The notes under the pieces are model-generated. The model made no database searches and was not told the DNA's origin. It saw only the letters and a program-made list of their open reading frames with translations. From a virus: 64,000 bases of DNA. The stretch covers positions 1 to 64,000 of the IMG/VR virus record IMGVR_UViG_3300033273_000208; one strand, given 5' to 3'. Each line of letters begins with the position of its first letter. Positions within the stretch are counted from its first letter, which is position 1. Position numbers and translations under genes: made by a program. This document shows positions 1-64,000 of this stretch, in pieces.

Positions 1-2
1 TC

Positions 3-95
3 TATATTGAGTATGTTGTTGAGGGTGAAGGTTGTCCCTTTGATCCTAATCAGGAACCTATTCTTCCTAGAGATGCAATGCCCGAGTGGAACTAA
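3..95 (+). CDS. 3' end of a hypothetical protein (truncated by window)
   Basis: Open frame YIEYVVEGEGCPFDPNQEPILPRDAMPEWN* ending TAA 93-95, just before the halogenase start. Confidence 0.6.
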   Translation, partial: YIEYVVEGEGCPFDPNQEPILPRDAMPEWN

Positions 96-98
96 TGT

Positions 99-1652
99 AT
101 GATTCGTAATGTTGTTATTGTAGGCGGTGGATCTGCTGGTTGGATGACCGCCGCTGCCTTTGAAAGATTACTTCCCGAATACAACGTAACCCTCGTAGAA
201 TCCCCCGATGTTCCTATTGTTGGAGTCGGGGAATCTACTTTAGGGCATATAAACATGTACCTACATCTGCTTGGTTTGGAAGACCATGAGTGGATGAAAG
301 AATGCGATGCAACATACAAAGTTGGAATCAGATTCACAGATTTCTATAAGAAAGACAATACGCACTGGGATTATCCTTTTGTGGATCCTGATCCTGATGC
401 TCTCCCTGGGGGACTTGTATCTTTCTGGGCGCTTCGCAATGCTTATCCTGAGAAATACTCACACCCTAATACATTCGCCCGAATGGTGAATGGAAACACA
501 TGGTTGATGGAAGAGAATCGTATTGACGATTCAGGTATGTGGGGTGAGATGGATAAGGACTATTCGTACCACATGGATGCGATTAAGTTCGGACAATGGT
601 TGAAGAATAATGTGTGTAAGAACGTCAAGTACGTTCAAGGGCATGTTATGGATGCGGATTATGATGAGCAAGGTAACATCACACGATTGTTCCTTGATAC
701 CAATGTATTCCTAAAAGCAGATCTATTCATTGACTGCACAGGGTTTGGATCTGTGCTGCTGGAAGGATTGATGGGTGTCAAGCACAAGTCTTTCAATCAT
801 ATCCTCCCAAATAATAAGGCAACGGTCTGTCGTGTGCCACATACAGATCCAGAAACTCAGGTGCAGAACTATACAAATGGTACAGCACTTGCTAATGGAT
901 GGGTCTGGAACATTCCACTGTGGAATAGAACTGGCACAGGATATGTGTGGTGCGATAAGTATCAGAATGAGTCGGGTGCTGAGCAGGAGTTTAGATCACA
1001 TCTTGCCAATCATTTTGATAATGTTCCTGACGACTTCCGCGTCATTGATATACGCAATGGCAAGCATGAGAAAGCATGGCATAAGAATGTTGTTGCAGTT
1101 GGACTGTCCTATGGTTTCATTGAACCATTAGAATCCACGGGATTGTTGACAGTACATGAACAGATTCGTCGTTTGATTGAGACACTGCAGACCAGAGATG
1201 GTGTAGTTAGTAGCATTGAGAAGTCAATGTTTAACTGTGCTGCTGATCGTGAGATTGATGGATTTGCCACATTTGTGTCCTGGCACTATGCCTTCTCGCT
1301 ACGTCGTGACTCTGCTTACTGGAGATATGTAACCGAGGATATTGATTACAGTATGGATCATTTCCATATGAACAGTCCTGAGGACAATACATTTAGAGAA
1401 CTTACAACATACAAGTATAGAACTCATGAGTTTCCTGCATCAATGGCAGGTACATTGTATGTACTAGCGGGGAATGATTTTGCTACACTTAGAGGACAGG
1501 GGCAAACTGTTACCTACGAAAAGTTTGGTGAACCTCCCCTAGATAGACTGTCGGGAGACGTTGACAGCAAGATGTATTGTGCATTAGAATACGTCAAGAA
1601 ACTACCTACATCCTATGAGTATTTGAGGGACACCATCTATGCTGTTTCGTAA
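99..1652 (+). CDS. Flavin-dependent tryptophan halogenase family protein (PrnA/RebH-like)
   Basis: GGGSAGW FAD motif, GVGEST, ATYKVGIRF (catalytic Lys), DCTGF, GWVWNIPL (WxWxIP), FIEPLESTG; 517 aa. Confidence 0.92.
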   Translation: MIRNVVIVGGGSAGWMTAAAFERLLPEYNVTLVESPDVPIVGVGESTLGHINMYLHLLGLEDHEWMKECDATYKVGIRFTDFYKKDNTHWDYPFVDPDPDALPGGLVSFWALRNAYPEKYSHPNTFARMVNGNTWLMEENRIDDSGMWGEMDKDYSYHMDAIKFGQWLKNNVCKNVKYVQGHVMDADYDEQGNITRLFLDTNVFLKADLFIDCTGFGSVLLEGLMGVKHKSFNHILPNNKATVCRVPHTDPETQVQNYTNGTALANGWVWNIPLWNRTGTGYVWCDKYQNESGAEQEFRSHLANHFDNVPDDFRVIDIRNGKHEKAWHKNVVAVGLSYGFIEPLESTGLLTVHEQIRRLIETLQTRDGVVSSIEKSMFNCAADREIDGFATFVSWHYAFSLRRDSAYWRYVTEDIDYSMDHFHMNSPEDNTFRELTTYKYRTHEFPASMAGTLYVLAGNDFATLRGQGQTVTYEKFGEPPLDRLSGDVDSKMYCALEYVKKLPTSYEYLRDTIYAVS

Positions 1653-2361
1653 GAGAAAACCAATCAGGTTCTGGTCTACTCTCCCAGGTGTAAAAGATTG
1701 CCATCCAGTGTATCCAGCACAAAAACTGGAACGCAAGATGTCAAAGTGCCCGTTTGCTGCTATACAACAACATGCCAGCAAATGTCCCGCATTGAAACAA
1801 TGGAGTAACACGGGGTTTATTATTCCTGCTCCGTGTGACTTCGTTATCATTACAAATGGTGATGGTGTTAGTGTAGACTGGAGAGCACCCACACTACTTG
1901 ATACTGACAATGGATTTATTACGATCCACGATGATAAACAAGCAAAGGCATCTGCACCACCTCACAGTATGGATTCTGTGATCAAGGTGGGTACAACCTG
2001 GAGAGTGTGGGCACCAAAAGATATTGTGTTTATTCAGTCCCCTGTGCTATATAATGGTGAGGAGCGATTCACTGCAGCAAGTGGTATCTTTGATCCCACA
2101 AGAGTTCCACAACTCAATGCACAACTTTATTGGCATGTGTTAGAGGGTGAAACACTCATTGAGGCAGGCACACCGCTATTCCAAGTCACGCCGATTCTTC
2201 GCAAATCGCTTAGACAGTGGGACTATGTAGTCGAGGATGCTAATGAGTCTGATCGTATGTTTGAAGCAGCGATCTCATATAATATGACATCTAAGTTTGA
2301 TATAGATACACATAGCGTCCTTAAAAACAACCAAAAGATTATTGAGAACCGTCATGTCTGA
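1639..2361 (+). CDS. DUF6065-like hypothetical protein (paralog of 4009-4698)
   Basis: KCPA..W..TGFIIPAPCD and AGTPLFQV motifs shared with 4009-4698; overlaps halogenase stop. Confidence 0.55.
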   Translation: MLFRKRKPIRFWSTLPGVKDCHPVYPAQKLERKMSKCPFAAIQQHASKCPALKQWSNTGFIIPAPCDFVIITNGDGVSVDWRAPTLLDTDNGFITIHDDKQAKASAPPHSMDSVIKVGTTWRVWAPKDIVFIQSPVLYNGEERFTAASGIFDPTRVPQLNAQLYWHVLEGETLIEAGTPLFQVTPILRKSLRQWDYVVEDANESDRMFEAAISYNMTSKFDIDTHSVLKNNQKIIENRHV

Positions 2362-2740
2362 AGAACTTAAAGTATCGTCAATCGATGAACTGTGGGATAA
2401 TCTTGCACTGCAACATGCAGTCAAGATGGAACAATACCTTGTAGCAAAGGGTCAACTGGATACTACTCTCGCCAACCCTGCATCTCAGGGAAGTGGTGTA
2501 ACATTTGATGTTAGAGAGATCCAAAACCTCCGCGATGAACTTGTAAAGATTGAGGGTGCACTTGATGCTCTGAATATCATCTACACTCAGATCGAGGGTA
2601 AAGAAGCACGCACATATGTTGTTGAACCTGAGCGTCCAGCACCTAAGGTAAGAGCGAAGGGTAGGGGCAAAGAGAAGTATAAAGAACTGGAAGAATGGGC
2701 ACCTGATGTTGATGCACCGAAGGTTGATACTGGTCTCTGA
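2354..2740 (+). CDS. Hypothetical coiled-coil protein
   Basis: ORF track 2342-2740; ATG at 2354 (MSEELK) preferred; coupled to both neighbours. Confidence 0.6.
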   Translation: MSEELKVSSIDELWDNLALQHAVKMEQYLVAKGQLDTTLANPASQGSGVTFDVREIQNLRDELVKIEGALDALNIIYTQIEGKEARTYVVEPERPAPKVRAKGRGKEKYKELEEWAPDVDAPKVDTGL

Positions 2741-3399
2741 TGATAAATCAAGAGTTGTTATTTCCTACACCAGTATGGTGGCAGGACTTTGATCTAGATA
2801 CTGATAAACTAACTGAAATATGCCATCAGATTCGTGATGAATATGATGGTCAAGTTAGATCTAATGTCGGTGGATATCAGTCCACCGATTTCAATGGCGA
2901 ACATCTATTGACTGTGGATGATGAGTTGGGTAAACTTGCTCATCATCTTACAGACATGGCAACACAAATCTACGCACGATTTGAACCACAAGGTACACAT
3001 GTGGAGATGGCAAATCTGTGGATCAATATCAATCATGGCAATGATTACAACGTCACTCATACACATCCTGGTTCTGTAATCTCTGGTGCATACTATGTCA
3101 CTGCACCAGAAGACGCAGGTAAGATTGTATTTGTGAAGGATCATTCCTCTGCATTTAACTTCTCATCCGTGGGAACAATGCAAGACTTTGCTGAAGGTGA
3201 AGGTGAACCATGGTTGTGGAATCAGTTTATGTACCCACCTGTCAAGAATAGGTGTATAATGTTCCCAGCATGGTTGCCACACAAAGTTGAACGAAGTGAG
3301 ACACAATCAGAACGTATCTCTATCTCATTCAACTTTGTACCTAGACAAAACCATGATAAAATAATGTATGGCATCGTGAAGAAGATCAATGAATGTTGA
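2740..3399 (+). CDS. 2OG-Fe(II) oxygenase, TIGR02466-like
   Basis: LFPTP N-terminus, HTHPG, SGAYY, FPAWLPH.V, RISISFN. Confidence 0.88.
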   Translation: MINQELLFPTPVWWQDFDLDTDKLTEICHQIRDEYDGQVRSNVGGYQSTDFNGEHLLTVDDELGKLAHHLTDMATQIYARFEPQGTHVEMANLWININHGNDYNVTHTHPGSVISGAYYVTAPEDAGKIVFVKDHSSAFNFSSVGTMQDFAEGEGEPWLWNQFMYPPVKNRCIMFPAWLPHKVERSETQSERISISFNFVPRQNHDKIMYGIVKKINEC

Positions 3400-4018
3400 G
3401 TTTCTATTTCCCACACCAGTCTGGCATGAAGATGTAAATGTCGATACTGATGCTCTGATTGCATTCAGTGTTGATTATATGCGTACTGAAAAGATGAACG
3501 GTGGTAGTTATGAATCAATGAATCTAACTGGTGCACAGTTCAGAGACAGTAAGTGTGTTGTTGGTAGTTTTGTCAGACAGGTGGAGGATAAAGCAAACGA
3601 AGCATTCCAAGACTTTGGTCCTCTGAATACATATGCTGAGATGGATCACTTCTGGTTCATTACAGTTCCACCAGGAGATCGTATGGCATTACATACACAT
3701 CCTGGTGCTGTGTTGTCTGGTGTTGTATATTTGTATGTGCCTGAAGGTGATGCTGGTTCTATCACTATTCGTAGAGATGCAACAACATCTCACCTCTATC
3801 ATTCTCTAGGTGCATACACATCATGCAATCGTGGTGACAATCAAATCACCTGGGACTCTGTAAGTTACGCTCCTGTTGTCAACAAGATGGTGCTATTTCC
3901 TGCATGGCAACCACACTCAGTATCACAGAATAATACTGACCAGGATCGCATCTCAGTGTCTTTTAACTTCCGCGTTAAGGAAGGTGTATACCCACATACG
4001 TCAAGATTATGGCAGTAG
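3389..4018 (+). CDS. 2OG-Fe(II) oxygenase, TIGR02466-like
   Basis: LFPTP, HTHPG, SGVVY, FPAWQPHSV, RISVSFN. Confidence 0.88.
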   Translation: MNVEFLFPTPVWHEDVNVDTDALIAFSVDYMRTEKMNGGSYESMNLTGAQFRDSKCVVGSFVRQVEDKANEAFQDFGPLNTYAEMDHFWFITVPPGDRMALHTHPGAVLSGVVYLYVPEGDAGSITIRRDATTSHLYHSLGAYTSCNRGDNQITWDSVSYAPVVNKMVLFPAWQPHSVSQNNTDQDRISVSFNFRVKEGVYPHTSRLWQ

Positions 4019-4698
4019 ATATTTACTATACATCTGTGATTCCCAAGAGGGACGAAGACTATCAGATCCCTACATTTGCTGAGGACTATGAAGTTCCACC
4101 TACACCAGCATACAATGATGGGATAAAGTCTCATGACCACATGTATTGTCCTGCCCACAAAGAGTGGTGTAAGAATAGATGGACATTTTACATGCCATTT
4201 GATCTACACTTCAGGTGCGACAGTGAGCATCGCATGATAGGATCAGATACACATGGAGATAAACTACAAGATCTGATTTCGATTGGTCCTAACTGGTGGG
4301 ATGATGAACTGCCAGAGATAGAAATCACATACAACACATTGTTTTGGACTAATACAAAGAATGTGTGGTTAGAGTATACTGGTCATCCCACAGTTGCACA
4401 GCATGGATTCAGTGTGGTGCCTGGCACATTTCCTATGTCATCATGGATGAGATCATTGCCTATTGGTGTCATTCCACATCGTATTGATGACGGTATCTAT
4501 ATCAAACGTGGTACACCCATCTTTCATGTTAAGTTTGTGCGAGGTAAAGATACATTCAAACTCACTAGAAAGACACCACCACCTGATAAGATAGTGCAAA
4601 TCAAACAGGATCAAGAACTCAAACACTGGGCACCATTTAAGTCCTGGGATCTAATCATGAAGAGGGAATCTAAATGTCCATTTCGTATCCGTTTCTGA
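4009..4698 (+). CDS. DUF6065-like hypothetical protein (paralog of 1639-2361)
   Basis: YCPA..W...WTFYMPFD, VVPG.FP.S.W.R, RGTPIFHV, C-terminal KCPF. Confidence 0.55.
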   Translation: MAVDIYYTSVIPKRDEDYQIPTFAEDYEVPPTPAYNDGIKSHDHMYCPAHKEWCKNRWTFYMPFDLHFRCDSEHRMIGSDTHGDKLQDLISIGPNWWDDELPEIEITYNTLFWTNTKNVWLEYTGHPTVAQHGFSVVPGTFPMSSWMRSLPIGVIPHRIDDGIYIKRGTPIFHVKFVRGKDTFKLTRKTPPPDKIVQIKQDQELKHWAPFKSWDLIMKRESKCPFRIRF

Positions 4699-5366
4699 AC
4701 CGTGAGCATTACGTCTGTGGTGACACACCGTTGTTATTCAAGGGTGTATGTGATGCACCTATACTCTATGTGGACTGGGAAGATGTTGAGCACTGCTTAA
4801 ACAATCCCTGGGAGTATAACATTGAGATTCTTGACAGCAATAACATCAAAGTTCCTATGCCCACTGTTCCTCACCCGTGGCATGGTAACTGGCATCCAGA
4901 CAAGAAAGTTATCATGGATCTTGTCAATGATAACCACACATTTGTGATTGCTAAGTATGGTCATCATAATGTTCATGTTAATGCATTGCTGCGTAGGATT
5001 GAGGATGCATTTGATGTAGCATGTGATGCACACATTTATGGTGCATTAGGTGGTGCAAGTTCATTCAAGATTCATTGGGATCAACCAGCAAACTTCATCA
5101 TGCAAATACATGGTGAGACACATTGGACAGTATATAATGAACGGTGTAGTACACTTGTCAAATATACTGGATTCCCCTATAATCCTAGTGAGGATGAAGT
5201 AACACCTGCAATCGATACGGTACTACAACCTGGAGACATGTTGTATATACCATCACGTTGTTATCATTGTGCTTGTCCTGATCAAGAACGACTGTCCCTA
5301 AGTATTCCTTGTTGGCATGATCCTGAGAACAAACCAGACAGAAATCAATACACACTTGATCTCTGA
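4674..5366 (+). CDS. JmjC/cupin-4 (ROX-like) 2OG oxygenase
   Basis: FKIHWD (HxD), FIMQIHGETHW, LQPGDMLYIPSRCYH. Confidence 0.85.
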   Translation: MSISYPFLNREHYVCGDTPLLFKGVCDAPILYVDWEDVEHCLNNPWEYNIEILDSNNIKVPMPTVPHPWHGNWHPDKKVIMDLVNDNHTFVIAKYGHHNVHVNALLRRIEDAFDVACDAHIYGALGGASSFKIHWDQPANFIMQIHGETHWTVYNERCSTLVKYTGFPYNPSEDEVTPAIDTVLQPGDMLYIPSRCYHCACPDQERLSLSIPCWHDPENKPDRNQYTLDL

Positions 5367-5853
5367 TGTAGCAACAAAAGAGATTGAACGTATAGTTACT
5401 GCTCCTGAGTTTCCCTGGTTTTATATACCTGATGCCACGGATCTTGTGCCTTCTGGTGGTGGTGCATTCATGCATCTATTGAAGATGGACTATGAGGTAC
5501 GATCACCATATTATGATCTATTTCATCTAGAGATCTGTAACTTTGCAAATCTCTATGGATATAGTCATGAGGATATATACCGTGCACGATTGGGTTTATT
5601 GTATCCCACCAAGAAGAAACATAACAAACCACATGTAGACTTCACTGATCCACATGATGTGATGTTGTGGTATATAACCAGTAACGATAAAGCACCCACA
5701 TTATTCTTCAATGACAGACTTGAAGAGATTCATCGTGTAGAATGTAGGCAGGGTCGTGTTGTGCATTTCCCTGGACATATGCTACACGCTTCAACACCAC
5801 CCAAGGATGGTATTCGTGTCGTTCTAAATGTAAATCTGAAGAGGTCAGTATGA
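5317..5853 (+). CDS. 2OG-Fe(II) oxygenase superfamily protein
   Basis: FPWFY, PHVD (HxD), GRVVHFPG..LHAS.P, RVVLNVN. Confidence 0.75.
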   Translation: MILRTNQTEINTHLISDVATKEIERIVTAPEFPWFYIPDATDLVPSGGGAFMHLLKMDYEVRSPYYDLFHLEICNFANLYGYSHEDIYRARLGLLYPTKKKHNKPHVDFTDPHDVMLWYITSNDKAPTLFFNDRLEEIHRVECRQGRVVHFPGHMLHASTPPKDGIRVVLNVNLKRSV

Positions 5854-6359
5854 TTACACAATGGTTTGATAGATCTAAGGGCGAGTGGCATTCACACCGC
5901 AGATATTTGTATGGTGAGAGTGCAGAACTCATGACCAGTGAACTACTCGTTGGTGACCTGAATGATGTTGAGAAAGCAGTCATTCCAGAAGATCTCAACA
6001 GTGACTATTATGTAAAGTTTGGATGGCAAACTGTTAAATATAGTTCAGGTGAACCTGCTTCATCTGGTGAGATGCTTGTCGGAATCAATAGTAAGGATGG
6101 GAAGATGTATCGCTCTCAAGGATACATGACCTCCAATCCCACCATGACTGATGTAACTATGATTGATGAGGATACTATCCTCTTTGATACGGAGTATGGA
6201 AAACAAAGATTTCGTGAAGAGATTCGACTCCTACACAATGACTCGGTAAGATTACGACAGACGATTGGTTTCAAGGGCAACCGTGTGACTATCGTCGGTC
6301 AATACTACGAAACTCGTAAGGAGAACGAGACCGATGTTCCTCAAGTCAGCACCACTTAG
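5850..6359 (+). CDS. Phycobiliprotein (bilin) lyase, CpcS/CpeS/CpcV family
   Basis: WF..S.GEWHSHRRY, YRSQGY....P, TEY...FREEIRL, RLRQTI match the S/U/V-type lyase beta-barrel pattern; closest by eye to the CpcV-like branch. Confidence 0.8.
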   Translation: MITQWFDRSKGEWHSHRRYLYGESAELMTSELLVGDLNDVEKAVIPEDLNSDYYVKFGWQTVKYSSGEPASSGEMLVGINSKDGKMYRSQGYMTSNPTMTDVTMIDEDTILFDTEYGKQRFREEIRLLHNDSVRLRQTIGFKGNRVTIVGQYYETRKENETDVPQVSTT

Positions 6360-6501
6360 CAAAGAGGCGAAAGGATTGCTCAAGAGAGCAATGTTATTGT
6401 TACTCTCTGACCTCTATAAGAGGCAGGGAGACATCAGTCCCAGACAACGTGATACAATACATGAGATTGTTACTACATTACATCTTGAACCCGAAGCATG
6501 A
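6334..6501 (+). CDS. Small hypothetical protein (55 aa)
   Basis: MFLKSAPLSKEAK...LEPEA*; fills the gap, ATGA-coupled to 6498. Confidence 0.55.
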   Translation: MFLKSAPLSKEAKGLLKRAMLLLLSDLYKRQGDISPRQRDTIHEIVTTLHLEPEA

Positions 6502-7106
6502 CTGTTTTCCCTATATTCTCCACACCTGTTTATGTTGACACCTATGATATTCCACAAGATGAAATAGATCTAATCAAACAGGAAGAATATAAGGATTATC
6601 CAAAGCGTGCAGATGGTATGCAGTCAGTGGATACACAACTCCTCAAGAGGTATCCGCGTCTGCATCACATCTGTCTGGGTCATATTGCCCACTATGCTCA
6701 CAATGTCCTCGCTATTGATGATCGAGTGACATGTGAGATTGTGTGTTCATGGGTCAACAAACACCGTCCTGGTGAGAGAGCAAACAGGCATGGACATACC
6801 AATAGTATGTTCACAGGTTGCCTGTATCTTGACGTGCCCGATGATAGTGGTAACATCATCTTTGAAGCATCATATAATCATGCCACATGGAACACAGGTA
6901 CACTCGAACCAGCAACATGGGAGGATAACATACTCAACTCACGCATCTGGCAGATTGTACCTGAGCGTGGCATGATTGTATGCTTCCCTGCACATGTAGA
7001 CCACTACACAGGATACAATGAGTCTACACAAGATAGATACTCATTAGGATTCAATGTAATGATGAAAGGTGACTTTAGTGCACCTACACGAGATTTGGTG
7101 TTATGA
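6498..7106 (+). CDS. 2OG-Fe(II) oxygenase, TIGR02466-like
   Basis: IFSTP, SWVN, HGHTNS, FPAHVDH, RYSLGFN. Confidence 0.88.
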   Translation: MTVFPIFSTPVYVDTYDIPQDEIDLIKQEEYKDYPKRADGMQSVDTQLLKRYPRLHHICLGHIAHYAHNVLAIDDRVTCEIVCSWVNKHRPGERANRHGHTNSMFTGCLYLDVPDDSGNIIFEASYNHATWNTGTLEPATWEDNILNSRIWQIVPERGMIVCFPAHVDHYTGYNESTQDRYSLGFNVMMKGDFSAPTRDLVL

Positions 7107-7735
7107 ACTTAGGTGAATACGATAGATCAGTCTTTCCACTGTTTAACAATCCACTCTATGTGTCTCGCAATGCTCCACTGTCTGCAGAGATAGTGGAATA
7201 TGTTGTTAATCAGGAGTATTATTCTGACCCACAAGAGAAGAATGGTGAGAATACTTCCAACCAAAGACTATTAGATGGATGCCCAGAGTTAAAGGCATTG
7301 GTTGAGAGACATCTGAATCACTATTTGTATAACATACTGTGCTTTGATAGGAAATATGTAGCACGTCATCATTGTTCGTGGGCAACTAGACACAAGACAG
7401 GTCATTCTGCTCACAAACATACACATTGCAACTCAATGTATAGTGGTGTGATATACATAAAAACGCCACCTAAATGTGGGGATATATTGTTTCACGCTGA
7501 TTGCAATCGTGACACATATACAACACCAGCAATGAGACCTGATATTGTTGAGCACAATATCTACAACTCAGCGTGTTGGTCTATACCTGCTGAAGAGGCA
7601 TTGATATTACTGTTTCCATCAACTGTGGAGCATAGTGTTGAACCCAACCGAAGTCTGTCGGATCGGTATAGTGTTGCGTTCAACTATTGGTTGCATGGAC
7701 AGTACGGCGACTGTACCAATAGGTTGACTATATGA
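7103..7735 (+). CDS. 2OG-Fe(II) oxygenase, TIGR02466-like
   Basis: LFNNP, HTHCNS, SGVIY, FPSTVEHSV, RYSVAFN. Confidence 0.88.
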   Translation: MNLGEYDRSVFPLFNNPLYVSRNAPLSAEIVEYVVNQEYYSDPQEKNGENTSNQRLLDGCPELKALVERHLNHYLYNILCFDRKYVARHHCSWATRHKTGHSAHKHTHCNSMYSGVIYIKTPPKCGDILFHADCNRDTYTTPAMRPDIVEHNIYNSACWSIPAEEALILLFPSTVEHSVEPNRSLSDRYSVAFNYWLHGQYGDCTNRLTI

Positions 7736-8067
7736 CGACACCTCTGCTAATCTCAGAGTCAGTTCCACTGGAGATCAGGAACATCATGAAGTCATTGGAG
7801 ATTGGATCACCTATCCGATATGATGGAATGGAAGGACATGTGTGCTTCGTTTGTGATTCCTACATTTCTATGTGCTTCCGTGAGTATGAACATGGTGACA
7901 AATCTGCTCGACATCCAACAACCAAGTGTTGTGTACTTATCTTTCAAGAGTTCTGGGATGAGATCGAGATTGACGACACCCACTTCTATAATAAGAAGGC
8001 ATACAATGGACTGATCCATGAACATCCTGGCAACGATATGCTACCCGAAGGAGAGCGCCCCAAATGA
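7732..8067 (+). CDS. Hypothetical Cys-rich protein
   Basis: 111-aa ORF with ATGA coupling at both ends. Confidence 0.6.
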   Translation: MTTPLLISESVPLEIRNIMKSLEIGSPIRYDGMEGHVCFVCDSYISMCFREYEHGDKSARHPTTKCCVLIFQEFWDEIEIDDTHFYNKKAYNGLIHEHPGNDMLPEGERPK

Positions 8068-8115
8068 ATACCAAAAAAGACCCACAAAAATCAACCAACA
8101 ATCTCCCCTCTGTTT

Positions 8116-8292
8116 ATGACATCAAACGCGAAGAAATACAACGTTATTTGGAAGAGACAGAAGAAGAAAGGGCATACTTCGACAGTTACAGCGACGTTCC
8201 TGACGCTAGTTGATGCTATTGAGTGGGAAAAGCACCTCAAGAAGAGTGGCGTGACAGTTTGCGAAGTGCACCCCGTTTTCACCGACTGGTGA
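8116..8292 (+). CDS. Small basic hypothetical protein (58 aa)
   Basis: MTSNAKKYNVIWKRQKKKGHTSTVTATF...W*; overlaps another short ORF 8064-8213. Confidence 0.5.
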   Translation: MTSNAKKYNVIWKRQKKKGHTSTVTATFLTLVDAIEWEKHLKKSGVTVCEVHPVFTDW

Positions 8293-8308
8293 GGTGTGGT
8301 AGTATATT
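8251..8308 (+). promoter_or_regulatory. Early promoter repeat 1
   Basis: GTGACA..GTGCAC; -10 TATATT begins 52 nt after the GTGACA start; upstream of helicase. Confidence 0.7.
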
Positions 8309-8332
8309 ATTTCTGTTGAGCGATCCACATAC

Positions 8333-9571
8333 ATGACCGTTGTTCTTCGTCCTCACCAAGATCGTGCCCTTGCAGCAATGCAAGTCAACGATAAAGGTCA
8401 AGTCATTGTTCCTACTGGCGGTGGCAAGACTTTCATTATGATTCAGGATGCACTGCGTCAACTGCAGCAATCTTCCACGATTGTTGTTGTTGCTCCTCGC
8501 ATTCTGCTTGCTACTCAACTGTGTGATGAGTTCATGCAGTTTGTTGACAGCAAGTATGTGCATGTATGTCATGCTCACAGTGGTGAAACTCATTACTTTC
8601 ACTCTACCAAGAGCAGCAAGATTGCTCTCTTCAACAACACCGCTCGTGCTGCAGGTGAGTCCTGCATTATCTTCACCACCTATCATTCGCTGGGTCGTGT
8701 AGTTGATGCAGGCATCAATATCAGTGCAGTGTACTTTGACGAGGCACACAATAGTGTTGCTAAGTCTTTCTTCGCCAGCACCTTTGCCATCTCTGATGTT
8801 GCAGAGCGTTGCTACTTCTTCACTGCTACTCCTCGCATCTCGCACAAGCATGAGCGTGGAATGCACAATCGTGAGGTGTATGGTACTGTTATCGAGAATG
8901 TTTCTGCTTCGGAACTGATTGCTAACGGTAGCATCATTCCCCCTCAGATTGTGCCATTCAACACGGATAACTCTCGCAACAAGGTCAACGCTCACGTTGT
9001 TGACAGTAACACTGTGCAGGATATCATCGACAATCTCGATGAGACTGCTGCTGCTAAAGTGTTGGTTGCAGTGCCATCCAGTCGTGTGCTAGGTAACATG
9101 ATCGGTCAGACTGATCTACTCCAACAACTCAAGGATCGTGGTTACCATGTTCTCCACGTCACCAGCAAGTTCGGTGCCTATGTAGACGACAAGAAAGTCA
9201 ATCGTGAGGTGTTCTTTGACACTCTCACCGCCTGGGGTGCAGATCCCACCAAGAAGTTTGTTATCTTCCACTATTCTATTCTGTCGGAAGGTATCAACGT
9301 TCCTGGTCTCACCCATTGCATTCTTCTGCGTAATCTCAACGTTGTTGAGATGGCACAGACAATCGGTCGTGTTATTCGTCTACATAAAGACGACGCTGCT
9401 GCTATTCGCAGCGGTGAACTCACCCCTGGTAAGTTTGACTTTTATAGGAAACCTTTCGGTTATGTGACTGTCCCTGTGCATCGCACATACGGTAAGCAAG
9501 TGACCAAGCGACTGCAGAATGTAGTTGATGCTATCTTCGTGAAAGGCATTCCTCCTCTGTCCCTCGTCTAA
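8333..9571 (+). CDS. SF2 DEAD/DEAH-box helicase (ResIII-like)
   Basis: PTGGGKT Walker A, YFDEAHN, FTAT, EGINVP, QTIGRVIR. Confidence 0.92.
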   Translation: MTVVLRPHQDRALAAMQVNDKGQVIVPTGGGKTFIMIQDALRQLQQSSTIVVVAPRILLATQLCDEFMQFVDSKYVHVCHAHSGETHYFHSTKSSKIALFNNTARAAGESCIIFTTYHSLGRVVDAGINISAVYFDEAHNSVAKSFFASTFAISDVAERCYFFTATPRISHKHERGMHNREVYGTVIENVSASELIANGSIIPPQIVPFNTDNSRNKVNAHVVDSNTVQDIIDNLDETAAAKVLVAVPSSRVLGNMIGQTDLLQQLKDRGYHVLHVTSKFGAYVDDKKVNREVFFDTLTAWGADPTKKFVIFHYSILSEGINVPGLTHCILLRNLNVVEMAQTIGRVIRLHKDDAAAIRSGELTPGKFDFYRKPFGYVTVPVHRTYGKQVTKRLQNVVDAIFVKGIPPLSLV

Positions 9572-9576
9572 ATCTA

Positions 9577-10068
9577 ATGCTTTACGATCAACCACCTGCA
9601 CCTGTATATCAGTGCGTTCAGTGTACTCCTGCCGAGCAGAAAACTCTAGCGTTTCTGCAAGATCGGGGTATTGTGAACAAGAATGCTCTCGCTACTGTGA
9701 TGGGTAACATCAAACAGGAGAGCAACTTTAACCCTCTCGTTTGTGAGGGTGGGGCAAACACTGGTTATCAGCGTTGCACTCGTGGAGGATTTGGTCTCAT
9801 TCAGTGGACTACGGAAGCAAGATACCTGGGTCTGGGTCGTTTCTGCAGGAAGAATAGTTGCAACGTCAACTCTCTTGAGGGACAACTGCGGTACATGTGG
9901 AATGAACAACAGTTCCAAACTCTCATTCCTAAGTTAAAGACACCAGGCAAAACCATCCCACAATATATGAATGACTCATGGTATTGGTTAGGGTGGGGTA
10001 TCCATGGCAATCGTACCCACTATGCATATCAATACCATCGAAAGATGGAACTGAAATATGTAATGTGA
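9577..10068 (+). CDS. Phage tail lysozyme family (Phage_lysozyme2) protein
   Basis: GNIKQESNF (catalytic Glu), GFGLIQWT, GQLRYM..E. Confidence 0.8.
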   Translation: MLYDQPPAPVYQCVQCTPAEQKTLAFLQDRGIVNKNALATVMGNIKQESNFNPLVCEGGANTGYQRCTRGGFGLIQWTTEARYLGLGRFCRKNSCNVNSLEGQLRYMWNEQQFQTLIPKLKTPGKTIPQYMNDSWYWLGWGIHGNRTHYAYQYHRKMELKYVM

Positions 10069-10124
10069 CAATCCAATAACCTTCACACGGGGCAGCGTTG
10101 CTGCCCCGTTTCTGTGTGTATAAT
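10065..10124 (+). promoter_or_regulatory. Early promoter repeat 2 with internal hairpin
   Basis: GTGACA at 10065; 10-bp stem ACGGGGCAGC/GCTGCCCCGT 10087-10109; TATAAT 10119-10124. Confidence 0.7.
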
Positions 10125-10149
10125 GAAGAGGTCCAAACGACACAAGACA

Positions 10150-10665
10150 ATGGCAGGCGGCATTCAGAAAGGCATGGTTGCTACTGATGCACATGCACGC
10201 AAACTTGACAACCAATGTAAAGTCCTCAAAGAGGAGATTGCAGACGTTTTGCAATACACTGGTGTGACATTACAGAAAAAACTGAAGAAGAATCAAATCC
10301 CTGGTGGTAAGGGTGCTTGCGAACCTGATGGTGGCGCATGGTTCTACAAAGGCAAACTGATTGCAGTGTTTGAAGGTAAGAAACAGCAGGACGCTGGTAA
10401 TGCTATCGAACGCTGGTTCAAGAACAACTACATCTGCCGCAAGATTAACCCTGATGTGTCATACGTCACCTTTGCAATCGGTGATGGTGCATACTCTGAT
10501 GGTGTGATCGGTAAGGCACTCAACGTTGCACATCTTGATGGGTTTGATACATATAATGCTGGTGGCAACTCTTGCTTCTTTAACACTCAAGGTTTTACAA
10601 AAGAAGAGATCCGTGCTATCATGATTAAAGTCCTTGCAGAGCGTATTCAGAATGAGGATAGTTGA
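10150..10665 (+). CDS. EcoRI-like PD-(D/E)xK restriction endonuclease homolog
   Basis: EPDGG...FEGK catalytic motif and AGNAIERWFKN, matching EcoRI KPDGG...AEAK...AGNAIERSHKN; ATG 10150 lies downstream of promoter repeat 2. Confidence 0.82.
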   Translation: MAGGIQKGMVATDAHARKLDNQCKVLKEEIADVLQYTGVTLQKKLKKNQIPGGKGACEPDGGAWFYKGKLIAVFEGKKQQDAGNAIERWFKNNYICRKINPDVSYVTFAIGDGAYSDGVIGKALNVAHLDGFDTYNAGGNSCFFNTQGFTKEEIRAIMIKVLAERIQNEDS

Positions 10666-11221
10666 CAACTACTTTCCACAATGGATGGTGGATAAGAATG
10701 CAGAAGAGTTCCAACTTATACCCGTAACTTATACCAACTCACCCTACGGTCAGTATGAAGTGAGTCGGTTCTTTGGTCAGTTACTTATCGATGAGGAGCG
10801 ATGGATTGCACCTATCGCCCCTCATTGGTTTGTGGACTATTTGCATATGTGTGTATGCAATGATCTCTTGTTGGACTATAAAATCCAAAAACTTGATCGC
10901 TGCCTGCTGAACGTGCAAACACCTGGGCAGAACGCCCAAAGTCACACGGATTGGGATGTTCTAAAGGAAAGCGACAGAATCAGTGGTCTGTATTACATCA
11001 GAGGCGATGGTGACACTCTATTTGTTAATGAACAGGGTGATACTATGAGTGTTGAGTGCAAACCAGGGCGATTAGTGCTGTTTGACAGTACAATATGGCA
11101 TGAGGGTTGTCCTCCTGTGAGTGAACCTATTCGATACACTCTCGGGTATGTCTGGAAGTGTGCCAGTCCACTCTCTGTCCACGATCCCCAGGATTTGTGC
11201 AACCCTGTGCCTATACTATGA
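10652..11221 (+). CDS. 2OG-Fe(II) oxygenase superfamily protein
   Basis: RIVDNYF, HTD (HxD), GDTLF, PGRLVLFDS.IWH.G.PP, RYTL. Confidence 0.8.
   Translation: MRIVDNYFPQWMVDKNAEEFQLIPVTYTNSPYGQYEVSRFFGQLLIDEERWIAPIAPHWFVDYLHMCVCNDLLLDYKIQKLDRCLLNVQTPGQNAQSHTDWDVLKESDRISGLYYIRGDGDTLFVNEQGDTMSVECKPGRLVLFDSTIWHEGCPPVSEPIRYTLGYVWKCASPLSVHDPQDLCNPVPIL
11160..11217 (+). promoter_or_regulatory. Early promoter repeat 3 (inside 3' end of oxygenase gene)
   Basis: GTGCCA..TGTCCAC; -10 TATACT at +52. Confidence 0.7.
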
Positions 11222-11243
11222 GGGTACCAAACAAGGACACCAA

Positions 11244-11426
11244 ATGTACGGAATCCGCCCCGCTCGTTACACCATCGAGGAACTGGTTGCACAGTCCCGC
11301 AATACTATCCGCAACGTGGAAAGTGTCACTCAACCCCAACCGATCGTGTGGTGCTCAACTAACGGTCGCTATGTTGTGAACCCTGAGTTTGCACAGTGGA
11401 AGAACGGTAAGTTCCAAGAAGTGTGA
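11244..11426 (+). CDS. Small hypothetical protein (60 aa)
   Basis: MYGIRPARY..., AAGGA RBS, downstream of promoter repeat 3. Confidence 0.6.
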   Translation: MYGIRPARYTIEELVAQSRNTIRNVESVTQPQPIVWCSTNGRYVVNPEFAQWKNGKFQEV

Positions 11427-11433
11427 TAGAATA

Positions 11434-11483
11434 TGGGGAAATCATTAAGAATGTCCTGATTTCCCCACTTTCATGCTTAAATA
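11434..11483 (+). promoter_or_regulatory. Inverted repeat followed by late-promoter-like TAAATA
   Basis: TGGGGAAATCA (11434-11444) / TGATTTCCCCA (11457-11467), then CTTAAATA. Confidence 0.45.
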
Positions 11484-11505
11484 CTATTAACTTCGCAAGA
11501 TAAGC

Positions 11506-11697
11506 ATGGATTGGAGCAGCACCACAAAACAACAGAAACGTAAGGATGCATTTCACATCTTTTACGAAAGTGTGTTGAAACCCGATCATGAACTCCGTCA
11601 GGATGCTCATGAACAACAATGTTATCATGAGTTGTTAGAATGGAGGGGCGAAATCATCGCTTATCTCGATAAGCGTCGCAACGAAGAGTTTAACTAA
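11506..11697 (+). CDS. Hypothetical protein
   Basis: 63-aa ORF, TAATG coupling. Confidence 0.65.
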   Translation: MDWSSTTKQQKRKDAFHIFYESVLKPDHELRQDAHEQQCYHELLEWRGEIIAYLDKRRNEEFN

Positions 11698-11930
11698 TGA
11701 CCCAACACTTTACATGCACATCCACTGAACCATATGATCGCCATTGGTATAAAGTATGGTGCAAAGATAACACATGTAAAGTGTTTCAATCATATGATGA
11801 AGTCTTGACCGTTTATTGGAACTTTCACCAACACATTTCTCATGTCGAAGTCATTGACCCCAGACCAGAATCCGAAGGAGGATTTGCAACTAACACCCGA
11901 AGACGACGGTCTAAGGGTAAGCGAAAATGA
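11697..11930 (+). CDS. Hypothetical protein
   Basis: 77-aa ORF (FTCTS.EPYDRH.Y), basic tail. Confidence 0.6.
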   Translation: MTQHFTCTSTEPYDRHWYKVWCKDNTCKVFQSYDEVLTVYWNFHQHISHVEVIDPRPESEGGFATNTRRRRSKGKRK

Positions 11931-12096
11931 AGATGGAACTTTACAAATAGAGTGGGATCCTAATGATGCACGTTGGTCTATGTTCAATGACTTCACTGAG
12001 CAAGACTTCATCGACATGGTTACATCCTATTGCAAGACAGTTCTAGATGAACATGGTGTAGATTATTCTGACATCATTGAGGAAGATGAACTGTGA
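11842..12096 (+). CDS. Acidic hypothetical protein
   Basis: 84-aa ORF (NEDGTLQIEWDPND.RW); overlaps previous ORF by 89 nt. Confidence 0.6.
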   Translation: MSKSLTPDQNPKEDLQLTPEDDGLRVSENEDGTLQIEWDPNDARWSMFNDFTEQDFIDMVTSYCKTVLDEHGVDYSDIIEEDEL

Positions 12097-12263
12097 TCAC
12101 AGCATACATTGCATCTCTCACATTTGCATTAGGTGGAGCACTTGGTTTTAAGGTAGGTGTATTCCTTGGATGGAAATGGGGTGCAGATGATGAACGTTAT
12201 GTTGCATCCAAACTTAGACAACAAGCAGCACACGAGTTAGTTATCAAAGACCCATGGCAATAG
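12093..12263 (+). CDS. Small membrane protein
   Basis: GTG start, MITAYIASLTFALGGALGFKVGVFLGW hydrophobic helix; GTGA coupling. Confidence 0.55.
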   Translation: MITAYIASLTFALGGALGFKVGVFLGWKWGADDERYVASKLRQQAAHELVIKDPWQ

Positions 12264-12469
12264 TAGTAAGACAGAAACGTCCAGTTGAACAAACATGGGA
12301 CTTTGATGATATTGACAGTGCTAAAGAGTTCGCTTACAATCAATACCACGAGAAAAGAGAACTGGTCACCGTGGAGATTGATGGTGCTATTGTGTGCCTA
12401 TTCAGTGATCCAGATCCAAATCTATCAAACGCTGACTCACACCTAGACTACAGGAATCAAACACTATGA
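12254..12469 (+). CDS. Hypothetical protein
   Basis: 71-aa coupled ORF. Confidence 0.55.
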   Translation: MAIVVRQKRPVEQTWDFDDIDSAKEFAYNQYHEKRELVTVEIDGAIVCLFSDPDPNLSNADSHLDYRNQTL

Positions 12470-12711
12470 CACCCCGCCGCCTCACAATCCGCCAACTCAA
12501 CATCATTCTAGATTCACTCGCATCGTATCATCTAGAGGTTGAATCCTTTGACAATGATGAACTGGTTTCAGAAGTGTGGGATACGATTGATCTCATCGGT
12601 AACTATCGTGAGTGGATGATGCATCAATCGATCACGGATAACAGTGACATTGATGTACCTTACGATGAGATCACTAAGTTCTTCGAGGTGGGTGAGATTG
12701 GTGCACCATAA
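12466..12711 (+). CDS. Acidic hypothetical protein
   Basis: 81-aa ORF, ATGA coupling. Confidence 0.6.
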   Translation: MTPRRLTIRQLNIILDSLASYHLEVESFDNDELVSEVWDTIDLIGNYREWMMHQSITDNSDIDVPYDEITKFFEVGEIGAP

Positions 12712-12744
12712 TATCTATTTGCCCCATCGACCCTCTATGCCCCC

Positions 12745-12802
12745 GTGACAGTCGGCAAAGCGGTCTACAGGCGCTTGTGGACGCCTCTCAGGCGTGTATT
12801 AT
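12745..12802 (+). promoter_or_regulatory. Early promoter repeat 4
   Basis: GTGACA..GTCTAC; -10 TATTAT at +52. Confidence 0.7.
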
Positions 12803-12826
12803 TAAAGAGTCAAAGGAACGCACCTC

Positions 12827-13099
12827 ATGCAACTTTCCAACTCCGTCTGCATCGTTGACTTCTTCCCCGAGGCATTTATTGCCGAGGCATGTGAAGAAAA
12901 GGGTGTAAAGACTGTCGTCAAGCGTTTTATCAAGCGTGTGACTTTCCCTTCTGATTATGGCAAAGCACAGCAATCTTGGTCTGTTGTTACTGCTCTCACC
13001 TTCTCCAATGAGGTCGCTGAGCGTATTGCTAACGGCGCTGTGGTTACTGGTTTCAACACTGAAAAGTGCCCTGACTCCTATACTCCTTGCTTCTGCTGA
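12827..13099 (+). CDS. Hypothetical early protein
   Basis: 90-aa ORF with AAGGA RBS after promoter repeat 4. Confidence 0.7.
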   Translation: MQLSNSVCIVDFFPEAFIAEACEEKGVKTVVKRFIKRVTFPSDYGKAQQSWSVVTALTFSNEVAERIANGAVVTGFNTEKCPDSYTPCFC

Positions 13100-13101
13100 T
13101 C

Positions 13102-13359
13102 ATGTTCCCCATTTATATCCAGCAACCCCCATCTGTGGGGTTCGCTGTTGATGAGATTCCCGTTGAGATTGTTCAGTATTGTGCTGACTTTACTCAACTC
13201 AATCCCTACGATCAATACAACAAAATGGAGCAAGATCTCCGTTTAGTTGACTGTTACTGGATGCATCTTGGTTATTATGGAACTCCTGCAAACATTATGG
13301 AAGAAGTTCGACGCGAACATTTCCGCACTCGTCCACCTCTACGTCCTGTCTTTGATTGA
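13102..13359 (+). CDS. Hypothetical protein
   Basis: ORF track 13087-13359; ATG 13102 (MFPIY) preferred. Confidence 0.55.
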   Translation: MFPIYIQQPPSVGFAVDEIPVEIVQYCADFTQLNPYDQYNKMEQDLRLVDCYWMHLGYYGTPANIMEEVRREHFRTRPPLRPVFD

Positions 13360-13484
13360 TGCCTGACACTTACACTTTCACTGGTGATGCTGTTACCTTC
13401 CTTGGTTTGGTTGGTGTTACTTCGGCGTTTATCATTGTTGTTACTGCTTTCCGTCGTTTCTTCAACTCTCCTTACAACAAGTGA
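13359..13484 (+). CDS. Small membrane peptide (41 aa)
   Basis: MPDTYTFTGDAVTFLGLVGVTSAFIIVVTAFRRFFNSPYNK*; coupled on both sides. Confidence 0.6.
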   Translation: MPDTYTFTGDAVTFLGLVGVTSAFIIVVTAFRRFFNSPYNK

Positions 13485-13693
13485 GCACTACAGTTTCTAA
13501 AGTCTTCAACGCGATTGATTTCACTGATAGTGAAGCAAACTGCTTGCTTCATTTCTTACAACAAGCACAAGAATGTGGGTATCCTAGTGCTAACGAACCC
13601 TACTACCCCACGATTAACACAATCCTGAACAAATACTACACCGAACTCAACAACCAAGAGCAAAACTGCACGTTTCGTGAGTATGACTACTGA
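13481..13693 (+). CDS. Hypothetical protein
   Basis: 70-aa ORF, GTGA coupling. Confidence 0.55.
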   Translation: MSTTVSKVFNAIDFTDSEANCLLHFLQQAQECGYPSANEPYYPTINTILNKYYTELNNQEQNCTFREYDY

Positions 13694-13901
13694 ATACACT
13701 AGAGAACAACTTATCGATGCATTATGTGCAGAGTGGGATTATCTCTGCCATGATGATTTCGATCCTGATGTAGATCCCACGACAGAAGAGTATCGTGAAG
13801 ATCTCAACAACTATACTCTCGAACAGTTAATCGCAGAAACGAATACTGACGAGGATGGTTACACTCTCACCGAATACATGGAGAACTATGGATGTAGTTA
13901 A
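13683..13901 (+). CDS. Highly acidic hypothetical protein
   Basis: MTTEYTREQLIDALCAEWDYLCHDD...; ORF track 13677-13901. Confidence 0.65.
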   Translation: MTTEYTREQLIDALCAEWDYLCHDDFDPDVDPTTEEYREDLNNYTLEQLIAETNTDEDGYTLTEYMENYGCS

Positions 13902-13974
13902 TGCTTCACTGATTGCAACTGGTTTGTTGACTCTTGGTGGTCTAATCCTGTTTTTCAAAGTAATCTATCGGTAG
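13888..13974 (+). CDS. Possible membrane micropeptide (28 aa)
   Basis: MDVVNASLIATGLLTLGGLILFFKVIYR*, GGAG RBS. Confidence 0.4.
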   Translation: MDVVNASLIATGLLTLGGLILFFKVIYR

Positions 13975-13980
13975 GGTAGT

Positions 13981-14039
13981 GTGCCAGTTGGTCAAACCGT
14001 CCACCATCGCTTGATTTCCGCACCAATCGGTGCAATACT
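13981..14039 (+). promoter_or_regulatory. Early promoter repeat 5
   Basis: GTGCCAGTTGG..AAACCGTCCAC, TTGATT-N17-AATACT. Confidence 0.75.
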
Positions 14040-14063
14040 ATGAGAGTTAAAGAAAGCAACGCA

Positions 14064-14333
14064 ATGCAACTCCTCCCAAACGCAGTCACGACCGCAACCT
14101 ATCGTCGTGAGACCCGTTTTTTCTTCGATGATGATACCTCTGCGAGCGAGTTCAAGACCATCAAGAAACTGACCTCTTTTCCTGATTCTGGTGATGTCCG
14201 CCGCCGCACTTTGCGTGAGTGGCAGGAAATGAACCCCTCCATCGTTCGTATCACTTTCAAGGACACTCCTGTCCTGGTTGATAACACTCCCGACGAGATT
14301 ACCCGTTTCAAAGTAGCAAACCTCTCCCGATGA
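14064..14333 (+). CDS. Hypothetical early protein
   Basis: MQLLPNAV...; ORF track 14040-14333. Confidence 0.6.
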   Translation: MQLLPNAVTTATYRRETRFFFDDDTSASEFKTIKKLTSFPDSGDVRRRTLREWQEMNPSIVRITFKDTPVLVDNTPDEITRFKVANLSR

Positions 14334-14470
14334 TTACACAACAAGACCGTGAGTTTGTTGACTTTTTGTTTAGCAAACTCACGAAGCATGTTGACACCGA
14401 CATGATAGATTTGCAGGATGATGATACCTGCTGTGACCATCTTAACTTTCAACAACTCGAACTCTTCTGA
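14330..14470 (+). CDS. Small acidic protein ending in QQLELF (46 aa)
   Basis: MITQQDREFVDFLFSKLTKHVDTDMIDLQDDDTCCDHLNFQQLELF*; ATGA coupling. Confidence 0.6.
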   Translation: MITQQDREFVDFLFSKLTKHVDTDMIDLQDDDTCCDHLNFQQLELF

Positions 14471-14491
14471 ACACTCTTAACTAACACTCTC

Positions 14492-14752
14492 ATGCTTAAG
14501 AAAGTCTCCGAGTCTAAACAAACACCTTCACCAGTTATTGTCAACAAAGGAAAGCATGGATACAACTGCTGGGTGTATGTAAGCACGATTCAGAAGAATC
14601 AAAACACTTACCATAAGTATAAAGTTGCCAACAAGTTTGGCAAGAAGTTTGTATCTAAAAAGGATGCACTTATGTACGGTTGGGCAACAATCAACGGACA
14701 CGATGTTTCAACCTATGATGTACCAATGCGACACAAACCAGTCGCTCGCTGA
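14492..14752 (+). CDS. Basic hypothetical protein
   Basis: 86-aa Lys-rich ORF. Confidence 0.55.
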   Translation: MLKKVSESKQTPSPVIVNKGKHGYNCWVYVSTIQKNQNTYHKYKVANKFGKKFVSKKDALMYGWATINGHDVSTYDVPMRHKPVAR

Positions 14753-14756
14753 CGGT

Positions 14757-14829
14757 GTGACAGTTCCTCAGGTGGTTTCTCGGTTTTGTATCACCACGAA
14801 CTACCTGGGTCTGGCATCTCGTGTATCTT
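14757..14829 (+). promoter_or_regulatory. Early promoter repeat 6 (longer spacing)
   Basis: GTGACAGTT; -10 region TCGTGTATCTTAGA identical to repeat 7. Confidence 0.6.
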
Positions 14830-14835
14830 AGAAAC

Positions 14836-15084
14836 ATGGAAAACAACCAAACCGACATGACCATCACTCCCGCATTCATCGATGCTCTCGATAGCGTGCA
14901 GGCGTTCTGTCTTGACATGAACCCCGACATCGATATGGCATACGATTACGTCTGCGAGCAGGCAGGAATCGACTCCTTTGTTTGCAACAATGCTGCATGG
15001 GATATGTTCTACGATGTGTGGGAAAAGATCATGGATGACAACAATGTCCCTGATCATGTTCGTGCTGGTGACTATCGCTACTGA
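14836..15084 (+). CDS. Acidic hypothetical protein
   Basis: ORF track 14821-15084; ATG 14836 or 14857. Confidence 0.6.
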   Translation: MENNQTDMTITPAFIDALDSVQAFCLDMNPDIDMAYDYVCEQAGIDSFVCNNAAWDMFYDVWEKIMDDNNVPDHVRAGDYRY

Positions 15085-15121
15085 TTCACGACTTTCTCAC
15101 ACTAACCCCACTCAAATCATC

Positions 15122-15319
15122 ATGAATCGTTACTGCATCGAAGTTGACCGCATTGAACGTGATGGCAGCATTTTCCACCTCGTTCAATATAGGGAACTGA
15201 AACCCACTAAATCACTCTGGGCACACAAACTGCAGTTGGAAAAACTCACTAATCGCATTGCTGAGGAACTCAAATACTATCAAGTTCCTTACAAACGCTA
15301 TAGCGTGAGCATGGCGTAA
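15122..15319 (+). CDS. Hypothetical protein
   Basis: MNRYCIEVDRIE...; ORF track 14978-15319. Confidence 0.55.
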   Translation: MNRYCIEVDRIERDGSIFHLVQYRELKPTKSLWAHKLQLEKLTNRIAEELKYYQVPYKRYSVSMA

Positions 15320-15537
15320 TGCCTCCCAAATACGACGCAAACTGGTTCACTAACTACAACAAAACAATGGCAACTTACAACCCCTACGTTGATACCCTCG
15401 TCGAGATGGGTTACGATCGCACTGACTGCCAGATGGCAGGTCGTGATGCTACCTATCCTCGTACGATTCACGGTCGTGTTTTTAACACCAAAGAAGAGTA
15501 CGATGAGGCACTCGCTGACTTTATCAACGGTCTCTGA
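15319..15537 (+). CDS. Hypothetical protein
   Basis: 72-aa ORF, TAATG coupling; start may be 15367. Confidence 0.55.
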   Translation: MPPKYDANWFTNYNKTMATYNPYVDTLVEMGYDRTDCQMAGRDATYPRTIHGRVFNTKEEYDEALADFINGL

Positions 15538-15545
15538 TTAACATC

Positions 15546-15707
15546 ATGCGAATCATTCTTGCTTCAGTAGTTGTAATCTTTGGCAGCATGATTGGTCTTG
15601 CTGCTATCAACTCAGTCTCTCAAATGCAGGACGCTAAGATGACACGATTCTGCAAACAAATCCCCGTAGGCGCATCCTACGATGAAATGTGCGCTAAGTA
15701 TCGTTAA
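15546..15707 (+). CDS. Small membrane-anchored or secreted protein (53 aa)
   Basis: MRIILASVVVIFGSMIGLAAINS... with a Cys pair. Confidence 0.55.
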   Translation: MRIILASVVVIFGSMIGLAAINSVSQMQDAKMTRFCKQIPVGASYDEMCAKYR

Positions 15708-15747
15708 TCACGCGCAACACTAACTAACAACAATCACACACACAATC

Positions 15748-15969
15748 ATGGACCGCTCTGAAATCCAACGCCAATATGTTGACTGCATCGTTGATGGCAT
15801 GGACCTTGACGATTGCTTGGCACTGTTAAAAGATTGCCTCAATGCTGACCTGGAAGTGTATAGTGACAAGGAACTGATTGAAGAGGTTAATCAATACTAT
15901 CCTCACCTGATTGAAGAGGATAGTGAAGAGAATAGTGAGGAACCAAGCGAAGCGACGGGTTGGCAGTGA
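15748..15969 (+). CDS. Highly acidic hypothetical protein
   Basis: 73-aa Asp/Glu-rich ORF. Confidence 0.65.
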   Translation: MDRSEIQRQYVDCIVDGMDLDDCLALLKDCLNADLEVYSDKELIEEVNQYYPHLIEEDSEENSEEPSEATGWQ

Positions 15970-16023
15970 CAGTTGGACAAACCGTCCACTATCACCGCAC
16001 AGACCCCTAAGATCGTGTATCTT
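15966..16023 (+). promoter_or_regulatory. Early promoter repeat 7
   Basis: GTGACAGTTGG..AAACCGTCCAC; -10 TATCTT at +52. Confidence 0.75.
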
Positions 16024-16140
16024 AGAGAAGTGGAGGGGAACAGGACACCCGATCATCACTCCTAGCGAGTCAGTTGGCAACTCTACTGCTGATGATAAAC
16101 TCCACTTTTTCCTAACACTTTTCACCTCTCTTTTCTCATC

Positions 16141-16473
16141 ATGCGTAAAATCGAGCAGGCAATGAACACCGCCATCGCTAACAACGACAACTGGCAATCT
16201 GGCAATACTTCTGTTCACTTTAACGAGGAAGAAAACCTCTCCGTTGTGCGTCTGCACGGCAACAAGATTGCCGAGATCGGTGAGGGTTTCATCCGCCTCT
16301 TTGACGGCGGTTGGCAATCCAACACCACCAAATCTCGTCTGAATGCTATTCTCTCTGAGCACGGAGAATGTGGTGATAAAGTATTCGCAAAGGACTTCGA
16401 TTGGTTCCTGCAAATGAATACTGCCCAAGGTCTTTCTGTTGTTCCTTTCTTCTCTTCGATGCGCCTGGGTTGA
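16141..16473 (+). CDS. Phage hypothetical protein
   Basis: 110 aa, VRLHGNKIA / DGGWQSNTTKSRLNA. Confidence 0.75.
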   Translation: MRKIEQAMNTAIANNDNWQSGNTSVHFNEEENLSVVRLHGNKIAEIGEGFIRLFDGGWQSNTTKSRLNAILSEHGECGDKVFAKDFDWFLQMNTAQGLSVVPFFSSMRLG

Positions 16474-16658
16474 TGTTGAAAGCACTCAACAAATCTCGTT
16501 CCGCTAACTACTATGCGAATCAAGTGAAAGTATTGCTTTTGATTGTAATCGGCGTCCTTATCTATCACTCACAGGACGCCCGATTCTTTATCTCTGACCG
16601 CCTTCAGGATGCATCAGAGTTTATTCGTCCCGAACCCAATCTTCAGTTTCGTTATTGA
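16473..16658 (+). CDS. Small membrane protein
   Basis: MLKALNKS...VKVLLLIVIGVLIY; TGATG coupling. Confidence 0.5.
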   Translation: MLKALNKSRSANYYANQVKVLLLIVIGVLIYHSQDARFFISDRLQDASEFIRPEPNLQFRY

Positions 16659-16660
16659 TC

Positions 16661-17074
16661 ATGCTTGAGACTCTGACTAACACTCCCATCAACACATTGA
16701 TCTGCTGTTTGTGTGAAGCACTGGACCAACATTATCGTCTTTACACTGTAAAATCCTTCCGCCGTCGTGTTTCCTCAGGCAACGATGATACGGGGTATTT
16801 CCAACGTCAACTGGATGCAATCCGCAATGATCAGTATGATTGGAACATTTCTTTCGATGTAGAGGAAGGACGCAAGTATGCTAAGATTATAATGACTCAG
16901 AGCGGATCACGTTCTGTTCATGCTTTCATAGATATGAAGACGGGTGACGTATATAAACCCGCATCCTTTTCTAAACCTGCCAAAGGTGTACGTTACAACC
17001 TGTTTGACAAGAACTCCCGTGAAGAGTGTTATCGTCGAGCAGATTGGGCAGGTGATTATCTCTATCTTCGCTGA
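16661..17074 (+). CDS. Phage hypothetical protein
   Basis: GRKYAKI...SVHAFID.KTGDVYKPAS...PAKGVRYNL; ORF track 16655-17074. Confidence 0.75.
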   Translation: MLETLTNTPINTLICCLCEALDQHYRLYTVKSFRRRVSSGNDDTGYFQRQLDAIRNDQYDWNISFDVEEGRKYAKIIMTQSGSRSVHAFIDMKTGDVYKPASFSKPAKGVRYNLFDKNSREECYRRADWAGDYLYLR

Positions 17075-17077
17075 TTC

Positions 17078-17722
17078 ATGACTAATCCACTCTCCGACAA
17101 TCTCACTGAAGAGGTATTACATAAGAACCAAACATTTGCCTGTTTTCCACAAGCAATCTCCGCATTTGATGTTCCCGATCATTCAAACATCAAACAACAA
17201 ATCCTCTCTTGGATGAGAACAAAGGAACTCGTTCCTGAACACTCAAGGAGAATGATTTCCCACAATGTTGTTACTGTAGGCAATGACAATGAACTGCTCA
17301 ATGAGAATCCTAATCTCAAAGAAATCTTCCTCAATCTTGTCAACAAACACAATGAAGATGCATGGGCATATTCATCAAGATTTGACATACAAGAATCCTA
17401 CTTAGAGGTAGCATCCCAAGGTGCAATCTATGCTCCTCATGAACATTCAAACGCCCTCTATTCTGCCACCTATTTTCTCAACTTTGATAAGAAATCTCAT
17501 TCCCCACTCAAGTTCAGACGACACATTGTTTCATCTCATTTCCCTGTATTGCAGATCGAATGTAGTACACAAACAGCATTCAATCAACCCGATTGCTATG
17601 TACCACATGAAGAAGGAACATTGTTAATCTATCCACCTAATCTGACTCATGGATATGAATCAAATCTAGCAGACAATCGTATCACTTTCTCATTCAATGT
17701 TGTCCCGATAGGAGTGAACTAA
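17078..17722 (+). CDS. 2OG-Fe(II) oxygenase, TIGR02466-like
   Basis: CFPQAI, PHEHSNA, SATYF, YPPNLTHG, RITFSFN. Confidence 0.85.
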   Translation: MTNPLSDNLTEEVLHKNQTFACFPQAISAFDVPDHSNIKQQILSWMRTKELVPEHSRRMISHNVVTVGNDNELLNENPNLKEIFLNLVNKHNEDAWAYSSRFDIQESYLEVASQGAIYAPHEHSNALYSATYFLNFDKKSHSPLKFRRHIVSSHFPVLQIECSTQTAFNQPDCYVPHEEGTLLIYPPNLTHGYESNLADNRITFSFNVVPIGVN

Positions 17723-17733
17723 GAGACGCGCAG

Positions 17734-17768
17734 TTTTCCACAACTTTTTCCACATATCCTGTGGAAAA
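17734..17768. repeat. Cluster of three TTTTCCACA (DnaA-box type) 9-mers
   Basis: TTTTCCACA 17734-17742 and 17746-17754, inverted TGTGGAAAA 17760-17768; further copies 17143-17151 and 18079-18087. Confidence 0.75.
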
Positions 17769-17915
17769 CTGTGTATTTTAGAAATGCTTCAAAAAACATA
17801 CATTAGTGCTCTATAGTTCGTGTTAATGTGTGTGGTTATTGTTGCCTCGGACTGTAACACATTGACAGCGAGTTGGCAACACTCCCAGGACATTTCTGAA
17901 ACCCTCACAAACCCC

Positions 17916-17944
17916 TTGACAATACTCAAAAAATCATACATAAT
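17916..17944 (+). promoter_or_regulatory. Sigma70-type promoter
   Basis: TTGACA-N17-CATAAT upstream of ATG 17983. Confidence 0.75.
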
Positions 17945-17982
17945 AGCAGAGTCCTTCACTAACACTTTCATTCACTAATCTC

Positions 17983-18162
17983 ATGGGTCGTACGTACAAG
18001 AAGAACGACATTCACAACACTCGCCGTCCCAAATCTATTCGAGAGAAGCGTAACTGGGGCAACAAAGATAGGCGAGAGTTTTCCACAGATTCCACCGATA
18101 CATATTCGGATAAGTATCGCAAACACTTCACCACTTCTGATGACTATTACGAGGCAGATTGA
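17983..18162 (+). CDS. Small basic hypothetical protein (59 aa)
   Basis: MGRTYKKNDIHNTRRPKSIREKR...*. Confidence 0.6.
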   Translation: MGRTYKKNDIHNTRRPKSIREKRNWGNKDRREFSTDSTDTYSDKYRKHFTTSDDYYEAD

Positions 18163-18293
18163 TGGATGATTTCGATGCACAAGACTGGATTGATTACATG
18201 CTCTCCGATGATGATGAGATCACCGAAGATATCGATCTCGATGATGCTATGATGCCCGAGTTTGCCCATGATTGCCGAGGAGATTGGAGTTGA
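18162..18293 (+). CDS. Very acidic peptide (43 aa)
   Basis: MDDFDAQDWIDYMLSDDDEITEDIDLDDAMMPEFAHDCRGDWS*; TGATG coupling. Confidence 0.55.
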   Translation: MDDFDAQDWIDYMLSDDDEITEDIDLDDAMMPEFAHDCRGDWS

Positions 18294-18463
18294 AAACTAT
18301 CACTCTCAACACTAATCCTTCAGTGGATATTCTAATCTGGGAAGACCGCCGTAAACACTTCTGGCGATACGATTACGATGGTTGTCCTAAGTTTGGTCCA
18401 TTTCGTTCTTATGACTTAGCATTGCAAGATGCACTCTTTTACAGTAAACAATCCAATGCCTGA
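18290..18463 (+). CDS. Hypothetical protein
   Basis: ORF track 18272-18463; TTG 18290 with upstream GGAG. Confidence 0.5.
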   Translation: MKTITLNTNPSVDILIWEDRRKHFWRYDYDGCPKFGPFRSYDLALQDALFYSKQSNA

Positions 18464-18650
18464 AAAGTATCAACTATTGCTAGATCTTTACGACGCAGGA
18501 TCACTACCACCCGATGAACAGGTAGAGTTAGCACAGTTCCTGATTGATACGGGTTTGAGTGAGGAACTCGTACAGTACCAGAGATTCACTGACTACATGA
18601 TTGCAGAGGGTTTCTGTTATGATGTGAGTCTCGGTGAGTATCACATGTGA
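18456..18650 (+). CDS. Acidic hypothetical protein
   Basis: MPEKYQLLLDLYDAG...; ORF track 18429-18650. Confidence 0.6.
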   Translation: MPEKYQLLLDLYDAGSLPPDEQVELAQFLIDTGLSEELVQYQRFTDYMIAEGFCYDVSLGEYHM

Positions 18651-18990
18651 GTCACAGTTAGTATAACATAGGGGATGCAATCGTGTCCCCATTTCGCTAT
18701 ATTAAAAAGTACCTATTCGCTAACCTACAAAAGTATAGGATCGCCCTAGTGTTATCTCTCTCTAAAAATATTTCCAGGGGTTCTGAGACCCCCCAGACCC
18801 TCGCTACGACCCCCCGTGAGGAATGGTCGTATATCTTTCTATGCCTAAAAGAGATTGCAAATATCTTTCTACAAAATATTTTTCTCAGTGGTAAAAAGTT
18901 TCTCAGACCTGTGCGTGCTGACGTATACGTTTGGTTATATCACAAACACTGAGAAATCTATATACTGTTATACAAACTCAGGAGTATCAG

Positions 18991-19158
18991 ATGAGTAAGA
19001 GATATGTCTTAGAGGTCCAGGAAGGGGACGATGGTGAAGTATTTGTACAGTTACCTGATGAACTCCTAGAAGAGGCAGGATGGCGTGAAGGAGATACCTT
19101 AGAATACTCTGAGGACATCGATGGTACAATAATGCTCAAGAAGGTTGATGAGGAATGA
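18991..19158 (+). CDS. AbrB/MazE/SpoVT-like DNA-binding domain protein
   Basis: GEVFVQLPDELLEEAGWREGDTLEY...GTIMLKK; AGGAG RBS. Confidence 0.75.
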   Translation: MSKRYVLEVQEGDDGEVFVQLPDELLEEAGWREGDTLEYSEDIDGTIMLKKVDEE

Positions 19159-19202
19159 CTCTCGAAAACCGCGAAACCAAAAACCGCGTTTAACCCAACA
19201 TT

Positions 19203-19424
19203 ATGGACAACTTGAACGAAAACTTTAAGAACATTGCTGAAGCATTTAATCATACAAATGCTCGCTTACAGTTACTAGAGGAGGCGGTCTCCAAAATGCC
19301 ACCGCCAGGTCCAGCAATGATTCAGTACAAACCTCCTGGGTCGGAAGAGTATAAAAACCTAAAACAAGTCTTCGATGATCTCTATGACAGGATAAATACA
19401 ATCGAGACAGTTCTTGGTATTTAA
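19203..19424 (+). CDS. Hypothetical coiled-coil protein
   Basis: 73-aa ORF coupled to 19424. Confidence 0.65.
   Translation: MDNLNENFKNIAEAFNHTNARLQLLEEAVSKMPPPGPAMIQYKPPGSEEYKNLKQVFDDLYDRINTIETVLGI
19391..19398 (+). promoter_or_regulatory. T4-type late promoter (variant)
   Basis: GATAAATA upstream of 19424; consensus TATAAATA. Confidence 0.55.
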
Positions 19425-22400
19425 TGCCTGCCTATATTATTGAGACGGGAAGATCTTATCGTAATCCAATCGAGTCTAAAGACTTTGAGAAGCGTTGGAA
19501 TAGCGATGAGTATGAAGGCGTGCCTGATGGGTATCAGATCAAGTTCCTGGGTGCAGGTCCTGGGTCGTTACCCTTAGGCAAAGACAATGTGCACTACATT
19601 GGTGATGAAGAAGAAGTCTGCACCAACTGTGATAGTGATAGAAGAGAAGTATACAGACACTATCGCGGTACAGGTGGCAATGGATTTGATCATACCTATA
19701 CCATAGAGAACCGTATCCGTAAGGAGGATATGGCAGGTGAACGTGGTAAAGGTAAGGTAGCAAAGAAATATAACGCAGAACCTCGTTCTAACAGACCTGT
19801 GTTCTACGTATTGGAGTCTGCCTCTTCAGGTGGTACTCAGTTTTATCGTCATTACAACAACGATATCAACAATACAAAAATCTCGTCCAACAACTCTGAG
19901 GGTAGTGGATGGGAAAATACGGGCACTCTAGGGTACATACACACCACAGAGGCGGGTGCTGCTACTCATGGGGCAGACTATACCCCTCTGTATCATTATT
20001 ATGCAGGTGCACCGAAGTATGATGACTTCTATACTATCAATCCTGCAGGTGAAGTAAACCTCTCAGGCGGTCCTATACCCCCCAAGGAGGCGAGAAAGGG
20101 GGAGTATGTATACCAAGGCATCATCGGTTATGTATATACTGGTGGTTTTGGGTCACAGAAATCAAAGCAAGTTGTTGATATTGGTCTGATTGGACCGACT
20201 GGACAGTGTGTAGACAAGTCTGGTTGGTATCAATGGGCAGAGCCATGGTCATATTTCAGGTATAGATGGGGTAGACGAGGCGATACTGACTCCAGATTTG
20301 AGGGACCACCCAATATGAACGGGTGGGGAGACGCAGATTACGTCGAAGTTGCCGATCCAGAAGCAAACTTTGAGTGGGCATACGGTCTAAACGGCGCAAT
20401 CAAGGGTGCCGTTCCTCGATATCTGGGATTTGAGGACATGTACGACTCCCAGTTTGTCTATTATTTGTACGATACGTCGTATCCGTGGAACGGTCCTATC
20501 TTTGGAATCCAATATACACTGTCAGATGCGGGGTGTTGCCCTAACTCAACGTGTTCAGATGGACAAGATAGATCATATCCTTGCTGTATTCGCACCTATT
20601 CTTACCATTCTCACTTCTATCAGATCCGTCAGGACTCCTGGGAGACGACAAAATCAACTTTGACGCTCTCCGATATGTCCACACAGGGCGTAAATGAGTC
20701 GTTCTGGACAGTTGGCACGGATTCTAGACGCATTTTCTTCCGTTATACTAGCACAACTGGCGCATTTAGGCGTGGTGAATCGGTAAATGGGTGGACAATC
20801 ACGTCTGTTCGTTACTTTGGTGACGAAAATAAGGCGGGTTTTATGGATTTGGGTGAGACAGATGCGGAATCTGGTAACGGAAACCCCTTTACATACAACC
20901 AACAGATCACTTCTGCCGATGGAGGCACCGCAGTTGTGCTTGCTGGGTACGGTATTGGCGACAAATGTGCGTTCTTTGGCGTATATGAGTTCCCCAAGAA
21001 GATCACTTACTTCCAAGTTGAGATCGATCCTAACGCATTAGTCGCATCTAGGACGCTTGATGAGGCAAAACTGGAGGCAGTGATCAATGAAGCGGGTGAA
21101 CTAGCGCAAGTTAAGATCGTAAATGGTGGTTATGGATATCGTTTTGAGGATACTACCATCTCAGTTTCGTCTCCTGGCATCATGGAGGACTTCTCTCCTG
21201 GCGATTATGCGTCAGAAATGATGAATCAGACGCCTTTGGACAACAATCTGAGTAATGCAAAGGTTGCTGGTTACCCACAAGAGACAAATCAGGACTACGA
21301 TATGCAGATGCATAACGCAATCCAGAAAACTTCCAACACCTTAGCGCAGTCTGACGAAAAAACTGCAGGTAAAGCAGTCTACAATCGCGGCAAAACCGTC
21401 CTCCAGAAGCAAGCAAAGGTCATTGTAGAGGAGATGGACGCAAATGGAAGCATTCTCCGCGTTGCAATCACTGATCCTGGGTCGGGATACTCCCCAGATT
21501 TCCCTCCTTTGGTCGCAGTTGTGATTCCAGAGAAGGTATCACGTGGATTTGAAGGTCAAGATACCTCTGGATTTGACCCTGTGAACTCAGGTGCACTCAA
21601 AAATGTCAAGGATCTGGTCGGAAACGACGGTGGATTCGACTTAGAGAGCGTATTGAGCGAAGGTTTTAGCAAAATCGAAGAAGGATTGAGCGTAGAAATA
21701 CCTCAAGGTTACATGAAAGTGACCGATGTGCACAAATCTGACAAGACTGTGCTCTGCCAAGACCTTCCTGCGACTTGTTTAGACCTCGTTATGCCTGGTG
21801 TGGTGTCTGATGCACTTCCAACAGAGGAATCTTTCAGGGAAGTACGCAAAGTTTCGGATGGAATCAACGATTATTTGAATGGTCCCTTCTCTCAAGCACG
21901 ACAAGCAGCGCAGGAATCGGACCAAAGGTCTGCGGCACTGTCTGGTGTCTATGGTTGGAACGGTGGAAAGGCGTGTATTGAGATCCCCCAACCCAAAACT
22001 TACGCTGTAAGTCGTTTCTTTGACATGCCTTGCTCCTACAGGGGCACTTCTAACCCACTCAGTCCACTGGAAGACCCCAAACCTGTGGCATTTGGGTGGG
22101 TTGTACACAAATATTGTGCCTCTGAGGCAGAAGATGCCACATTCAAGGTTTCAATGCGGTTAGAGGGGCATACAGTGGGGTCTCAGGGGCAAGATTTTAT
22201 GGACTTCCTGCGAGATAAAATGCCTGCAGCGAAGTTGACACCCACTAGAAAGGTTTCTGGACTCGCAAAGACCCATCCTTGCTTCCGTGGAGGCATTCAG
22301 GGACGCTGTTACCGAGATCCCAATGGTCCTGGTTACGTTTTTGTGCCCATTGGACTGGATGAGAACACATTTGACTACAACAGATCGAGTTTTACTGAGT

Positions 22401-22951
22401 TTGAGCAGTTCCAACTTTGGTTGCATGACAATATTGCGACTTATACACCCAACTTCTTGGTCGGACCTTGGACTTGGAGTTTTACAAACGAAGATCCAGA
22501 AACGGGCGAGGAAACAACAGAAGAGTTTAGCGATTCCACCACCATTACTGCGATTGCAGCAGAACCTTGGGTGAATGGTGCGCCGCCAAACGAATGTTGG
22601 GATACTTATGTGCGTGGTGTTACTGCCTCAGATGGTCCTTTGGACGTTTTCTGCGGATGGGACGCCAACGGACAACCTATTGCGGGTACTACATATGATC
22701 AAGTACCCGAACTCATGAGTGTCTGTGCGGCTCTTGAGAATGTCAACGATGTTTCTATTGCAGTACAACCAGGCAGAATGCAGGGTGGTAACCCAAGTAT
22801 GGTCTTAGGACCATATGTCGGTCAGATGAAAGTACGGAACTACCTAACAGGTGCGACCATTGTTTATTCCAAGGCAGTTCAGTATTTGAGCAATCCATAC
22901 TTCAGTGAATGTGACGTTGACATCCAAAGCGTTATTGGAGCTGGATTCTAA
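19424..22951 (+). CDS. Virion structural protein (baseplate/tail associated)
   Basis: 1175 aa; N-terminal aromatic repeats (VYRHY..DHTYT; LYHYY..DDFYT), GGYGY/PGSGY units, start of late module. Confidence 0.65.
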   Translation: MPAYIIETGRSYRNPIESKDFEKRWNSDEYEGVPDGYQIKFLGAGPGSLPLGKDNVHYIGDEEEVCTNCDSDRREVYRHYRGTGGNGFDHTYTIENRIRKEDMAGERGKGKVAKKYNAEPRSNRPVFYVLESASSGGTQFYRHYNNDINNTKISSNNSEGSGWENTGTLGYIHTTEAGAATHGADYTPLYHYYAGAPKYDDFYTINPAGEVNLSGGPIPPKEARKGEYVYQGIIGYVYTGGFGSQKSKQVVDIGLIGPTGQCVDKSGWYQWAEPWSYFRYRWGRRGDTDSRFEGPPNMNGWGDADYVEVADPEANFEWAYGLNGAIKGAVPRYLGFEDMYDSQFVYYLYDTSYPWNGPIFGIQYTLSDAGCCPNSTCSDGQDRSYPCCIRTYSYHSHFYQIRQDSWETTKSTLTLSDMSTQGVNESFWTVGTDSRRIFFRYTSTTGAFRRGESVNGWTITSVRYFGDENKAGFMDLGETDAESGNGNPFTYNQQITSADGGTAVVLAGYGIGDKCAFFGVYEFPKKITYFQVEIDPNALVASRTLDEAKLEAVINEAGELAQVKIVNGGYGYRFEDTTISVSSPGIMEDFSPGDYASEMMNQTPLDNNLSNAKVAGYPQETNQDYDMQMHNAIQKTSNTLAQSDEKTAGKAVYNRGKTVLQKQAKVIVEEMDANGSILRVAITDPGSGYSPDFPPLVAVVIPEKVSRGFEGQDTSGFDPVNSGALKNVKDLVGNDGGFDLESVLSEGFSKIEEGLSVEIPQGYMKVTDVHKSDKTVLCQDLPATCLDLVMPGVVSDALPTEESFREVRKVSDGINDYLNGPFSQARQAAQESDQRSAALSGVYGWNGGKACIEIPQPKTYAVSRFFDMPCSYRGTSNPLSPLEDPKPVAFGWVVHKYCASEAEDATFKVSMRLEGHTVGSQGQDFMDFLRDKMPAAKLTPTRKVSGLAKTHPCFRGGIQGRCYRDPNGPGYVFVPIGLDENTFDYNRSSFTEFEQFQLWLHDNIATYTPNFLVGPWTWSFTNEDPETGEETTEEFSDSTTITAIAAEPWVNGAPPNECWDTYVRGVTASDGPLDVFCGWDANGQPIAGTTYDQVPELMSVCAALENVNDVSIAVQPGRMQGGNPSMVLGPYVGQMKVRNYLTGATIVYSKAVQYLSNPYFSECDVDIQSVIGAGF

Positions 22952-23484
22952 TGGCATATGGATTTCTAAAACCTGTCGCAGCGCATAATGCACTGCCTTG
23001 TAGTGGTCACGGTCTCTGTTTGCCACCCACCATTCACTCGGTTCAGTGGTGTGGCACTCCGCCGATCCCATATACAATCAAAGTCAAAGACTTTACTTGT
23101 TGGTGGCCACCATATCCATTGGTACCACTAACTGCTCTCAATCCACTGAGGGCAATGGTGCTTGTGCACTTTCTCCCGATCTATTTGTTGGGGGATACGT
23201 TCATTCCCCATTTCAGTACATGCACAAACATTGTTATATACTTATGCCCATGTGGAAACTCCATTTGTCCTAAACCAACACCTTTTGCTTGTTCAATCCT
23301 GACGATTGAGGATGCAGGTGGTATAGGACACCCAAGAGTTCTATTCACAACAACACTGACTGTGTTTGCATTGAAACTGCCAGTTGGCAGAATGCTCGAT
23401 CCCCTCGGAATCGGATTCCCTGGGTGGTCATATCCTTGCAGTTCTGTTGTTGCATGGGGATCTGCTACGGTCTGGTCGTCCTGA
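22951..23484 (+). CDS. PAAR-like spike tip protein (T4 gp5.4-like), Cys/His-rich
   Basis: CSGHG, HFSTC, GHPR, PVGRMLDPL, CSSVVAWGSATV; lies just upstream of gp25. Confidence 0.65.
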   Translation: MAYGFLKPVAAHNALPCSGHGLCLPPTIHSVQWCGTPPIPYTIKVKDFTCWWPPYPLVPLTALNPLRAMVLVHFLPIYLLGDTFIPHFSTCTNIVIYLCPCGNSICPKPTPFACSILTIEDAGGIGHPRVLFTTTLTVFALKLPVGRMLDPLGIGFPGWSYPCSSVVAWGSATVWSS

Positions 23485-23523
23485 TCGTGCTATAATATTC
23501 AAGTCCACTACACGACACACACT

Positions 23524-23673
23524 ATGCCTGCTAAAGCGAAAGTTGGTTCTTCTCGGGTTGTTTTCGAGTCGGGTCCTCCGAAGCGGACTCGTCAAGGTCG
23601 CAGTTCAAACACGAAACTGTCTGCCACCTCTCGTAATGGCGCTAAGAAGCGTTATCGGGGTCAAGGTAAGTAA
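23524..23673 (+). CDS. Small basic protein (KRYRGQGK C-terminus)
   Basis: MPAKAKVG...KRTRQG...KKRYRGQGK*; preceded by extended -10 TGCTATAAT at 23488-23496. Confidence 0.7.
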   Translation: MPAKAKVGSSRVVFESGPPKRTRQGRSSNTKLSATSRNGAKKRYRGQGK

Positions 23674-23867
23674 TGAGTAAAGTTAAAACTACACCCCAGT
23701 TGGTTGATGAGGCTAACTGGGGTCTTTTTCGGGCAACTATGAATCTGCCCGCCGCGGCCGAGCATTGTGGAATGTCACAGAGAGAAATGAAAATGACTTT
23801 CCGTGAGTTCCTTAAATACCATCATGAAGACTATGAGCATGTAACTCAACTGTTCTTCAACATTTAA
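23673..23867 (+). CDS. Small hypothetical protein, possible HTH
   Basis: MNLPAAAEHCGMSQREMK; TAATG coupling. Confidence 0.6.
   Translation: MSKVKTTPQLVDEANWGLFRATMNLPAAAEHCGMSQREMKMTFREFLKYHHEDYEHVTQLFFNI
23693..23729 (+). terminator. Putative intrinsic terminator
   Basis: ACCCCAGTTGGTT/GGCTAACTGGGGT stem followed by CTTTTT. Confidence 0.5.
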
Positions 23868-23917
23868 TCATAAAGGTCTCTCCCAAAGAGAGACCAAATA
23901 TGCACTGGGATTGGGGA

Positions 23918-23956
23918 GATAAATAACTTTGAGCGATAGCAACCGCTTAAAAAGTT
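23918..23956 (+). promoter_or_regulatory. Late promoter plus structured leader
   Basis: GATAAATA then AACTTT-GAGCG-ATAGCAAC-CGCTT-AA-AAAGTT; upstream hairpin GGTCTCTC/GAGAGACC 23875-23895. Confidence 0.5.
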
Positions 23957-23982
23957 CTGTTGATCCTTAAGCAAGAGAAACA

Positions 23983-24175
23983 GATGGCTAACAATCCGAT
24001 ACCTGACCATGTGCCTAGCATCATGGAGCAACAGTTTGGCACAAGGGTACTAATCACTGACCCAAAAGCTGATAAATATCTGAAGTTAGCACACAAAAAC
24101 GATCCGCCCAACGATCGTCTTTCAAAATGGTGTGGTGGTAAAAATGGGTTCGATGATTACGTTGAACGTCTCTAA
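23983..24175 (+). CDS. Hypothetical protein
   Basis: MANNPIPDH...; coupled to gp25. Confidence 0.65.
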
Positions 24176-24588
24176 TGCCCGCTTATAGATTTAGATCTGA
24201 AAAGTTCCTTAGTAGAGGGTACAAAGACCTTGCAGTTTCTTTCAAGGCAAATCCCAATACTAAGGATTTTAGTGTGGTTAAAAATGAGAACGCAATCAAA
24301 CAGTCCATCAGAAACCTGATGCTTACTGCGTTTGGTGAGCGTCCTTTCCAACCTGGGATTGGTTCTAGAATCAAAGGTCTTCTCTTTGAACCATTTGATG
24401 TGTTCTTGGCAGAAGAAATGAAGACAGAGATTAGAAACACTGTTGAAAGACTGGAACCAAGGGTCGAACTTCAGAATGTATTCATCCGCGAAAACCCCGA
24501 TGCTGGGGAACTCAATGTGACTATTGAATATATCATTATTGGTCAAACAATAACCCAAACTGTAGATTTCCTCCTAGAGGTCGCATAA
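24175..24588 (+). CDS. gp25: Baseplate wedge subunit / sheath initiator gp25
   Basis: AIKQSIRNL, GERPFQP.IGS, LEPRV. Confidence 0.93.
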   Translation: MPAYRFRSEKFLSRGYKDLAVSFKANPNTKDFSVVKNENAIKQSIRNLMLTAFGERPFQPGIGSRIKGLLFEPFDVFLAEEMKTEIRNTVERLEPRVELQNVFIRENPDAGELNVTIEYIIIGQTITQTVDFLLEVA

Positions 24589-24589
24589 C

Positions 24590-26659
24590 ATGCCAGCCGT
24601 ACCCTCTCAACTTACATCCCTTGATTTCTTTGAGATCAAGGAATCAATCAAGTCATATCTGAGAACTCGTGATGAGTTCAGCGATTATGATTTTGAGGGG
24701 TCGTCTGCCTCTTATCTGATTGATATCTTAGCATACAACACGTACTACTCTGCGTTCAATGCCAACATGGCGCTGAACGAGACTTTCCTTGAGTCGGCAA
24801 CTGTTAGAGATAACATTGTTCGTGTTGCTAAGCAACTTAACTACACCCCCAGATCGATCAAAGCAGCTAGAGCTTGTGTTCGTATCAACGTTCAAACCTC
24901 TGCTATTGGTTCTTCTACAAACTTCCCCGAAACCGTTACCCTTAGAAAGGGTGATGTGTTCGTTTCTAGAAACCTGACCGATACTTTCATCTTTGCGGTT
25001 AGGAGTGATGTTCAAGTTTCGGTAGATCCGCAAACTGGACTTGCTGAGTTTAGCAAAATCATCTTCTACCAAGGAAACCTACTCAACTTTGAGTATACCG
25101 TTGATGATACTAAAGATCAGGACTTCATCGTTCCTTCGGAGAACGTTGATACTGAACTCATCAGAGTCTTTGTACGTCCTAACGTACAGTCTCAAGAAAC
25201 TGACGAGTATTCCCCTGTTGGAAACGCTGTGAACCTCGACGGAGGAAGTCGTGTGTACTTCCTTGAGGAAGCAGATGACCTCAGATATAAGATTATCTTT
25301 GGAGATGGCGTCCTGGGGCGTAAACTGCTCAATGGTGAGGTTATTAACATTGAGTATATCCGCACTGCGGGTCCAGAAGCAAACGGTTGTACTGATTTTG
25401 CCTTTACTGGTCTGATTGTTGACTCTGAGGGTCGTCCTATTCCTCCTCAGAACATTATCATCACAACTATTGATGCTGCAACTGACGCTGAGGTCCGTGA
25501 ATCGCCTCTGAGCATCAAGTTCAATGCTCCTAGATCGTTTGCGACACAAAACCGTGCCGTAACCGAGTCTGACTATGAGTTCATCACCAAAAAGATCTAT
25601 CCCCAAGCGGCATCGGTCACTGCATATGGTGGTGAGAAGTTAAATCCGCCGATTTACGGAAAAGTGTACATCGCTATCCGTTCTAAGTCGGGTACAAGAC
25701 TGAATGCAACGACAAAAGCACAGATTAAGAACAATCTGCTTCCATATGCAATGGCGTCAATCGAGCCTGTCATTACAGACCCGACTTCGTTCTTCGTTGT
25801 TCCCAAATCTTGGGTATATTACGATGGAAACTGCGCTGTGAAGAGTTCTGCAGAACTGAAGACCGATCTTCTCCGCAGTATTGACAAATATAACGCTGCT
25901 GGCCAATCAAATCGCTTTGGTGGTCGTATTGAAGGTTCAAAATACAGCTCTATGCTGGATGCGACCAATCCCTGCATCTCTGGTAGCGTTACTCAACTCT
26001 CTTTGGGTCAAAATCTGGAAAACTTCACTTTCGGTACCGTATTTACCGAGTGTCTGGATTTTGGTAACCCCATTCATAACCCCAATGACCTGACAGGCAA
26101 TGATGGCGATGGTAATCAGTGTGCACCTGTCTTCTCATCCGTAAAATCGGGCGTATTCTACGCTACAGGATATACAGCAGATCTTGTAGACCTGATTGCT
26201 GGTGGAATCAGCACCACTCAGGTTGCGAATACAATCGTTAGTGTGGATCAAGAAACTCTCGTCCCCGTAAACATCAGGGACGATGGTAGAGGGTCATTGA
26301 TGCTCGTTACGACCAGAAACGAGAAAGAACTCATTTTGAATAGTAACGTTGGTACTGTGGATTATTCCTCAGGTATCGTCTGTGTTGGACCCATTGCTAT
26401 TGCAGGTACACCAGACGATACAGAACGCCTTCCTGTGTCGGTTAACCCCTATTCGTCTTCTATCGTCATTCCCCCTGGTGTGGATCCTGCAATCTTCAAT
26501 CCTGGTGTTTTCCCCATTGATTACAACACCAATAATAACGTGACATCGCCCTTCGATCCTAACAACTTCGACTCCTGGAACTACGGAACGACCGACATAA
26601 ATATCATTGATTATCCCACGGATACGTTTGTGTATCCTGAGTTCGAGTCTTGTTTCTAA
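24590..26659 (+). CDS. gp6: Baseplate wedge subunit gp6
   Basis: LDFFEIK, DYDFEGS, LAYNTYY, ETFLESA, QNRAVT..DY, YGKVYI. Confidence 0.93.
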   Translation: MPAVPSQLTSLDFFEIKESIKSYLRTRDEFSDYDFEGSSASYLIDILAYNTYYSAFNANMALNETFLESATVRDNIVRVAKQLNYTPRSIKAARACVRINVQTSAIGSSTNFPETVTLRKGDVFVSRNLTDTFIFAVRSDVQVSVDPQTGLAEFSKIIFYQGNLLNFEYTVDDTKDQDFIVPSENVDTELIRVFVRPNVQSQETDEYSPVGNAVNLDGGSRVYFLEEADDLRYKIIFGDGVLGRKLLNGEVINIEYIRTAGPEANGCTDFAFTGLIVDSEGRPIPPQNIIITTIDAATDAEVRESPLSIKFNAPRSFATQNRAVTESDYEFITKKIYPQAASVTAYGGEKLNPPIYGKVYIAIRSKSGTRLNATTKAQIKNNLLPYAMASIEPVITDPTSFFVVPKSWVYYDGNCAVKSSAELKTDLLRSIDKYNAAGQSNRFGGRIEGSKYSSMLDATNPCISGSVTQLSLGQNLENFTFGTVFTECLDFGNPIHNPNDLTGNDGDGNQCAPVFSSVKSGVFYATGYTADLVDLIAGGISTTQVANTIVSVDQETLVPVNIRDDGRGSLMLVTTRNEKELILNSNVGTVDYSSGIVCVGPIAIAGTPDDTERLPVSVNPYSSSIVIPPGVDPAIFNPGVFPIDYNTNNNVTSPFDPNNFDSWNYGTTDINIIDYPTDTFVYPEFESCF

Positions 26660-26664
26660 GATAA

Positions 26665-29600
26665 ATGCAAAAGAACATCAACGTATCTGACAGAGTTGCT
26701 TATCAGGTACCTGATTTTATCAGGGAAGAAGATCAGCAGTTCGTAGACTTCCTGTTTGAATACTACAAGTCACAGGAAAAGACAGGCAGGCCCTTTGACA
26801 TCCTCAATAACGTCAATCTCTACCTGGACGTTGATTCTTATTCTCAGAGAACCCTCTCTGCAGGCACCACACTGCTCAAGGACATCGGTTTCGTTGAAGA
26901 CCTCATTGAGGTTGAGTCGATTGATGGATTTATCGAAAAGGATGGCAGCATCCTGATCGATAATGAAGTCATCTACTACGAATCGCTGACTAGAGGTCCT
27001 GATGCGATTCTGACCCCTGGCATTTCGATCGAAGAGTTCAAGAAGAAAGAACAACTCCTGGAATCTCCGTTCCAATACTTTGATGGCGTCCAAAACACCT
27101 TTGATCTACGATTCCTTGGTGAACCGATTCAACCCGTCTCGGCAGATCACCTCATTGTGCGTGTTTATGGCGTAGCACAGATTCCTGGTGAAGACTATTT
27201 CGTTGAAGGCGACACTATTCGCTTTGCAACACCCCCTAGAGAAAAACTCGGCACCGATGACCCGAACACAACCTCCATTATCTACATGGTGGGTTTTGCG
27301 GACATCAATATCGACACTCTGGACGAAAATCCAATCCAAGATGGTTCTAAGACCCATCCGCTTCGCTTTGGTACTCAGTTCTATACTCCAGTATCAGAAG
27401 TTGGTCTGATCGTCAACAGAAATGGTGTCTTCCAGCAACCATTTGTTGATTATGTGATCTATCAGACTACTGCTGATGGCACATACATTGAGTTCCGTGG
27501 TTTGCAACTGTCTGCCAGCGAAAGACTGACGATTCGTTCGATTGAGTACATTTCTCCCGCTGTTGGATCGGGGGCTCAGATCGTTTCTAGTGTCAATGAA
27601 GACGGTCTTCTGATCGACCTCCTGGTTAAAGAGGGTGGTAGTGGTTATCGCCTTGAGTTTGCACCCAAAGTAACCATTACTCCGTCTGACCTTGGTGGTG
27701 TCGGTGCAACTGCACGTAGTTTGATCGGTGGTGCTAAAAATATTAACTTGATCGGTGGTGGTCAGGGATATACCTCATATAACCCCCCTCTGATTGAGAT
27801 TGCTCCCCCTACAAACCCCTATGGCACTCAAGCAACAGCAGAACTGGTTGTTGATGATGAAACTGGTCAGGTAAGTTCCCTCAAGATCACTAACTCTGGT
27901 TCTGGTTACGACTTCATCCCCGCAGTTAGTTTTAAGAACCCCAGTGGTGCTGCGATTACCGATCCTGAGATTGACAGTGAGGGTCGTCTGGTAACCGACA
28001 GCATTAGTGTGACTAATGGTGGTCTTGGTTATTCCAATCCCCCTCTGGTACATATTGACCAGGCTCCTGTAGGTGGCATTGATGCCCAAGCAGTCGCTGT
28101 TTTGAACCCTGAGGGCATTGTGGTCCAAGTTGTGATCACAAACCGTGGTAGAGGGTATACCAATGCCCCCAGAGCACGTATTATTCAACCCGTTGGTGCA
28201 CAAGTCCTTGGTGTGACTGTTGCATCTGGTTCAGTTACTGACATTGAACTGCTGACTGGTGGTAGAGGTTACGTTGACCCCCCATCTGTCTATATTGTCG
28301 ATGATCGTAAGGACTCTGCTGGTCTCCCCATCGGCGGTACTGGTGCAACTGCTGTTGCAACCATCTTTAACGGTGAAATCACAGATATCAGCATTACCAA
28401 CTTTGGTGAGGGGTATGATCCCGCATTCCCACCGAAAATCTACATTGCAGAACCTCAAGCGGCTAGAGCATCTGTAGATATCGGTTTTGATGAGGTTACT
28501 GGATTTGAAATCAACACACCTGGCTCTGGGTACAAACCCTCTGCTCTGGTGGGCTGTGTGCGTGGCACCAGCGGAACCATCTCCTACGATAATGTAGGAA
28601 ACCAAATCTTTGCAACCGAATCTCAACTCAAACTCAGCAATCATATTGCTGGTGCTGAAGTTGTCTCTCTCGACACACTTTTCTTACGTCAGATCTTTGA
28701 TAAGATTCGCCGTCAGTACCTGCCGACCATTCGACTGGATTATACCAAGGTAAATCCCGTTCAGGTCATCAAACGTATCCGTGACTTCTATGTATCTAAG
28801 GGTACTAAGACTGCAACTCAGTTCCTGTTCAAAGTTCTGTTTGGTGAAGAGGTTGATGTCTACTATCCCCGCGATGAGGTCATTTCTCCTTCTGCTGCAA
28901 GTTGGGTTGTTGATACCATCCTTCGTGCAACCCTTATTGAGGGTAACCCAGACGATCTGATCGATGGTGAGATCGTTCAACTCGTAGATGAAGTCGATAC
29001 TAACGTTACTGCTGCTTCTGCATTGATTGAGAACGTTATCTCGATTATTAAAGGCACTGACACCATTTACGAACTGGCAATCTCTGAAGAAACCCTTCAG
29101 GGCAAGTTTATCATCCCATATAAGACAAAACTGGTTGAGTTTCTGAGCAAGACTGATCAGATCATCACTGTGGACTCCACAATCGGATGGCCTGCAAGAA
29201 ACGGTACAATCCGAATCAATGATGAGGAAGTTGTTCAGTATAAAGAGCGTTCACTGAACCAGTTCATCGAATGTACTCGTTCTAAGAACGGTGTGGTTGA
29301 AGATTGGGATCCTGGCACTATTATCTATTCTGATATCTACGTTTACGTCAACTATGGCACTGATCAGCAGTGCAAACTGCGTATTCTGGGTATTGCTGAA
29401 GCAGGAAGTACAACTCTCGACGATACTGGTTCTTACTACCTCGAAGGCGATAAACTGACCGTTGCATCTCTTGGTGCTACCGATCAGGACGAAAAACTGT
29501 CCTCTTGGTTGTACAACGTCAAAAAACTGATTTCGGTTGAGTCTGCAACTCCTGGTGGTCAGAATAATCAGACTGCAACCATCGTAACAAGCAATCCTCA

Positions 29601-32600
29601 TGGTTTGCTGGTGGAAGATAACGTGACAGTCTATGGTGCAAACCCAACTGTCTATAACGGCACTTTCCAAGTCACAGCACGTCTTGATGAGTATACATTC
29701 TCCTATCAGATGCTTGCTCCTACGGATATTATTCCTCAGGGCAACATTCTGCTGTCGGTTGACCTAAACCGTGGTAAGTCCGACGTTACTGCGATCAATA
29801 CTGCGATCACACCGTTTACCAGTAATATCCAAAACTCGTTCTTCAATGCACAGTATGTTTATGCTGCTGCAACGGGTCTTCCCAACTACAAAGTTGGTCC
29901 GTTTATTGGCACTGCACTGATTCCTGGTAACCAACGCAAACTCTTGCGTTTCCCCAGAAAGGCAACAACGGTCTCCAAGCGTGAAACTGTAAGACCCAAC
30001 ACTGCCGTTGGTGCATGGGTCAATGGTGTTTCTGTATGGTCCTATAAGTCCTCTGAGTTCCTGCGCTATGGTCCCCTGACAAGCATTGACATCACTAATG
30101 GTGGTCAAGGGTATGACGCTGGCAATAAACCACAACTGGAGATTTCTGGTGGTGGTGGATCTGGTGCAACTGCAGAAGTTACCGTTAATGGTTCCCTGTT
30201 CTCCATTGAGGTCACTGACGGTGGTACTGGATATAAGACACAACCTCTGGTGTCGGTTGTTGGTGGCGATGGCATTGGTGCTACAGCACAAGCCGTTATC
30301 ACTGGTGGTCGTGTAAGTCGTGTTCTGGTCGAACAACCTGGAACTGGATATACATCCCAACCCCTGATCTCTATTACTGGTGGTGGCGGTAGTGGTGCTA
30401 CAGCAACTGCAAGTGTCCGTGGTCCTATTTCTGCAGTAACTCTGACCAATGCTGGTTCTGGTTACACAGAACTTCCCACTATTAACCTAAACTCTGGTTC
30501 TGGTGCTCTTGCACAACCAATCGTTATCAATGGTCGTATTGTCTCTATTGCTATCATCAACTCTGGTAGTGGTTACACAACTGCACCCAACATTGTGATT
30601 AACGGCGATGGTTTTGGTGCTATCGCAAAAGCAGTCATTGGAACTATCGGTGAAGATAAGGGTAAGGTCATTAGTGTCCAGATCCTGAACAAGGGCATTA
30701 ACTATACTCAGGGCAATACAACAATCCGTTTGGAGGCAGTTGGTGAGTTTGCAACGTTCAAACCCAATGTTTTCCAATGGACCAAGAACCTGCATTATGA
30801 TCTTGCAGACAAGTATGACTTTGCAAGAGGTTATGTCTTCACAGGTTACAATAACCAGTTCGGTGGCGAATATGCACACCTCGTTGACCCGAAAGAACTG
30901 CGCTATGTAGTTGGTGACAACGTATTCCTGGATCCTGCAACAAATACATTCCAAGAACAGACTGCTAACAACGAGCACTCTCCGATTCTTGGTTGGGCAT
31001 ACGATGGTAACCCCATCTATGGACCATATGGTTATATCGACCCCACAGACCAGAATAGTGGTCTGAGAAGACTCCGTTCTTCTTATCAGTTGAAGTCTTC
31101 ACTGGTCTACGAGGTAGACTCCAACCCCAATCCCACTCGTGGCGATGGTCCTCCGCTGAGTGAGTATCCTGCTGGTACATTCGTTGATGACTACGAGTAT
31201 GCATTCCAGTTGGGTGATCTGGACCCCTACAACGGTCGTTTCTGTAAGACCCCCGAGTATCCTGACGGCACTTATGCATATTTCGTCACTATTGACGAAT
31301 CTGATGCGGGTCAAGCAGTATTCCCATATATCATTGGTCCTGAGTTCTATTCTCAACCAGATACCTGGAATATGAGTCAGGATGCGACTCAGGATAATAT
31401 TCCTTCCGATGTTGTCCGTTTCCGCGATCCGTTTACCGAAGTTGACATTGATGTTGATCGTCAACCCAACAGAGAACCAGATATCCTGACTACAGAACTT
31501 GAGGCATATCCTCTGATCTTGGAAATCCAAGATACTAACGGTGATGGCATCATTGACTCTAATGAGCAGTTAGAAACTATCGAACTCTCTGAAGAATCAA
31601 CTCTACAAATCTATGATTACTTCCCAACTGTTTCTGACGAGTCTAGAGTTGATATTGAAGTCGAAACTATTACTAAGTTTGAATCCGCACAGATTGACGG
31701 ATTCGTTATCGAAAATCCTGGTGTTTCTTATCAGGTAGATGACGTTATCTTCTTCAATAATGAGGGATCTGGTGGTTTTGGTGCTTCTGCAGCGGTTTCT
31801 GCTGTTGAAGGTCTCAGCATCCTCGGATATCAGAAGATCATTGAAGATGATGTGGTATACGGTAAGATTACCACTGATGGTAACCACGAACTGTATGTTG
31901 GTGATGAGGTAATCGTTACATCTACAGTTATCCCCGACAATACCAATAAAACCTACTATACCAAGGTTGTTTCTGGTATTGAGGATATTGTCATTGATCA
32001 AGAGGGAGTTGGTTACAACGAATCGATTCCTCCCACATATGAACTGATCACGACTTCTGGTCAGGATGCAGTATTTAATCTGAACGTTACTCAGACTGGT
32101 CAGATTACAGAGGCTCAGATCAGCATTATCAACTCTGGTAATCAGTATGATCCTGAGAATCCTCCACAAGTACGTGTCTCCCACCCACAAATCTTCAAGA
32201 AGACTCGCTACTATGCTGGTGAATACAGAGAAACCACTCAGAGTGAGGAAACTCTTGGTGTATTCAATGTCAACCACTCACTGACAAATGCTCTTCGTTA
32301 TACCTATGTCTGTGGTTCCATCACTAAGTCAGATGGCACAACCGCTGCATGGATTGCTAAGTTTAACGATGTTGGCGATCTGATTTGGGATCGTACACTC
32401 GAAACCATCGATGGTATCACCAAGACTGCTAGATTCAAGCAGATGTACCTCGATGAGCGTGCAGAGAATGACATTATCTATGTTGTTGGTGAAACTGAGT
32501 ACGATAATGCAAACAATCGTCCCGACATCCTACTCGTTAAGTATGAGTCGGCATTTGACAATGCAAACCAACCCGAAGGTCAAGTAAGATACCAGAAGGA

Positions 32601-35600
32601 GATTTCTGGTGTGTCTGGTACTACTCGTCGTGACTATGCGATGGGTATCACCCTTGGCGAAGAAGAAAGAGTATACATCTGCGGTTATACCGACACCAAC
32701 TCACCCGACCCCGATGATATGTGGGTCATTCAGATGAATGAAGAAGGTGAGATGAGAGAGAAGCGTAAGTTCTCTTCTTCGGATGATGATGAGCGTATGC
32801 ACCAGATCAAGTATCTGGGTGATGCAAGATATCTGTTTGTCGGCATGAATATGTCCGACTATTACATGATTATTGGTGAGTTCTTCTTCGATGGTAATAA
32901 CATCGAACTTTCCTATGCTAAGAACATCAATATCTCTGGTGGTAGACCCCAGAATCCTCGTTTCACGATTGACAACTATAATGATGTATATCTGACATTT
33001 GATATCTTTAACAATGCCATCCAGAAGAACTCTGCTGTTGGTATTGCCAAGTTTGCTTATGATCAGATCAATGCTAATGAACCCACCTGGGATTGGTATA
33101 AAATCCTTGCACCTAGCACAGAGTTTGTTTCTATCACCAATGCAGACATCAATATTGATATTTTTGGTAATGTGACCCTGGTCACTGACACCAAACTTAC
33201 CGAAAACACCAGAAAAGTTGGTGCTCACTATATTAAGTTTGATGGTGAGATTCTTAAGCAATCTACTATCGAAGATGTTGACACAGTTGGTGTTCAGGCA
33301 ACAACCCACACTGTTGATGATTCGGGAGACCTGATCATCTTTGGTCAGAAGCAAAAGTCCGATCAAGCGGCATCTTACCGTTTTGATGGTTCTGAGGGTA
33401 GTGGCGGATTTATTTCTGCTATTACTAACATTACTGGCACTGCCGCAACTCGTGGTGCTGGTGTTGGTACTCTTGGTTCTATTTCTGCGGCAGATCAAAT
33501 CAGAGCAACCAATATCGGCACTCTGACTACTGCAACTGCTGTCAACGTTCTCCGTGCTGGTAAGATCTCAACCGTTGGTGGATTTAGTGCTGCTGATGTT
33601 CGACGTGCAGGTACCGTCCTTGATCTGGAGAACTTCAGTGCTGCTGATGCCCGTCGTGGTGGTGCAGTTAATGGTGTAACCAACATCTCCGCTGCAGATC
33701 CGAAGCGTGGTGGTGTTATTGCATCTGTAAACAATATTGGTGCTGCAGATCAAGCAAGAGGTGGTCGAATCACCTTGATGGCAAATATCTCTGCTGCAGA
33801 CCCCATCCGTGGTGGTAATATCCTCGGTGTTGGTAATGTTAGTGCTTCCGATCCTTCCAGAACTGCTGGAACATATCAGGCTGTTACCTATACAACATCT
33901 GGTAGTGGTGTTAATGCCGTCTTTGATATTACAGTCAATGCTGCAGGTGCAGCAATCATTACAGTTGTAAATGGTGGTATTTCGTTTGCAATCAACGAAA
34001 CAATCACTGTTGCTGACGCTCAGTTGGGCGGTGGTGGTGCACCTGATGTGACATTCCAAGTCAATGCTATTGGTGGTTTTAACTACACAAATGTTCCTGT
34101 AACCAGTACAGATGTAAACAGCACTGGTTCTGGTGCCACTGTGGATGTTGGTGTTTCTTCCACTGGTGATGTTTCCTTGACAGTCAACCAAGGTGGTATT
34201 GGATACTATAACGGTGAGACTCTGACCATTTCCGATTCGGATATCGGTGCCTCTGGTGCAGCGAACCCAACGTTTGATGTATCTGGTCTTGGTGGATTCT
34301 CTTATACCAACGTTGCTAGCACAAACAATGGTGTTGGTGTTAATGCAACCTTTAACGTAACTATTGATGGCACGGGTGCGGCAATCGTTGTACAGGTCAA
34401 TCAGGGTGGTCTTGCATATGCTGCAGGCGACACAGTAACCATTTCAGATTCTCTGCTTGGCAATAATGGTGCAGCAAACCTGACCTTTGATGTTGAAACG
34501 ATTACTGCTCCTGCAACATATACAAACGTTGCTGCCACTTCGACAAGTGGCATCGGTACAAATGCAACGTTCTCCGTCACTATCGATGCTAACGGTGCCG
34601 CATCTATCGTATCTGGCACTCCTGCTGGTCTGTCTTATGCGGTCGGTGACACCATTACGATTGCAGACACATCTCTGGGCAATAGTGGTGCTGCTGACCT
34701 CACATTTGAGGTAGCAACCATCAAAGCACCCCCTCTGTATAGCAACGTTGCTACAACATCTAATGGTGCTGGTTCTGGTCTGACTCTGCAGGTCACTATC
34801 AATGCAGATGGTTCTGTAGCATTCTTGAACGTCACCGATCCTGGTAATGGATATGTGGTTGGTGATACCATCACTATCCAAGATGCAGATGTTGGTGGTA
34901 CTGGTGCTCCAAATATTACTGCAGATGTTGAGTCTGTTGGTGGTGGTGCAATCTATACCGTAAGCAACTTTACGAGCACTGGTTCTGGTACTGGTGCCAC
35001 ATTCAACGTCACTGTTGACAGTAGTGGTGCTATTTCTCAGGTAAATATCATTAACAGTGGTAATGGATTCGTTGCTAACGAGACCGTGACTGTTCCCGAT
35101 AGTGAACTGGGTAACAACGGCGGTGCAGACTTCACATTCAATGTGACTGCAACTAACGGCATTACTTATAGTGGTATCTCCACGTGGACATCCAGCAATA
35201 ATGCATATGGTGGTGGTACTGGTGCAGTATTCAACATTGAGTTGGATAACCTGGGTAACTTTACAGCACTGACACCAATCAGCCGTGGTGCAAACTTTGT
35301 TCTTAACGACACAATCACCATCCCAGATTCTCAGTTGGGTAACACTGGGGCACCTGATGTAGTCCTGAGTGTGGCGTCCATTGAGGGTCATACTTACAAT
35401 AATATTTCTGCCACCACAAGTGGAACTGGCGAACTCGCAACCTTCAATGTTGTCGTTGATGGCAATGGTCTGGCAACACCTACTGTTAATGACCCTGGTA
35501 GAGAATATCAAACTGGTGATACATTCACCATTACCGATGCTCAACTTGGCAACTTTGGTGGTGCTAATCTGACCTTTGAGGTCACCGTACTTCAAGGTAT

Positions 35601-38600
35601 TGTCTATAGCAACATCAGTGCTTCTGAAGGCAGTGGCGTTAATGCATCTATCGACGTTAACGTTGATGCTAGCGGTGCTGTTACTATCAATATGAATAAG
35701 ACGGGTCGTGGATATCTGATTAGCGACACTCTGAGAGTAACTGATGCACAACTGGGTGGATATGGATATGCCGACATCACGTTTGATGTTCAAACAACCA
35801 TTAACGTCTTTGATGAGACAAAACTGAACCGTGGTACTCCCCAATACTACAATGCAACCGATGCAACCATTGATACGGTTAACTATAAGTGGGGAACTGG
35901 TTCTACTGCACTAACTGCAGCAAACCACTATGGTATTACAGGTTTCGACCTGAATACATCCGAGTGGACCCTGCAAGGTTGGTTCCGTATTGATAGTGCA
36001 ACTCAAGCACTGAACAACTCTCAACCCACATTCTTCGAGACTCATCCTAATGATGGCAGCAACCCTTCCAATACGCTGAGACTGTATGTTGATGGTGATA
36101 GTGGTAGTGCAGACTATGGAAAACTGAAACTGGTCCATGAAGGAACCACTGACGTTGCGGTATCCGTTTCTGCTACTGTTTGGGCAACATTTGCTGGTGG
36201 CGCATGGGTTCATGTTGCACTGTCTAAGACTCAGCCCACATTGGGTGCATATGACTATGCAGCATACATCAACGGTCAACAGTTGGGTCTGTGGTCTGGT
36301 AGTACGGATGATATTGGTGTTGATGAAGTATACGTTGGTGGTATCAAAGTTCCAACAACATATACAACACTTATCGGTAACATCGATGACTTTGTGATCG
36401 ATGATGATAGTCAGTATTCTGGTGCTTCTTTCACTTTGCCTGATGCTGCTATTCCGATTAGAACAACAAACACTGGTGTATCGATCTATAAGATCGATAG
36501 ACAGCATGATCGTCGTGGAACATTTGCAGTAACTGATCTGCCGAACTCCACATCGGTTGCATTCCTCGCAGAATCTAACTGGTCATATAACACCCAGACT
36601 CAACCTGCAATGACTAACTGGGAGATTGGTCCTGGTGGTCTGCAGATTCTTGACTATGCTGAGGTTACCAGTCAGTTGACTACAGGCATCTATACATTTG
36701 ACTACGATTCCGTTCTGTACGGTTCTAAGACTTCTACCGTTCCTTCTCCTGGTGGAAAGAGACTTGTACTGTCTCCTGTCGTAACACCAAAGTATTATAT
36801 CAAGGATGCGACATATCAGAAGATTGATAGTGTCCAACAACTGACCTTTAATCAGGATGTCCGCTTTACTAAGGGGCAAATCCTGCAACAGTACAACGAG
36901 CAGGGCACTACCCAGCGTTACGGCACTATTGTTGAAGTTCCAGAGGGAACTATTGAGAATCCTGGTCTGGGCACAACCTACAAGATTGGTAACATCTTCC
37001 CTGCTGCAGCAACATTTAATACCACTGATAAAATCAGAAGCACCAGTGCAACTGATGCAGGTCTGAACGTTATTACTGGCATTACATTCACAGTTGCTCG
37101 TGATTTTGCTGAATGGGAACAGGCGGCATCTTACATTGCTGGTGATCAGGTTTACTCTCAGGGTAATATTTACACAGCAACCACCAATGGCACCGCTGGT
37201 ACTAATGAACCAGTCCACACAACTGGCAATGCTAGCGATGGTGGTGTTTCTTGGGACTTCACAGTTTCTGCCAACACTCCCCTTGAAGTAGATCTGTCGA
37301 ATACCCCATATCCTACACCTAAGGATCCTATCTGGACAAAACTGAAGATCTATGACATCGGTGATGTTGTCTACTACGGCAGAAACAAGTATACCGCAAC
37401 TGCTGCTGGTCGTTCTTCTCAGAATCCTCCCACCCACACTACAGGCACTGCAACAGACGGTACTGTAACTTGGCAATATACTTCGACATATGATCCTCTG
37501 AGTGATTATGCAACCTTCAAAGAGTTTGATGCTGGTGAAAACTGGTATTCTCTCACGGTTAATAAAATCTACAGCGATTCCAACTTCATTGCTAATGACA
37601 ACCTTAGCATTGGTGGTTCGGTAACTGTCAATCCTAAAGAGGATGCACCCACTATCCTTCAAATCAATGGTATCGGTAGTGTCAAAGAGATCTCTCTCAT
37701 TGCAGTTCTCGACAAGACAATCCTCGTTGATACGCAGGAAAGAACTGATCTTGTTTACTGTGTCGCAAATAGTGCACACAAATACTCCGCAAATGACATC
37801 CTGTTTACAGAAGGATTCAGCACAAGCGAGTTTAATGGTTCGTTCTTCGTCAGAGAAGTCTTCTCTTCTAGAGAGTTTACTTTCCAAGTTCGTGAAACAC
37901 CTGCAGCAGAACCAGCATTCCTGCAGAACAGCATTGCTCGTGTAAACATTTACACTAAGCACCCAACTCTGCTTCTGATCAGGAACCACAACTACCTCTT
38001 TGATATGAGTGACAGCAGTAACCTTGGTTACTATCTGTCATTCTCTCAAGATAACGAGTTCAAACTGGAATACTCCTTCAATAATATTGAACGTCAGGGA
38101 ACTCCTGGTGTGTTTGACGGTACCAATGCACCATTCGTTAAACTCAAAGTTGACGGTCAAGTTACTAATATCTCTTATTACTTCGACCCCTCCAGAACTG
38201 GTGCAAACTCCCCTGTGGGTGATAAGTCCTTCATTGATGTTAAGAAGACACCGTTTGACGGCAGATATACCGTCAGCAAAGTTCTTTCTCAGACTGAGTT
38301 CCAGTTCCCACTGCTATTTGAACCTGAAAACAATAATGCCGAAATCGGTAGTGATGATCAGGGCAATCCATATTCCGTTTACTCCACAACATCCAAGAGA
38401 GCAATCGGTCCTATTGCAGACATCAAACTGATTTCTGCTGGTGGTTTCTATCAGAGACTGCCCATCATTTCCGATATTGCATCTTTCCGTCAGATTGAGC
38501 GTGTTGAGATTATCTCTGGTGGTTCTGAGTATGCTATCGGTACATATGATCAGGTGCCCATTAACGGTGACGGTGAAGGCGGTCTCTGCCGCATCGAAGT

Positions 38601-41600
38601 TGCAGTTGATGAAGAAATCGGTTCTGGCACTATCGTTAGCGTAACCGTTACCGATCCTGGTAAGGGATATACAACTGCAAGCATCGACGTTGATGGAATC
38701 CAAGGTATTCTTGGTCCCACGCTGACTGGTTCGGGTGCTGATTTGGATGTCATCATTCCTGATGAGGGATCTGGTGCATCGGTCTTCCTGACTGGTAAGA
38801 ATATTGGTAAGATCAAGAAACTCAAGAACAATGAGTTTGGTTATGGTTACTCCCACGACTACACTCTGAAACCTGAGATCACCTTCCCGATCAACCTGCA
38901 ACTCTTCAATACCTCGATTCTGTCGCAGATCACCATCACCGATCCTGGTGCTGGATACACCTCTGCTCCTGCGGTGATCATTTCTGGTGGCGGTGGTGTT
39001 GGTGCCGAGGCAGTTGCAGTCGTTAAGAACAACCGTCTGAGTGAGATCCAGATCAAGAATCCTGGTGCTGGTTACTCTTCAGAACCCAGCGTAACTCTGA
39101 AGTCTGAGTTCAACTACGTTGTCAACCTTGACTTGAACTACCTACAGTTCAACTTCCCTCATGGCATTACTAATGGTGCTGCTATTCAGTTCCGTGCCGA
39201 TGATGTTGGTACTACTGTTGGCGAACTGCCGAAGCCCAGTTCTGCTGGTTTGACCAGTTTGGTGGTGGGTCAAACCTACTATGCGATTGCTGGAGAATCC
39301 AACTCTCTGGAAGGTGACCAACTCCGCTTTGCACTGACTCCTGCCGACGCCGAGTCTGGTAACTTTATTACATTCCTGACTCAGGGTGCTGGTCGCCAAG
39401 TCCTGCTTACCGAGGTCTTCGGTGGTAAAGCAGAGGCAGTGGTTGAAACATCCAGATTCCTGGAAGGTGAGAAAGTCTATCAAGGCGATTCTGAAGAAAC
39501 CGCAACCGTTTTTGCATATGTTTCTGAGAATAATGGTTGGCAGCTTGGTCCCAAGATTCTGAAACTTATCAATGCTACTGGCACATTTGTGGTCGGTGAG
39601 CGTGTAAATGGTTCTGTGTCTCGTGCATCTGGTGTTATCGATAACGTTTCCCTTGCTAAGGGCGTCCTGAACATCGACTCTCTGACACAAACTCCTGGTA
39701 GATTCATCGATGACGTTGGTAAACCTTCCGAAATCGTTCAGAAGATTCAAGACTCCTTCTTCTACCAGAACTTCTCTTACGTCATTAAGTCCACGATTCC
39801 CATCAACCGTTGGCGTGAGCAAATCCTGGAGAATAACCACCCGACTGGTTTCAACATGTTCGGTCAGCTTCAACTGGCTGGTGGTAAGGATATCTCTGGT
39901 CGTAAGGTTGGTACTGAGTTCATCAAGCAGGTGAACATCAATGAGTACGCCAATGTCAACCAAATCACATCCTTCGGTGCTGCTCAACCGATCTACACAG
40001 ACTTCAACAATACTGAGGTTCTGTTCCGTAAGAAGCGTTTGACCAACTCTGAGGAAATCCTCACCTCCATCGTTAAGAAACTGGACGATATTGCCGATCA
40101 GTTTGATGGCATTCAAACAGCATTCAATCTTACGGTTGAGGGTGAACAGGTCATCGTTAAGAACAACCAGTTGTTGATCACCCTGAACGGTATCATTCAG
40201 GCACCTGTCGATGCTTACGATATTGTTGGTGGTCAGATCGTCTTCAAGGAAGCACCGAAGGCACCTTCTAAGGTTGTCTATCGTGATGTGGGTCTTGAGT
40301 TCCTGACTATAACTCGTCTGAACCTGACAGATGTTTCTGGCATCTATCCCGAGATTGGATATCAGATCTCTGGTGCTTCTAGCGATGCTTACGCAACTGT
40401 AGTCGCATCTGGTACGAATACAATCGATGTGGTTGATATTACAGGTGGTCCTTTCCAGAACAACGAAAGAATCGACGTTTCTGCTCTTGGATTCAGTGCA
40501 CTGATTGGTTCACAGGAAGTCCTCACACAGTCCACACTGTATGAGTTTGATGAAACTCTGGTTTGCACCAACCGCAACCGTGGCAACCCGACTGCTCAGG
40601 TTAACGCGATCAACTTGGATGAAAACGGCGATGCCAGCAGTGCAATCGTTGTAAGCAAGACAACTGGTACTGCTAAGTATGAGACTGGCGTCTTTGACTT
40701 CCGTCTGCAGGATATCATCTACTCCACTCGCTCCAACTTGGCGGCACGTATCACATTCCTGGCACCTTACAGAGATCCCGTCACTGACGATGTTGTTGGC
40801 GAACAGATCCTGACTGCTGGTTCTTCGTTCTATGGTCTGCTGTTTGAGCGTATTGTTAGCACCAGCTATCCGAACATCCTGTTGGATGATATTTCTAAGT
40901 CCACCATCACACCTACCGAACTCTTTGACAACGAAGAGCGTATCAACTCGTTCTTCCTTGACTTTGAAGAAGTTCGTTCCACTGAGGTAACTTATACCGA
41001 TCTTAGTAGTGGAGTCTTTAGTAATGGCGATGATATCCGTAACATTAAGGTCTTCTATAACAACCCCATTTACGGTGCTGCATATGGAACTGCTGCACCA
41101 CGTTATTACGATGCTAGAAATCGCATTTCTGCATCCAAAGATGAAATCATTGACTTTGCAACTGCAGAGATTGCAGTTGAGCATGAAGACTTCTACTATC
41201 CTGGTCAACCTCAAACCGACTCCCGTTCTAGATTCCGTGACGGTTATCGTCTGATCATCAAGAACAAGGATTGGATTGTTGCCAAGACTTATGAGGATAT
41301 GATCCTCCAGTATCCTTCTCTGGTGGTTCCGAATAGTGATAAGTGTAAGCGTGACTTGGGACATTTTGTTGATGCAGTTGCATACGACACCTATGCAGGT
41401 GGTAACAAGTATGCTCGCAAGTTTATCCAGATGTACTTCACAGGTCAGGGTCTTGGTTATATCAACCAGCAACTTGCAGAAACCACTTGGGCATATGGTC
41501 GTGCAGCAACCTACATGAAGGATGCTATCACTAACCAACTGTCTGGTACTGAGACTATTGATTCTGTGTTATACACCAAGTATCAAGATCTTACAGTTAC

Positions 41601-44600
41601 CGAAGGTGGCGCTACCTATGGTGCACCTGGCACTGTCTCCAACACCGATACTGGTGCTTGTGCAGATGTTCAATCGGCAGTTGATACTTTGGCAACAGCG
41701 ATCACTGAGACGCTGCTTGGTAACCAAGACTTCGACGACATTGACGCCGAAGAACCCACATATAATACTACCGAAGAAAAATGCCGTCGTGACGTTGGTT
41801 ACTTCGTTGATGGTCTTGCGTCTGACGTTGGTCAGGGTGGCAACCTGGGTGTTGTTACCTGGGCACGTTTCTACTTCGAGAATGGAACTTTCATCAGCAA
41901 CGGTGTTGCTGGCGAAGAAGCAGAAACAATCACCGCTCTGAACAAAGCACGCGATCTTGCTAAAAGAGCAATCAACAACCTTCTGTATGAAAAGGATTTG
42001 ACAATCCTGTATGATCCTGCATCTTACGGTGGTTCTGCTCCTGGTCATGACTATGATGCAAACTACGCTTCTGGTACTAACCAAGATGCAAGCAACTGTG
42101 CGGACGTTCAGTCCACCATTGACACTCTGACTACGATTGCTACAACTGCAATCAACAACCAGACACTTGCAAATATCAACGCTCTGTCCTCCATCGATGA
42201 TGGTTCCTTCAGAGATGGTGAGACTATTCGTGTTATCAAGGTTGCATATAAGAACAAGTCCACAGGTCTGTTTAACAGATTGGATTCTGTTCGCGGTGTC
42301 ACCTCTGGTGCAACCATGACCCTGGAGGGTGTTAACTCTGGTCTTAAGTGGTTGTTTGCTTCCAGTGCAGGTGTCAATGGAACGTTCCAAGACGATGAGT
42401 ACATCACCAACTCCACCATCACCAACCCTGGTGCTGCACAAGTTACTCAGAGTGTTCTGAATGTCAAGTCCGACTTGGCAAACAGCACTAAGTCTCTGAA
42501 GTTTGTTGCAAACTCCTGGCTGAAGAAGGCAGAGTCCTACGATGTAGACTTCGGAACTGGCGATTTCACTCTGGAAGGATGGTTCTACCCCACTGGCATT
42601 GTTGGTCAGCAAACCCTCTTTGACTTCCGTCGTACAGCGACTGAGGGTCTCATGATTGAGATGAACAACGACACTCTCCGTGTTTATAGCGGTTCAGGTA
42701 CTGTCGTTATCATTTCCAATGCGGTCTTTACTGCTAACACCTGGCACCACGTTGCAGTCGTCAGAACATCTGGCGTGATGCTCGCATTCGTGGATGGTGT
42801 TCAAGCAGGTGGTAGTGCTACCAATAGCGATGACTTCGGATGGGGTCCTTGCTACATCGGTTCCGACTTGAATGGATCTAATGGTTTCATCGGTAATGCC
42901 GATCAGGTCGCAGTCTACAAGGGATATGCCAAGTTTACTTCGGCATTCACTGCACCCACTAGCAATGACTGGGATGATGAGAGAATCGTTCTTGGTCTGA
43001 ATGCTGAACAACCCTTCATCGTTTCTACTGCTGAGGTTTATGCTCAGTTCAGTGGTCAGACAGTATCGTCTGCAACTGCTAAGAGAATCGACTACGCCGA
43101 TAAGCGTGTAATCGTTGAGGACATTGATCTGGGTCGTGACTCCCATCGTGATGCGGCAGATCTTATCCTCAAGAACGATAAGTGGATCTCTGAGGTTGCT
43201 GTCGGTCGCATGAAGGCGAAGTATTCTGACTTCGTGTTGCCTGGTGATGATCCCGCAACCAACATATATCAAGGCACCTACTATTGCCTCCGCGACACCG
43301 AAGAGTACATCCTCGACGCTATCGTTAAGGATCTCAAGTATGGTGGTGATTACTATACAACCGTCGCGGCCAAGGGTTACCTGGAGAAAGATGGCAGTCT
43401 GGACTTCATCGGCAAAGAACTTCTGCAATCCCTGTACGCATGGGAGCAAGCAGGTGAACTCTGCAAGTACGTTGTTTCGACAACTGACACAGATCTGACC
43501 GATGCATACACTGAAAGACTCCGCATTCCTCTGACTGGTTCTGCTGCAACGCAGGCAGTTCTGGATAACATCGACGCTCTGACTCAGAACATTCTGAACA
43601 TCCTTGCACCTACTGGCGACCGCTTCCGCGACGCTGGCGATGCTCTGTGGTTGAACAGAACTTACATTGCTGAGGAAGTTGTTGGTTACATTGAGAACAA
43701 GTGGGAAGTTACCATCAATGGTACCTACTACGACAAACTGCAGATCCCTGGTGGTAACAACGGTCAGGTCTGCATCCGCGACATCAAGGAGTACATCATT
43801 CCTGCAATCATTGCTGACCTGCTCACAGGTGGTAATGCAGCAGTCAACGAAGTCATCGACTTCTACCTGAATGGTGAGCAAGATATCCTTCACGTCAGCG
43901 AAGAACTGCTGCCGATGCTGGATGCAATCTCCTACACCAAGTATCTGTCCACCAAGGCAATCAACCAACTGCTTGTTCAGTTCGGTCAAGCACCTGATCC
44001 TGCTCAGGGTTCTACAAACTACGACGATTACTACATCGCTCAGTACACTCAGGCAGTTCCCTACATCGATCACACGGTAACCGTGGATCCTCAGGGTTAT
44101 GACGCCAACCGCGCTGATAACAACCTGCTGATTGATGCAGCAGACATGATTGAAAGGAACAAGAAGCAGATTGCTTCTGAGGCAGTCATGAGAATGAATG
44201 ACCTCGCTAAGTTCCAAGATCTACAAATCCCTGGCGGTCAGCAGAACTGTATCGATGATGTGGTTGGTTTCATTGAGGCACTTGTCCACGACATTCGTCT
44301 GGGTGGCAACAGCAAGGTTTTTGATGCTGCTGAACTGTACATCGAACCTGAGAACAACTCCCTCCGTCACATTGAGAGTGAAGCAGAAGCATCCATCTAC
44401 GCATACAAGATGGCGAGAGACATCTGTGTTCTCGCAATGCGTAACGGATTCGGACGCGATAACATCTATGGCTATGGGTCTGGTGAGGAAAATGATCCTA
44501 GCGTTGAGTCTTACGATCAGAACCCACAATCCTCTCGCATCATTGATGCTGCAAACATCCTCGACAGAAATATCCGTTTCATTGCTGAGGAAGCAGTTTA

Positions 44601-47600
44601 TCGTACAACGATCCAGTATCCTTCCCTCACCATCCCTGGTGGCAACATCAACTGTGTCCACGACATTGCAGACACCCTGAATGCAATGGTCTTCAACATG
44701 AAGTACGGTGGCAACAACATGGTTTATGACGCTGCTGAGTTCTACGTGGGTACCTCTGGTCTCCAGCACGTTGCATCTCAGTCTGCTGAGTCTGTCTACG
44801 CATTCAACCAGGCACGCGACATTGCGATTCAGGTTATGCGTGCAGTGCCCGTTATCAACACTGGTAACGAGGTTCATGGGTTTGAGCAGAAGTATTATGA
44901 CGAGCTCGACTACGAACCCTACAAGTCCAAAACCCGCGACTATGTGACTCTGGATGAGGCTGCTCTGACTGGTGGCACTACTGCAAACCGCTCTCGTGCT
45001 GCTGACGCATACAACCTGATCTACAACAACGCTCGCTGGATTGCAGAAGGCACCGTCAATACCTTCGTGGCATCTAATAGTTGGACAATCCCTAACGGCA
45101 CCGAATCCTGTATCGATGATACTGAGCGTATCCTGAAAGGTGTTGCATATCACGTTGCTTACGGTGGTAACTCCTATGTCTGGGATTATGCAAACGAGTA
45201 TGTCCAAAATGGACACATCGGTTCTCCCCAGAACGGTTGGACGCAGGCGATCTTCAACTACATCAACAGCAATATCCTGCCCGATGTTATCCGCAACATC
45301 CAACCCACTGCAGCAAGTTCCTGGAACGCTGCAGGTCACACGGATCTTCAGCAATACAGAGATCTCACGATCACTACTGACGTGACCCAACCCGCATGTC
45401 CTACTGAGGTTGCTGCTGCTACAACGCTGCTGTCGATCGTTACCGATGCTGTGGTGAATGGCAACATGAACCACGCAGCTCGTACCGTTCCTCCTGGCGG
45501 TGGTGCATGTGCAAACGTTGAGTCTACAATCACAGATCTGTTTGCAATCGTCACCGATACAATCAACAACTACACCAGTCTGGGTGGCGTTCCTCGCACA
45601 CTGCCTAGCATCTGGCCTCTGAAGTACACCGCAGATTCTGCTGAGCGTGATCTCACCGTCACCTACGACAGTGCTGCTACTTCCTGGGGTACCACTTGCC
45701 AGAATGTTGAAACAACCATCAACGGTCTGTTTGATATCGTTCTGCAAACCATCACAGACGCAAGTGCTGCATCGCCCAGTAACTACCTGGATAGTATCTC
45801 TAGAACACTGCCCACAAACGGATTCACCAACACTCTGTATCAGCAATATACCTGCTACAACGTGATTGATGCTGCATGGACTCTGTTCGATCTGATGCTG
45901 GATAGTCTGGGTTCTGGTTCCTACTCAAACCGCCTGACTGCAGAGTTCATTCGTAAGAATGATCACGCGATTACTGCTCGTGCTGTGGCAGCAACCTTGG
46001 CACAGTATCCTTCGGGCGATATCCCCGATCAGGCATATGCACAGGATGTTCTTGAAGCATGTATCTACGATATTGCAACTAACGGCAACGCAGGTGCATT
46101 CAAACTCGCAAATGAATGGTTCGATGGTGAAGGTAACTTCATCGCTTACCCAGATATTCAGAGAATCCGCCTCCTGTACTGCATGAACAAGGTTCGTGAG
46201 TATGCGAAGGATGTGATGTTCAACTTCAATGATATTGATTGGTCTTTGTACGATGTTTGGAGTCCTGAGCAAGTTCAGGGTTATACTCCTCGCCTGGAAT
46301 GGGATCAGGAGAGCACCGAGTTCAATATGGATTCCTCGTTCAACTGCCTGGAGTTTGCTATCGAGCGTGGCACATTCCCCTCTGACAACGTGGTCACATT
46401 CGTTGCTTCCACGGACGCTCAGAACCTCACCAACTCCTATAACGAAGGACAAGACTACAACACAGACCCCGCTCTGGTTCTTCTCACTCCGACAATCGAA
46501 GTTGGTTGGGAGCGCGAAGAAAATCGCGTACGCATCAACCGTACCAACTTCTTCCGCCGTGGCGATGTTCTGAAATATGTCCTCGCTTCTGCAACTTCCC
46601 TGGACGGTGCGAACGATCAAGATTACTACTACGTTCTCAACGCAGAACCGCAGTGGTTTGAGATCTCTCGTATGTCGAAGCACGATGCTCGCTTCCGCGA
46701 CTTCACTTTCGATCTTAACAACACAGGTAACCAGCAGTTCTTCACTGCTCGTCGTGCAGGTGTTACTCGCGTTGCCAACGATTATGGAACACGCGATATC
46801 CAGACCCCCATCTCTGCTGGATTCAACATCGCAGACGTGCTCGTGGGCACGACAACTGGTGCTTCCGCCGAAGTATCGTCTACCTTTATCAATAACGCAA
46901 AGATTGTTAAGACCTTCAAATACTATGGTCTTGAAACGATGTCTGAGACTACCTTCATCGACGGCGAACAAGTTGTCGTGCAGGGTGCCGTCACAAACAA
47001 CGGTTATGTCATGCAGCACGTCATTCCTGACGAGTTTGACAACGGTTGGATCAAACTTGAAACACTCCAAGGCACAATCTCTCAGGGAGATACCATTGAG
47101 GGCATCACATCTGGTGCAACTGCGGTTGTAACTGCAGTTGAGGAAGATCGCCTGCTTCTCAATGCCAAGACTGGTATCTTTAGTCAGGGTGACTGGTTGT
47201 TCAAGAAAGATACCGCAACCGAAGCATATATTGATGTCTTCAATGACAAGCGTGGTGTTCTTACCGCAACTGACGGTGGTCGCATCACTATGGACGTTGA
47301 AACAATCAATAGTTCCTGGGAAACTGGCGATGTAATCTACGGTTCCATCACAGACAAGTATCTTGATCTGGTTGGTATTGATGACCAGGGACAAGCAATC
47401 TCCGTGAACACCTACGTGCACGGTCAGAAAATCTACAAACTGTCCCTCTCTAGCGTCTCACGCGATACGGGTTACACGGGCGACTTTGTTTCTGGTGATA
47501 CCGTATATCTGCTGCAAGGCACAACCGTTGCGGTACCTGGCATTACAGCAACTGTATCCCAGTGGGATTATCGCCCCGAGGATGGTGTAAATGATCTTTA

Positions 47601-49236
47601 TCTCACCTCACCCGTACAGACGGGTGGTGGAAACGTCCCCGTGAGTACATTTGGTGCAGGTGGTTACAACGTTGGTAAGTTTGAGAACCTCAACAACTTC
47701 CCGCTGATCTTTGCATCTGGCACCTTCGTCGAAACCTCCTATTCCGCTTACGGCAAGATCGCTAAGATCGATCAAACGGGCACAACCGCTCGCTGCTGGT
47801 TGGAAGAAGTTGAAGGCGACTTCCTCACCAACATGACCATCACGTCCGATAATGGTTGGCAGGCAGGTGTCGCACTTGCGAAAGATTTGATTGGTCGTGT
47901 TGATCGCTACTTCCGTGGTTTCGACGGTTCTCAAACAACCTTCAAACTCACCATTGCTAACGGCGAACAATACCTGCCCGACCCCGCAGGTCACATGCTG
48001 ATTTTCGTGAACGGCATCCTGCAACCCCCTGGCGCATCTGCATCGTACACCGCGTCTTCTGACGAGATTACGTTCACAGAGGCACCTGAAGTTGGATCTG
48101 AGTTCATCGGTTACTACATCGGTAAACTCCGTCAACTGGATGATATCAGCTTCGAGTTTGACTCGCTCCGCTCCTCGTTCAACCTCAAGTACCAGGGTGG
48201 TTTCTACTCCCTGACCCTGACTGAAGGTGTTTCTTCCAACACCATTCTGCCTGAGAACAACATCATCGTTTCCCTCAACGGCATCATTCAGGAACCTGGA
48301 GTTGGTTATGAGATCGTTGGTTCTCGCATTATCTTCTCTGAGATTCCTCGCTCAGGCACGACCTTTGTAGCATTCAGCTACATTGGTTCTGACGCGGACG
48401 TTATTGCTGCAACCGTCGTTCCCCCGATTGAATCGGGTGATCAACTATTCATCGAAGGTGAAGACGAGGCAGAACCCCGTGAGGTCGCTCTGATCGAATC
48501 CTCCAACTCGCTGGTTACCTTCGAGTACACAGGTACAGTCAAGGGTCGTAACGCTTCCGCTCTGGCGAACATTCGCCAAGGTACGCTCTCCGCAGCAATC
48601 ATCACCAACCCTGGTAACGGTTATACCACACGCCCGAATGTGGACGTGATTTCCTCCAGTGGTTTTGACGGTCGCGTACGTGCACAAATGGGTGTCGCAA
48701 GCATCCAAGTTAAGACTCCTGGTGTTGGTTATGCACTGCCCGTGGTTAGCGTTCTGACAACGGTTGCCGATGACTTCACATCGCCTCAGGGACCTCCGAT
48801 TAACGGTGGTTTTGATGTCTACGCAGGCGAAGCGATCGATGCTACTACTGGCGAAGTTATCACCATTGAGGCAGGTGCAATCCAGATCACACGCCAACCT
48901 CTGAACATCACAGTCAACCAAGGTCAGACTGCAGTGTTCAACGTGATCGCAGTGTTCAACGCTGCTGATGGCGATCCCATGGGCGTGACCGAAGGTCTGA
49001 ACTATCAGTGGCAGAAGAAGAACTACGGCGAAACTAACTGGAACAACATCATCGGTGCAAACCAGGCAACATACACAACCAGCAGCACCATTCAAGGTGA
49101 TGATGGTGATGAGTATAGAGTTGCAATCACATACGCAGGTGCAACACCTGTCTACTCCAACTCCTCTGTCCTCACGGTACAGACGGGCGCTACTGTGATC
49201 GCCAACTTCGATCCCTCGTCTATTTTCGCACAATAA
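26665..49236 (+). CDS. gp7: Giant baseplate wedge initiator gp7-like multidomain protein (7523 aa)
   Basis: PDFIRE..FL..YY N-terminus, IKRIRDFY.SKGT...LF..LFGE, IQDSFFYQNFSYVI...HPTG; lies between gp6 and gp8; also GSGY repeats, YHYH-like, propeller, LamG, CBM-like, helical and Ig-like domains. Confidence 0.85.
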   Translation: MQKNINVSDRVAYQVPDFIREEDQQFVDFLFEYYKSQEKTGRPFDILNNVNLYLDVDSYSQRTLSAGTTLLKDIGFVEDLIEVESIDGFIEKDGSILIDNEVIYYESLTRGPDAILTPGISIEEFKKKEQLLESPFQYFDGVQNTFDLRFLGEPIQPVSADHLIVRVYGVAQIPGEDYFVEGDTIRFATPPREKLGTDDPNTTSIIYMVGFADINIDTLDENPIQDGSKTHPLRFGTQFYTPVSEVGLIVNRNGVFQQPFVDYVIYQTTADGTYIEFRGLQLSASERLTIRSIEYISPAVGSGAQIVSSVNEDGLLIDLLVKEGGSGYRLEFAPKVTITPSDLGGVGATARSLIGGAKNINLIGGGQGYTSYNPPLIEIAPPTNPYGTQATAELVVDDETGQVSSLKITNSGSGYDFIPAVSFKNPSGAAITDPEIDSEGRLVTDSISVTNGGLGYSNPPLVHIDQAPVGGIDAQAVAVLNPEGIVVQVVITNRGRGYTNAPRARIIQPVGAQVLGVTVASGSVTDIELLTGGRGYVDPPSVYIVDDRKDSAGLPIGGTGATAVATIFNGEITDISITNFGEGYDPAFPPKIYIAEPQAARASVDIGFDEVTGFEINTPGSGYKPSALVGCVRGTSGTISYDNVGNQIFATESQLKLSNHIAGAEVVSLDTLFLRQIFDKIRRQYLPTIRLDYTKVNPVQVIKRIRDFYVSKGTKTATQFLFKVLFGEEVDVYYPRDEVISPSAASWVVDTILRATLIEGNPDDLIDGEIVQLVDEVDTNVTAASALIENVISIIKGTDTIYELAISEETLQGKFIIPYKTKLVEFLSKTDQIITVDSTIGWPARNGTIRINDEEVVQYKERSLNQFIECTRSKNGVVEDWDPGTIIYSDIYVYVNYGTDQQCKLRILGIAEAGSTTLDDTGSYYLEGDKLTVASLGATDQDEKLSSWLYNVKKLISVESATPGGQNNQTATIVTSNPHGLLVEDNVTVYGANPTVYNGTFQVTARLDEYTFSYQMLAPTDIIPQGNILLSVDLNRGKSDVTAINTAITPFTSNIQNSFFNAQYVYAAATGLPNYKVGPFIGTALIPGNQRKLLRFPRKATTVSKRETVRPNTAVGAWVNGVSVWSYKSSEFLRYGPLTSIDITNGGQGYDAGNKPQLEISGGGGSGATAEVTVNGSLFSIEVTDGGTGYKTQPLVSVVGGDGIGATAQAVITGGRVSRVLVEQPGTGYTSQPLISITGGGGSGATATASVRGPISAVTLTNAGSGYTELPTINLNSGSGALAQPIVINGRIVSIAIINSGSGYTTAPNIVINGDGFGAIAKAVIGTIGEDKGKVISVQILNKGINYTQGNTTIRLEAVGEFATFKPNVFQWTKNLHYDLADKYDFARGYVFTGYNNQFGGEYAHLVDPKELRYVVGDNVFLDPATNTFQEQTANNEHSPILGWAYDGNPIYGPYGYIDPTDQNSGLRRLRSSYQLKSSLVYEVDSNPNPTRGDGPPLSEYPAGTFVDDYEYAFQLGDLDPYNGRFCKTPEYPDGTYAYFVTIDESDAGQAVFPYIIGPEFYSQPDTWNMSQDATQDNIPSDVVRFRDPFTEVDIDVDRQPNREPDILTTELEAYPLILEIQDTNGDGIIDSNEQLETIELSEESTLQIYDYFPTVSDESRVDIEVETITKFESAQIDGFVIENPGVSYQVDDVIFFNNEGSGGFGASAAVSAVEGLSILGYQKIIEDDVVYGKITTDGNHELYVGDEVIVTSTVIPDNTNKTYYTKVVSGIEDIVIDQEGVGYNESIPPTYELITTSGQDAVFNLNVTQTGQITEAQISIINSGNQYDPENPPQVRVSHPQIFKKTRYYAGEYRETTQSEETLGVFNVNHSLTNALRYTYVCGSITKSDGTTAAWIAKFNDVGDLIWDRTLETIDGITKTARFKQMYLDERAENDIIYVVGETEYDNANNRPDILLVKYESAFDNANQPEGQVRYQKEISGVSGTTRRDYAMGITLGEEERVYICGYTDTNSPDPDDMWVIQMNEEGEMREKRKFSSSDDDERMHQIKYLGDARYLFVGMNMSDYYMIIGEFFFDGNNIELSYAKNINISGGRPQNPRFTIDNYNDVYLTFDIFNNAIQKNSAVGIAKFAYDQINANEPTWDWYKILAPSTEFVSITNADINIDIFGNVTLVTDTKLTENTRKVGAHYIKFDGEILKQSTIEDVDTVGVQATTHTVDDSGDLIIFGQKQKSDQAASYRFDGSEGSGGFISAITNITGTAATRGAGVGTLGSISAADQIRATNIGTLTTATAVNVLRAGKISTVGGFSAADVRRAGTVLDLENFSAADARRGGAVNGVTNISAADPKRGGVIASVNNIGAADQARGGRITLMANISAADPIRGGNILGVGNVSASDPSRTAGTYQAVTYTTSGSGVNAVFDITVNAAGAAIITVVNGGISFAINETITVADAQLGGGGAPDVTFQVNAIGGFNYTNVPVTSTDVNSTGSGATVDVGVSSTGDVSLTVNQGGIGYYNGETLTISDSDIGASGAANPTFDVSGLGGFSYTNVASTNNGVGVNATFNVTIDGTGAAIVVQVNQGGLAYAAGDTVTISDSLLGNNGAANLTFDVETITAPATYTNVAATSTSGIGTNATFSVTIDANGAASIVSGTPAGLSYAVGDTITIADTSLGNSGAADLTFEVATIKAPPLYSNVATTSNGAGSGLTLQVTINADGSVAFLNVTDPGNGYVVGDTITIQDADVGGTGAPNITADVESVGGGAIYTVSNFTSTGSGTGATFNVTVDSSGAISQVNIINSGNGFVANETVTVPDSELGNNGGADFTFNVTATNGITYSGISTWTSSNNAYGGGTGAVFNIELDNLGNFTALTPISRGANFVLNDTITIPDSQLGNTGAPDVVLSVASIEGHTYNNISATTSGTGELATFNVVVDGNGLATPTVNDPGREYQTGDTFTITDAQLGNFGGANLTFEVTVLQGIVYSNISASEGSGVNASIDVNVDASGAVTINMNKTGRGYLISDTLRVTDAQLGGYGYADITFDVQTTINVFDETKLNRGTPQYYNATDATIDTVNYKWGTGSTALTAANHYGITGFDLNTSEWTLQGWFRIDSATQALNNSQPTFFETHPNDGSNPSNTLRLYVDGDSGSADYGKLKLVHEGTTDVAVSVSATVWATFAGGAWVHVALSKTQPTLGAYDYAAYINGQQLGLWSGSTDDIGVDEVYVGGIKVPTTYTTLIGNIDDFVIDDDSQYSGASFTLPDAAIPIRTTNTGVSIYKIDRQHDRRGTFAVTDLPNSTSVAFLAESNWSYNTQTQPAMTNWEIGPGGLQILDYAEVTSQLTTGIYTFDYDSVLYGSKTSTVPSPGGKRLVLSPVVTPKYYIKDATYQKIDSVQQLTFNQDVRFTKGQILQQYNEQGTTQRYGTIVEVPEGTIENPGLGTTYKIGNIFPAAATFNTTDKIRSTSATDAGLNVITGITFTVARDFAEWEQAASYIAGDQVYSQGNIYTATTNGTAGTNEPVHTTGNASDGGVSWDFTVSANTPLEVDLSNTPYPTPKDPIWTKLKIYDIGDVVYYGRNKYTATAAGRSSQNPPTHTTGTATDGTVTWQYTSTYDPLSDYATFKEFDAGENWYSLTVNKIYSDSNFIANDNLSIGGSVTVNPKEDAPTILQINGIGSVKEISLIAVLDKTILVDTQERTDLVYCVANSAHKYSANDILFTEGFSTSEFNGSFFVREVFSSREFTFQVRETPAAEPAFLQNSIARVNIYTKHPTLLLIRNHNYLFDMSDSSNLGYYLSFSQDNEFKLEYSFNNIERQGTPGVFDGTNAPFVKLKVDGQVTNISYYFDPSRTGANSPVGDKSFIDVKKTPFDGRYTVSKVLSQTEFQFPLLFEPENNNAEIGSDDQGNPYSVYSTTSKRAIGPIADIKLISAGGFYQRLPIISDIASFRQIERVEIISGGSEYAIGTYDQVPINGDGEGGLCRIEVAVDEEIGSGTIVSVTVTDPGKGYTTASIDVDGIQGILGPTLTGSGADLDVIIPDEGSGASVFLTGKNIGKIKKLKNNEFGYGYSHDYTLKPEITFPINLQLFNTSILSQITITDPGAGYTSAPAVIISGGGGVGAEAVAVVKNNRLSEIQIKNPGAGYSSEPSVTLKSEFNYVVNLDLNYLQFNFPHGITNGAAIQFRADDVGTTVGELPKPSSAGLTSLVVGQTYYAIAGESNSLEGDQLRFALTPADAESGNFITFLTQGAGRQVLLTEVFGGKAEAVVETSRFLEGEKVYQGDSEETATVFAYVSENNGWQLGPKILKLINATGTFVVGERVNGSVSRASGVIDNVSLAKGVLNIDSLTQTPGRFIDDVGKPSEIVQKIQDSFFYQNFSYVIKSTIPINRWREQILENNHPTGFNMFGQLQLAGGKDISGRKVGTEFIKQVNINEYANVNQITSFGAAQPIYTDFNNTEVLFRKKRLTNSEEILTSIVKKLDDIADQFDGIQTAFNLTVEGEQVIVKNNQLLITLNGIIQAPVDAYDIVGGQIVFKEAPKAPSKVVYRDVGLEFLTITRLNLTDVSGIYPEIGYQISGASSDAYATVVASGTNTIDVVDITGGPFQNNERIDVSALGFSALIGSQEVLTQSTLYEFDETLVCTNRNRGNPTAQVNAINLDENGDASSAIVVSKTTGTAKYETGVFDFRLQDIIYSTRSNLAARITFLAPYRDPVTDDVVGEQILTAGSSFYGLLFERIVSTSYPNILLDDISKSTITPTELFDNEERINSFFLDFEEVRSTEVTYTDLSSGVFSNGDDIRNIKVFYNNPIYGAAYGTAAPRYYDARNRISASKDEIIDFATAEIAVEHEDFYYPGQPQTDSRSRFRDGYRLIIKNKDWIVAKTYEDMILQYPSLVVPNSDKCKRDLGHFVDAVAYDTYAGGNKYARKFIQMYFTGQGLGYINQQLAETTWAYGRAATYMKDAITNQLSGTETIDSVLYTKYQDLTVTEGGATYGAPGTVSNTDTGACADVQSAVDTLATAITETLLGNQDFDDIDAEEPTYNTTEEKCRRDVGYFVDGLASDVGQGGNLGVVTWARFYFENGTFISNGVAGEEAETITALNKARDLAKRAINNLLYEKDLTILYDPASYGGSAPGHDYDANYASGTNQDASNCADVQSTIDTLTTIATTAINNQTLANINALSSIDDGSFRDGETIRVIKVAYKNKSTGLFNRLDSVRGVTSGATMTLEGVNSGLKWLFASSAGVNGTFQDDEYITNSTITNPGAAQVTQSVLNVKSDLANSTKSLKFVANSWLKKAESYDVDFGTGDFTLEGWFYPTGIVGQQTLFDFRRTATEGLMIEMNNDTLRVYSGSGTVVIISNAVFTANTWHHVAVVRTSGVMLAFVDGVQAGGSATNSDDFGWGPCYIGSDLNGSNGFIGNADQVAVYKGYAKFTSAFTAPTSNDWDDERIVLGLNAEQPFIVSTAEVYAQFSGQTVSSATAKRIDYADKRVIVEDIDLGRDSHRDAADLILKNDKWISEVAVGRMKAKYSDFVLPGDDPATNIYQGTYYCLRDTEEYILDAIVKDLKYGGDYYTTVAAKGYLEKDGSLDFIGKELLQSLYAWEQAGELCKYVVSTTDTDLTDAYTERLRIPLTGSAATQAVLDNIDALTQNILNILAPTGDRFRDAGDALWLNRTYIAEEVVGYIENKWEVTINGTYYDKLQIPGGNNGQVCIRDIKEYIIPAIIADLLTGGNAAVNEVIDFYLNGEQDILHVSEELLPMLDAISYTKYLSTKAINQLLVQFGQAPDPAQGSTNYDDYYIAQYTQAVPYIDHTVTVDPQGYDANRADNNLLIDAADMIERNKKQIASEAVMRMNDLAKFQDLQIPGGQQNCIDDVVGFIEALVHDIRLGGNSKVFDAAELYIEPENNSLRHIESEAEASIYAYKMARDICVLAMRNGFGRDNIYGYGSGEENDPSVESYDQNPQSSRIIDAANILDRNIRFIAEEAVYRTTIQYPSLTIPGGNINCVHDIADTLNAMVFNMKYGGNNMVYDAAEFYVGTSGLQHVASQSAESVYAFNQARDIAIQVMRAVPVINTGNEVHGFEQKYYDELDYEPYKSKTRDYVTLDEAALTGGTTANRSRAADAYNLIYNNARWIAEGTVNTFVASNSWTIPNGTESCIDDTERILKGVAYHVAYGGNSYVWDYANEYVQNGHIGSPQNGWTQAIFNYINSNILPDVIRNIQPTAASSWNAAGHTDLQQYRDLTITTDVTQPACPTEVAAATTLLSIVTDAVVNGNMNHAARTVPPGGGACANVESTITDLFAIVTDTINNYTSLGGVPRTLPSIWPLKYTADSAERDLTVTYDSAATSWGTTCQNVETTINGLFDIVLQTITDASAASPSNYLDSISRTLPTNGFTNTLYQQYTCYNVIDAAWTLFDLMLDSLGSGSYSNRLTAEFIRKNDHAITARAVAATLAQYPSGDIPDQAYAQDVLEACIYDIATNGNAGAFKLANEWFDGEGNFIAYPDIQRIRLLYCMNKVREYAKDVMFNFNDIDWSLYDVWSPEQVQGYTPRLEWDQESTEFNMDSSFNCLEFAIERGTFPSDNVVTFVASTDAQNLTNSYNEGQDYNTDPALVLLTPTIEVGWEREENRVRINRTNFFRRGDVLKYVLASATSLDGANDQDYYYVLNAEPQWFEISRMSKHDARFRDFTFDLNNTGNQQFFTARRAGVTRVANDYGTRDIQTPISAGFNIADVLVGTTTGASAEVSSTFINNAKIVKTFKYYGLETMSETTFIDGEQVVVQGAVTNNGYVMQHVIPDEFDNGWIKLETLQGTISQGDTIEGITSGATAVVTAVEEDRLLLNAKTGIFSQGDWLFKKDTATEAYIDVFNDKRGVLTATDGGRITMDVETINSSWETGDVIYGSITDKYLDLVGIDDQGQAISVNTYVHGQKIYKLSLSSVSRDTGYTGDFVSGDTVYLLQGTTVAVPGITATVSQWDYRPEDGVNDLYLTSPVQTGGGNVPVSTFGAGGYNVGKFENLNNFPLIFASGTFVETSYSAYGKIAKIDQTGTTARCWLEEVEGDFLTNMTITSDNGWQAGVALAKDLIGRVDRYFRGFDGSQTTFKLTIANGEQYLPDPAGHMLIFVNGILQPPGASASYTASSDEITFTEAPEVGSEFIGYYIGKLRQLDDISFEFDSLRSSFNLKYQGGFYSLTLTEGVSSNTILPENNIIVSLNGIIQEPGVGYEIVGSRIIFSEIPRSGTTFVAFSYIGSDADVIAATVVPPIESGDQLFIEGEDEAEPREVALIESSNSLVTFEYTGTVKGRNASALANIRQGTLSAAIITNPGNGYTTRPNVDVISSSGFDGRVRAQMGVASIQVKTPGVGYALPVVSVLTTVADDFTSPQGPPINGGFDVYAGEAIDATTGEVITIEAGAIQITRQPLNITVNQGQTAVFNVIAVFNAADGDPMGVTEGLNYQWQKKNYGETNWNNIIGANQATYTTSSTIQGDDGDEYRVAITYAGATPVYSNSSVLTVQTGATVIANFDPSSIFAQ
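33403..33861 (+). repeat. Nine tandem 17-aa repeats (..ISAAD..R) in gp7
   Basis: 459 nt = 9 x 51 nt, e.g. GGAVNGVTNISAADPKR, GGVIASVNNIGAADQAR. Confidence 0.9.
33862..35802 (+). repeat. Nine tandem ~72-aa beta-rich repeats in gp7
   Basis: Consensus Y.NV..T..G.G..ATF.V..D..G...G..Y..GDT.TI.D..LG..G...LTF.V. Confidence 0.9.
41101..46230 (+). repeat. About 8 helical phycobiliprotein-like repeat domains in gp7
   Basis: Repeated DA...I..N...I..EA, IPGG(N), Cx[RDH]D, GGN and C..V...I..LF motifs. Confidence 0.7.
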
Positions 49237-49249
49237 ATAGTCAAAAACG

Positions 49250-50845
49250 ATGACAGCAACTGCTGAGTACAATCCATCAACTAACATTCTGACAGTTACG
49301 GGGGACGGGTTGCCAACCCCCGTGTCTTACGGAACGTTCCCTAATGCAAACAACCCAAACACTGTTACTGAACAGGCGTTTGAGCATGACTTCTTTTTTA
49401 GAGGTGGTACATTTGGCATTGCTAGAACGTTTGATGATAATACTTGGTCGAAAGAAGGATACGTTATTACTATCCCACTATCACCAGATGACAATGCACT
49501 TTTGAGTTCAGACCCCCTTTCTGGAACCATTCGTCCTGGAGACAACTTACTGTTTGTATTCAGTGATGGAAGAAAGCAAAAGTTTGTCTATCAAGGTACA
49601 ACATTTACTTCTACTCCTGGTAACTGCTGGAGAAGTACAGACACAACCCTCGATCTGATTGTTGCCGATTCGTCTTATGGCGATACTGGAACATACACAT
49701 ATTATGACCAGAGAGACGGCAGAACGCCGACTCCCCTGGGCATCATTGGCATATCCTCAAATGGTGTTGCTCTATTCAATCCTAGTGCTGGTGCTGGTGG
49801 AAACCCACCGCCAGGATTCAACTGGAACGCACACTATGAGTTATCGCCTGTAGATTTTGGTGATGATGAGTGTGGTGGACACCCCGAAAACACAGGACAA
49901 TATCACTATCATGATAGTCATTTCTTGGACTGTTGGAAGGAAGGTTCCATCATGTCAACATACAATGATTATTATGGTCTGACTCAGTACAACGGGAACA
50001 ATCTTAGACACCCAGATGGTCACTCTAAGATGGTCGGTATCGCTTTTGATGGATTCCCTGTATATGGTCCATATGCATATACAGATCCCTGGGATAATGA
50101 ATCTGAGATTACGTATATGACTTCATCGTACGATCTCAAGCCTATCGAACCCGATGGTAGACCTACCTATGGCAGCACCCTCCAGAACCCCCCTGCAGGG
50201 TCATTTATACAGGACTGGGAGTACAACGAAGGGCAGGGTTCACTTGACTATCATAACGGGCGTTTCTGCCTCACTCCAGAATATCCTGACGGCACATATG
50301 CATACTTCCTGACAGTTGATGAAACAGGAGATGCACAGTTCCCATACATGGTGGGTCTGACATCCAGACAGTCTCTTGATCAACCAGCAAACAATGGTGC
50401 TGCTGCACCCCCCGATCCTGGTTCTGGTGGTGAAGGTGGTGGCGGTGTTGCACCCACTCTACAGATCAATACACAACCCCAGAACGTCACACTCAACAGC
50501 GGACAGGTTGCAACATTCTCTGTTTCTGCAACTATCCTCCCCGAGAATGGACCCAAGTCTTATCAGTGGTTCAGATCTACTGACGGTGGTTTCTCATACT
50601 CCACTCTCAATGGTGCAACGTCCTCGTCCTACACCTTCACTGCACTGTCTTATATGACAGGGTATAAGTTCAAAGTAGAGATTAGTGGACCTATTGGTGC
50701 CCCCGCACCTGCACAAAACTCTCCACTGACTTCAGATGTTGCAACTCTAACCGTAACAGGGGTGGGTGGTTCAACTGGTGATACTCAGTTTGATTCTACT
50801 GCGACAACGTTCGACAGCACATCTACCCGTTTCGATCAAACCTAA
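49250..50845 (+). CDS. YHYH-domain virion protein with C-terminal Ig-like domain
   Basis: GIIGISSNGV, DECGGH, GQYHYH, GIAFDGFPVYGP, TPEYPDGTYAY; Ig QPQNVT..YQWFRS; AATAAATA upstream. Confidence 0.85.
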   Translation: MTATAEYNPSTNILTVTGDGLPTPVSYGTFPNANNPNTVTEQAFEHDFFFRGGTFGIARTFDDNTWSKEGYVITIPLSPDDNALLSSDPLSGTIRPGDNLLFVFSDGRKQKFVYQGTTFTSTPGNCWRSTDTTLDLIVADSSYGDTGTYTYYDQRDGRTPTPLGIIGISSNGVALFNPSAGAGGNPPPGFNWNAHYELSPVDFGDDECGGHPENTGQYHYHDSHFLDCWKEGSIMSTYNDYYGLTQYNGNNLRHPDGHSKMVGIAFDGFPVYGPYAYTDPWDNESEITYMTSSYDLKPIEPDGRPTYGSTLQNPPAGSFIQDWEYNEGQGSLDYHNGRFCLTPEYPDGTYAYFLTVDETGDAQFPYMVGLTSRQSLDQPANNGAAAPPDPGSGGEGGGGVAPTLQINTQPQNVTLNSGQVATFSVSATILPENGPKSYQWFRSTDGGFSYSTLNGATSSSYTFTALSYMTGYKFKVEISGPIGAPAPAQNSPLTSDVATLTVTGVGGSTGDTQFDSTATTFDSTSTRFDQT

Positions 50846-50870
50846 ATAGCACTATAAAAGTCCGAGAACT

Positions 50871-52379
50871 ATGTCTAAGCAGAATATTGGTATTGGTTCT
50901 GCCGCTAATGACGGTACTGGCGACACCCTACGAGATGGTGCCGTCAAACTCAATAACGTCATCGACGAACTGTATGATCGACTTGGTAATGGTACCGATA
51001 TTTTGATCAATATCGGTGCTGGTATCACAGACGGTCAAGTTCTTCGTTTTAGAACCGACCCACAATCAGAGTTTTATGGGGATCACCTGGATACCCTGAC
51101 AGCAGATCTTGATGTCAGTGGGTATAACATCATCTCCAATAGCAACGGCAATATCACGCTCAAGCCAAGTGGCGTTGGTGATATTAACTTCTGGGGTGGT
51201 AACAGTGGCACACCATATACCTATATTGATGGTGCAGATGGATACCTGAAGTGGTATGCACCTTACAGTGAGTTGACAGACCTACCCAACGCTACCAACC
51301 ACCATGGCATGTTTGCTCATGTTCATGACACAGGTAAGGGATACTTCGCACACTCCTCTTCTTGGATTGAACTGGTTGACGTAACCAGCAGTATTGGTGA
51401 CTTGGCTGACGTTGACATGACTGTCGGTGGTGGTCCCTCCAATGGTCAAATCTTGAAGTGGAACTCCACAACTTCTAAGTTTGAACCTGCAAACGACGCT
51501 ACCTCTGAGGGTGGTGGAGGAGGTACCACTCAGAACCTATGGGAAACATTTAATGCTGACACTGGCACCACAACTGCTAGTGCTGCACAGGATGTACTGA
51601 CAATCACTGGTGGTACAAACATTTCAACGTCTATCTCTGGTGATACTCTCACTATTGATATGACTGGTGCTCTGGGTGATCCAGATCAAAACCTGTTCAG
51701 TGTGATCGGTTCGGATAGTGGTAACAAGACTGCTACTACAACCACATCCCAAATCAACCTTATTGGCGGCACAGGTATTTCGACAGCGATTTCTGGCGAC
51801 GACCTGACAATCACTAACGATTCCCCCAATATCACCCAGAACCTGTATGAAACCATCAGTGGTGATACTGGAAGTCAAACTGCATCTGCTGCAACTGCTG
51901 AGGTAACTTTCACTGGTGGTACAGGGATTGCCACCGTAGTCACTGGTGATGGTACTAGCACAACGGTTACTATTAACAACACTGCTGCTGCTCTGCCCTC
52001 TGTTGCCGAAGGTCAGTCGATTGTCGGTACAGGGACAGACACATATAGTGCATATGCATCTCCCGTTCTTTCTTGGAGCGTGAGTGCAAATGGAAGCACA
52101 GCATATAGATTTGATGGTCCTGGTCTGAGCAATACTACAGACAACCCAACAATCTATGTCTATAGAGGTTTCACATACAGATTCAACAATACCACTGGTA
52201 CAGGACATCCGTTTGAAATCCGTGTTGGATCTGGTGGTGCTGCAGTAACAGACGGTGTATCTGGATCTACAACTGGCGTTCTGGTGTACACAGTTCCTAT
52301 GTCTGTGTCAGCAGGTACGACTTATGTGTATCAGTGCACCATCCACGGTGGGATGGTTGGAAACATTGTAGTGGTCTGA
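50871..52379 (+). CDS. Tail fibre/baseplate protein with T4 gp9/gp10-like N-terminus and C-terminal cupredoxin-like domain
   Basis: KQNIGIGSAANDGTGDTLRDG..KLN; three QNL..T..GGT.I.T repeats; GHPF...YQCTIHGGM. Confidence 0.75.
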   Translation: MSKQNIGIGSAANDGTGDTLRDGAVKLNNVIDELYDRLGNGTDILINIGAGITDGQVLRFRTDPQSEFYGDHLDTLTADLDVSGYNIISNSNGNITLKPSGVGDINFWGGNSGTPYTYIDGADGYLKWYAPYSELTDLPNATNHHGMFAHVHDTGKGYFAHSSSWIELVDVTSSIGDLADVDMTVGGGPSNGQILKWNSTTSKFEPANDATSEGGGGGTTQNLWETFNADTGTTTASAAQDVLTITGGTNISTSISGDTLTIDMTGALGDPDQNLFSVIGSDSGNKTATTTTSQINLIGGTGISTAISGDDLTITNDSPNITQNLYETISGDTGSQTASAATAEVTFTGGTGIATVVTGDGTSTTVTINNTAAALPSVAEGQSIVGTGTDTYSAYASPVLSWSVSANGSTAYRFDGPGLSNTTDNPTIYVYRGFTYRFNNTTGTGHPFEIRVGSGGAAVTDGVSGSTTGVLVYTVPMSVSAGTTYVYQCTIHGGMVGNIVVV

Positions 52380-52382
52380 TAA

Positions 52383-54242
52383 ATGGCAAGAACAGTCCCA
52401 GGAAGCGGCGCTCAAATATCTCCAATATTCAACAGTACCTACGGTGTTCGTGAGGTATATGTGGTTGATGGTGGATCTGGATATGATGCCAATGATCCGC
52501 CACAACTTACTATTGGTAACTGTGGCACACCTCTTCGTGATGCTGTTTTAAGACCTATTATCAATACTGCAGGTGAGATTCAGGCAGTAGAAGTTCTTGA
52601 TCCTGGTGAAGGATATAGTCCACTCCGTCTTGTAATCGATAGTACAGATGCTGGTGCTGCAGGTGCTAACGGTCAAGTCTTTTTGAACGAAACTGGTGGT
52701 ATTGACTACATCCAGTTGACCAGAAATGGTGATAACTATTTCGGTGGCACTACCGCATCGATTGTCGGCGGTGGTGGTGCTGGTGCTGAGTTGGTACCTG
52801 TTACTGGTTTTGTGACTGGTTTATCTCTGGAAAATGTCGGTCGCAACTATACCAGAGACGACATTGCTCTCGTGATCGCTGGCGGTGGTGGTGAAGGTGC
52901 AACAGGCATCTGTGAGGTAAACGAGTTTGGTCAGGTTGAGAACATCAACATCAGTAACCCTGGTGAGTTCTTCGAGACTCCTCCCATCATTCAGTTGATT
53001 GGTGGTGGTGGATCTGGTGCAACTGCTGAAGCAGTTGTCAATCTCGGTAGGATTGAACAAATCAACATCACAAACCCTGGCGATGGATATACTTCTGCCC
53101 CTCAGGTTATCTTCACAAGAAATACGAACCTTGTCAGAACTGCAAGAAATAGACAGTCTCTGAACTCAGTCCTGTATAACATTACTGGTCTTACTTCAGA
53201 CGTTGGTGTTTCGGACACCACAATCAACGTTGAAACCACTGCAGCATTCCCTGGTTCAGGAAAGGCACAGATTGGTAAAGAGATCTTCCGTTATACATCT
53301 AAGACTGCCACTCAGTTCAGGGGCATTACAAGAGGTATTAACTTCAAGTATGACCAGAAAGTTATTCTGGATGCTTTGCAGAATGACCCCAACACTGGAA
53401 TAACTGGATATCAGTTTGCCATCAACGATCGAGTTCGTCGTGTTCAAGAATCGGCAGATAACAAGATCGCTATTGTTTATGACTGGAGACCCGAAACCAG
53501 AGAACTGTATCTGGTGTTTGAGGTTGACGAACTGGCATTCATTGATGCTGGTAAATCTCAGGCAGAGACAAAGATTATCACATTTATTGCTGGTGTTGCT
53601 GGTTCTTCTGGAACTGGTGTGGAACCTCACGTAATCCTGGATTCTCCTGGTGATGAGATTGTTCTGTTTACATCTCCACTTTCAGTTAGACCCGACAGTA
53701 AGTTTGAAGATGATGATGAACTAGAGGGTGCAGGTGATGGCATCATCGATATCATCAATACAGGCACTGACTTTGAATATGAAGTCAGTCTTGATGGCGG
53801 TATTGCTTCATCTAAATATGGTATTGAGGAAACTGTTGGTGGACAGAATACCACACTTCTCCAGATTGGTGATCGTGTGTATGACGGTAGTCAATCACCT
53901 CTAGTTGCAACAGTTCAAGGTGCAGGTGCACTTGGAGACGGCGAATCTCACTCCGCCGACATCAGAATGATCATCAAAGATTGGAATGGCATCACACAGT
54001 TCTTGGTTGGTGAAACCATTCTCTCTTCAGTTTCTGGTGTTAGTGCAACTCTAGATTCTGTGGATTATTCGCCCACAGGATATGGCACAGGATATGTGCA
54101 ACTCAATCTATCCGCCCCCGTCAATAATGGTACGAACTATAAGTTCGATCCAACTGATGCTATTTCTGGTGGTAGCACAAGTGCGTCGGGTAATCTCTGG
54201 GAGGTCTATTACGATTACCTCCTGAGGAACGAACCAGAATAA
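52383..54242 (+). CDS. Virion structural protein (baseplate associated)
   Basis: 619 aa with GSGY/PGEGY repeats, upstream of gp8. Confidence 0.7.
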   Translation: MARTVPGSGAQISPIFNSTYGVREVYVVDGGSGYDANDPPQLTIGNCGTPLRDAVLRPIINTAGEIQAVEVLDPGEGYSPLRLVIDSTDAGAAGANGQVFLNETGGIDYIQLTRNGDNYFGGTTASIVGGGGAGAELVPVTGFVTGLSLENVGRNYTRDDIALVIAGGGGEGATGICEVNEFGQVENINISNPGEFFETPPIIQLIGGGGSGATAEAVVNLGRIEQINITNPGDGYTSAPQVIFTRNTNLVRTARNRQSLNSVLYNITGLTSDVGVSDTTINVETTAAFPGSGKAQIGKEIFRYTSKTATQFRGITRGINFKYDQKVILDALQNDPNTGITGYQFAINDRVRRVQESADNKIAIVYDWRPETRELYLVFEVDELAFIDAGKSQAETKIITFIAGVAGSSGTGVEPHVILDSPGDEIVLFTSPLSVRPDSKFEDDDELEGAGDGIIDIINTGTDFEYEVSLDGGIASSKYGIEETVGGQNTTLLQIGDRVYDGSQSPLVATVQGAGALGDGESHSADIRMIIKDWNGITQFLVGETILSSVSGVSATLDSVDYSPTGYGTGYVQLNLSAPVNNGTNYKFDPTDAISGGSTSASGNLWEVYYDYLLRNEPE

Positions 54243-54244
54243 CC

Positions 54245-54252
54245 TATAAATA
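54245..54252 (+). promoter_or_regulatory. T4 late promoter
   Basis: Perfect TATAAATA upstream of gp8. Confidence 0.85.
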
Positions 54253-54274
54253 AAGGGAAGGGTAAAACAGCATA

Positions 54275-55810
54275 ATGGCGTTACTTACTGACCAGTTTAG
54301 GATTTTTACTGCCAACAAGTTCATCAAGGCATTGGAGGGTCCAGATCCCATCCAATCTGACATTGATGCTGGGGCAAGTAGAGACCGTCTGTACGTTTTC
54401 ATTGGTCGTCCACAATCGTGGGACAATGAAAATAATCCACCGACACCTATTGACTCTTTCCAAGAGTTCTCAGATGTCTTTGATGATATGATTTCGCTTA
54501 AGCGTGTGCTTGCGAATGATGTCATTCAAGTTATCCGTCGTGTGGACTGGACACCTCCCGAACAAACCACTGGTGGTTTGGGTTATGTCTATGACATGTA
54601 TCGTCATGACTATAGTTCTACCAAGACGGCATCGTCTGGTGCTACCAAACTGTATGACGCTGACTTCTACGTGGTCAACTCCTCGTATCAGGTCTATAAG
54701 TGCATCTACAACGGAACATCCCCTTCTGATCCGAACGGTAAGCCCTCGACTGTTGAACCGACTGGTACTTCCACATCTGTTATCACTACCTCCGACGGTT
54801 ATCGCTGGAAGTATATGTATACCATCCCTGTGGGACAGGTGCTGAAGTTCTTCTCTGGCGAATATATGCCAGTGTTGAGTGACGTTGCTGTGCAGTCTGA
54901 TGCTATCGGTGGAGAAATCGACACTGTTGTTATTCAGGCATCTGGTGCTGGTTACAACAACGGCACCTATGAAAACGTTCCCATTAAGGGTGACGGTACT
55001 GGTGGTCGTGTATCACTGGTTGTTGATGGTGGTAAGGTCGTTTCTGCAACCGTGACCTCTGGTGGTTCTGGTTACACATTCGGTAAAGTCATCATCGACG
55101 AAGTGAACGGTATTGGTGCTGGCGCTGGTGCAGGTGCAACTATCGACGTTATTATCCCCCCTGTTGGCGGTCACGGTGCTGTACCCCCCGTCGAACTGGG
55201 TGGTTTCCGAGTAATGATCAACACAAAGTTCACCTACGCTGAAGGTAGCGGTGACTTCCCGACCGATAACGACTATCGTCGTATTGGTCTGGTGATCAAC
55301 CCCAAGAGATTCGGTACCGCTGAACTGGTATCCGACCTCACCTTGTCTGGAACGTATGCATCCATCTTCCCCGCATCGTTTACAGGTCAGTTCCAAACTG
55401 ATGAAATCATCACACAATCCCGTACCGTTGGTGGTCAGCAAGTGACTGCTCGTGGACGAGTCATCTCCTGGAACTCCACAACCAAAGTTTTGAAGTATTA
55501 CCAGAACAGAGTTGACGGTGTGTTCCCTGAAATCACAGGTAACCTCGTTGAGTTTGAAGGTGGTAACGCAATCGTTGGTGCTACATCTGGTACCTCTGGT
55601 GACCCAGATATTAACTTCCCGATTGTCGCAGGTGCATCAACTCGTGTTATCAACAACACAGAATATGACCTGGGTATGTCATTCACAAACGGATATGCAT
55701 CTCCTGAGATCGAACCGAACTCTGGCGATGTCATCTACATAGATAACAGGAGCGCGATTTCTCGTGCTGGTGACCAAATCGAAGATATCAAAATCGTAAT
55801 CGAGTTCTAA
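54275..55810 (+). CDS. gp8: Baseplate wedge subunit gp8
   Basis: LYVFIGRPQSW, VIRRVDW, YDMY, VYKCIYN, DGYRWKYMY, SGDVIYIDNR..I.R...Q.EDIKIVIEF. Confidence 0.93.
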   Translation: MALLTDQFRIFTANKFIKALEGPDPIQSDIDAGASRDRLYVFIGRPQSWDNENNPPTPIDSFQEFSDVFDDMISLKRVLANDVIQVIRRVDWTPPEQTTGGLGYVYDMYRHDYSSTKTASSGATKLYDADFYVVNSSYQVYKCIYNGTSPSDPNGKPSTVEPTGTSTSVITTSDGYRWKYMYTIPVGQVLKFFSGEYMPVLSDVAVQSDAIGGEIDTVVIQASGAGYNNGTYENVPIKGDGTGGRVSLVVDGGKVVSATVTSGGSGYTFGKVIIDEVNGIGAGAGAGATIDVIIPPVGGHGAVPPVELGGFRVMINTKFTYAEGSGDFPTDNDYRRIGLVINPKRFGTAELVSDLTLSGTYASIFPASFTGQFQTDEIITQSRTVGGQQVTARGRVISWNSTTKVLKYYQNRVDGVFPEITGNLVEFEGGNAIVGATSGTSGDPDINFPIVAGASTRVINNTEYDLGMSFTNGYASPEIEPNSGDVIYIDNRSAISRAGDQIEDIKIVIEF

Positions 55811-55811
55811 A

Positions 55812-58800
55812 ATGCCCCAGAATACTAATCTGAACATTAGTCCTTATTTTGACGACTTCGATAAGGACAAAAACTTTTACAGAGTTCTCTTTAGACCAGG
55901 ATTCCCCATCCAGGCTAGGGAACTTACCTCGATGCAGACTATTCTGCAGAACCAAATCGAGTCCATGGGTCAACACTTCTTCAAAGAAGGTGCCATGGTC
56001 ATTCCTGGTCAGATTGGTTACGACCTGAATGTTAAAGCAGTTATCCTGCAACAAAACTTTCTGGGGGTTGATGTTGAGAACTACCGTGAGCAACTGCACG
56101 GACAACTGATTACTGGCGTTACATCTGGTGTTAAGGCAAAGGTTCTGTACTCTATTCCTGCTACAGAATCCGATAGAGGATATATCACACTGTACGTTAA
56201 GTATGTTGACTCTGGCGATACCGTTTCGGCAGAAAATGTCAAAGAGTTTATCGATAACGAACAACTCTACGCTGAGAACGAGATTACCTTTGGATCAACC
56301 CTGATTGAGGTTTCTTCTCCGTTTGCACAACTTTTGCCTGCTGAGTCAACTGCAACGGGTTCTGTTGCATACATCAATGCTGGTGTGTATTTCATCAGAG
56401 GTTACTTTGTAGACGTGGAGTCTGCATACCTTCTGCTGGATCAATACACCAACAACCCTTCTTATCGTGTTGGTCTTGAGGTCAGTGAGTCGATTATCAC
56501 CCCTGAGGATGATCCCTCACTGAACGACAATGCTGCTGGTTCTTCTAACTATTCTGCCCCTGGTGGACATAGATTCCGCATTAGAACTACCCTCACTAAG
56601 AAAGCAATCAATGATGATACTGATAAGAACTTCATTGAACTGCTGAGAATCAACAACAGTAAGGTTGAGCAGGTCGTTAATAAGACTGCATATTCCGAAC
56701 TGGAGCGTTCTCTTGCACGCCGTACGTTTGAAGAGAGTGGCGACTACGTTGTAGATACGTTTGACGTTACTGCCCGTGAGCACCTTGATGATTTCTTCAA
56801 CAACGGTGTTTACAGAACTGGAGAAGTTTCCCCCGATGGCGTTTCTGCTTCTGATGAGTACCTTGCTGTTGAGGTTGGTCCTGGTAGAGCATATGTTAGA
56901 GGTTATAGAACCGAGTTCTTGACTTCTCAGTATGCTTCTGTTCCCAAACCCAGAACATTCAAAACCAGAGAGAACGGTATTATTTCGTTTGAACTCGGCA
57001 ACTTTGTCGAAGTTTACGACGTTTATGGCAATCCACAAATCAGTGGTGACGGTGTTAACGATGCATATCAGATCATCGAACTCCGTGACAACTGGATGAT
57101 CGCACCTAACGACACAACCGATTATTCCACTTACACTGGTTCTTCCCAGGGTAACATGATCGGTAAGGCTCGTGTCGTCCAGATGAAGTATGTGAAGACT
57201 GATACCACACTCGGTACAGACTTCCACAACCTCTACATGATGGACATTCAAATGTTCACGGTGATGAACTTCAAGGCAAACGTCGTTCTGCAAGCAGGCG
57301 ATGTTATTGAAGGTCGTACATCTGGTGCTAGAGCATATGTCTATGAAGGTGCAACAACGGGTCAGAACCGTAAGTATGTGACACTCTATCAGGTGTCTGG
57401 CACATTTACAAATGGTGAGGTCGTCACAAGAGACGGTCGTGTCGTGGGTGAGATTGATGCTGTGTTCGGTTATCAGTTCCAAGACACCAGATCCATGGTT
57501 GGTAGAAACCAGGGTTCGGCAATCGTTTTTGGTTGTAACGTCAGCCTGAAGGATCAGTATGCAATCGACTGCTATAACGTTGATGTTGATCAGACCACTA
57601 ACCAACTCCTTTATGGTTATGGTTCCAACTTTGGTACAGAACTCCGCCCTGGTGAAGTTCTCCGTGTAACTGGTACATCCCTGAAGGGCGAAAACACTCT
57701 CCGCATTAAGAGAGTTGACCCAACAGCGATTGATGCTACAGAAGCAAACTCTGCAACTTCCGTCTCAAACTACATCTTTGACTATGCCAATCAAACGGCA
57801 ATCCTCGATACGACTCTGACTAAGGGTACCATTCCTGATGGCGAATATGCTCAGGGTGTGGTCATTCGTATGAGACCGTATCTGCAGATGAAGTCATATC
57901 AGAACGGTGAACTCAGCATTGACTTGCCATATCGTTCGATGCGTTCTCTGGAAGACGAATCGTTCTTCGTCTATAGATCGTTTGTTAATAAGGTTGTAAG
58001 TAACGGTGATATCACTATCACTCTCCCCGAGTCTGAGGCATTCGGTTCACTGGATGAAGGTGACTTCACTCTTACGGTTGCTGCTCAATCTGGTTCTTCC
58101 TATACAGTTGGACAGAACCTCGATCTGGAAACAGAAAATGATGCACAGAATCTGACAGTTAGTTTTGGTGCTGAGAGACAGTCCATTACTGTTCAAGGTC
58201 TGACAGGTGTTACTTCGGTTCACCTGAATGCACTGGTCTCAAAAAATACCGTCTCCAGAAAGATCAAGACTGCATCTAAGATGCGTGTCCTGAAAGTTAT
58301 TAAGACGAATCAGCAGAACGATACTCTGAAGTTTGGTCTTGCTTACGGTAACCTGTACGGTACTCGTATTGAAGACCGTGAGATCTCGATGGGTCTGAAC
58401 GATGTCTATAAGATTCATGCTGTATATGAGTCTGAGACTGATCAAGATGCACAGATTCCATATGTTGTTCTTGACTCAGCAACCTTCTTTGATGTTGGTT
58501 CTGTTGTTGTCGGTCGTACCTCTGGTGCTAGAGCACGAGTCGTATCGTTTGTCAACTCCACCCTCCGTCTCTATAACGTATCTCTGAATAACGTTCCGTT
58601 CGTTCCTGGTGAGATTATCGACGGTTTTGACGATGATGGCATTGCACTGACTGCACTGATTGATGACGCTGATGGATCTGTCGTCCTTGGTGCTAGAAAC
58701 ATTACATCATCGTTCACTCTGGATCCTCAGCAAGGTTCACACTTTACTGATGTTTCCAAACTGATTCGTGAACCCAACATCACTGCTCCTACAAGGAAAC

Positions 58801-61800
58801 TGATCATTATCTTTGATTACTTCCTGCATGAGCAGACTGGTGATTATTTCTCTGCACAATCTTACACAGGTATTCCTTTCAAGGAAATCCCTAACTACAA
58901 ACTTGACGGTAGTATCAACTTCCTGGTTGACCAGATTGACTTCCGTCCTGCAGTTGGTGAGCAAGCAGAAGGTTCGGGTACGGTAGGCAACCCCTACTAT
59001 GTGAACTGTACCTCTCTTGACTTCGACTCCCGTGTATTCTCTACGCAGAACAATGCTGCTGGTGGATCCACAATCTTCGATATCATGCGTGTAGAGACAG
59101 CATTCCGTGCTGACTACTCCTGGTATCAACCCAGACTTGACCACATCTATCTGGGTCACAATAACGAAATCATCGTTGCTCAGGGTAAACCTGGGGATGA
59201 TCTTCTTCCTCCCGACAAGGTTGAGAATGCCATGTTGCTTGCAACTATGGAACTCAAACCATATGTCTACAATCCTGAGCGTGACGTAATCATCAGCCCT
59301 GAGCAGATTCGTCGCTTCACGATGAAGGACATTGGTGACCTTGAGGCACGTCTTGCACAAGTTGAATACTACACCTCCCTGTCTCTGCTTGAAGTTCAGG
59401 CAGACAACACCAAGTCCTACGATGCTAACGGTCTTGATAGATTCAAGAACGGTTATGTTGTGGATGACTTCACCGATCATACAGTTGGTGATGTTCTGAG
59501 TCCTGACTACAAGTGCTCCTTGGACTTCAGAGAAGGTATTCTCCGTCCGTCTCACTACACAACTAACGTTGCTCTTGAGTGGAACGAGACTTCCTCTAGC
59601 AGTATTGTCAAGCACGAAGCAAACGTTCTGACACTTCCATACACCGAGGAAGTTATCGTTGAGCAACCATATGCTTCCCGTCAAGAGAACGTTAACCCGT
59701 TCAACGTGTTTACATTCATTGGTCGTATCGACCTCCTGCCGTCTTCTGACGACTGGATCGACACCAAGCGTCTGCCTGCAAGAGTTGAGAACGTCGAAGG
59801 TGACTTCTCTGCAGTTGCTAGAGACCTGAACATCGACCAGAACGGTTTCGCTCCTATTCAGTGGGGTTCTTGGCAGACCAACTGGACTGGTGAAACACTA
59901 CAATCCAGAAACAGATTCCTGTCTAGATCTGGTAGATATGGTGTTGGTCGTCAGTTGGGTCGTGCTGGTCACGGTCAGCGTCGTCAAGGTCTCTTCTACC
60001 TGCACGAACGTCGTACCTATCGTGTTGTTAATAACCAGACACGTCAAGGTGTGAGAACTCGTGTTGTTCCTCGTGTTGATCGCAAGTCTCTGGGTGACAG
60101 CATTCTGTCTCAGACAGCAATCCCCTGGATTCGTTCCAGAAACGTGGGTTACAAGGTTTCTCGTATGAAACCCAATACTCGTTTCTATGCATTCTTCGAC
60201 AACGTGAATGTAAACAACTACATGATGCCTAAGATCATCGAGTTGGTGAAGAACTCTTCTGCAGACCCCAATACAAACGAAACACCGTTTGTTGTTGGTG
60301 AGACTGTTGTTGGTTCTACATCTGGTTGCCGTTTGAAAGTTGCTAACCCGAATGATGGTGGTCAGTTCAACCCCTATACTGGCACATCCTCCCCGCTGCC
60401 CGAGTCTTATGCATCGCAGACAGATATCCTAAACATTGACGTTACTGCTCTGGCAGAAACCAAGAACCCTGATTACTACGGCAACATTGCTGTCGGTGAG
60501 GTCCTTGTCGGTCAAACCTCTGGTGCTCGTGCTGTCGTCAAGGATCGTCGTCTGATCTCCAACAACGTTGGTGAGATTGCTGGTACTCTGTTTATTCCAA
60601 ACCCAAACGAGGATGCAAACCCCCGTTTCGCAACAGGTACTCGTACTTTCCGTTTTACAACGAATGCCGATAACAGCAAACTGCCAGGCACCGTTGACTC
60701 TTCTGCTGAAACAACTTACGAAGCAAGAGGTGTTCTGAACACTGTCCAAGAAAACATCCTAGCAGTTCGTAACGCTGAGATTGTTCGTGACACGGTTTCG
60801 AGTACAAGAAACGTTATCTCTACAAGAACAGAGACACGTCAGATTGGTTGGTATGACCCTCTGGCACAATCCTTCATCCTCGACGAAGAAGGTGGTATGT
60901 TCCTGAACTCGGTTGACATCTTCTTTGCAACCAAGGACGCGAACATTCCCATCTCTATGCAGATTCGTACCATGGAGAATGGTTATCCGACTGGCGTTAT
61001 TTTGCCGTTCTCGGATATCACACTCAATCCCTCCCAGGTAGAAACATCTGAGAACGCTGCTATTGCAACCAAGTTCACATTCCGCGCACCTGTTTACATC
61101 AAGCAGTCCACAGAATACTGTTTTGTTCTGCTGTCCGACTCCAACGAATACAAGGTTTGGATCTCCAGAATGGGTGACGTTGATGTCTCTGGTACAAGAA
61201 CGATCTCTGAGCAACCGTATGCTGGTGTTCTGTTCAAGTCTCAGAACGCATCTACCTGGACCGCCGACCAGTATGAAGACCTGAAGTTCCGCATCAACCG
61301 CTGCATCTTCGGTCCTACATCTGGTACTGCAGTCTTCAATAACTGCACTCTGGGTAAGGGTAATGGTGGTGTTCACAATCTCGTTGAGAACCCGATCCAA
61401 ACTCTCAAACCCAAACAGATTATTGATCTTCCTGTCGGATTTGCTGAGTCGTTCACCGTTGGTGCTCGTTTGATTCAGGATCCCTCCAATGCAGCAGGTA
61501 CCATTGTCGAATATGACACCACTGGTTCTATTCCAAGACTGACCCTTAATGATCTTGAAGGCACAATCGCAACTGGTTTCCTCCAGCAAGGTGGCGGTAT
61601 CTTCAACGTGTTCAAGTCCTCTCAGTCACTGGTAACCATCACAACATCTGTGGTTCAGAACGGTGCATTCCAAGCAGGTCAAGTCATTACTAATGGTGGT
61701 GATGCTGAAGCAACCGTGGTTTCTTTCGACGAAAACACAGGGATTATTGAAGCAAACTTCTGTAAGGGTACCTTCACTGATGCTGACACAATCAGCAATA

Positions 61801-63167
61801 CTGCCAGTGTAACTGCAACGATTGTTGCATCAGGTGTTGTCTATAGTGGCGACTCTCGTTCTGGATATCCTACTGCTTCACCCACTTACGACTCTGACGA
61901 GAAGGAAGTGCTGGTATATCACAAGAACCACGGTATGCACGAACGTAGCAACAACATCACTGTTGAAGGCATCGTTTCCGAAGTTGGTGGTACAACTCTG
62001 ACATCTACTCTTGCTGCTGATGCAACAAACATCGCAGTACAGGATGCTCTGTCATTCCACATCATCATCAACAACAAAGACGTTGGTACTACCAACCCTG
62101 GTTATATCAAGATCGGTGATGAGATCATTGCATATAGTGCAATCTCTTCAACTGGTCAAACCATCACTGTTGCTCCTTCTGGTCGTGGTGCTGATGGCAC
62201 TGCTGCCGTTGAGCACCCCGCAGGATCTGTAGTTGAGTGCTACAACCTGGATGGTATTCCTCTGATCGAACTGAACAAAACACACGAACAGATCTCCTGC
62301 CCATGGTTGGATACTTACATGCTGCACACCACAAGTGTTGCAAGCAACGGTATCCGTGGCGGTGGTAAGAATGTCTTTGCATCTCAGAACGTACAGTTCG
62401 AGACCATCACCCCGACATTGAAGGTTATGAACCTTCCAGAAACTGCTGTTCGTGCCTTGGTAAATACTACTACGGCGACTTCGATCGGTGATGGTTCAAC
62501 TAACATCGACCAAGCATCGTTCATCAACACTGGTGACTATGAAGAGATTGTTCTCAACGAACTGAACCAGTTTGCAACTCCCAGAATGATTGCTTCTCAA
62601 ATCAATGAGAACAACAAAATGGAAGGTAGCAAGTCTCTGACGATGCAAGTTCAACTCAGCACACAAAACACAAATCTGTCACCTGTTGTTGACCTTGACC
62701 GCTGCTCTTTGATCACTACATCCAATCGTATCAACTATTGGCCAGGTGGTTCTGCTGTTATTCCTTCTCAGGCAAACATTGATAGAACTGCTGACACCTC
62801 TACCGATCCTGTTGGTGATCAAAATGACGCTGTGTATCTCACCCGTCTCGCAAGACTCACAAACGAATCTCGTTCTTTGAAACTTCAGTTCCAGATTACA
62901 AGATCTGATGAGTCGTACATCTATCCTTATTACAAGGTGTTCACTTTCGGTTCTTCTACTAGACCTGAAGAAGTGGATTGGATTCCGTTCCCGACAACAA
63001 TCGAGTACGACGACACCCCATCCGAAGAACTCCTCTGGAAGGATTATGAATATGAAGTCAACGGATTGAACTTCAACGCTTTCCAAATCAAGTTGGTGAT
63101 GAAGTCGAAGAACCAAGCACGAGTACCGCTCATCGCGGACATGAGAGCAATCGCACTCGCTACTTAA
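55812..63167 (+). CDS. Large tail/virion structural protein, VrlC / DUF4815-like (2451 aa)
   Basis: PYFDDFD..KNFYRVLFRPG..QARELT..Q, APGGHR, LARRTFEESGDY, RFKNG.VVDDF, DPLAQSF, SQN..TW...Q.EDLKF. Confidence 0.85.
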   Translation: MPQNTNLNISPYFDDFDKDKNFYRVLFRPGFPIQARELTSMQTILQNQIESMGQHFFKEGAMVIPGQIGYDLNVKAVILQQNFLGVDVENYREQLHGQLITGVTSGVKAKVLYSIPATESDRGYITLYVKYVDSGDTVSAENVKEFIDNEQLYAENEITFGSTLIEVSSPFAQLLPAESTATGSVAYINAGVYFIRGYFVDVESAYLLLDQYTNNPSYRVGLEVSESIITPEDDPSLNDNAAGSSNYSAPGGHRFRIRTTLTKKAINDDTDKNFIELLRINNSKVEQVVNKTAYSELERSLARRTFEESGDYVVDTFDVTAREHLDDFFNNGVYRTGEVSPDGVSASDEYLAVEVGPGRAYVRGYRTEFLTSQYASVPKPRTFKTRENGIISFELGNFVEVYDVYGNPQISGDGVNDAYQIIELRDNWMIAPNDTTDYSTYTGSSQGNMIGKARVVQMKYVKTDTTLGTDFHNLYMMDIQMFTVMNFKANVVLQAGDVIEGRTSGARAYVYEGATTGQNRKYVTLYQVSGTFTNGEVVTRDGRVVGEIDAVFGYQFQDTRSMVGRNQGSAIVFGCNVSLKDQYAIDCYNVDVDQTTNQLLYGYGSNFGTELRPGEVLRVTGTSLKGENTLRIKRVDPTAIDATEANSATSVSNYIFDYANQTAILDTTLTKGTIPDGEYAQGVVIRMRPYLQMKSYQNGELSIDLPYRSMRSLEDESFFVYRSFVNKVVSNGDITITLPESEAFGSLDEGDFTLTVAAQSGSSYTVGQNLDLETENDAQNLTVSFGAERQSITVQGLTGVTSVHLNALVSKNTVSRKIKTASKMRVLKVIKTNQQNDTLKFGLAYGNLYGTRIEDREISMGLNDVYKIHAVYESETDQDAQIPYVVLDSATFFDVGSVVVGRTSGARARVVSFVNSTLRLYNVSLNNVPFVPGEIIDGFDDDGIALTALIDDADGSVVLGARNITSSFTLDPQQGSHFTDVSKLIREPNITAPTRKLIIIFDYFLHEQTGDYFSAQSYTGIPFKEIPNYKLDGSINFLVDQIDFRPAVGEQAEGSGTVGNPYYVNCTSLDFDSRVFSTQNNAAGGSTIFDIMRVETAFRADYSWYQPRLDHIYLGHNNEIIVAQGKPGDDLLPPDKVENAMLLATMELKPYVYNPERDVIISPEQIRRFTMKDIGDLEARLAQVEYYTSLSLLEVQADNTKSYDANGLDRFKNGYVVDDFTDHTVGDVLSPDYKCSLDFREGILRPSHYTTNVALEWNETSSSSIVKHEANVLTLPYTEEVIVEQPYASRQENVNPFNVFTFIGRIDLLPSSDDWIDTKRLPARVENVEGDFSAVARDLNIDQNGFAPIQWGSWQTNWTGETLQSRNRFLSRSGRYGVGRQLGRAGHGQRRQGLFYLHERRTYRVVNNQTRQGVRTRVVPRVDRKSLGDSILSQTAIPWIRSRNVGYKVSRMKPNTRFYAFFDNVNVNNYMMPKIIELVKNSSADPNTNETPFVVGETVVGSTSGCRLKVANPNDGGQFNPYTGTSSPLPESYASQTDILNIDVTALAETKNPDYYGNIAVGEVLVGQTSGARAVVKDRRLISNNVGEIAGTLFIPNPNEDANPRFATGTRTFRFTTNADNSKLPGTVDSSAETTYEARGVLNTVQENILAVRNAEIVRDTVSSTRNVISTRTETRQIGWYDPLAQSFILDEEGGMFLNSVDIFFATKDANIPISMQIRTMENGYPTGVILPFSDITLNPSQVETSENAAIATKFTFRAPVYIKQSTEYCFVLLSDSNEYKVWISRMGDVDVSGTRTISEQPYAGVLFKSQNASTWTADQYEDLKFRINRCIFGPTSGTAVFNNCTLGKGNGGVHNLVENPIQTLKPKQIIDLPVGFAESFTVGARLIQDPSNAAGTIVEYDTTGSIPRLTLNDLEGTIATGFLQQGGGIFNVFKSSQSLVTITTSVVQNGAFQAGQVITNGGDAEATVVSFDENTGIIEANFCKGTFTDADTISNTASVTATIVASGVVYSGDSRSGYPTASPTYDSDEKEVLVYHKNHGMHERSNNITVEGIVSEVGGTTLTSTLAADATNIAVQDALSFHIIINNKDVGTTNPGYIKIGDEIIAYSAISSTGQTITVAPSGRGADGTAAVEHPAGSVVECYNLDGIPLIELNKTHEQISCPWLDTYMLHTTSVASNGIRGGGKNVFASQNVQFETITPTLKVMNLPETAVRALVNTTTATSIGDGSTNIDQASFINTGDYEEIVLNELNQFATPRMIASQINENNKMEGSKSLTMQVQLSTQNTNLSPVVDLDRCSLITTSNRINYWPGGSAVIPSQANIDRTADTSTDPVGDQNDAVYLTRLARLTNESRSLKLQFQITRSDESYIYPYYKVFTFGSSTRPEEVDWIPFPTTIEYDDTPSEELLWKDYEYEVNGLNFNAFQIKLVMKSKNQARVPLIADMRAIALAT

Positions 63168-63230
63168 TACTTAAAGCTATATCTGTTCTTCTGAACCCTT
63201 ACAGTGTTATTCTAATCAGATTATTAGATT

Positions 63231-63491
63231 ATGTCAAGTCTTGATCCATATGAAGAAGGATATATTCCCGTTGAAGGTAGAGACAACCTTTTTCGGGATC
63301 CTTACTCAAAAGCGATTGTCAATACAGACAAATCGGAGTACGCTAAATACATGGATGCTGTAAAGCGCCGAGAGTCTCAAACAAACAAAGTTGACTCTTT
63401 ACAAAAGGAGGTTTCTGATCTAAAATCAGACATCCAGTATATGAAAACCTTACTAATGAAACTTGCAAAGGAGGACAACGATGCCCGCTGA
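63231..63491 (+). CDS. Hypothetical protein
   Basis: VEG..NLFRD..S.AIVNTD..EY..Y plus C-terminal coiled coil. Confidence 0.75.
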   Translation: MSSLDPYEEGYIPVEGRDNLFRDPYSKAIVNTDKSEYAKYMDAVKRRESQTNKVDSLQKEVSDLKSDIQYMKTLLMKLAKEDNDAR

Positions 63492-63687
63492 AGTGACCGA
63501 AACTATGGAACAGAGTGAACTGCTCGCTAACTTTCGTGAACGTTACACCAAACTTCTCGAAACAAACAAAGAACTTACTCAGCAAATCAAGAATAATGAG
63601 GCACAAGCACTGAAACTGCTTGGAGCAATCGAAACCCTAGAGTATTTGGGACAAGAAAGTGAAACCGCTGAAACCCCCGAAGAATGA
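63481..63687 (+). CDS. Small coiled-coil protein
   Basis: MPAEVTE...LKLLGAIETLEYL; GGAGG RBS. Confidence 0.7.
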   Translation: MPAEVTETMEQSELLANFRERYTKLLETNKELTQQIKNNEAQALKLLGAIETLEYLGQESETAETPEE

Positions 63688-63692
63688 TACAG

Positions 63693-63716
63693 AGAGTCCT
63701 TCGGGACTCTTTTTTT
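63693..63716 (+). terminator. Intrinsic terminator with cUUCGg tetraloop
   Basis: AGAGTCC-TTCG-GGACTCT-TTTTTT. Confidence 0.9.
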
Positions 63717-63720
63717 CTGG

Positions 63721-63728
63721 CATAAATA
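63721..63728 (+). promoter_or_regulatory. T4-type late promoter (variant)
   Basis: CATAAATA upstream of 63769. Confidence 0.6.
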
Positions 63729-63768
63729 ACTAGAAGGCAAGGTACCGCTGGCACTATCTTAATAAGCA

Positions 63769-64000
63769 ATGGCAAATAGAATCCAACTAAGACGTGACGG
63801 TGCTCAGCAGTGGGCAAACGTCAACCCAATCCTCGCTCAGGGTGAACTCGGAATCGAGATCGACACTTCGCGTATTAAGATTGGTGATGGTGTTACACCC
63901 TGGAACTCGTTGAAATATGAGCGACCAATCGAGACTGAATCGAACACTGCAAATACGCTCGTCAAGCGTGATGCTGACGGTAACTTCTCTGCAGGTGCGA
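63769..64000 (+). CDS. Tail fibre protein, N-terminus (truncated by window)
   Basis: MANRIQLRRD...W...NPILAQGELGIE.DT...KIGDG.T.WNSL.Y fibre N-terminal domain. Confidence 0.85.
   Translation, partial: MANRIQLRRDGAQQWANVNPILAQGELGIEIDTSRIKIGDGVTPWNSLKYERPIETESNTANTLVKRDADGNFSAGA

What the first reader, a model, noticed from the sequence alone, without database searches (positions are those of the whole stretch)
41101..46230. Phycobiliprotein-like domains with intact bilin-attachment cysteines inside the virion baseplate protein
Seen: about 8 helical repeats in gp7, e.g. RIIDAANILDRNIRFIAEEAV...QYPSLTIPGGNINCVHD, LQIPGGNNGQVCIRD, QYPSLVVPNSDKCKRDLGHFVDAVAYDTYAGGN, EKCRRDVGYFV and YCLRD. Seven have Cx[R/D/H]D (Cys codons at 41344, 41782, 43285, 43771, 44248, 44653, 45109). 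Six closing helices carry a second Cys (41659, 42097, 45397, 45508, 45697, 45853), e.g. TCQNVETTINGLFDIV. Established: phycobiliprotein subunits read roughly RLDAVNRI..N...IV..A..L....P.LI.PGGN...ACLRD (beta) or DKCARDIGYYL...Y...AGG (alpha). There Cys84/82 binds the bilin and the following Asp coordinates it, and the beta subunit ends GDCSALASEIASYFD with the Cys155 bilin. Both Cys contexts and the PGGN loop are matched here in the right order. Inference: these are globin-fold biliprotein domains on the phage particle that may be covalently chromophorylated, giving a pigmented or light-sensing baseplate. This would be relevant to light-dependent cyanophage adsorption and would supply a viral substrate for phage-encoded bilin lyases and bilin synthesis genes.
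Basis: partly seen in the sequence, partly recalled or inferred. Interest (0 to 1): 0.95.

Follow-up and report, generated by a model that had tools for sequence, protein, structure and literature searches.

The report
Phycobiliprotein-fold domains in cyanophage baseplate protein
A giant baseplate/fibre protein of a T4-like virus of marine cyanobacteria contains eight domains that are true relatives of the host's light-harvesting phycobiliproteins and keep their pigment-attachment residues, so the virus particle may carry pigment, which would explain light-dependent attachment but has not been shown.

Summary
The 7,523-residue ORF in the T4 gp7 position (26665-49236) holds eight ~105-residue helical domains at 41101-46230. 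Seven have Cys-x-[R/D/H]-Asp, and six following helices begin with a second Cys.

The domains are homologous to phycobiliproteins (PBPs):
- Pfam PF00502 scores 68 bits.
- A profile made only from phage copies finds almost only PBPs in the PDB (E 4e-6).
- AlphaFold models (pLDDT 92) superpose on PBP beta chains from residue 32 to the C-terminus (Z 18.5, rmsd 2.0 A).

The first Cys aligns with Cys84. The second falls, by alignment offsets, on beta-153/158. Over ~1,500 copies in cyanophage giant proteins, Cys, Arg and Asp are 93, 90 and 96% conserved, and most copies have only that one Cys.

In 16 reference cyanomyoviruses the domain co-occurs exactly with the T-type lyase gene cpeT (13/13 against 0/3). 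It is present in S-PM2, P-HM1 and P-HM2, which adsorb only in light, and absent from P-SSM2 and P-SSP7.

Five other phages with an S-type lyase, like the one at 5850-6359, lack the domain. P-SSM2 has pebS and ho1 but no domain.

Pigment binding is untested. I found no paper on this. The scan noted the same kind in at least 46 other genomes.

The parts
26665..49236 (+). Giant ORF of 7,523 aa in the T4 gp7 position (baseplate wedge or fibre protein). It carries all the domains listed below.
   Evidence: ORF list. It lies between gp6 (24590-26659) and gp9/10-like and gp8 genes. It has a weak Baseplate_wedge match. Homologues are annotated 'baseplate wedge initiator' or 'similar to gp7'. It matches PHROG tail-fibre and virion-protein families.
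41101..41205 (+). Orphan first helix (PBP helix B equivalent) of domain B. It is split from the rest of domain B by the insertion of domain A.
   Evidence: Sequence layout. The same split pattern of orphan first helices is found by the profile in L010 and S-PM2.
41224..41538 (+). Domain A core, with CKRD (Cys codon 41344). This is the most PBP-like copy.
   Evidence: PF00502 at 26.3 bits, above the 22.2 cut-off, taken alone. AlphaFold model pLDDT 92.9. VIA Z 13.7, rmsd 2.0 A, 110 of 113 residues aligned on PBP beta residues 32-150.
41650..41724 (+). Closing helix of domain A, with the second Cys (codon 41659).
   Evidence: The model of core plus helix has pLDDT 91.7. It aligns to PBP beta 32-177 at Z 18.5. 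This Cys is at least 90% conserved in 42 such units.
41707..41982 (+). Remainder of domain B, with CRRD (Cys codon 41782).
   Evidence: HMM positions 15-107, 83 bits.
42091..42162 (+). Closing helix of domain B, with the second Cys (codon 42097).
   Evidence: Helix HMM match at 26.7 bits.
42541..42921 (+). Laminin_G_3 (concanavalin-like lectin) domain inserted between domains B and C. It is not PBP-like.
   Evidence: PF13385 at E 1.1e-19. It accounts for the non-cyanophage tblastn hits.
43135..43485 (+). Domain C core, with CLRD (Cys codon 43285).
   Evidence: HMM 121.7 bits.
43540..43614 (+). Closing helix of domain C, without Cys.
   Evidence: Helix HMM match at 23.1 bits.
43618..43971 (+). 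Domain D core, with CIRD (Cys codon 43771).
   Evidence: HMM 107.9 bits.
44122..44445 (+). Domain E core, with CIDD (Cys codon 44248).
   Evidence: HMM 128.4 bits. PF00502 at 17.4 bits.
44530..44847 (+). Domain F core, with CVHD (Cys codon 44653).
   Evidence: HMM 132.9 bits. PF00502 at 18.9 bits.
44989..45303 (+). Domain G core, with CIDD (Cys codon 45109).
   Evidence: HMM 119.9 bits. PF00502 at 16.7 bits.
45388..45918 (+). Four closing helices in a row, each starting with Cys (codons 45397, 45508, 45697, 45853). Read as the last helices of domains G, F, E and D, which gives the nesting D(E(F(G)))).
   Evidence: Four helix-HMM matches follow four cores that have no helix of their own. The nesting is inferred from the counts and order. 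It was not modelled.
45922..46230 (+). Domain H core, a decayed copy with Ala at the Cys position (YAQD).
   Evidence: HMM 107.5 bits. Alignment.
5850..6359 (+). S-type (CpeS/CpcS-like) phycobilin lyase gene, 20 kb upstream. Its link to the domains is doubtful.
   Evidence: PF09367 at 54.4 bits. Only 15 phage records have a homologue. Five of those phages lack the domain.

Best explanation
Shown: the gp7-position giant virion protein contains eight diverged but genuine phycobiliprotein-fold (bilin-binding globin) modules. Each corresponds to PBP residues ~32 to the C-terminus and lacks the N-terminal X-Y hairpin. Some modules are inserted inside others. Seven keep the Cys84-type cysteine and the Asp, and four of these also keep the Arg. 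Six closing helices keep a cysteine at the beta-153/158-type position.

Inferred: during assembly in the infected cell, bilins are attached by thioether bonds to these cysteines. The bilins come from the host or, in some phages, from phage enzymes. Attachment would be by the phage T-type lyase CpeT, by host lyases, or autocatalytically as in BBAGs. The baseplate and fibres of the released particle would then carry pigment.

More speculative: light absorbed by these pigments changes the conformation of the fibre or baseplate and so gates adsorption.
For: Homology and fold:
- PF00502 at 68 bits for the region and 26 bits for domain A alone.
- Profiles built only from phage copies return almost only PBPs from the PDB (E 1.5e-4 with 8 sequences, 4e-6 with 104), with Cys on Cys84 in the K-C-x-R-D context.
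- Foldseek's top hits are all PBPs, with TM-score (query-normalised) up to 0.82.
- VIA gives Z 13.7 for the core and 18.5 for core plus helix, rmsd 1.9-2.0 A over 137 residues.
- In a search independent of Foldseek, ranks 1-8 are PBPs or ApcE (Z 17.5-12.4). Sensor globins and photoglobin-type (photocobilin) domains follow at about 11, haemoglobins at 7-9 and other folds at 6.6 or below.

Site conservation:
- In 1,576 copies from 150 representative proteins, Cys is 93%, Arg 90% and Asp 96% conserved, while overall identity is ~20-30%.
- 83% of full copies have exactly one Cys, so an intradomain disulfide cannot explain it.
- The second Cys is at least 90% conserved in units that have the closing helix.
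- CXRD is the recognised bilin-binding motif, and BBAGs that carry it bind bilins without lyases (PMC10151467).

Context:
- The domain is restricted to cyanophages in the phage collection (348 records).
- It co-occurs with CpeT in 13 of 13 positive against 0 of 3 negative genomes of the Sullivan 2010 panel, plus 5 of 5 further positives (Table 3 of PMC3037559).
- In Syn1, cpeT lies 0.7 kb upstream of a domain-bearing fibre gene.
- S-PM2, P-HM1 and P-HM2, which adsorb only in light, have 13, 6 and 6 copies with both Cys types. P-SSM2 and P-SSP7, which adsorb in the dark, have none (PMC6628666).
Against: - No experiment shows a bilin on any such protein or virion, and I found no report of pigmented cyanophage particles.
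- The loop between helices B and E, which forms part of the PBP pocket wall, is 6-11 residues shorter in most copies (alignments).
- Three of this window's seven Cys copies have Asp or His where PBPs have the propionate-binding Arg. One copy has lost the Cys.
- P-SSM2 and S-SSM7 carry pebS and ho1 but no domain, and phages with S-type lyases lack it. Phage pigment genes therefore do not in general depend on it.
- The CpeT co-occurrence is not corrected for phylogeny. The three negatives are the three large genomes with LPS gene clusters and may reflect a single loss.
- The adsorption correlation rests on about four independent phages.
- Most PBPs are photochemically inert, so light sensing would need something more.
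- This 74-kb record (41% complete) shows no CpeT, haem oxygenase or bilin reductase.
Confidence: 0.45

Rival explanations
1. The domains are apo, pigment-free structural modules. A PBP-fold domain captured from the host long ago now serves only as a rigid helical building block of fibres and baseplate. The conserved Cys, Arg and Asp serve folding, inter-domain or inter-subunit cross-links, or another ligand.
For: - The domain occurs as beads on a string, with up to 34 copies per protein, as structural repeats do.
- The X-Y hairpin is lost and the B-E loop is shortened.
- The CxDD and CxHD variants lack the Arg.
- Some copies have lost the Cys.
- There is no report of coloured virions.
Against: - A single near-invariant Cys per domain, in a protein almost free of Cys, is hard to explain by structure alone.
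- The conserved residues are exactly the PBP bilin triad. A second conserved Cys sits at the other PBP attachment site.
- In the PBP fold the two sites are far apart (established knowledge), so the pair is unlikely to form a disulfide.
- The domain co-occurs with the otherwise unexplained phage lyase CpeT.
Confidence: 0.4
2. The domains do bind bilin, but only as a folding or stability cofactor, or as a by-product of assembly in a pigment-rich cell. There is no light-dependent function.
For: - PBPs and BBAGs are mostly photoinert (PMC10151467).
- Covalent bilin stabilises biliproteins (abstract of PMC2327270).
- The adsorption correlation is anecdotal.
Against: Light-dependent adsorption that is independent of host photosynthesis is known in exactly the phages that carry the domain. 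No other photoreceptor candidate is known in the virion.
Confidence: 0.12
3. The resemblance is chance or convergence of a helical repeat, not homology.
For: - Single copies score only 14-26 bits against PF00502.
- Helical bundles often give middling structural Z-scores (note).
Against: - The sequence matches are reciprocal and specific to PBPs.
- The motif has the same spacing as in PBPs: Cys, then Arg at +2, Asp at +3 and Gly-Gly at +18/+19.
- Z 18.5 over the whole domain stands well above the non-globin folds, which score 6.6 or below.
Confidence: 0.02

Closest known systems
Phycobiliprotein beta subunits (CpeB, CpcB, cryptophyte beta chains; Pfam PF00502)
   Same: Same fold from residue ~32 to the C-terminus (Z 18.5, rmsd 2.0 A). 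The Cys82-x-Arg-Asp motif is kept. A second Cys sits at the start of the last helix, where beta-153/158 carries a bilin. A loop or hairpin precedes that helix.
   Different: There is no X-Y hairpin, so no alpha-beta heterodimer is expected. The B-E loop is shorter. The domains are embedded, tandem and nested in a 7,523-residue virion protein rather than being free 17-20 kDa subunits. Identity is 14-20%. Pigment is not demonstrated.
Phycocyanin alpha subunit (CpcA)
   Same: Best match by sequence. The K-C-x-R-D-[IV]-G-Y...G-G motif has identical spacing.
   Different: CpcA has a single attachment site served by E/F-type lyases. The phage units with a closing-helix Cys are beta-like in that respect.
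PBP-like domain of the core-membrane linker ApcE
   Same: It is a PBP-fold domain built into a large multidomain protein and interrupted by an inserted loop. It is a structural match (Z 14.2-12.4).
   Different: ApcE is a cellular phycobilisome component with one PBP domain. By my own knowledge it attaches its bilin autocatalytically at a different cysteine.
BBAGs, the bilin biosynthesis-associated globins (Rockwell et al. 2023, PMC10151467)
   Same: They are PBP paralogues outside light harvesting. Some carry CXRD and bind bilins without lyases. Their function is unknown.
   Different: BBAGs are small cellular proteins encoded next to haem oxygenase and bilin reductase genes. No such neighbours are present here.
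T4 gp7 baseplate wedge protein and cyanophage giant 'virion structural' or 'tail fiber' proteins (phrog_701, 4527, 5342, 18802)
   Same: Same genomic position between gp6 and gp8. The PHROG families match.
   Different: T4 gp7 has ~1,000 residues and no PBP-like domain. The PBP-like modules are specific to cyanophages.

Membership tests
Phycobiliprotein family (Pfam PF00502) | Sequence match to the family profile above the curated cut-off | tested here: met
   The region scores 68.3 bits and domain A alone 26.3 bits, against a cut-off of 22.2. The other copies score 14-19 bits each.
Phycobiliprotein family (Pfam PF00502) | Globin-like helical fold of PBPs (helices B, E, F', F, G, H) | tested here: met
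   AlphaFold models have pLDDT 92.9 and 91.7. VIA gives Z 13.7 and 18.5 at rmsd 2.0 A on PBP beta residues 32-150 and 32-177. PBPs rank first in a search independent of Foldseek.
Phycobiliprotein family (Pfam PF00502) | N-terminal X-Y helix hairpin that forms the alpha-beta monomer | tested here: not met
   All structural alignments begin at PBP residue 30-33. Linkers between cores are only 28-50 residues and hold the closing helices.
Phycobiliprotein family (Pfam PF00502) | Cys84/82-x-Arg-Asp bilin attachment motif | tested here: met
   The full motif is present in four copies (CKRD, CRRD, CLRD, CIRD). Three copies have Cys and Asp without Arg, and one has lost the Cys. Across the family, Cys is 93%, Arg 90% and Asp 96% conserved. 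The Cys aligns to Cys84.
Phycobiliprotein family (Pfam PF00502) | Second attachment Cys of beta subunits (beta-153/155/158) | tested here: inconclusive
   Model Cys148 lies one residue before the last helix. From the end offsets of the alignments (167 to 177 in PE beta, 167 to 172 in PC beta) it falls on residue 158 or 153. The tool reports ranges only, not residue pairs.
Phycobiliprotein family (Pfam PF00502) | Covalently bound bilin chromophore | not testable with these tools
   This needs expression with bilin synthesis genes, or mass spectrometry and spectroscopy of virions.
BBAG (bilin biosynthesis-associated globins) | Gene neighbourhood with haem oxygenase and a ferredoxin-dependent bilin reductase | tested here: inconclusive
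   No PF01126 or PF05996 match in the 73.9-kb record, which is only 41% complete.
T4 gp7-type baseplate wedge protein | Position between gp6 and the gp8/gp9/gp10 genes, and a match to a baseplate wedge profile | tested here: inconclusive
   The synteny criterion is met. PF23786 scores 22.2 bits, below its cut-off of 27. Homologues are annotated as gp7-like.
S-type phycobilin lyase (CpeS/CpcS, PF09367), for ORF 5850-6359 | Match to the family profile above the cut-off over its full length | tested here: met
   54.4 bits against a cut-off of 23.3, covering profile positions 2-169 of 170. It is 30-40% identical to phage genes annotated cpcV or S-type lyase. There is a weak PDB match to a phycoerythrin lyase, 4tq2.

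The most novel reading that the evidence does not exclude
T4-like cyanophage particles are pigmented photoreceptors. Bilins are attached, mainly by the phage's own CpeT, to PBP-fold modules in the baseplate and tail fibres. They absorb light and gate adsorption. This would give the first virion-borne photosensor. It would explain both light-dependent adsorption and why cyanomyoviruses, including those of phycobilisome-less Prochlorococcus, carry a bilin lyase.
Probability: 0.2. Interest if true: 0.95.

Novelty: new variant of a known kind. Interest (0 to 1): 0.8.

Why it matters
Two questions about cyanophages have stayed open for fifteen years or more:
- why adsorption of S-PM2, P-HM1 and P-HM2 needs light although host photosynthesis is not required (PMC6628666);
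- why cyanomyoviruses carry a bilin lyase gene (cpeT) whose role was called unresolved (PMC3037559).

A family of PBP-fold modules on the virion, with the pigment-attachment residues conserved in about 1,500 copies and co-occurring with cpeT, offers one concrete candidate that bears on both. It can be tested with standard expression, mass spectrometry and adsorption assays.

It also extends the bilin-binding globin family to viruses and to nested, tandem architectures. If pigment is bound, it would supply compact 11-18 kDa biliprotein modules. If no pigment is bound, this remains a clear case of a host antenna protein reused as a structural brick of a virus tail.

Tried and rejected
- A megablast search of the region against phage genomes found nothing. 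Only protein-level searches work.
- The non-cyanophage hits (Pseudomonas, Ralstonia, Burkholderia and Variovorax phages) come from the Laminin_G_3 insert, not the PBP-like domain.
With single proteins it gave only four loci, L001-L003 and L010. An IUPAC pattern for K-C-x-R-D-[IV]-G-Y-[FI]-[VI]-D-A gave 120 loci instead.
- Intradomain disulfide as the reason for Cys conservation is rejected, because most copies have one Cys.
- The S-type lyase as dedicated partner is not supported, because five phages with that lyase lack the domain.
- The idea that the S-type lyase occupies the 'cpeT slot' next to orthologous 2OG-Fe(II) oxygenases is not supported. BLASTP of the window's oxygenase against the Syn1 neighbour gave E 1.8.
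- NCBIfam gave nothing for the domain or the lyase.
- Sequence profiles align only PBP residues ~36-105. The second Cys could not be placed by sequence, only by structure.
- Literature searches found no paper describing these domains: PF00502 with phage, cyanophage with 'phycobiliprotein-like', and several others.
- Gasper et al. 2017 on phage CpeT (PMC5336146) is not held.

Full report
**What is there.** The window comes from a T4-like cyanomyovirus. It is an IMG/VR fragment of 73.9 kb, estimated 41% complete. A single ORF of 7,523 residues (26665-49236, + strand) lies between a gp6 homologue (24590-26659) and genes for a YHYH protein, a gp9/10-like protein and gp8. That is the position of T4 gp7. 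Homologues in isolates are annotated 'baseplate wedge initiator', 'virion structural protein' or 'similar to gp7'. PHROGs places the region in tail-fibre and virion-protein families.

**Check of the observation.** The finding's region 41101-46230 is residues 4813-6522 of this ORF.
- The seven Cx[R/D/H]D cysteines are at codons 41344, 41782, 43285, 43771, 44248, 44653 and 45109.
- The six second cysteines are at 41659, 42097, 45397, 45508, 45697 and 45853.
- An HMM built from the repeats finds eight copies, and none elsewhere in the protein.
- The eighth copy has Ala in place of the Cys.
- The protein has only 29 cysteines. Twenty lie in this region and 13 at these two positions.

**Homology to phycobiliproteins.**
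- Pfam PF00502 (Phycobilisome protein) matches the region at E 9.8e-19 and 68 bits. Domain A alone scores 26 bits, above the cut-off of 22.2. The other copies score 14-19 bits.
- The reverse test also holds. A profile built only from the window's eight copies returns 95 PDB sequences at E < 10, nearly all phycocyanin, phycoerythrin or allophycocyanin chains. The best is E 1.5e-4.
- A profile of 104 copies from the window and from viral contigs improves this to E 4e-6 for CpcA.
- In these alignments the phage Cys lies on Cys84, and the motif K-C-x-R-D-[IV]-G-Y...G-G has the same spacing as in CpcA.

**Fold.**
- An AlphaFold model of the core of domain A, using 104 sequences and no templates, has pLDDT 92.9.
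- Foldseek's top hits are all PBPs, with TM-score normalised to the query up to 0.82.
- VIA-align gives Z 13.7 and rmsd 2.0 A with 110 of 113 residues aligned. The model maps onto PBP beta residues 32-150.
- A second model adds the stretch up to and including the following Cys-helix (41218-41724, 42-sequence alignment). It has pLDDT 91.7 and contains a beta-hairpin and a final helix.
- This second model aligns to beta chains from residue 32 to their C-terminus at Z 18.5 and rmsd 1.9-2.0 A over 137 residues.
- A search of 48,161 representative chains that does not rely on Foldseek ranks PBPs and the ApcE PBP domain first (Z 17.5-12.4). Stressosome and sensor globins and photoglobin-type (photocobilin) domains follow at about 11, haemoglobins at 7-9 and unrelated folds at 6.6 or below.

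The unit is therefore a PBP without the N-terminal X-Y hairpin.

**Position of the second Cys.** From the ends of the alignments, model residue 167 pairs with residue 177 in phycoerythrin beta and with 172 in phycocyanin beta. The second Cys (model residue 148) then falls on residue 158 or 153. By established knowledge these are the second bilin sites of beta subunits. This step is inferred, because the tool reports ranges and not residue pairs.

**Architecture.** The layout is as follows:
- an orphan first helix (41101-41205);
- the complete domain A with its closing helix;
- the rest of domain B with its closing helix;
- a Laminin_G_3 insert;
- domain C with a closing helix that has no Cys;
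- the cores D, E, F and G in a row, followed by four Cys-helices in a row;
- domain H.

Counts and order fit nested insertion: A lies inside B, and D(E(F(G)))). The same pattern of orphan first helices and stacked closing helices occurs in a related viral contig and in S-PM2. I did not model the four-deep nest.

**The family.**
- The window's eight-copy profile finds 1,231 representatives (50% identity clusters) among 1.84 billion proteins. Of these, 346 have E at or below 1e-30. They are mostly giant proteins, up to 7,903 residues long and with up to 34 copies.
- In the phage genome collection the domain occurs in 348 records. All are Synechococcus or Prochlorococcus phages apart from one record labelled only 'Marine'.
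- In 1,576 copies, Cys is 93%, the Arg two residues later 90% and the next Asp 96% conserved. Copies are otherwise only about 20-30% identical.
- 83% of full-length copies contain exactly one Cys, so an intradomain disulfide cannot be the reason.
- The closing Cys-helix is a subtype feature: 155 helices against 1,522 cores, and 92% of the helices start with Cys. In units that have it, the Cys is at least 90% conserved.
- Some homologues already carry an automatic PF00502 hit in databases but are named 'hypothetical protein'.
- CXRD is the recognised bilin-binding motif, and BBAG paralogues with this motif bind bilins without lyases (PMC10151467). That paper mentions phages only in connection with bilin reductases.

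**Links to phage pigment genes.** The ORF at 5850-6359 is an S-type lyase (PF09367, 54 bits). This is a rare gene in phages, found in 15 records and called cpcV in cluster C cyanophages. I searched five such phages with the domain profile: S-CREM2, S-CBWM1, S-CRES1, S-B68 and S-CRES3. None has the domain. This lyase therefore exists without the domain and is not a dedicated partner.

For the T-type lyase the picture is the opposite. I searched the 16 cyanomyoviruses of Sullivan et al. 2010 with the profile.
- Thirteen carry the domain, with 3-13 copies counted in the twelve searched with the profile (S-SM1 was detected by tblastn only).
- P-SSM2, S-SM2 and S-SSM7 have none, even at E up to 1.
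- These three are also the ones without CpeT, which I verified with PF06206.
- Syn1 reads as cpeT-negative in my parse of Table 3 of the paper, but it has a clear cpeT (120 bits). The gene is annotated in RefSeq and lies 0.7 kb upstream of its domain-bearing 'short tail fiber' gene.
- For the other eleven positives I rely on Table 3.
- This gives 13 of 13 against 0 of 3. The exact probability is 1 in 560, without correction for phylogeny. The three negatives are the large genomes with LPS gene clusters and may be one lineage.
- Five further domain-positive genomes all have CpeT: Syn30, MED4-213, S-SZBM1, S-WAM1 and P-TIM40.

Against a general link to bilin synthesis, P-SSM2 and S-SSM7 have pebS and ho1 but no domain. 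The window's own record shows no CpeT, haem oxygenase or bilin reductase. It is incomplete, however, and its closest complete relatives, S-SZBM1 and S-WAM1, do have CpeT.

**Link to light-dependent adsorption.** Liu et al. 2019 (PMC6628666) report the following.
- P-HM1 and P-HM2 do not adsorb in the dark.
- P-SSM2 adsorbs in the dark, though less than in the light.
- The podovirus P-SSP7 adsorbs in the dark.
- They cite Jia et al. 2010 for light-dependent adsorption of S-PM2 that is independent of host photosynthesis, and they suggest light-sensitive receptors or tail fibres.

The domain is present in P-HM1 (6 copies), P-HM2 (6) and S-PM2 (13), and absent from P-SSM2 and P-SSP7. In the three positive phages all full cores keep the Cys, and Cys-helices are present. 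In S-PM2 the carriers are annotated as tail fibre and short tail fibre proteins. This fits the model, but it rests on about four independent phages.

**Conclusion.**
- Homology and fold are established as far as computation can establish them (my estimate: about 0.97).
- Covalent bilin attachment is the explanation I consider most likely (about 0.45-0.5). The grounds are the near-invariant bilin triad, the second site in the right place, the BBAG precedent and the CpeT co-occurrence. It remains an inference.
- A pigment-free structural role is nearly as likely (about 0.4).
- Light-gated adsorption through these pigments is possible (about 0.2).

I found no published description of these domains. 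Earlier agents of this scan reported the same kind of domain in at least 46 other genomes. Their notes agree with what I tested here. The finding that S-type-lyase phages lack the domain appears in none of the eight earlier notes shown to me, nor does the cpeT status of Syn1. The same holds for the phage-by-phage adsorption comparison.

Noticed in passing
window 5850-6359: This is an S-type (CpeS/CpcS-like) phycobilin lyase gene in a cyanomyovirus. The closest complete relatives by the giant protein (S-SZBM1, S-WAM1) carry the T-type CpeT. Only 15 phage records have a homologue, at 30-40% identity. The published view is that S-type lyases occur only in cluster C cyanophages and S-CBWM1 (PMC10665884).
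   Followed up: partly
window 4674-7735: The lyase gene sits among oxygenase genes: a JmjC/cupin protein (4674-5366) and two 2OG-Fe(II) oxygenases (6498-7106, 7103-7735). In Syn1, cpeT is also flanked by 2OG-Fe(II) oxygenase genes, but the proteins I compared are not detectably similar (BLASTP E 1.8).
   Followed up: partly
L166 (Syn1, NC_015288, 19938-20477): Syn1 has a clear cpeT (PF06206 at 120 bits, annotated in RefSeq). Table 3 of Sullivan et al. 2010, as I parsed it, lists none. The gene lies 0.7 kb upstream of the 'short tail fiber' gene that carries PBP-like domains.
   Followed up: yes
L165 (S-PM2, NC_006820, 168556-169997): The RefSeq record places 13 tRNA features inside the 'short tail fiber protein' CDS (165928-177267). 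My profile finds PBP-like domains there in an open frame of 3,792 aa. This looks like a coordinate error in the annotation.
   Followed up: no
window 30862-31296 and 49250-50845: YHYH domains (PF14240) occur both inside the giant protein (residues 1400-1544, 104 bits) and in the next gene (129 bits). Their role in the baseplate is unknown.
   Followed up: no
window 42541-42921: A Laminin_G_3 (concanavalin-like lectin) domain is inserted between PBP-like domains B and C. It is the only part of the region shared with phages of Pseudomonas, Ralstonia, Burkholderia and Variovorax. It may be a carbohydrate-binding module.
   Followed up: partly
window 55812-63167: A second giant ORF (2,451 aa) lies downstream of gp8. 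It has no PF00502 match and I did not examine it further.
   Followed up: no
window 29764-49287, minus strand: Many long ORFs (up to 541 aa) run antisense to the giant gene. They are most likely shadow ORFs caused by its codon composition, not genes.
   Followed up: no
window 44248, 44653, 45109; L146/L147 (P-HM1, P-HM2); L010: A recurrent subtype has Cys-[IVY]-[DH]-Asp, preceded by P-G-G, in place of Cys-x-Arg-Asp. It makes up about 3% of copies overall but three of the eight in this window. Loss of the propionate-binding Arg suggests a different ligand mode, or no ligand.
   Followed up: partly
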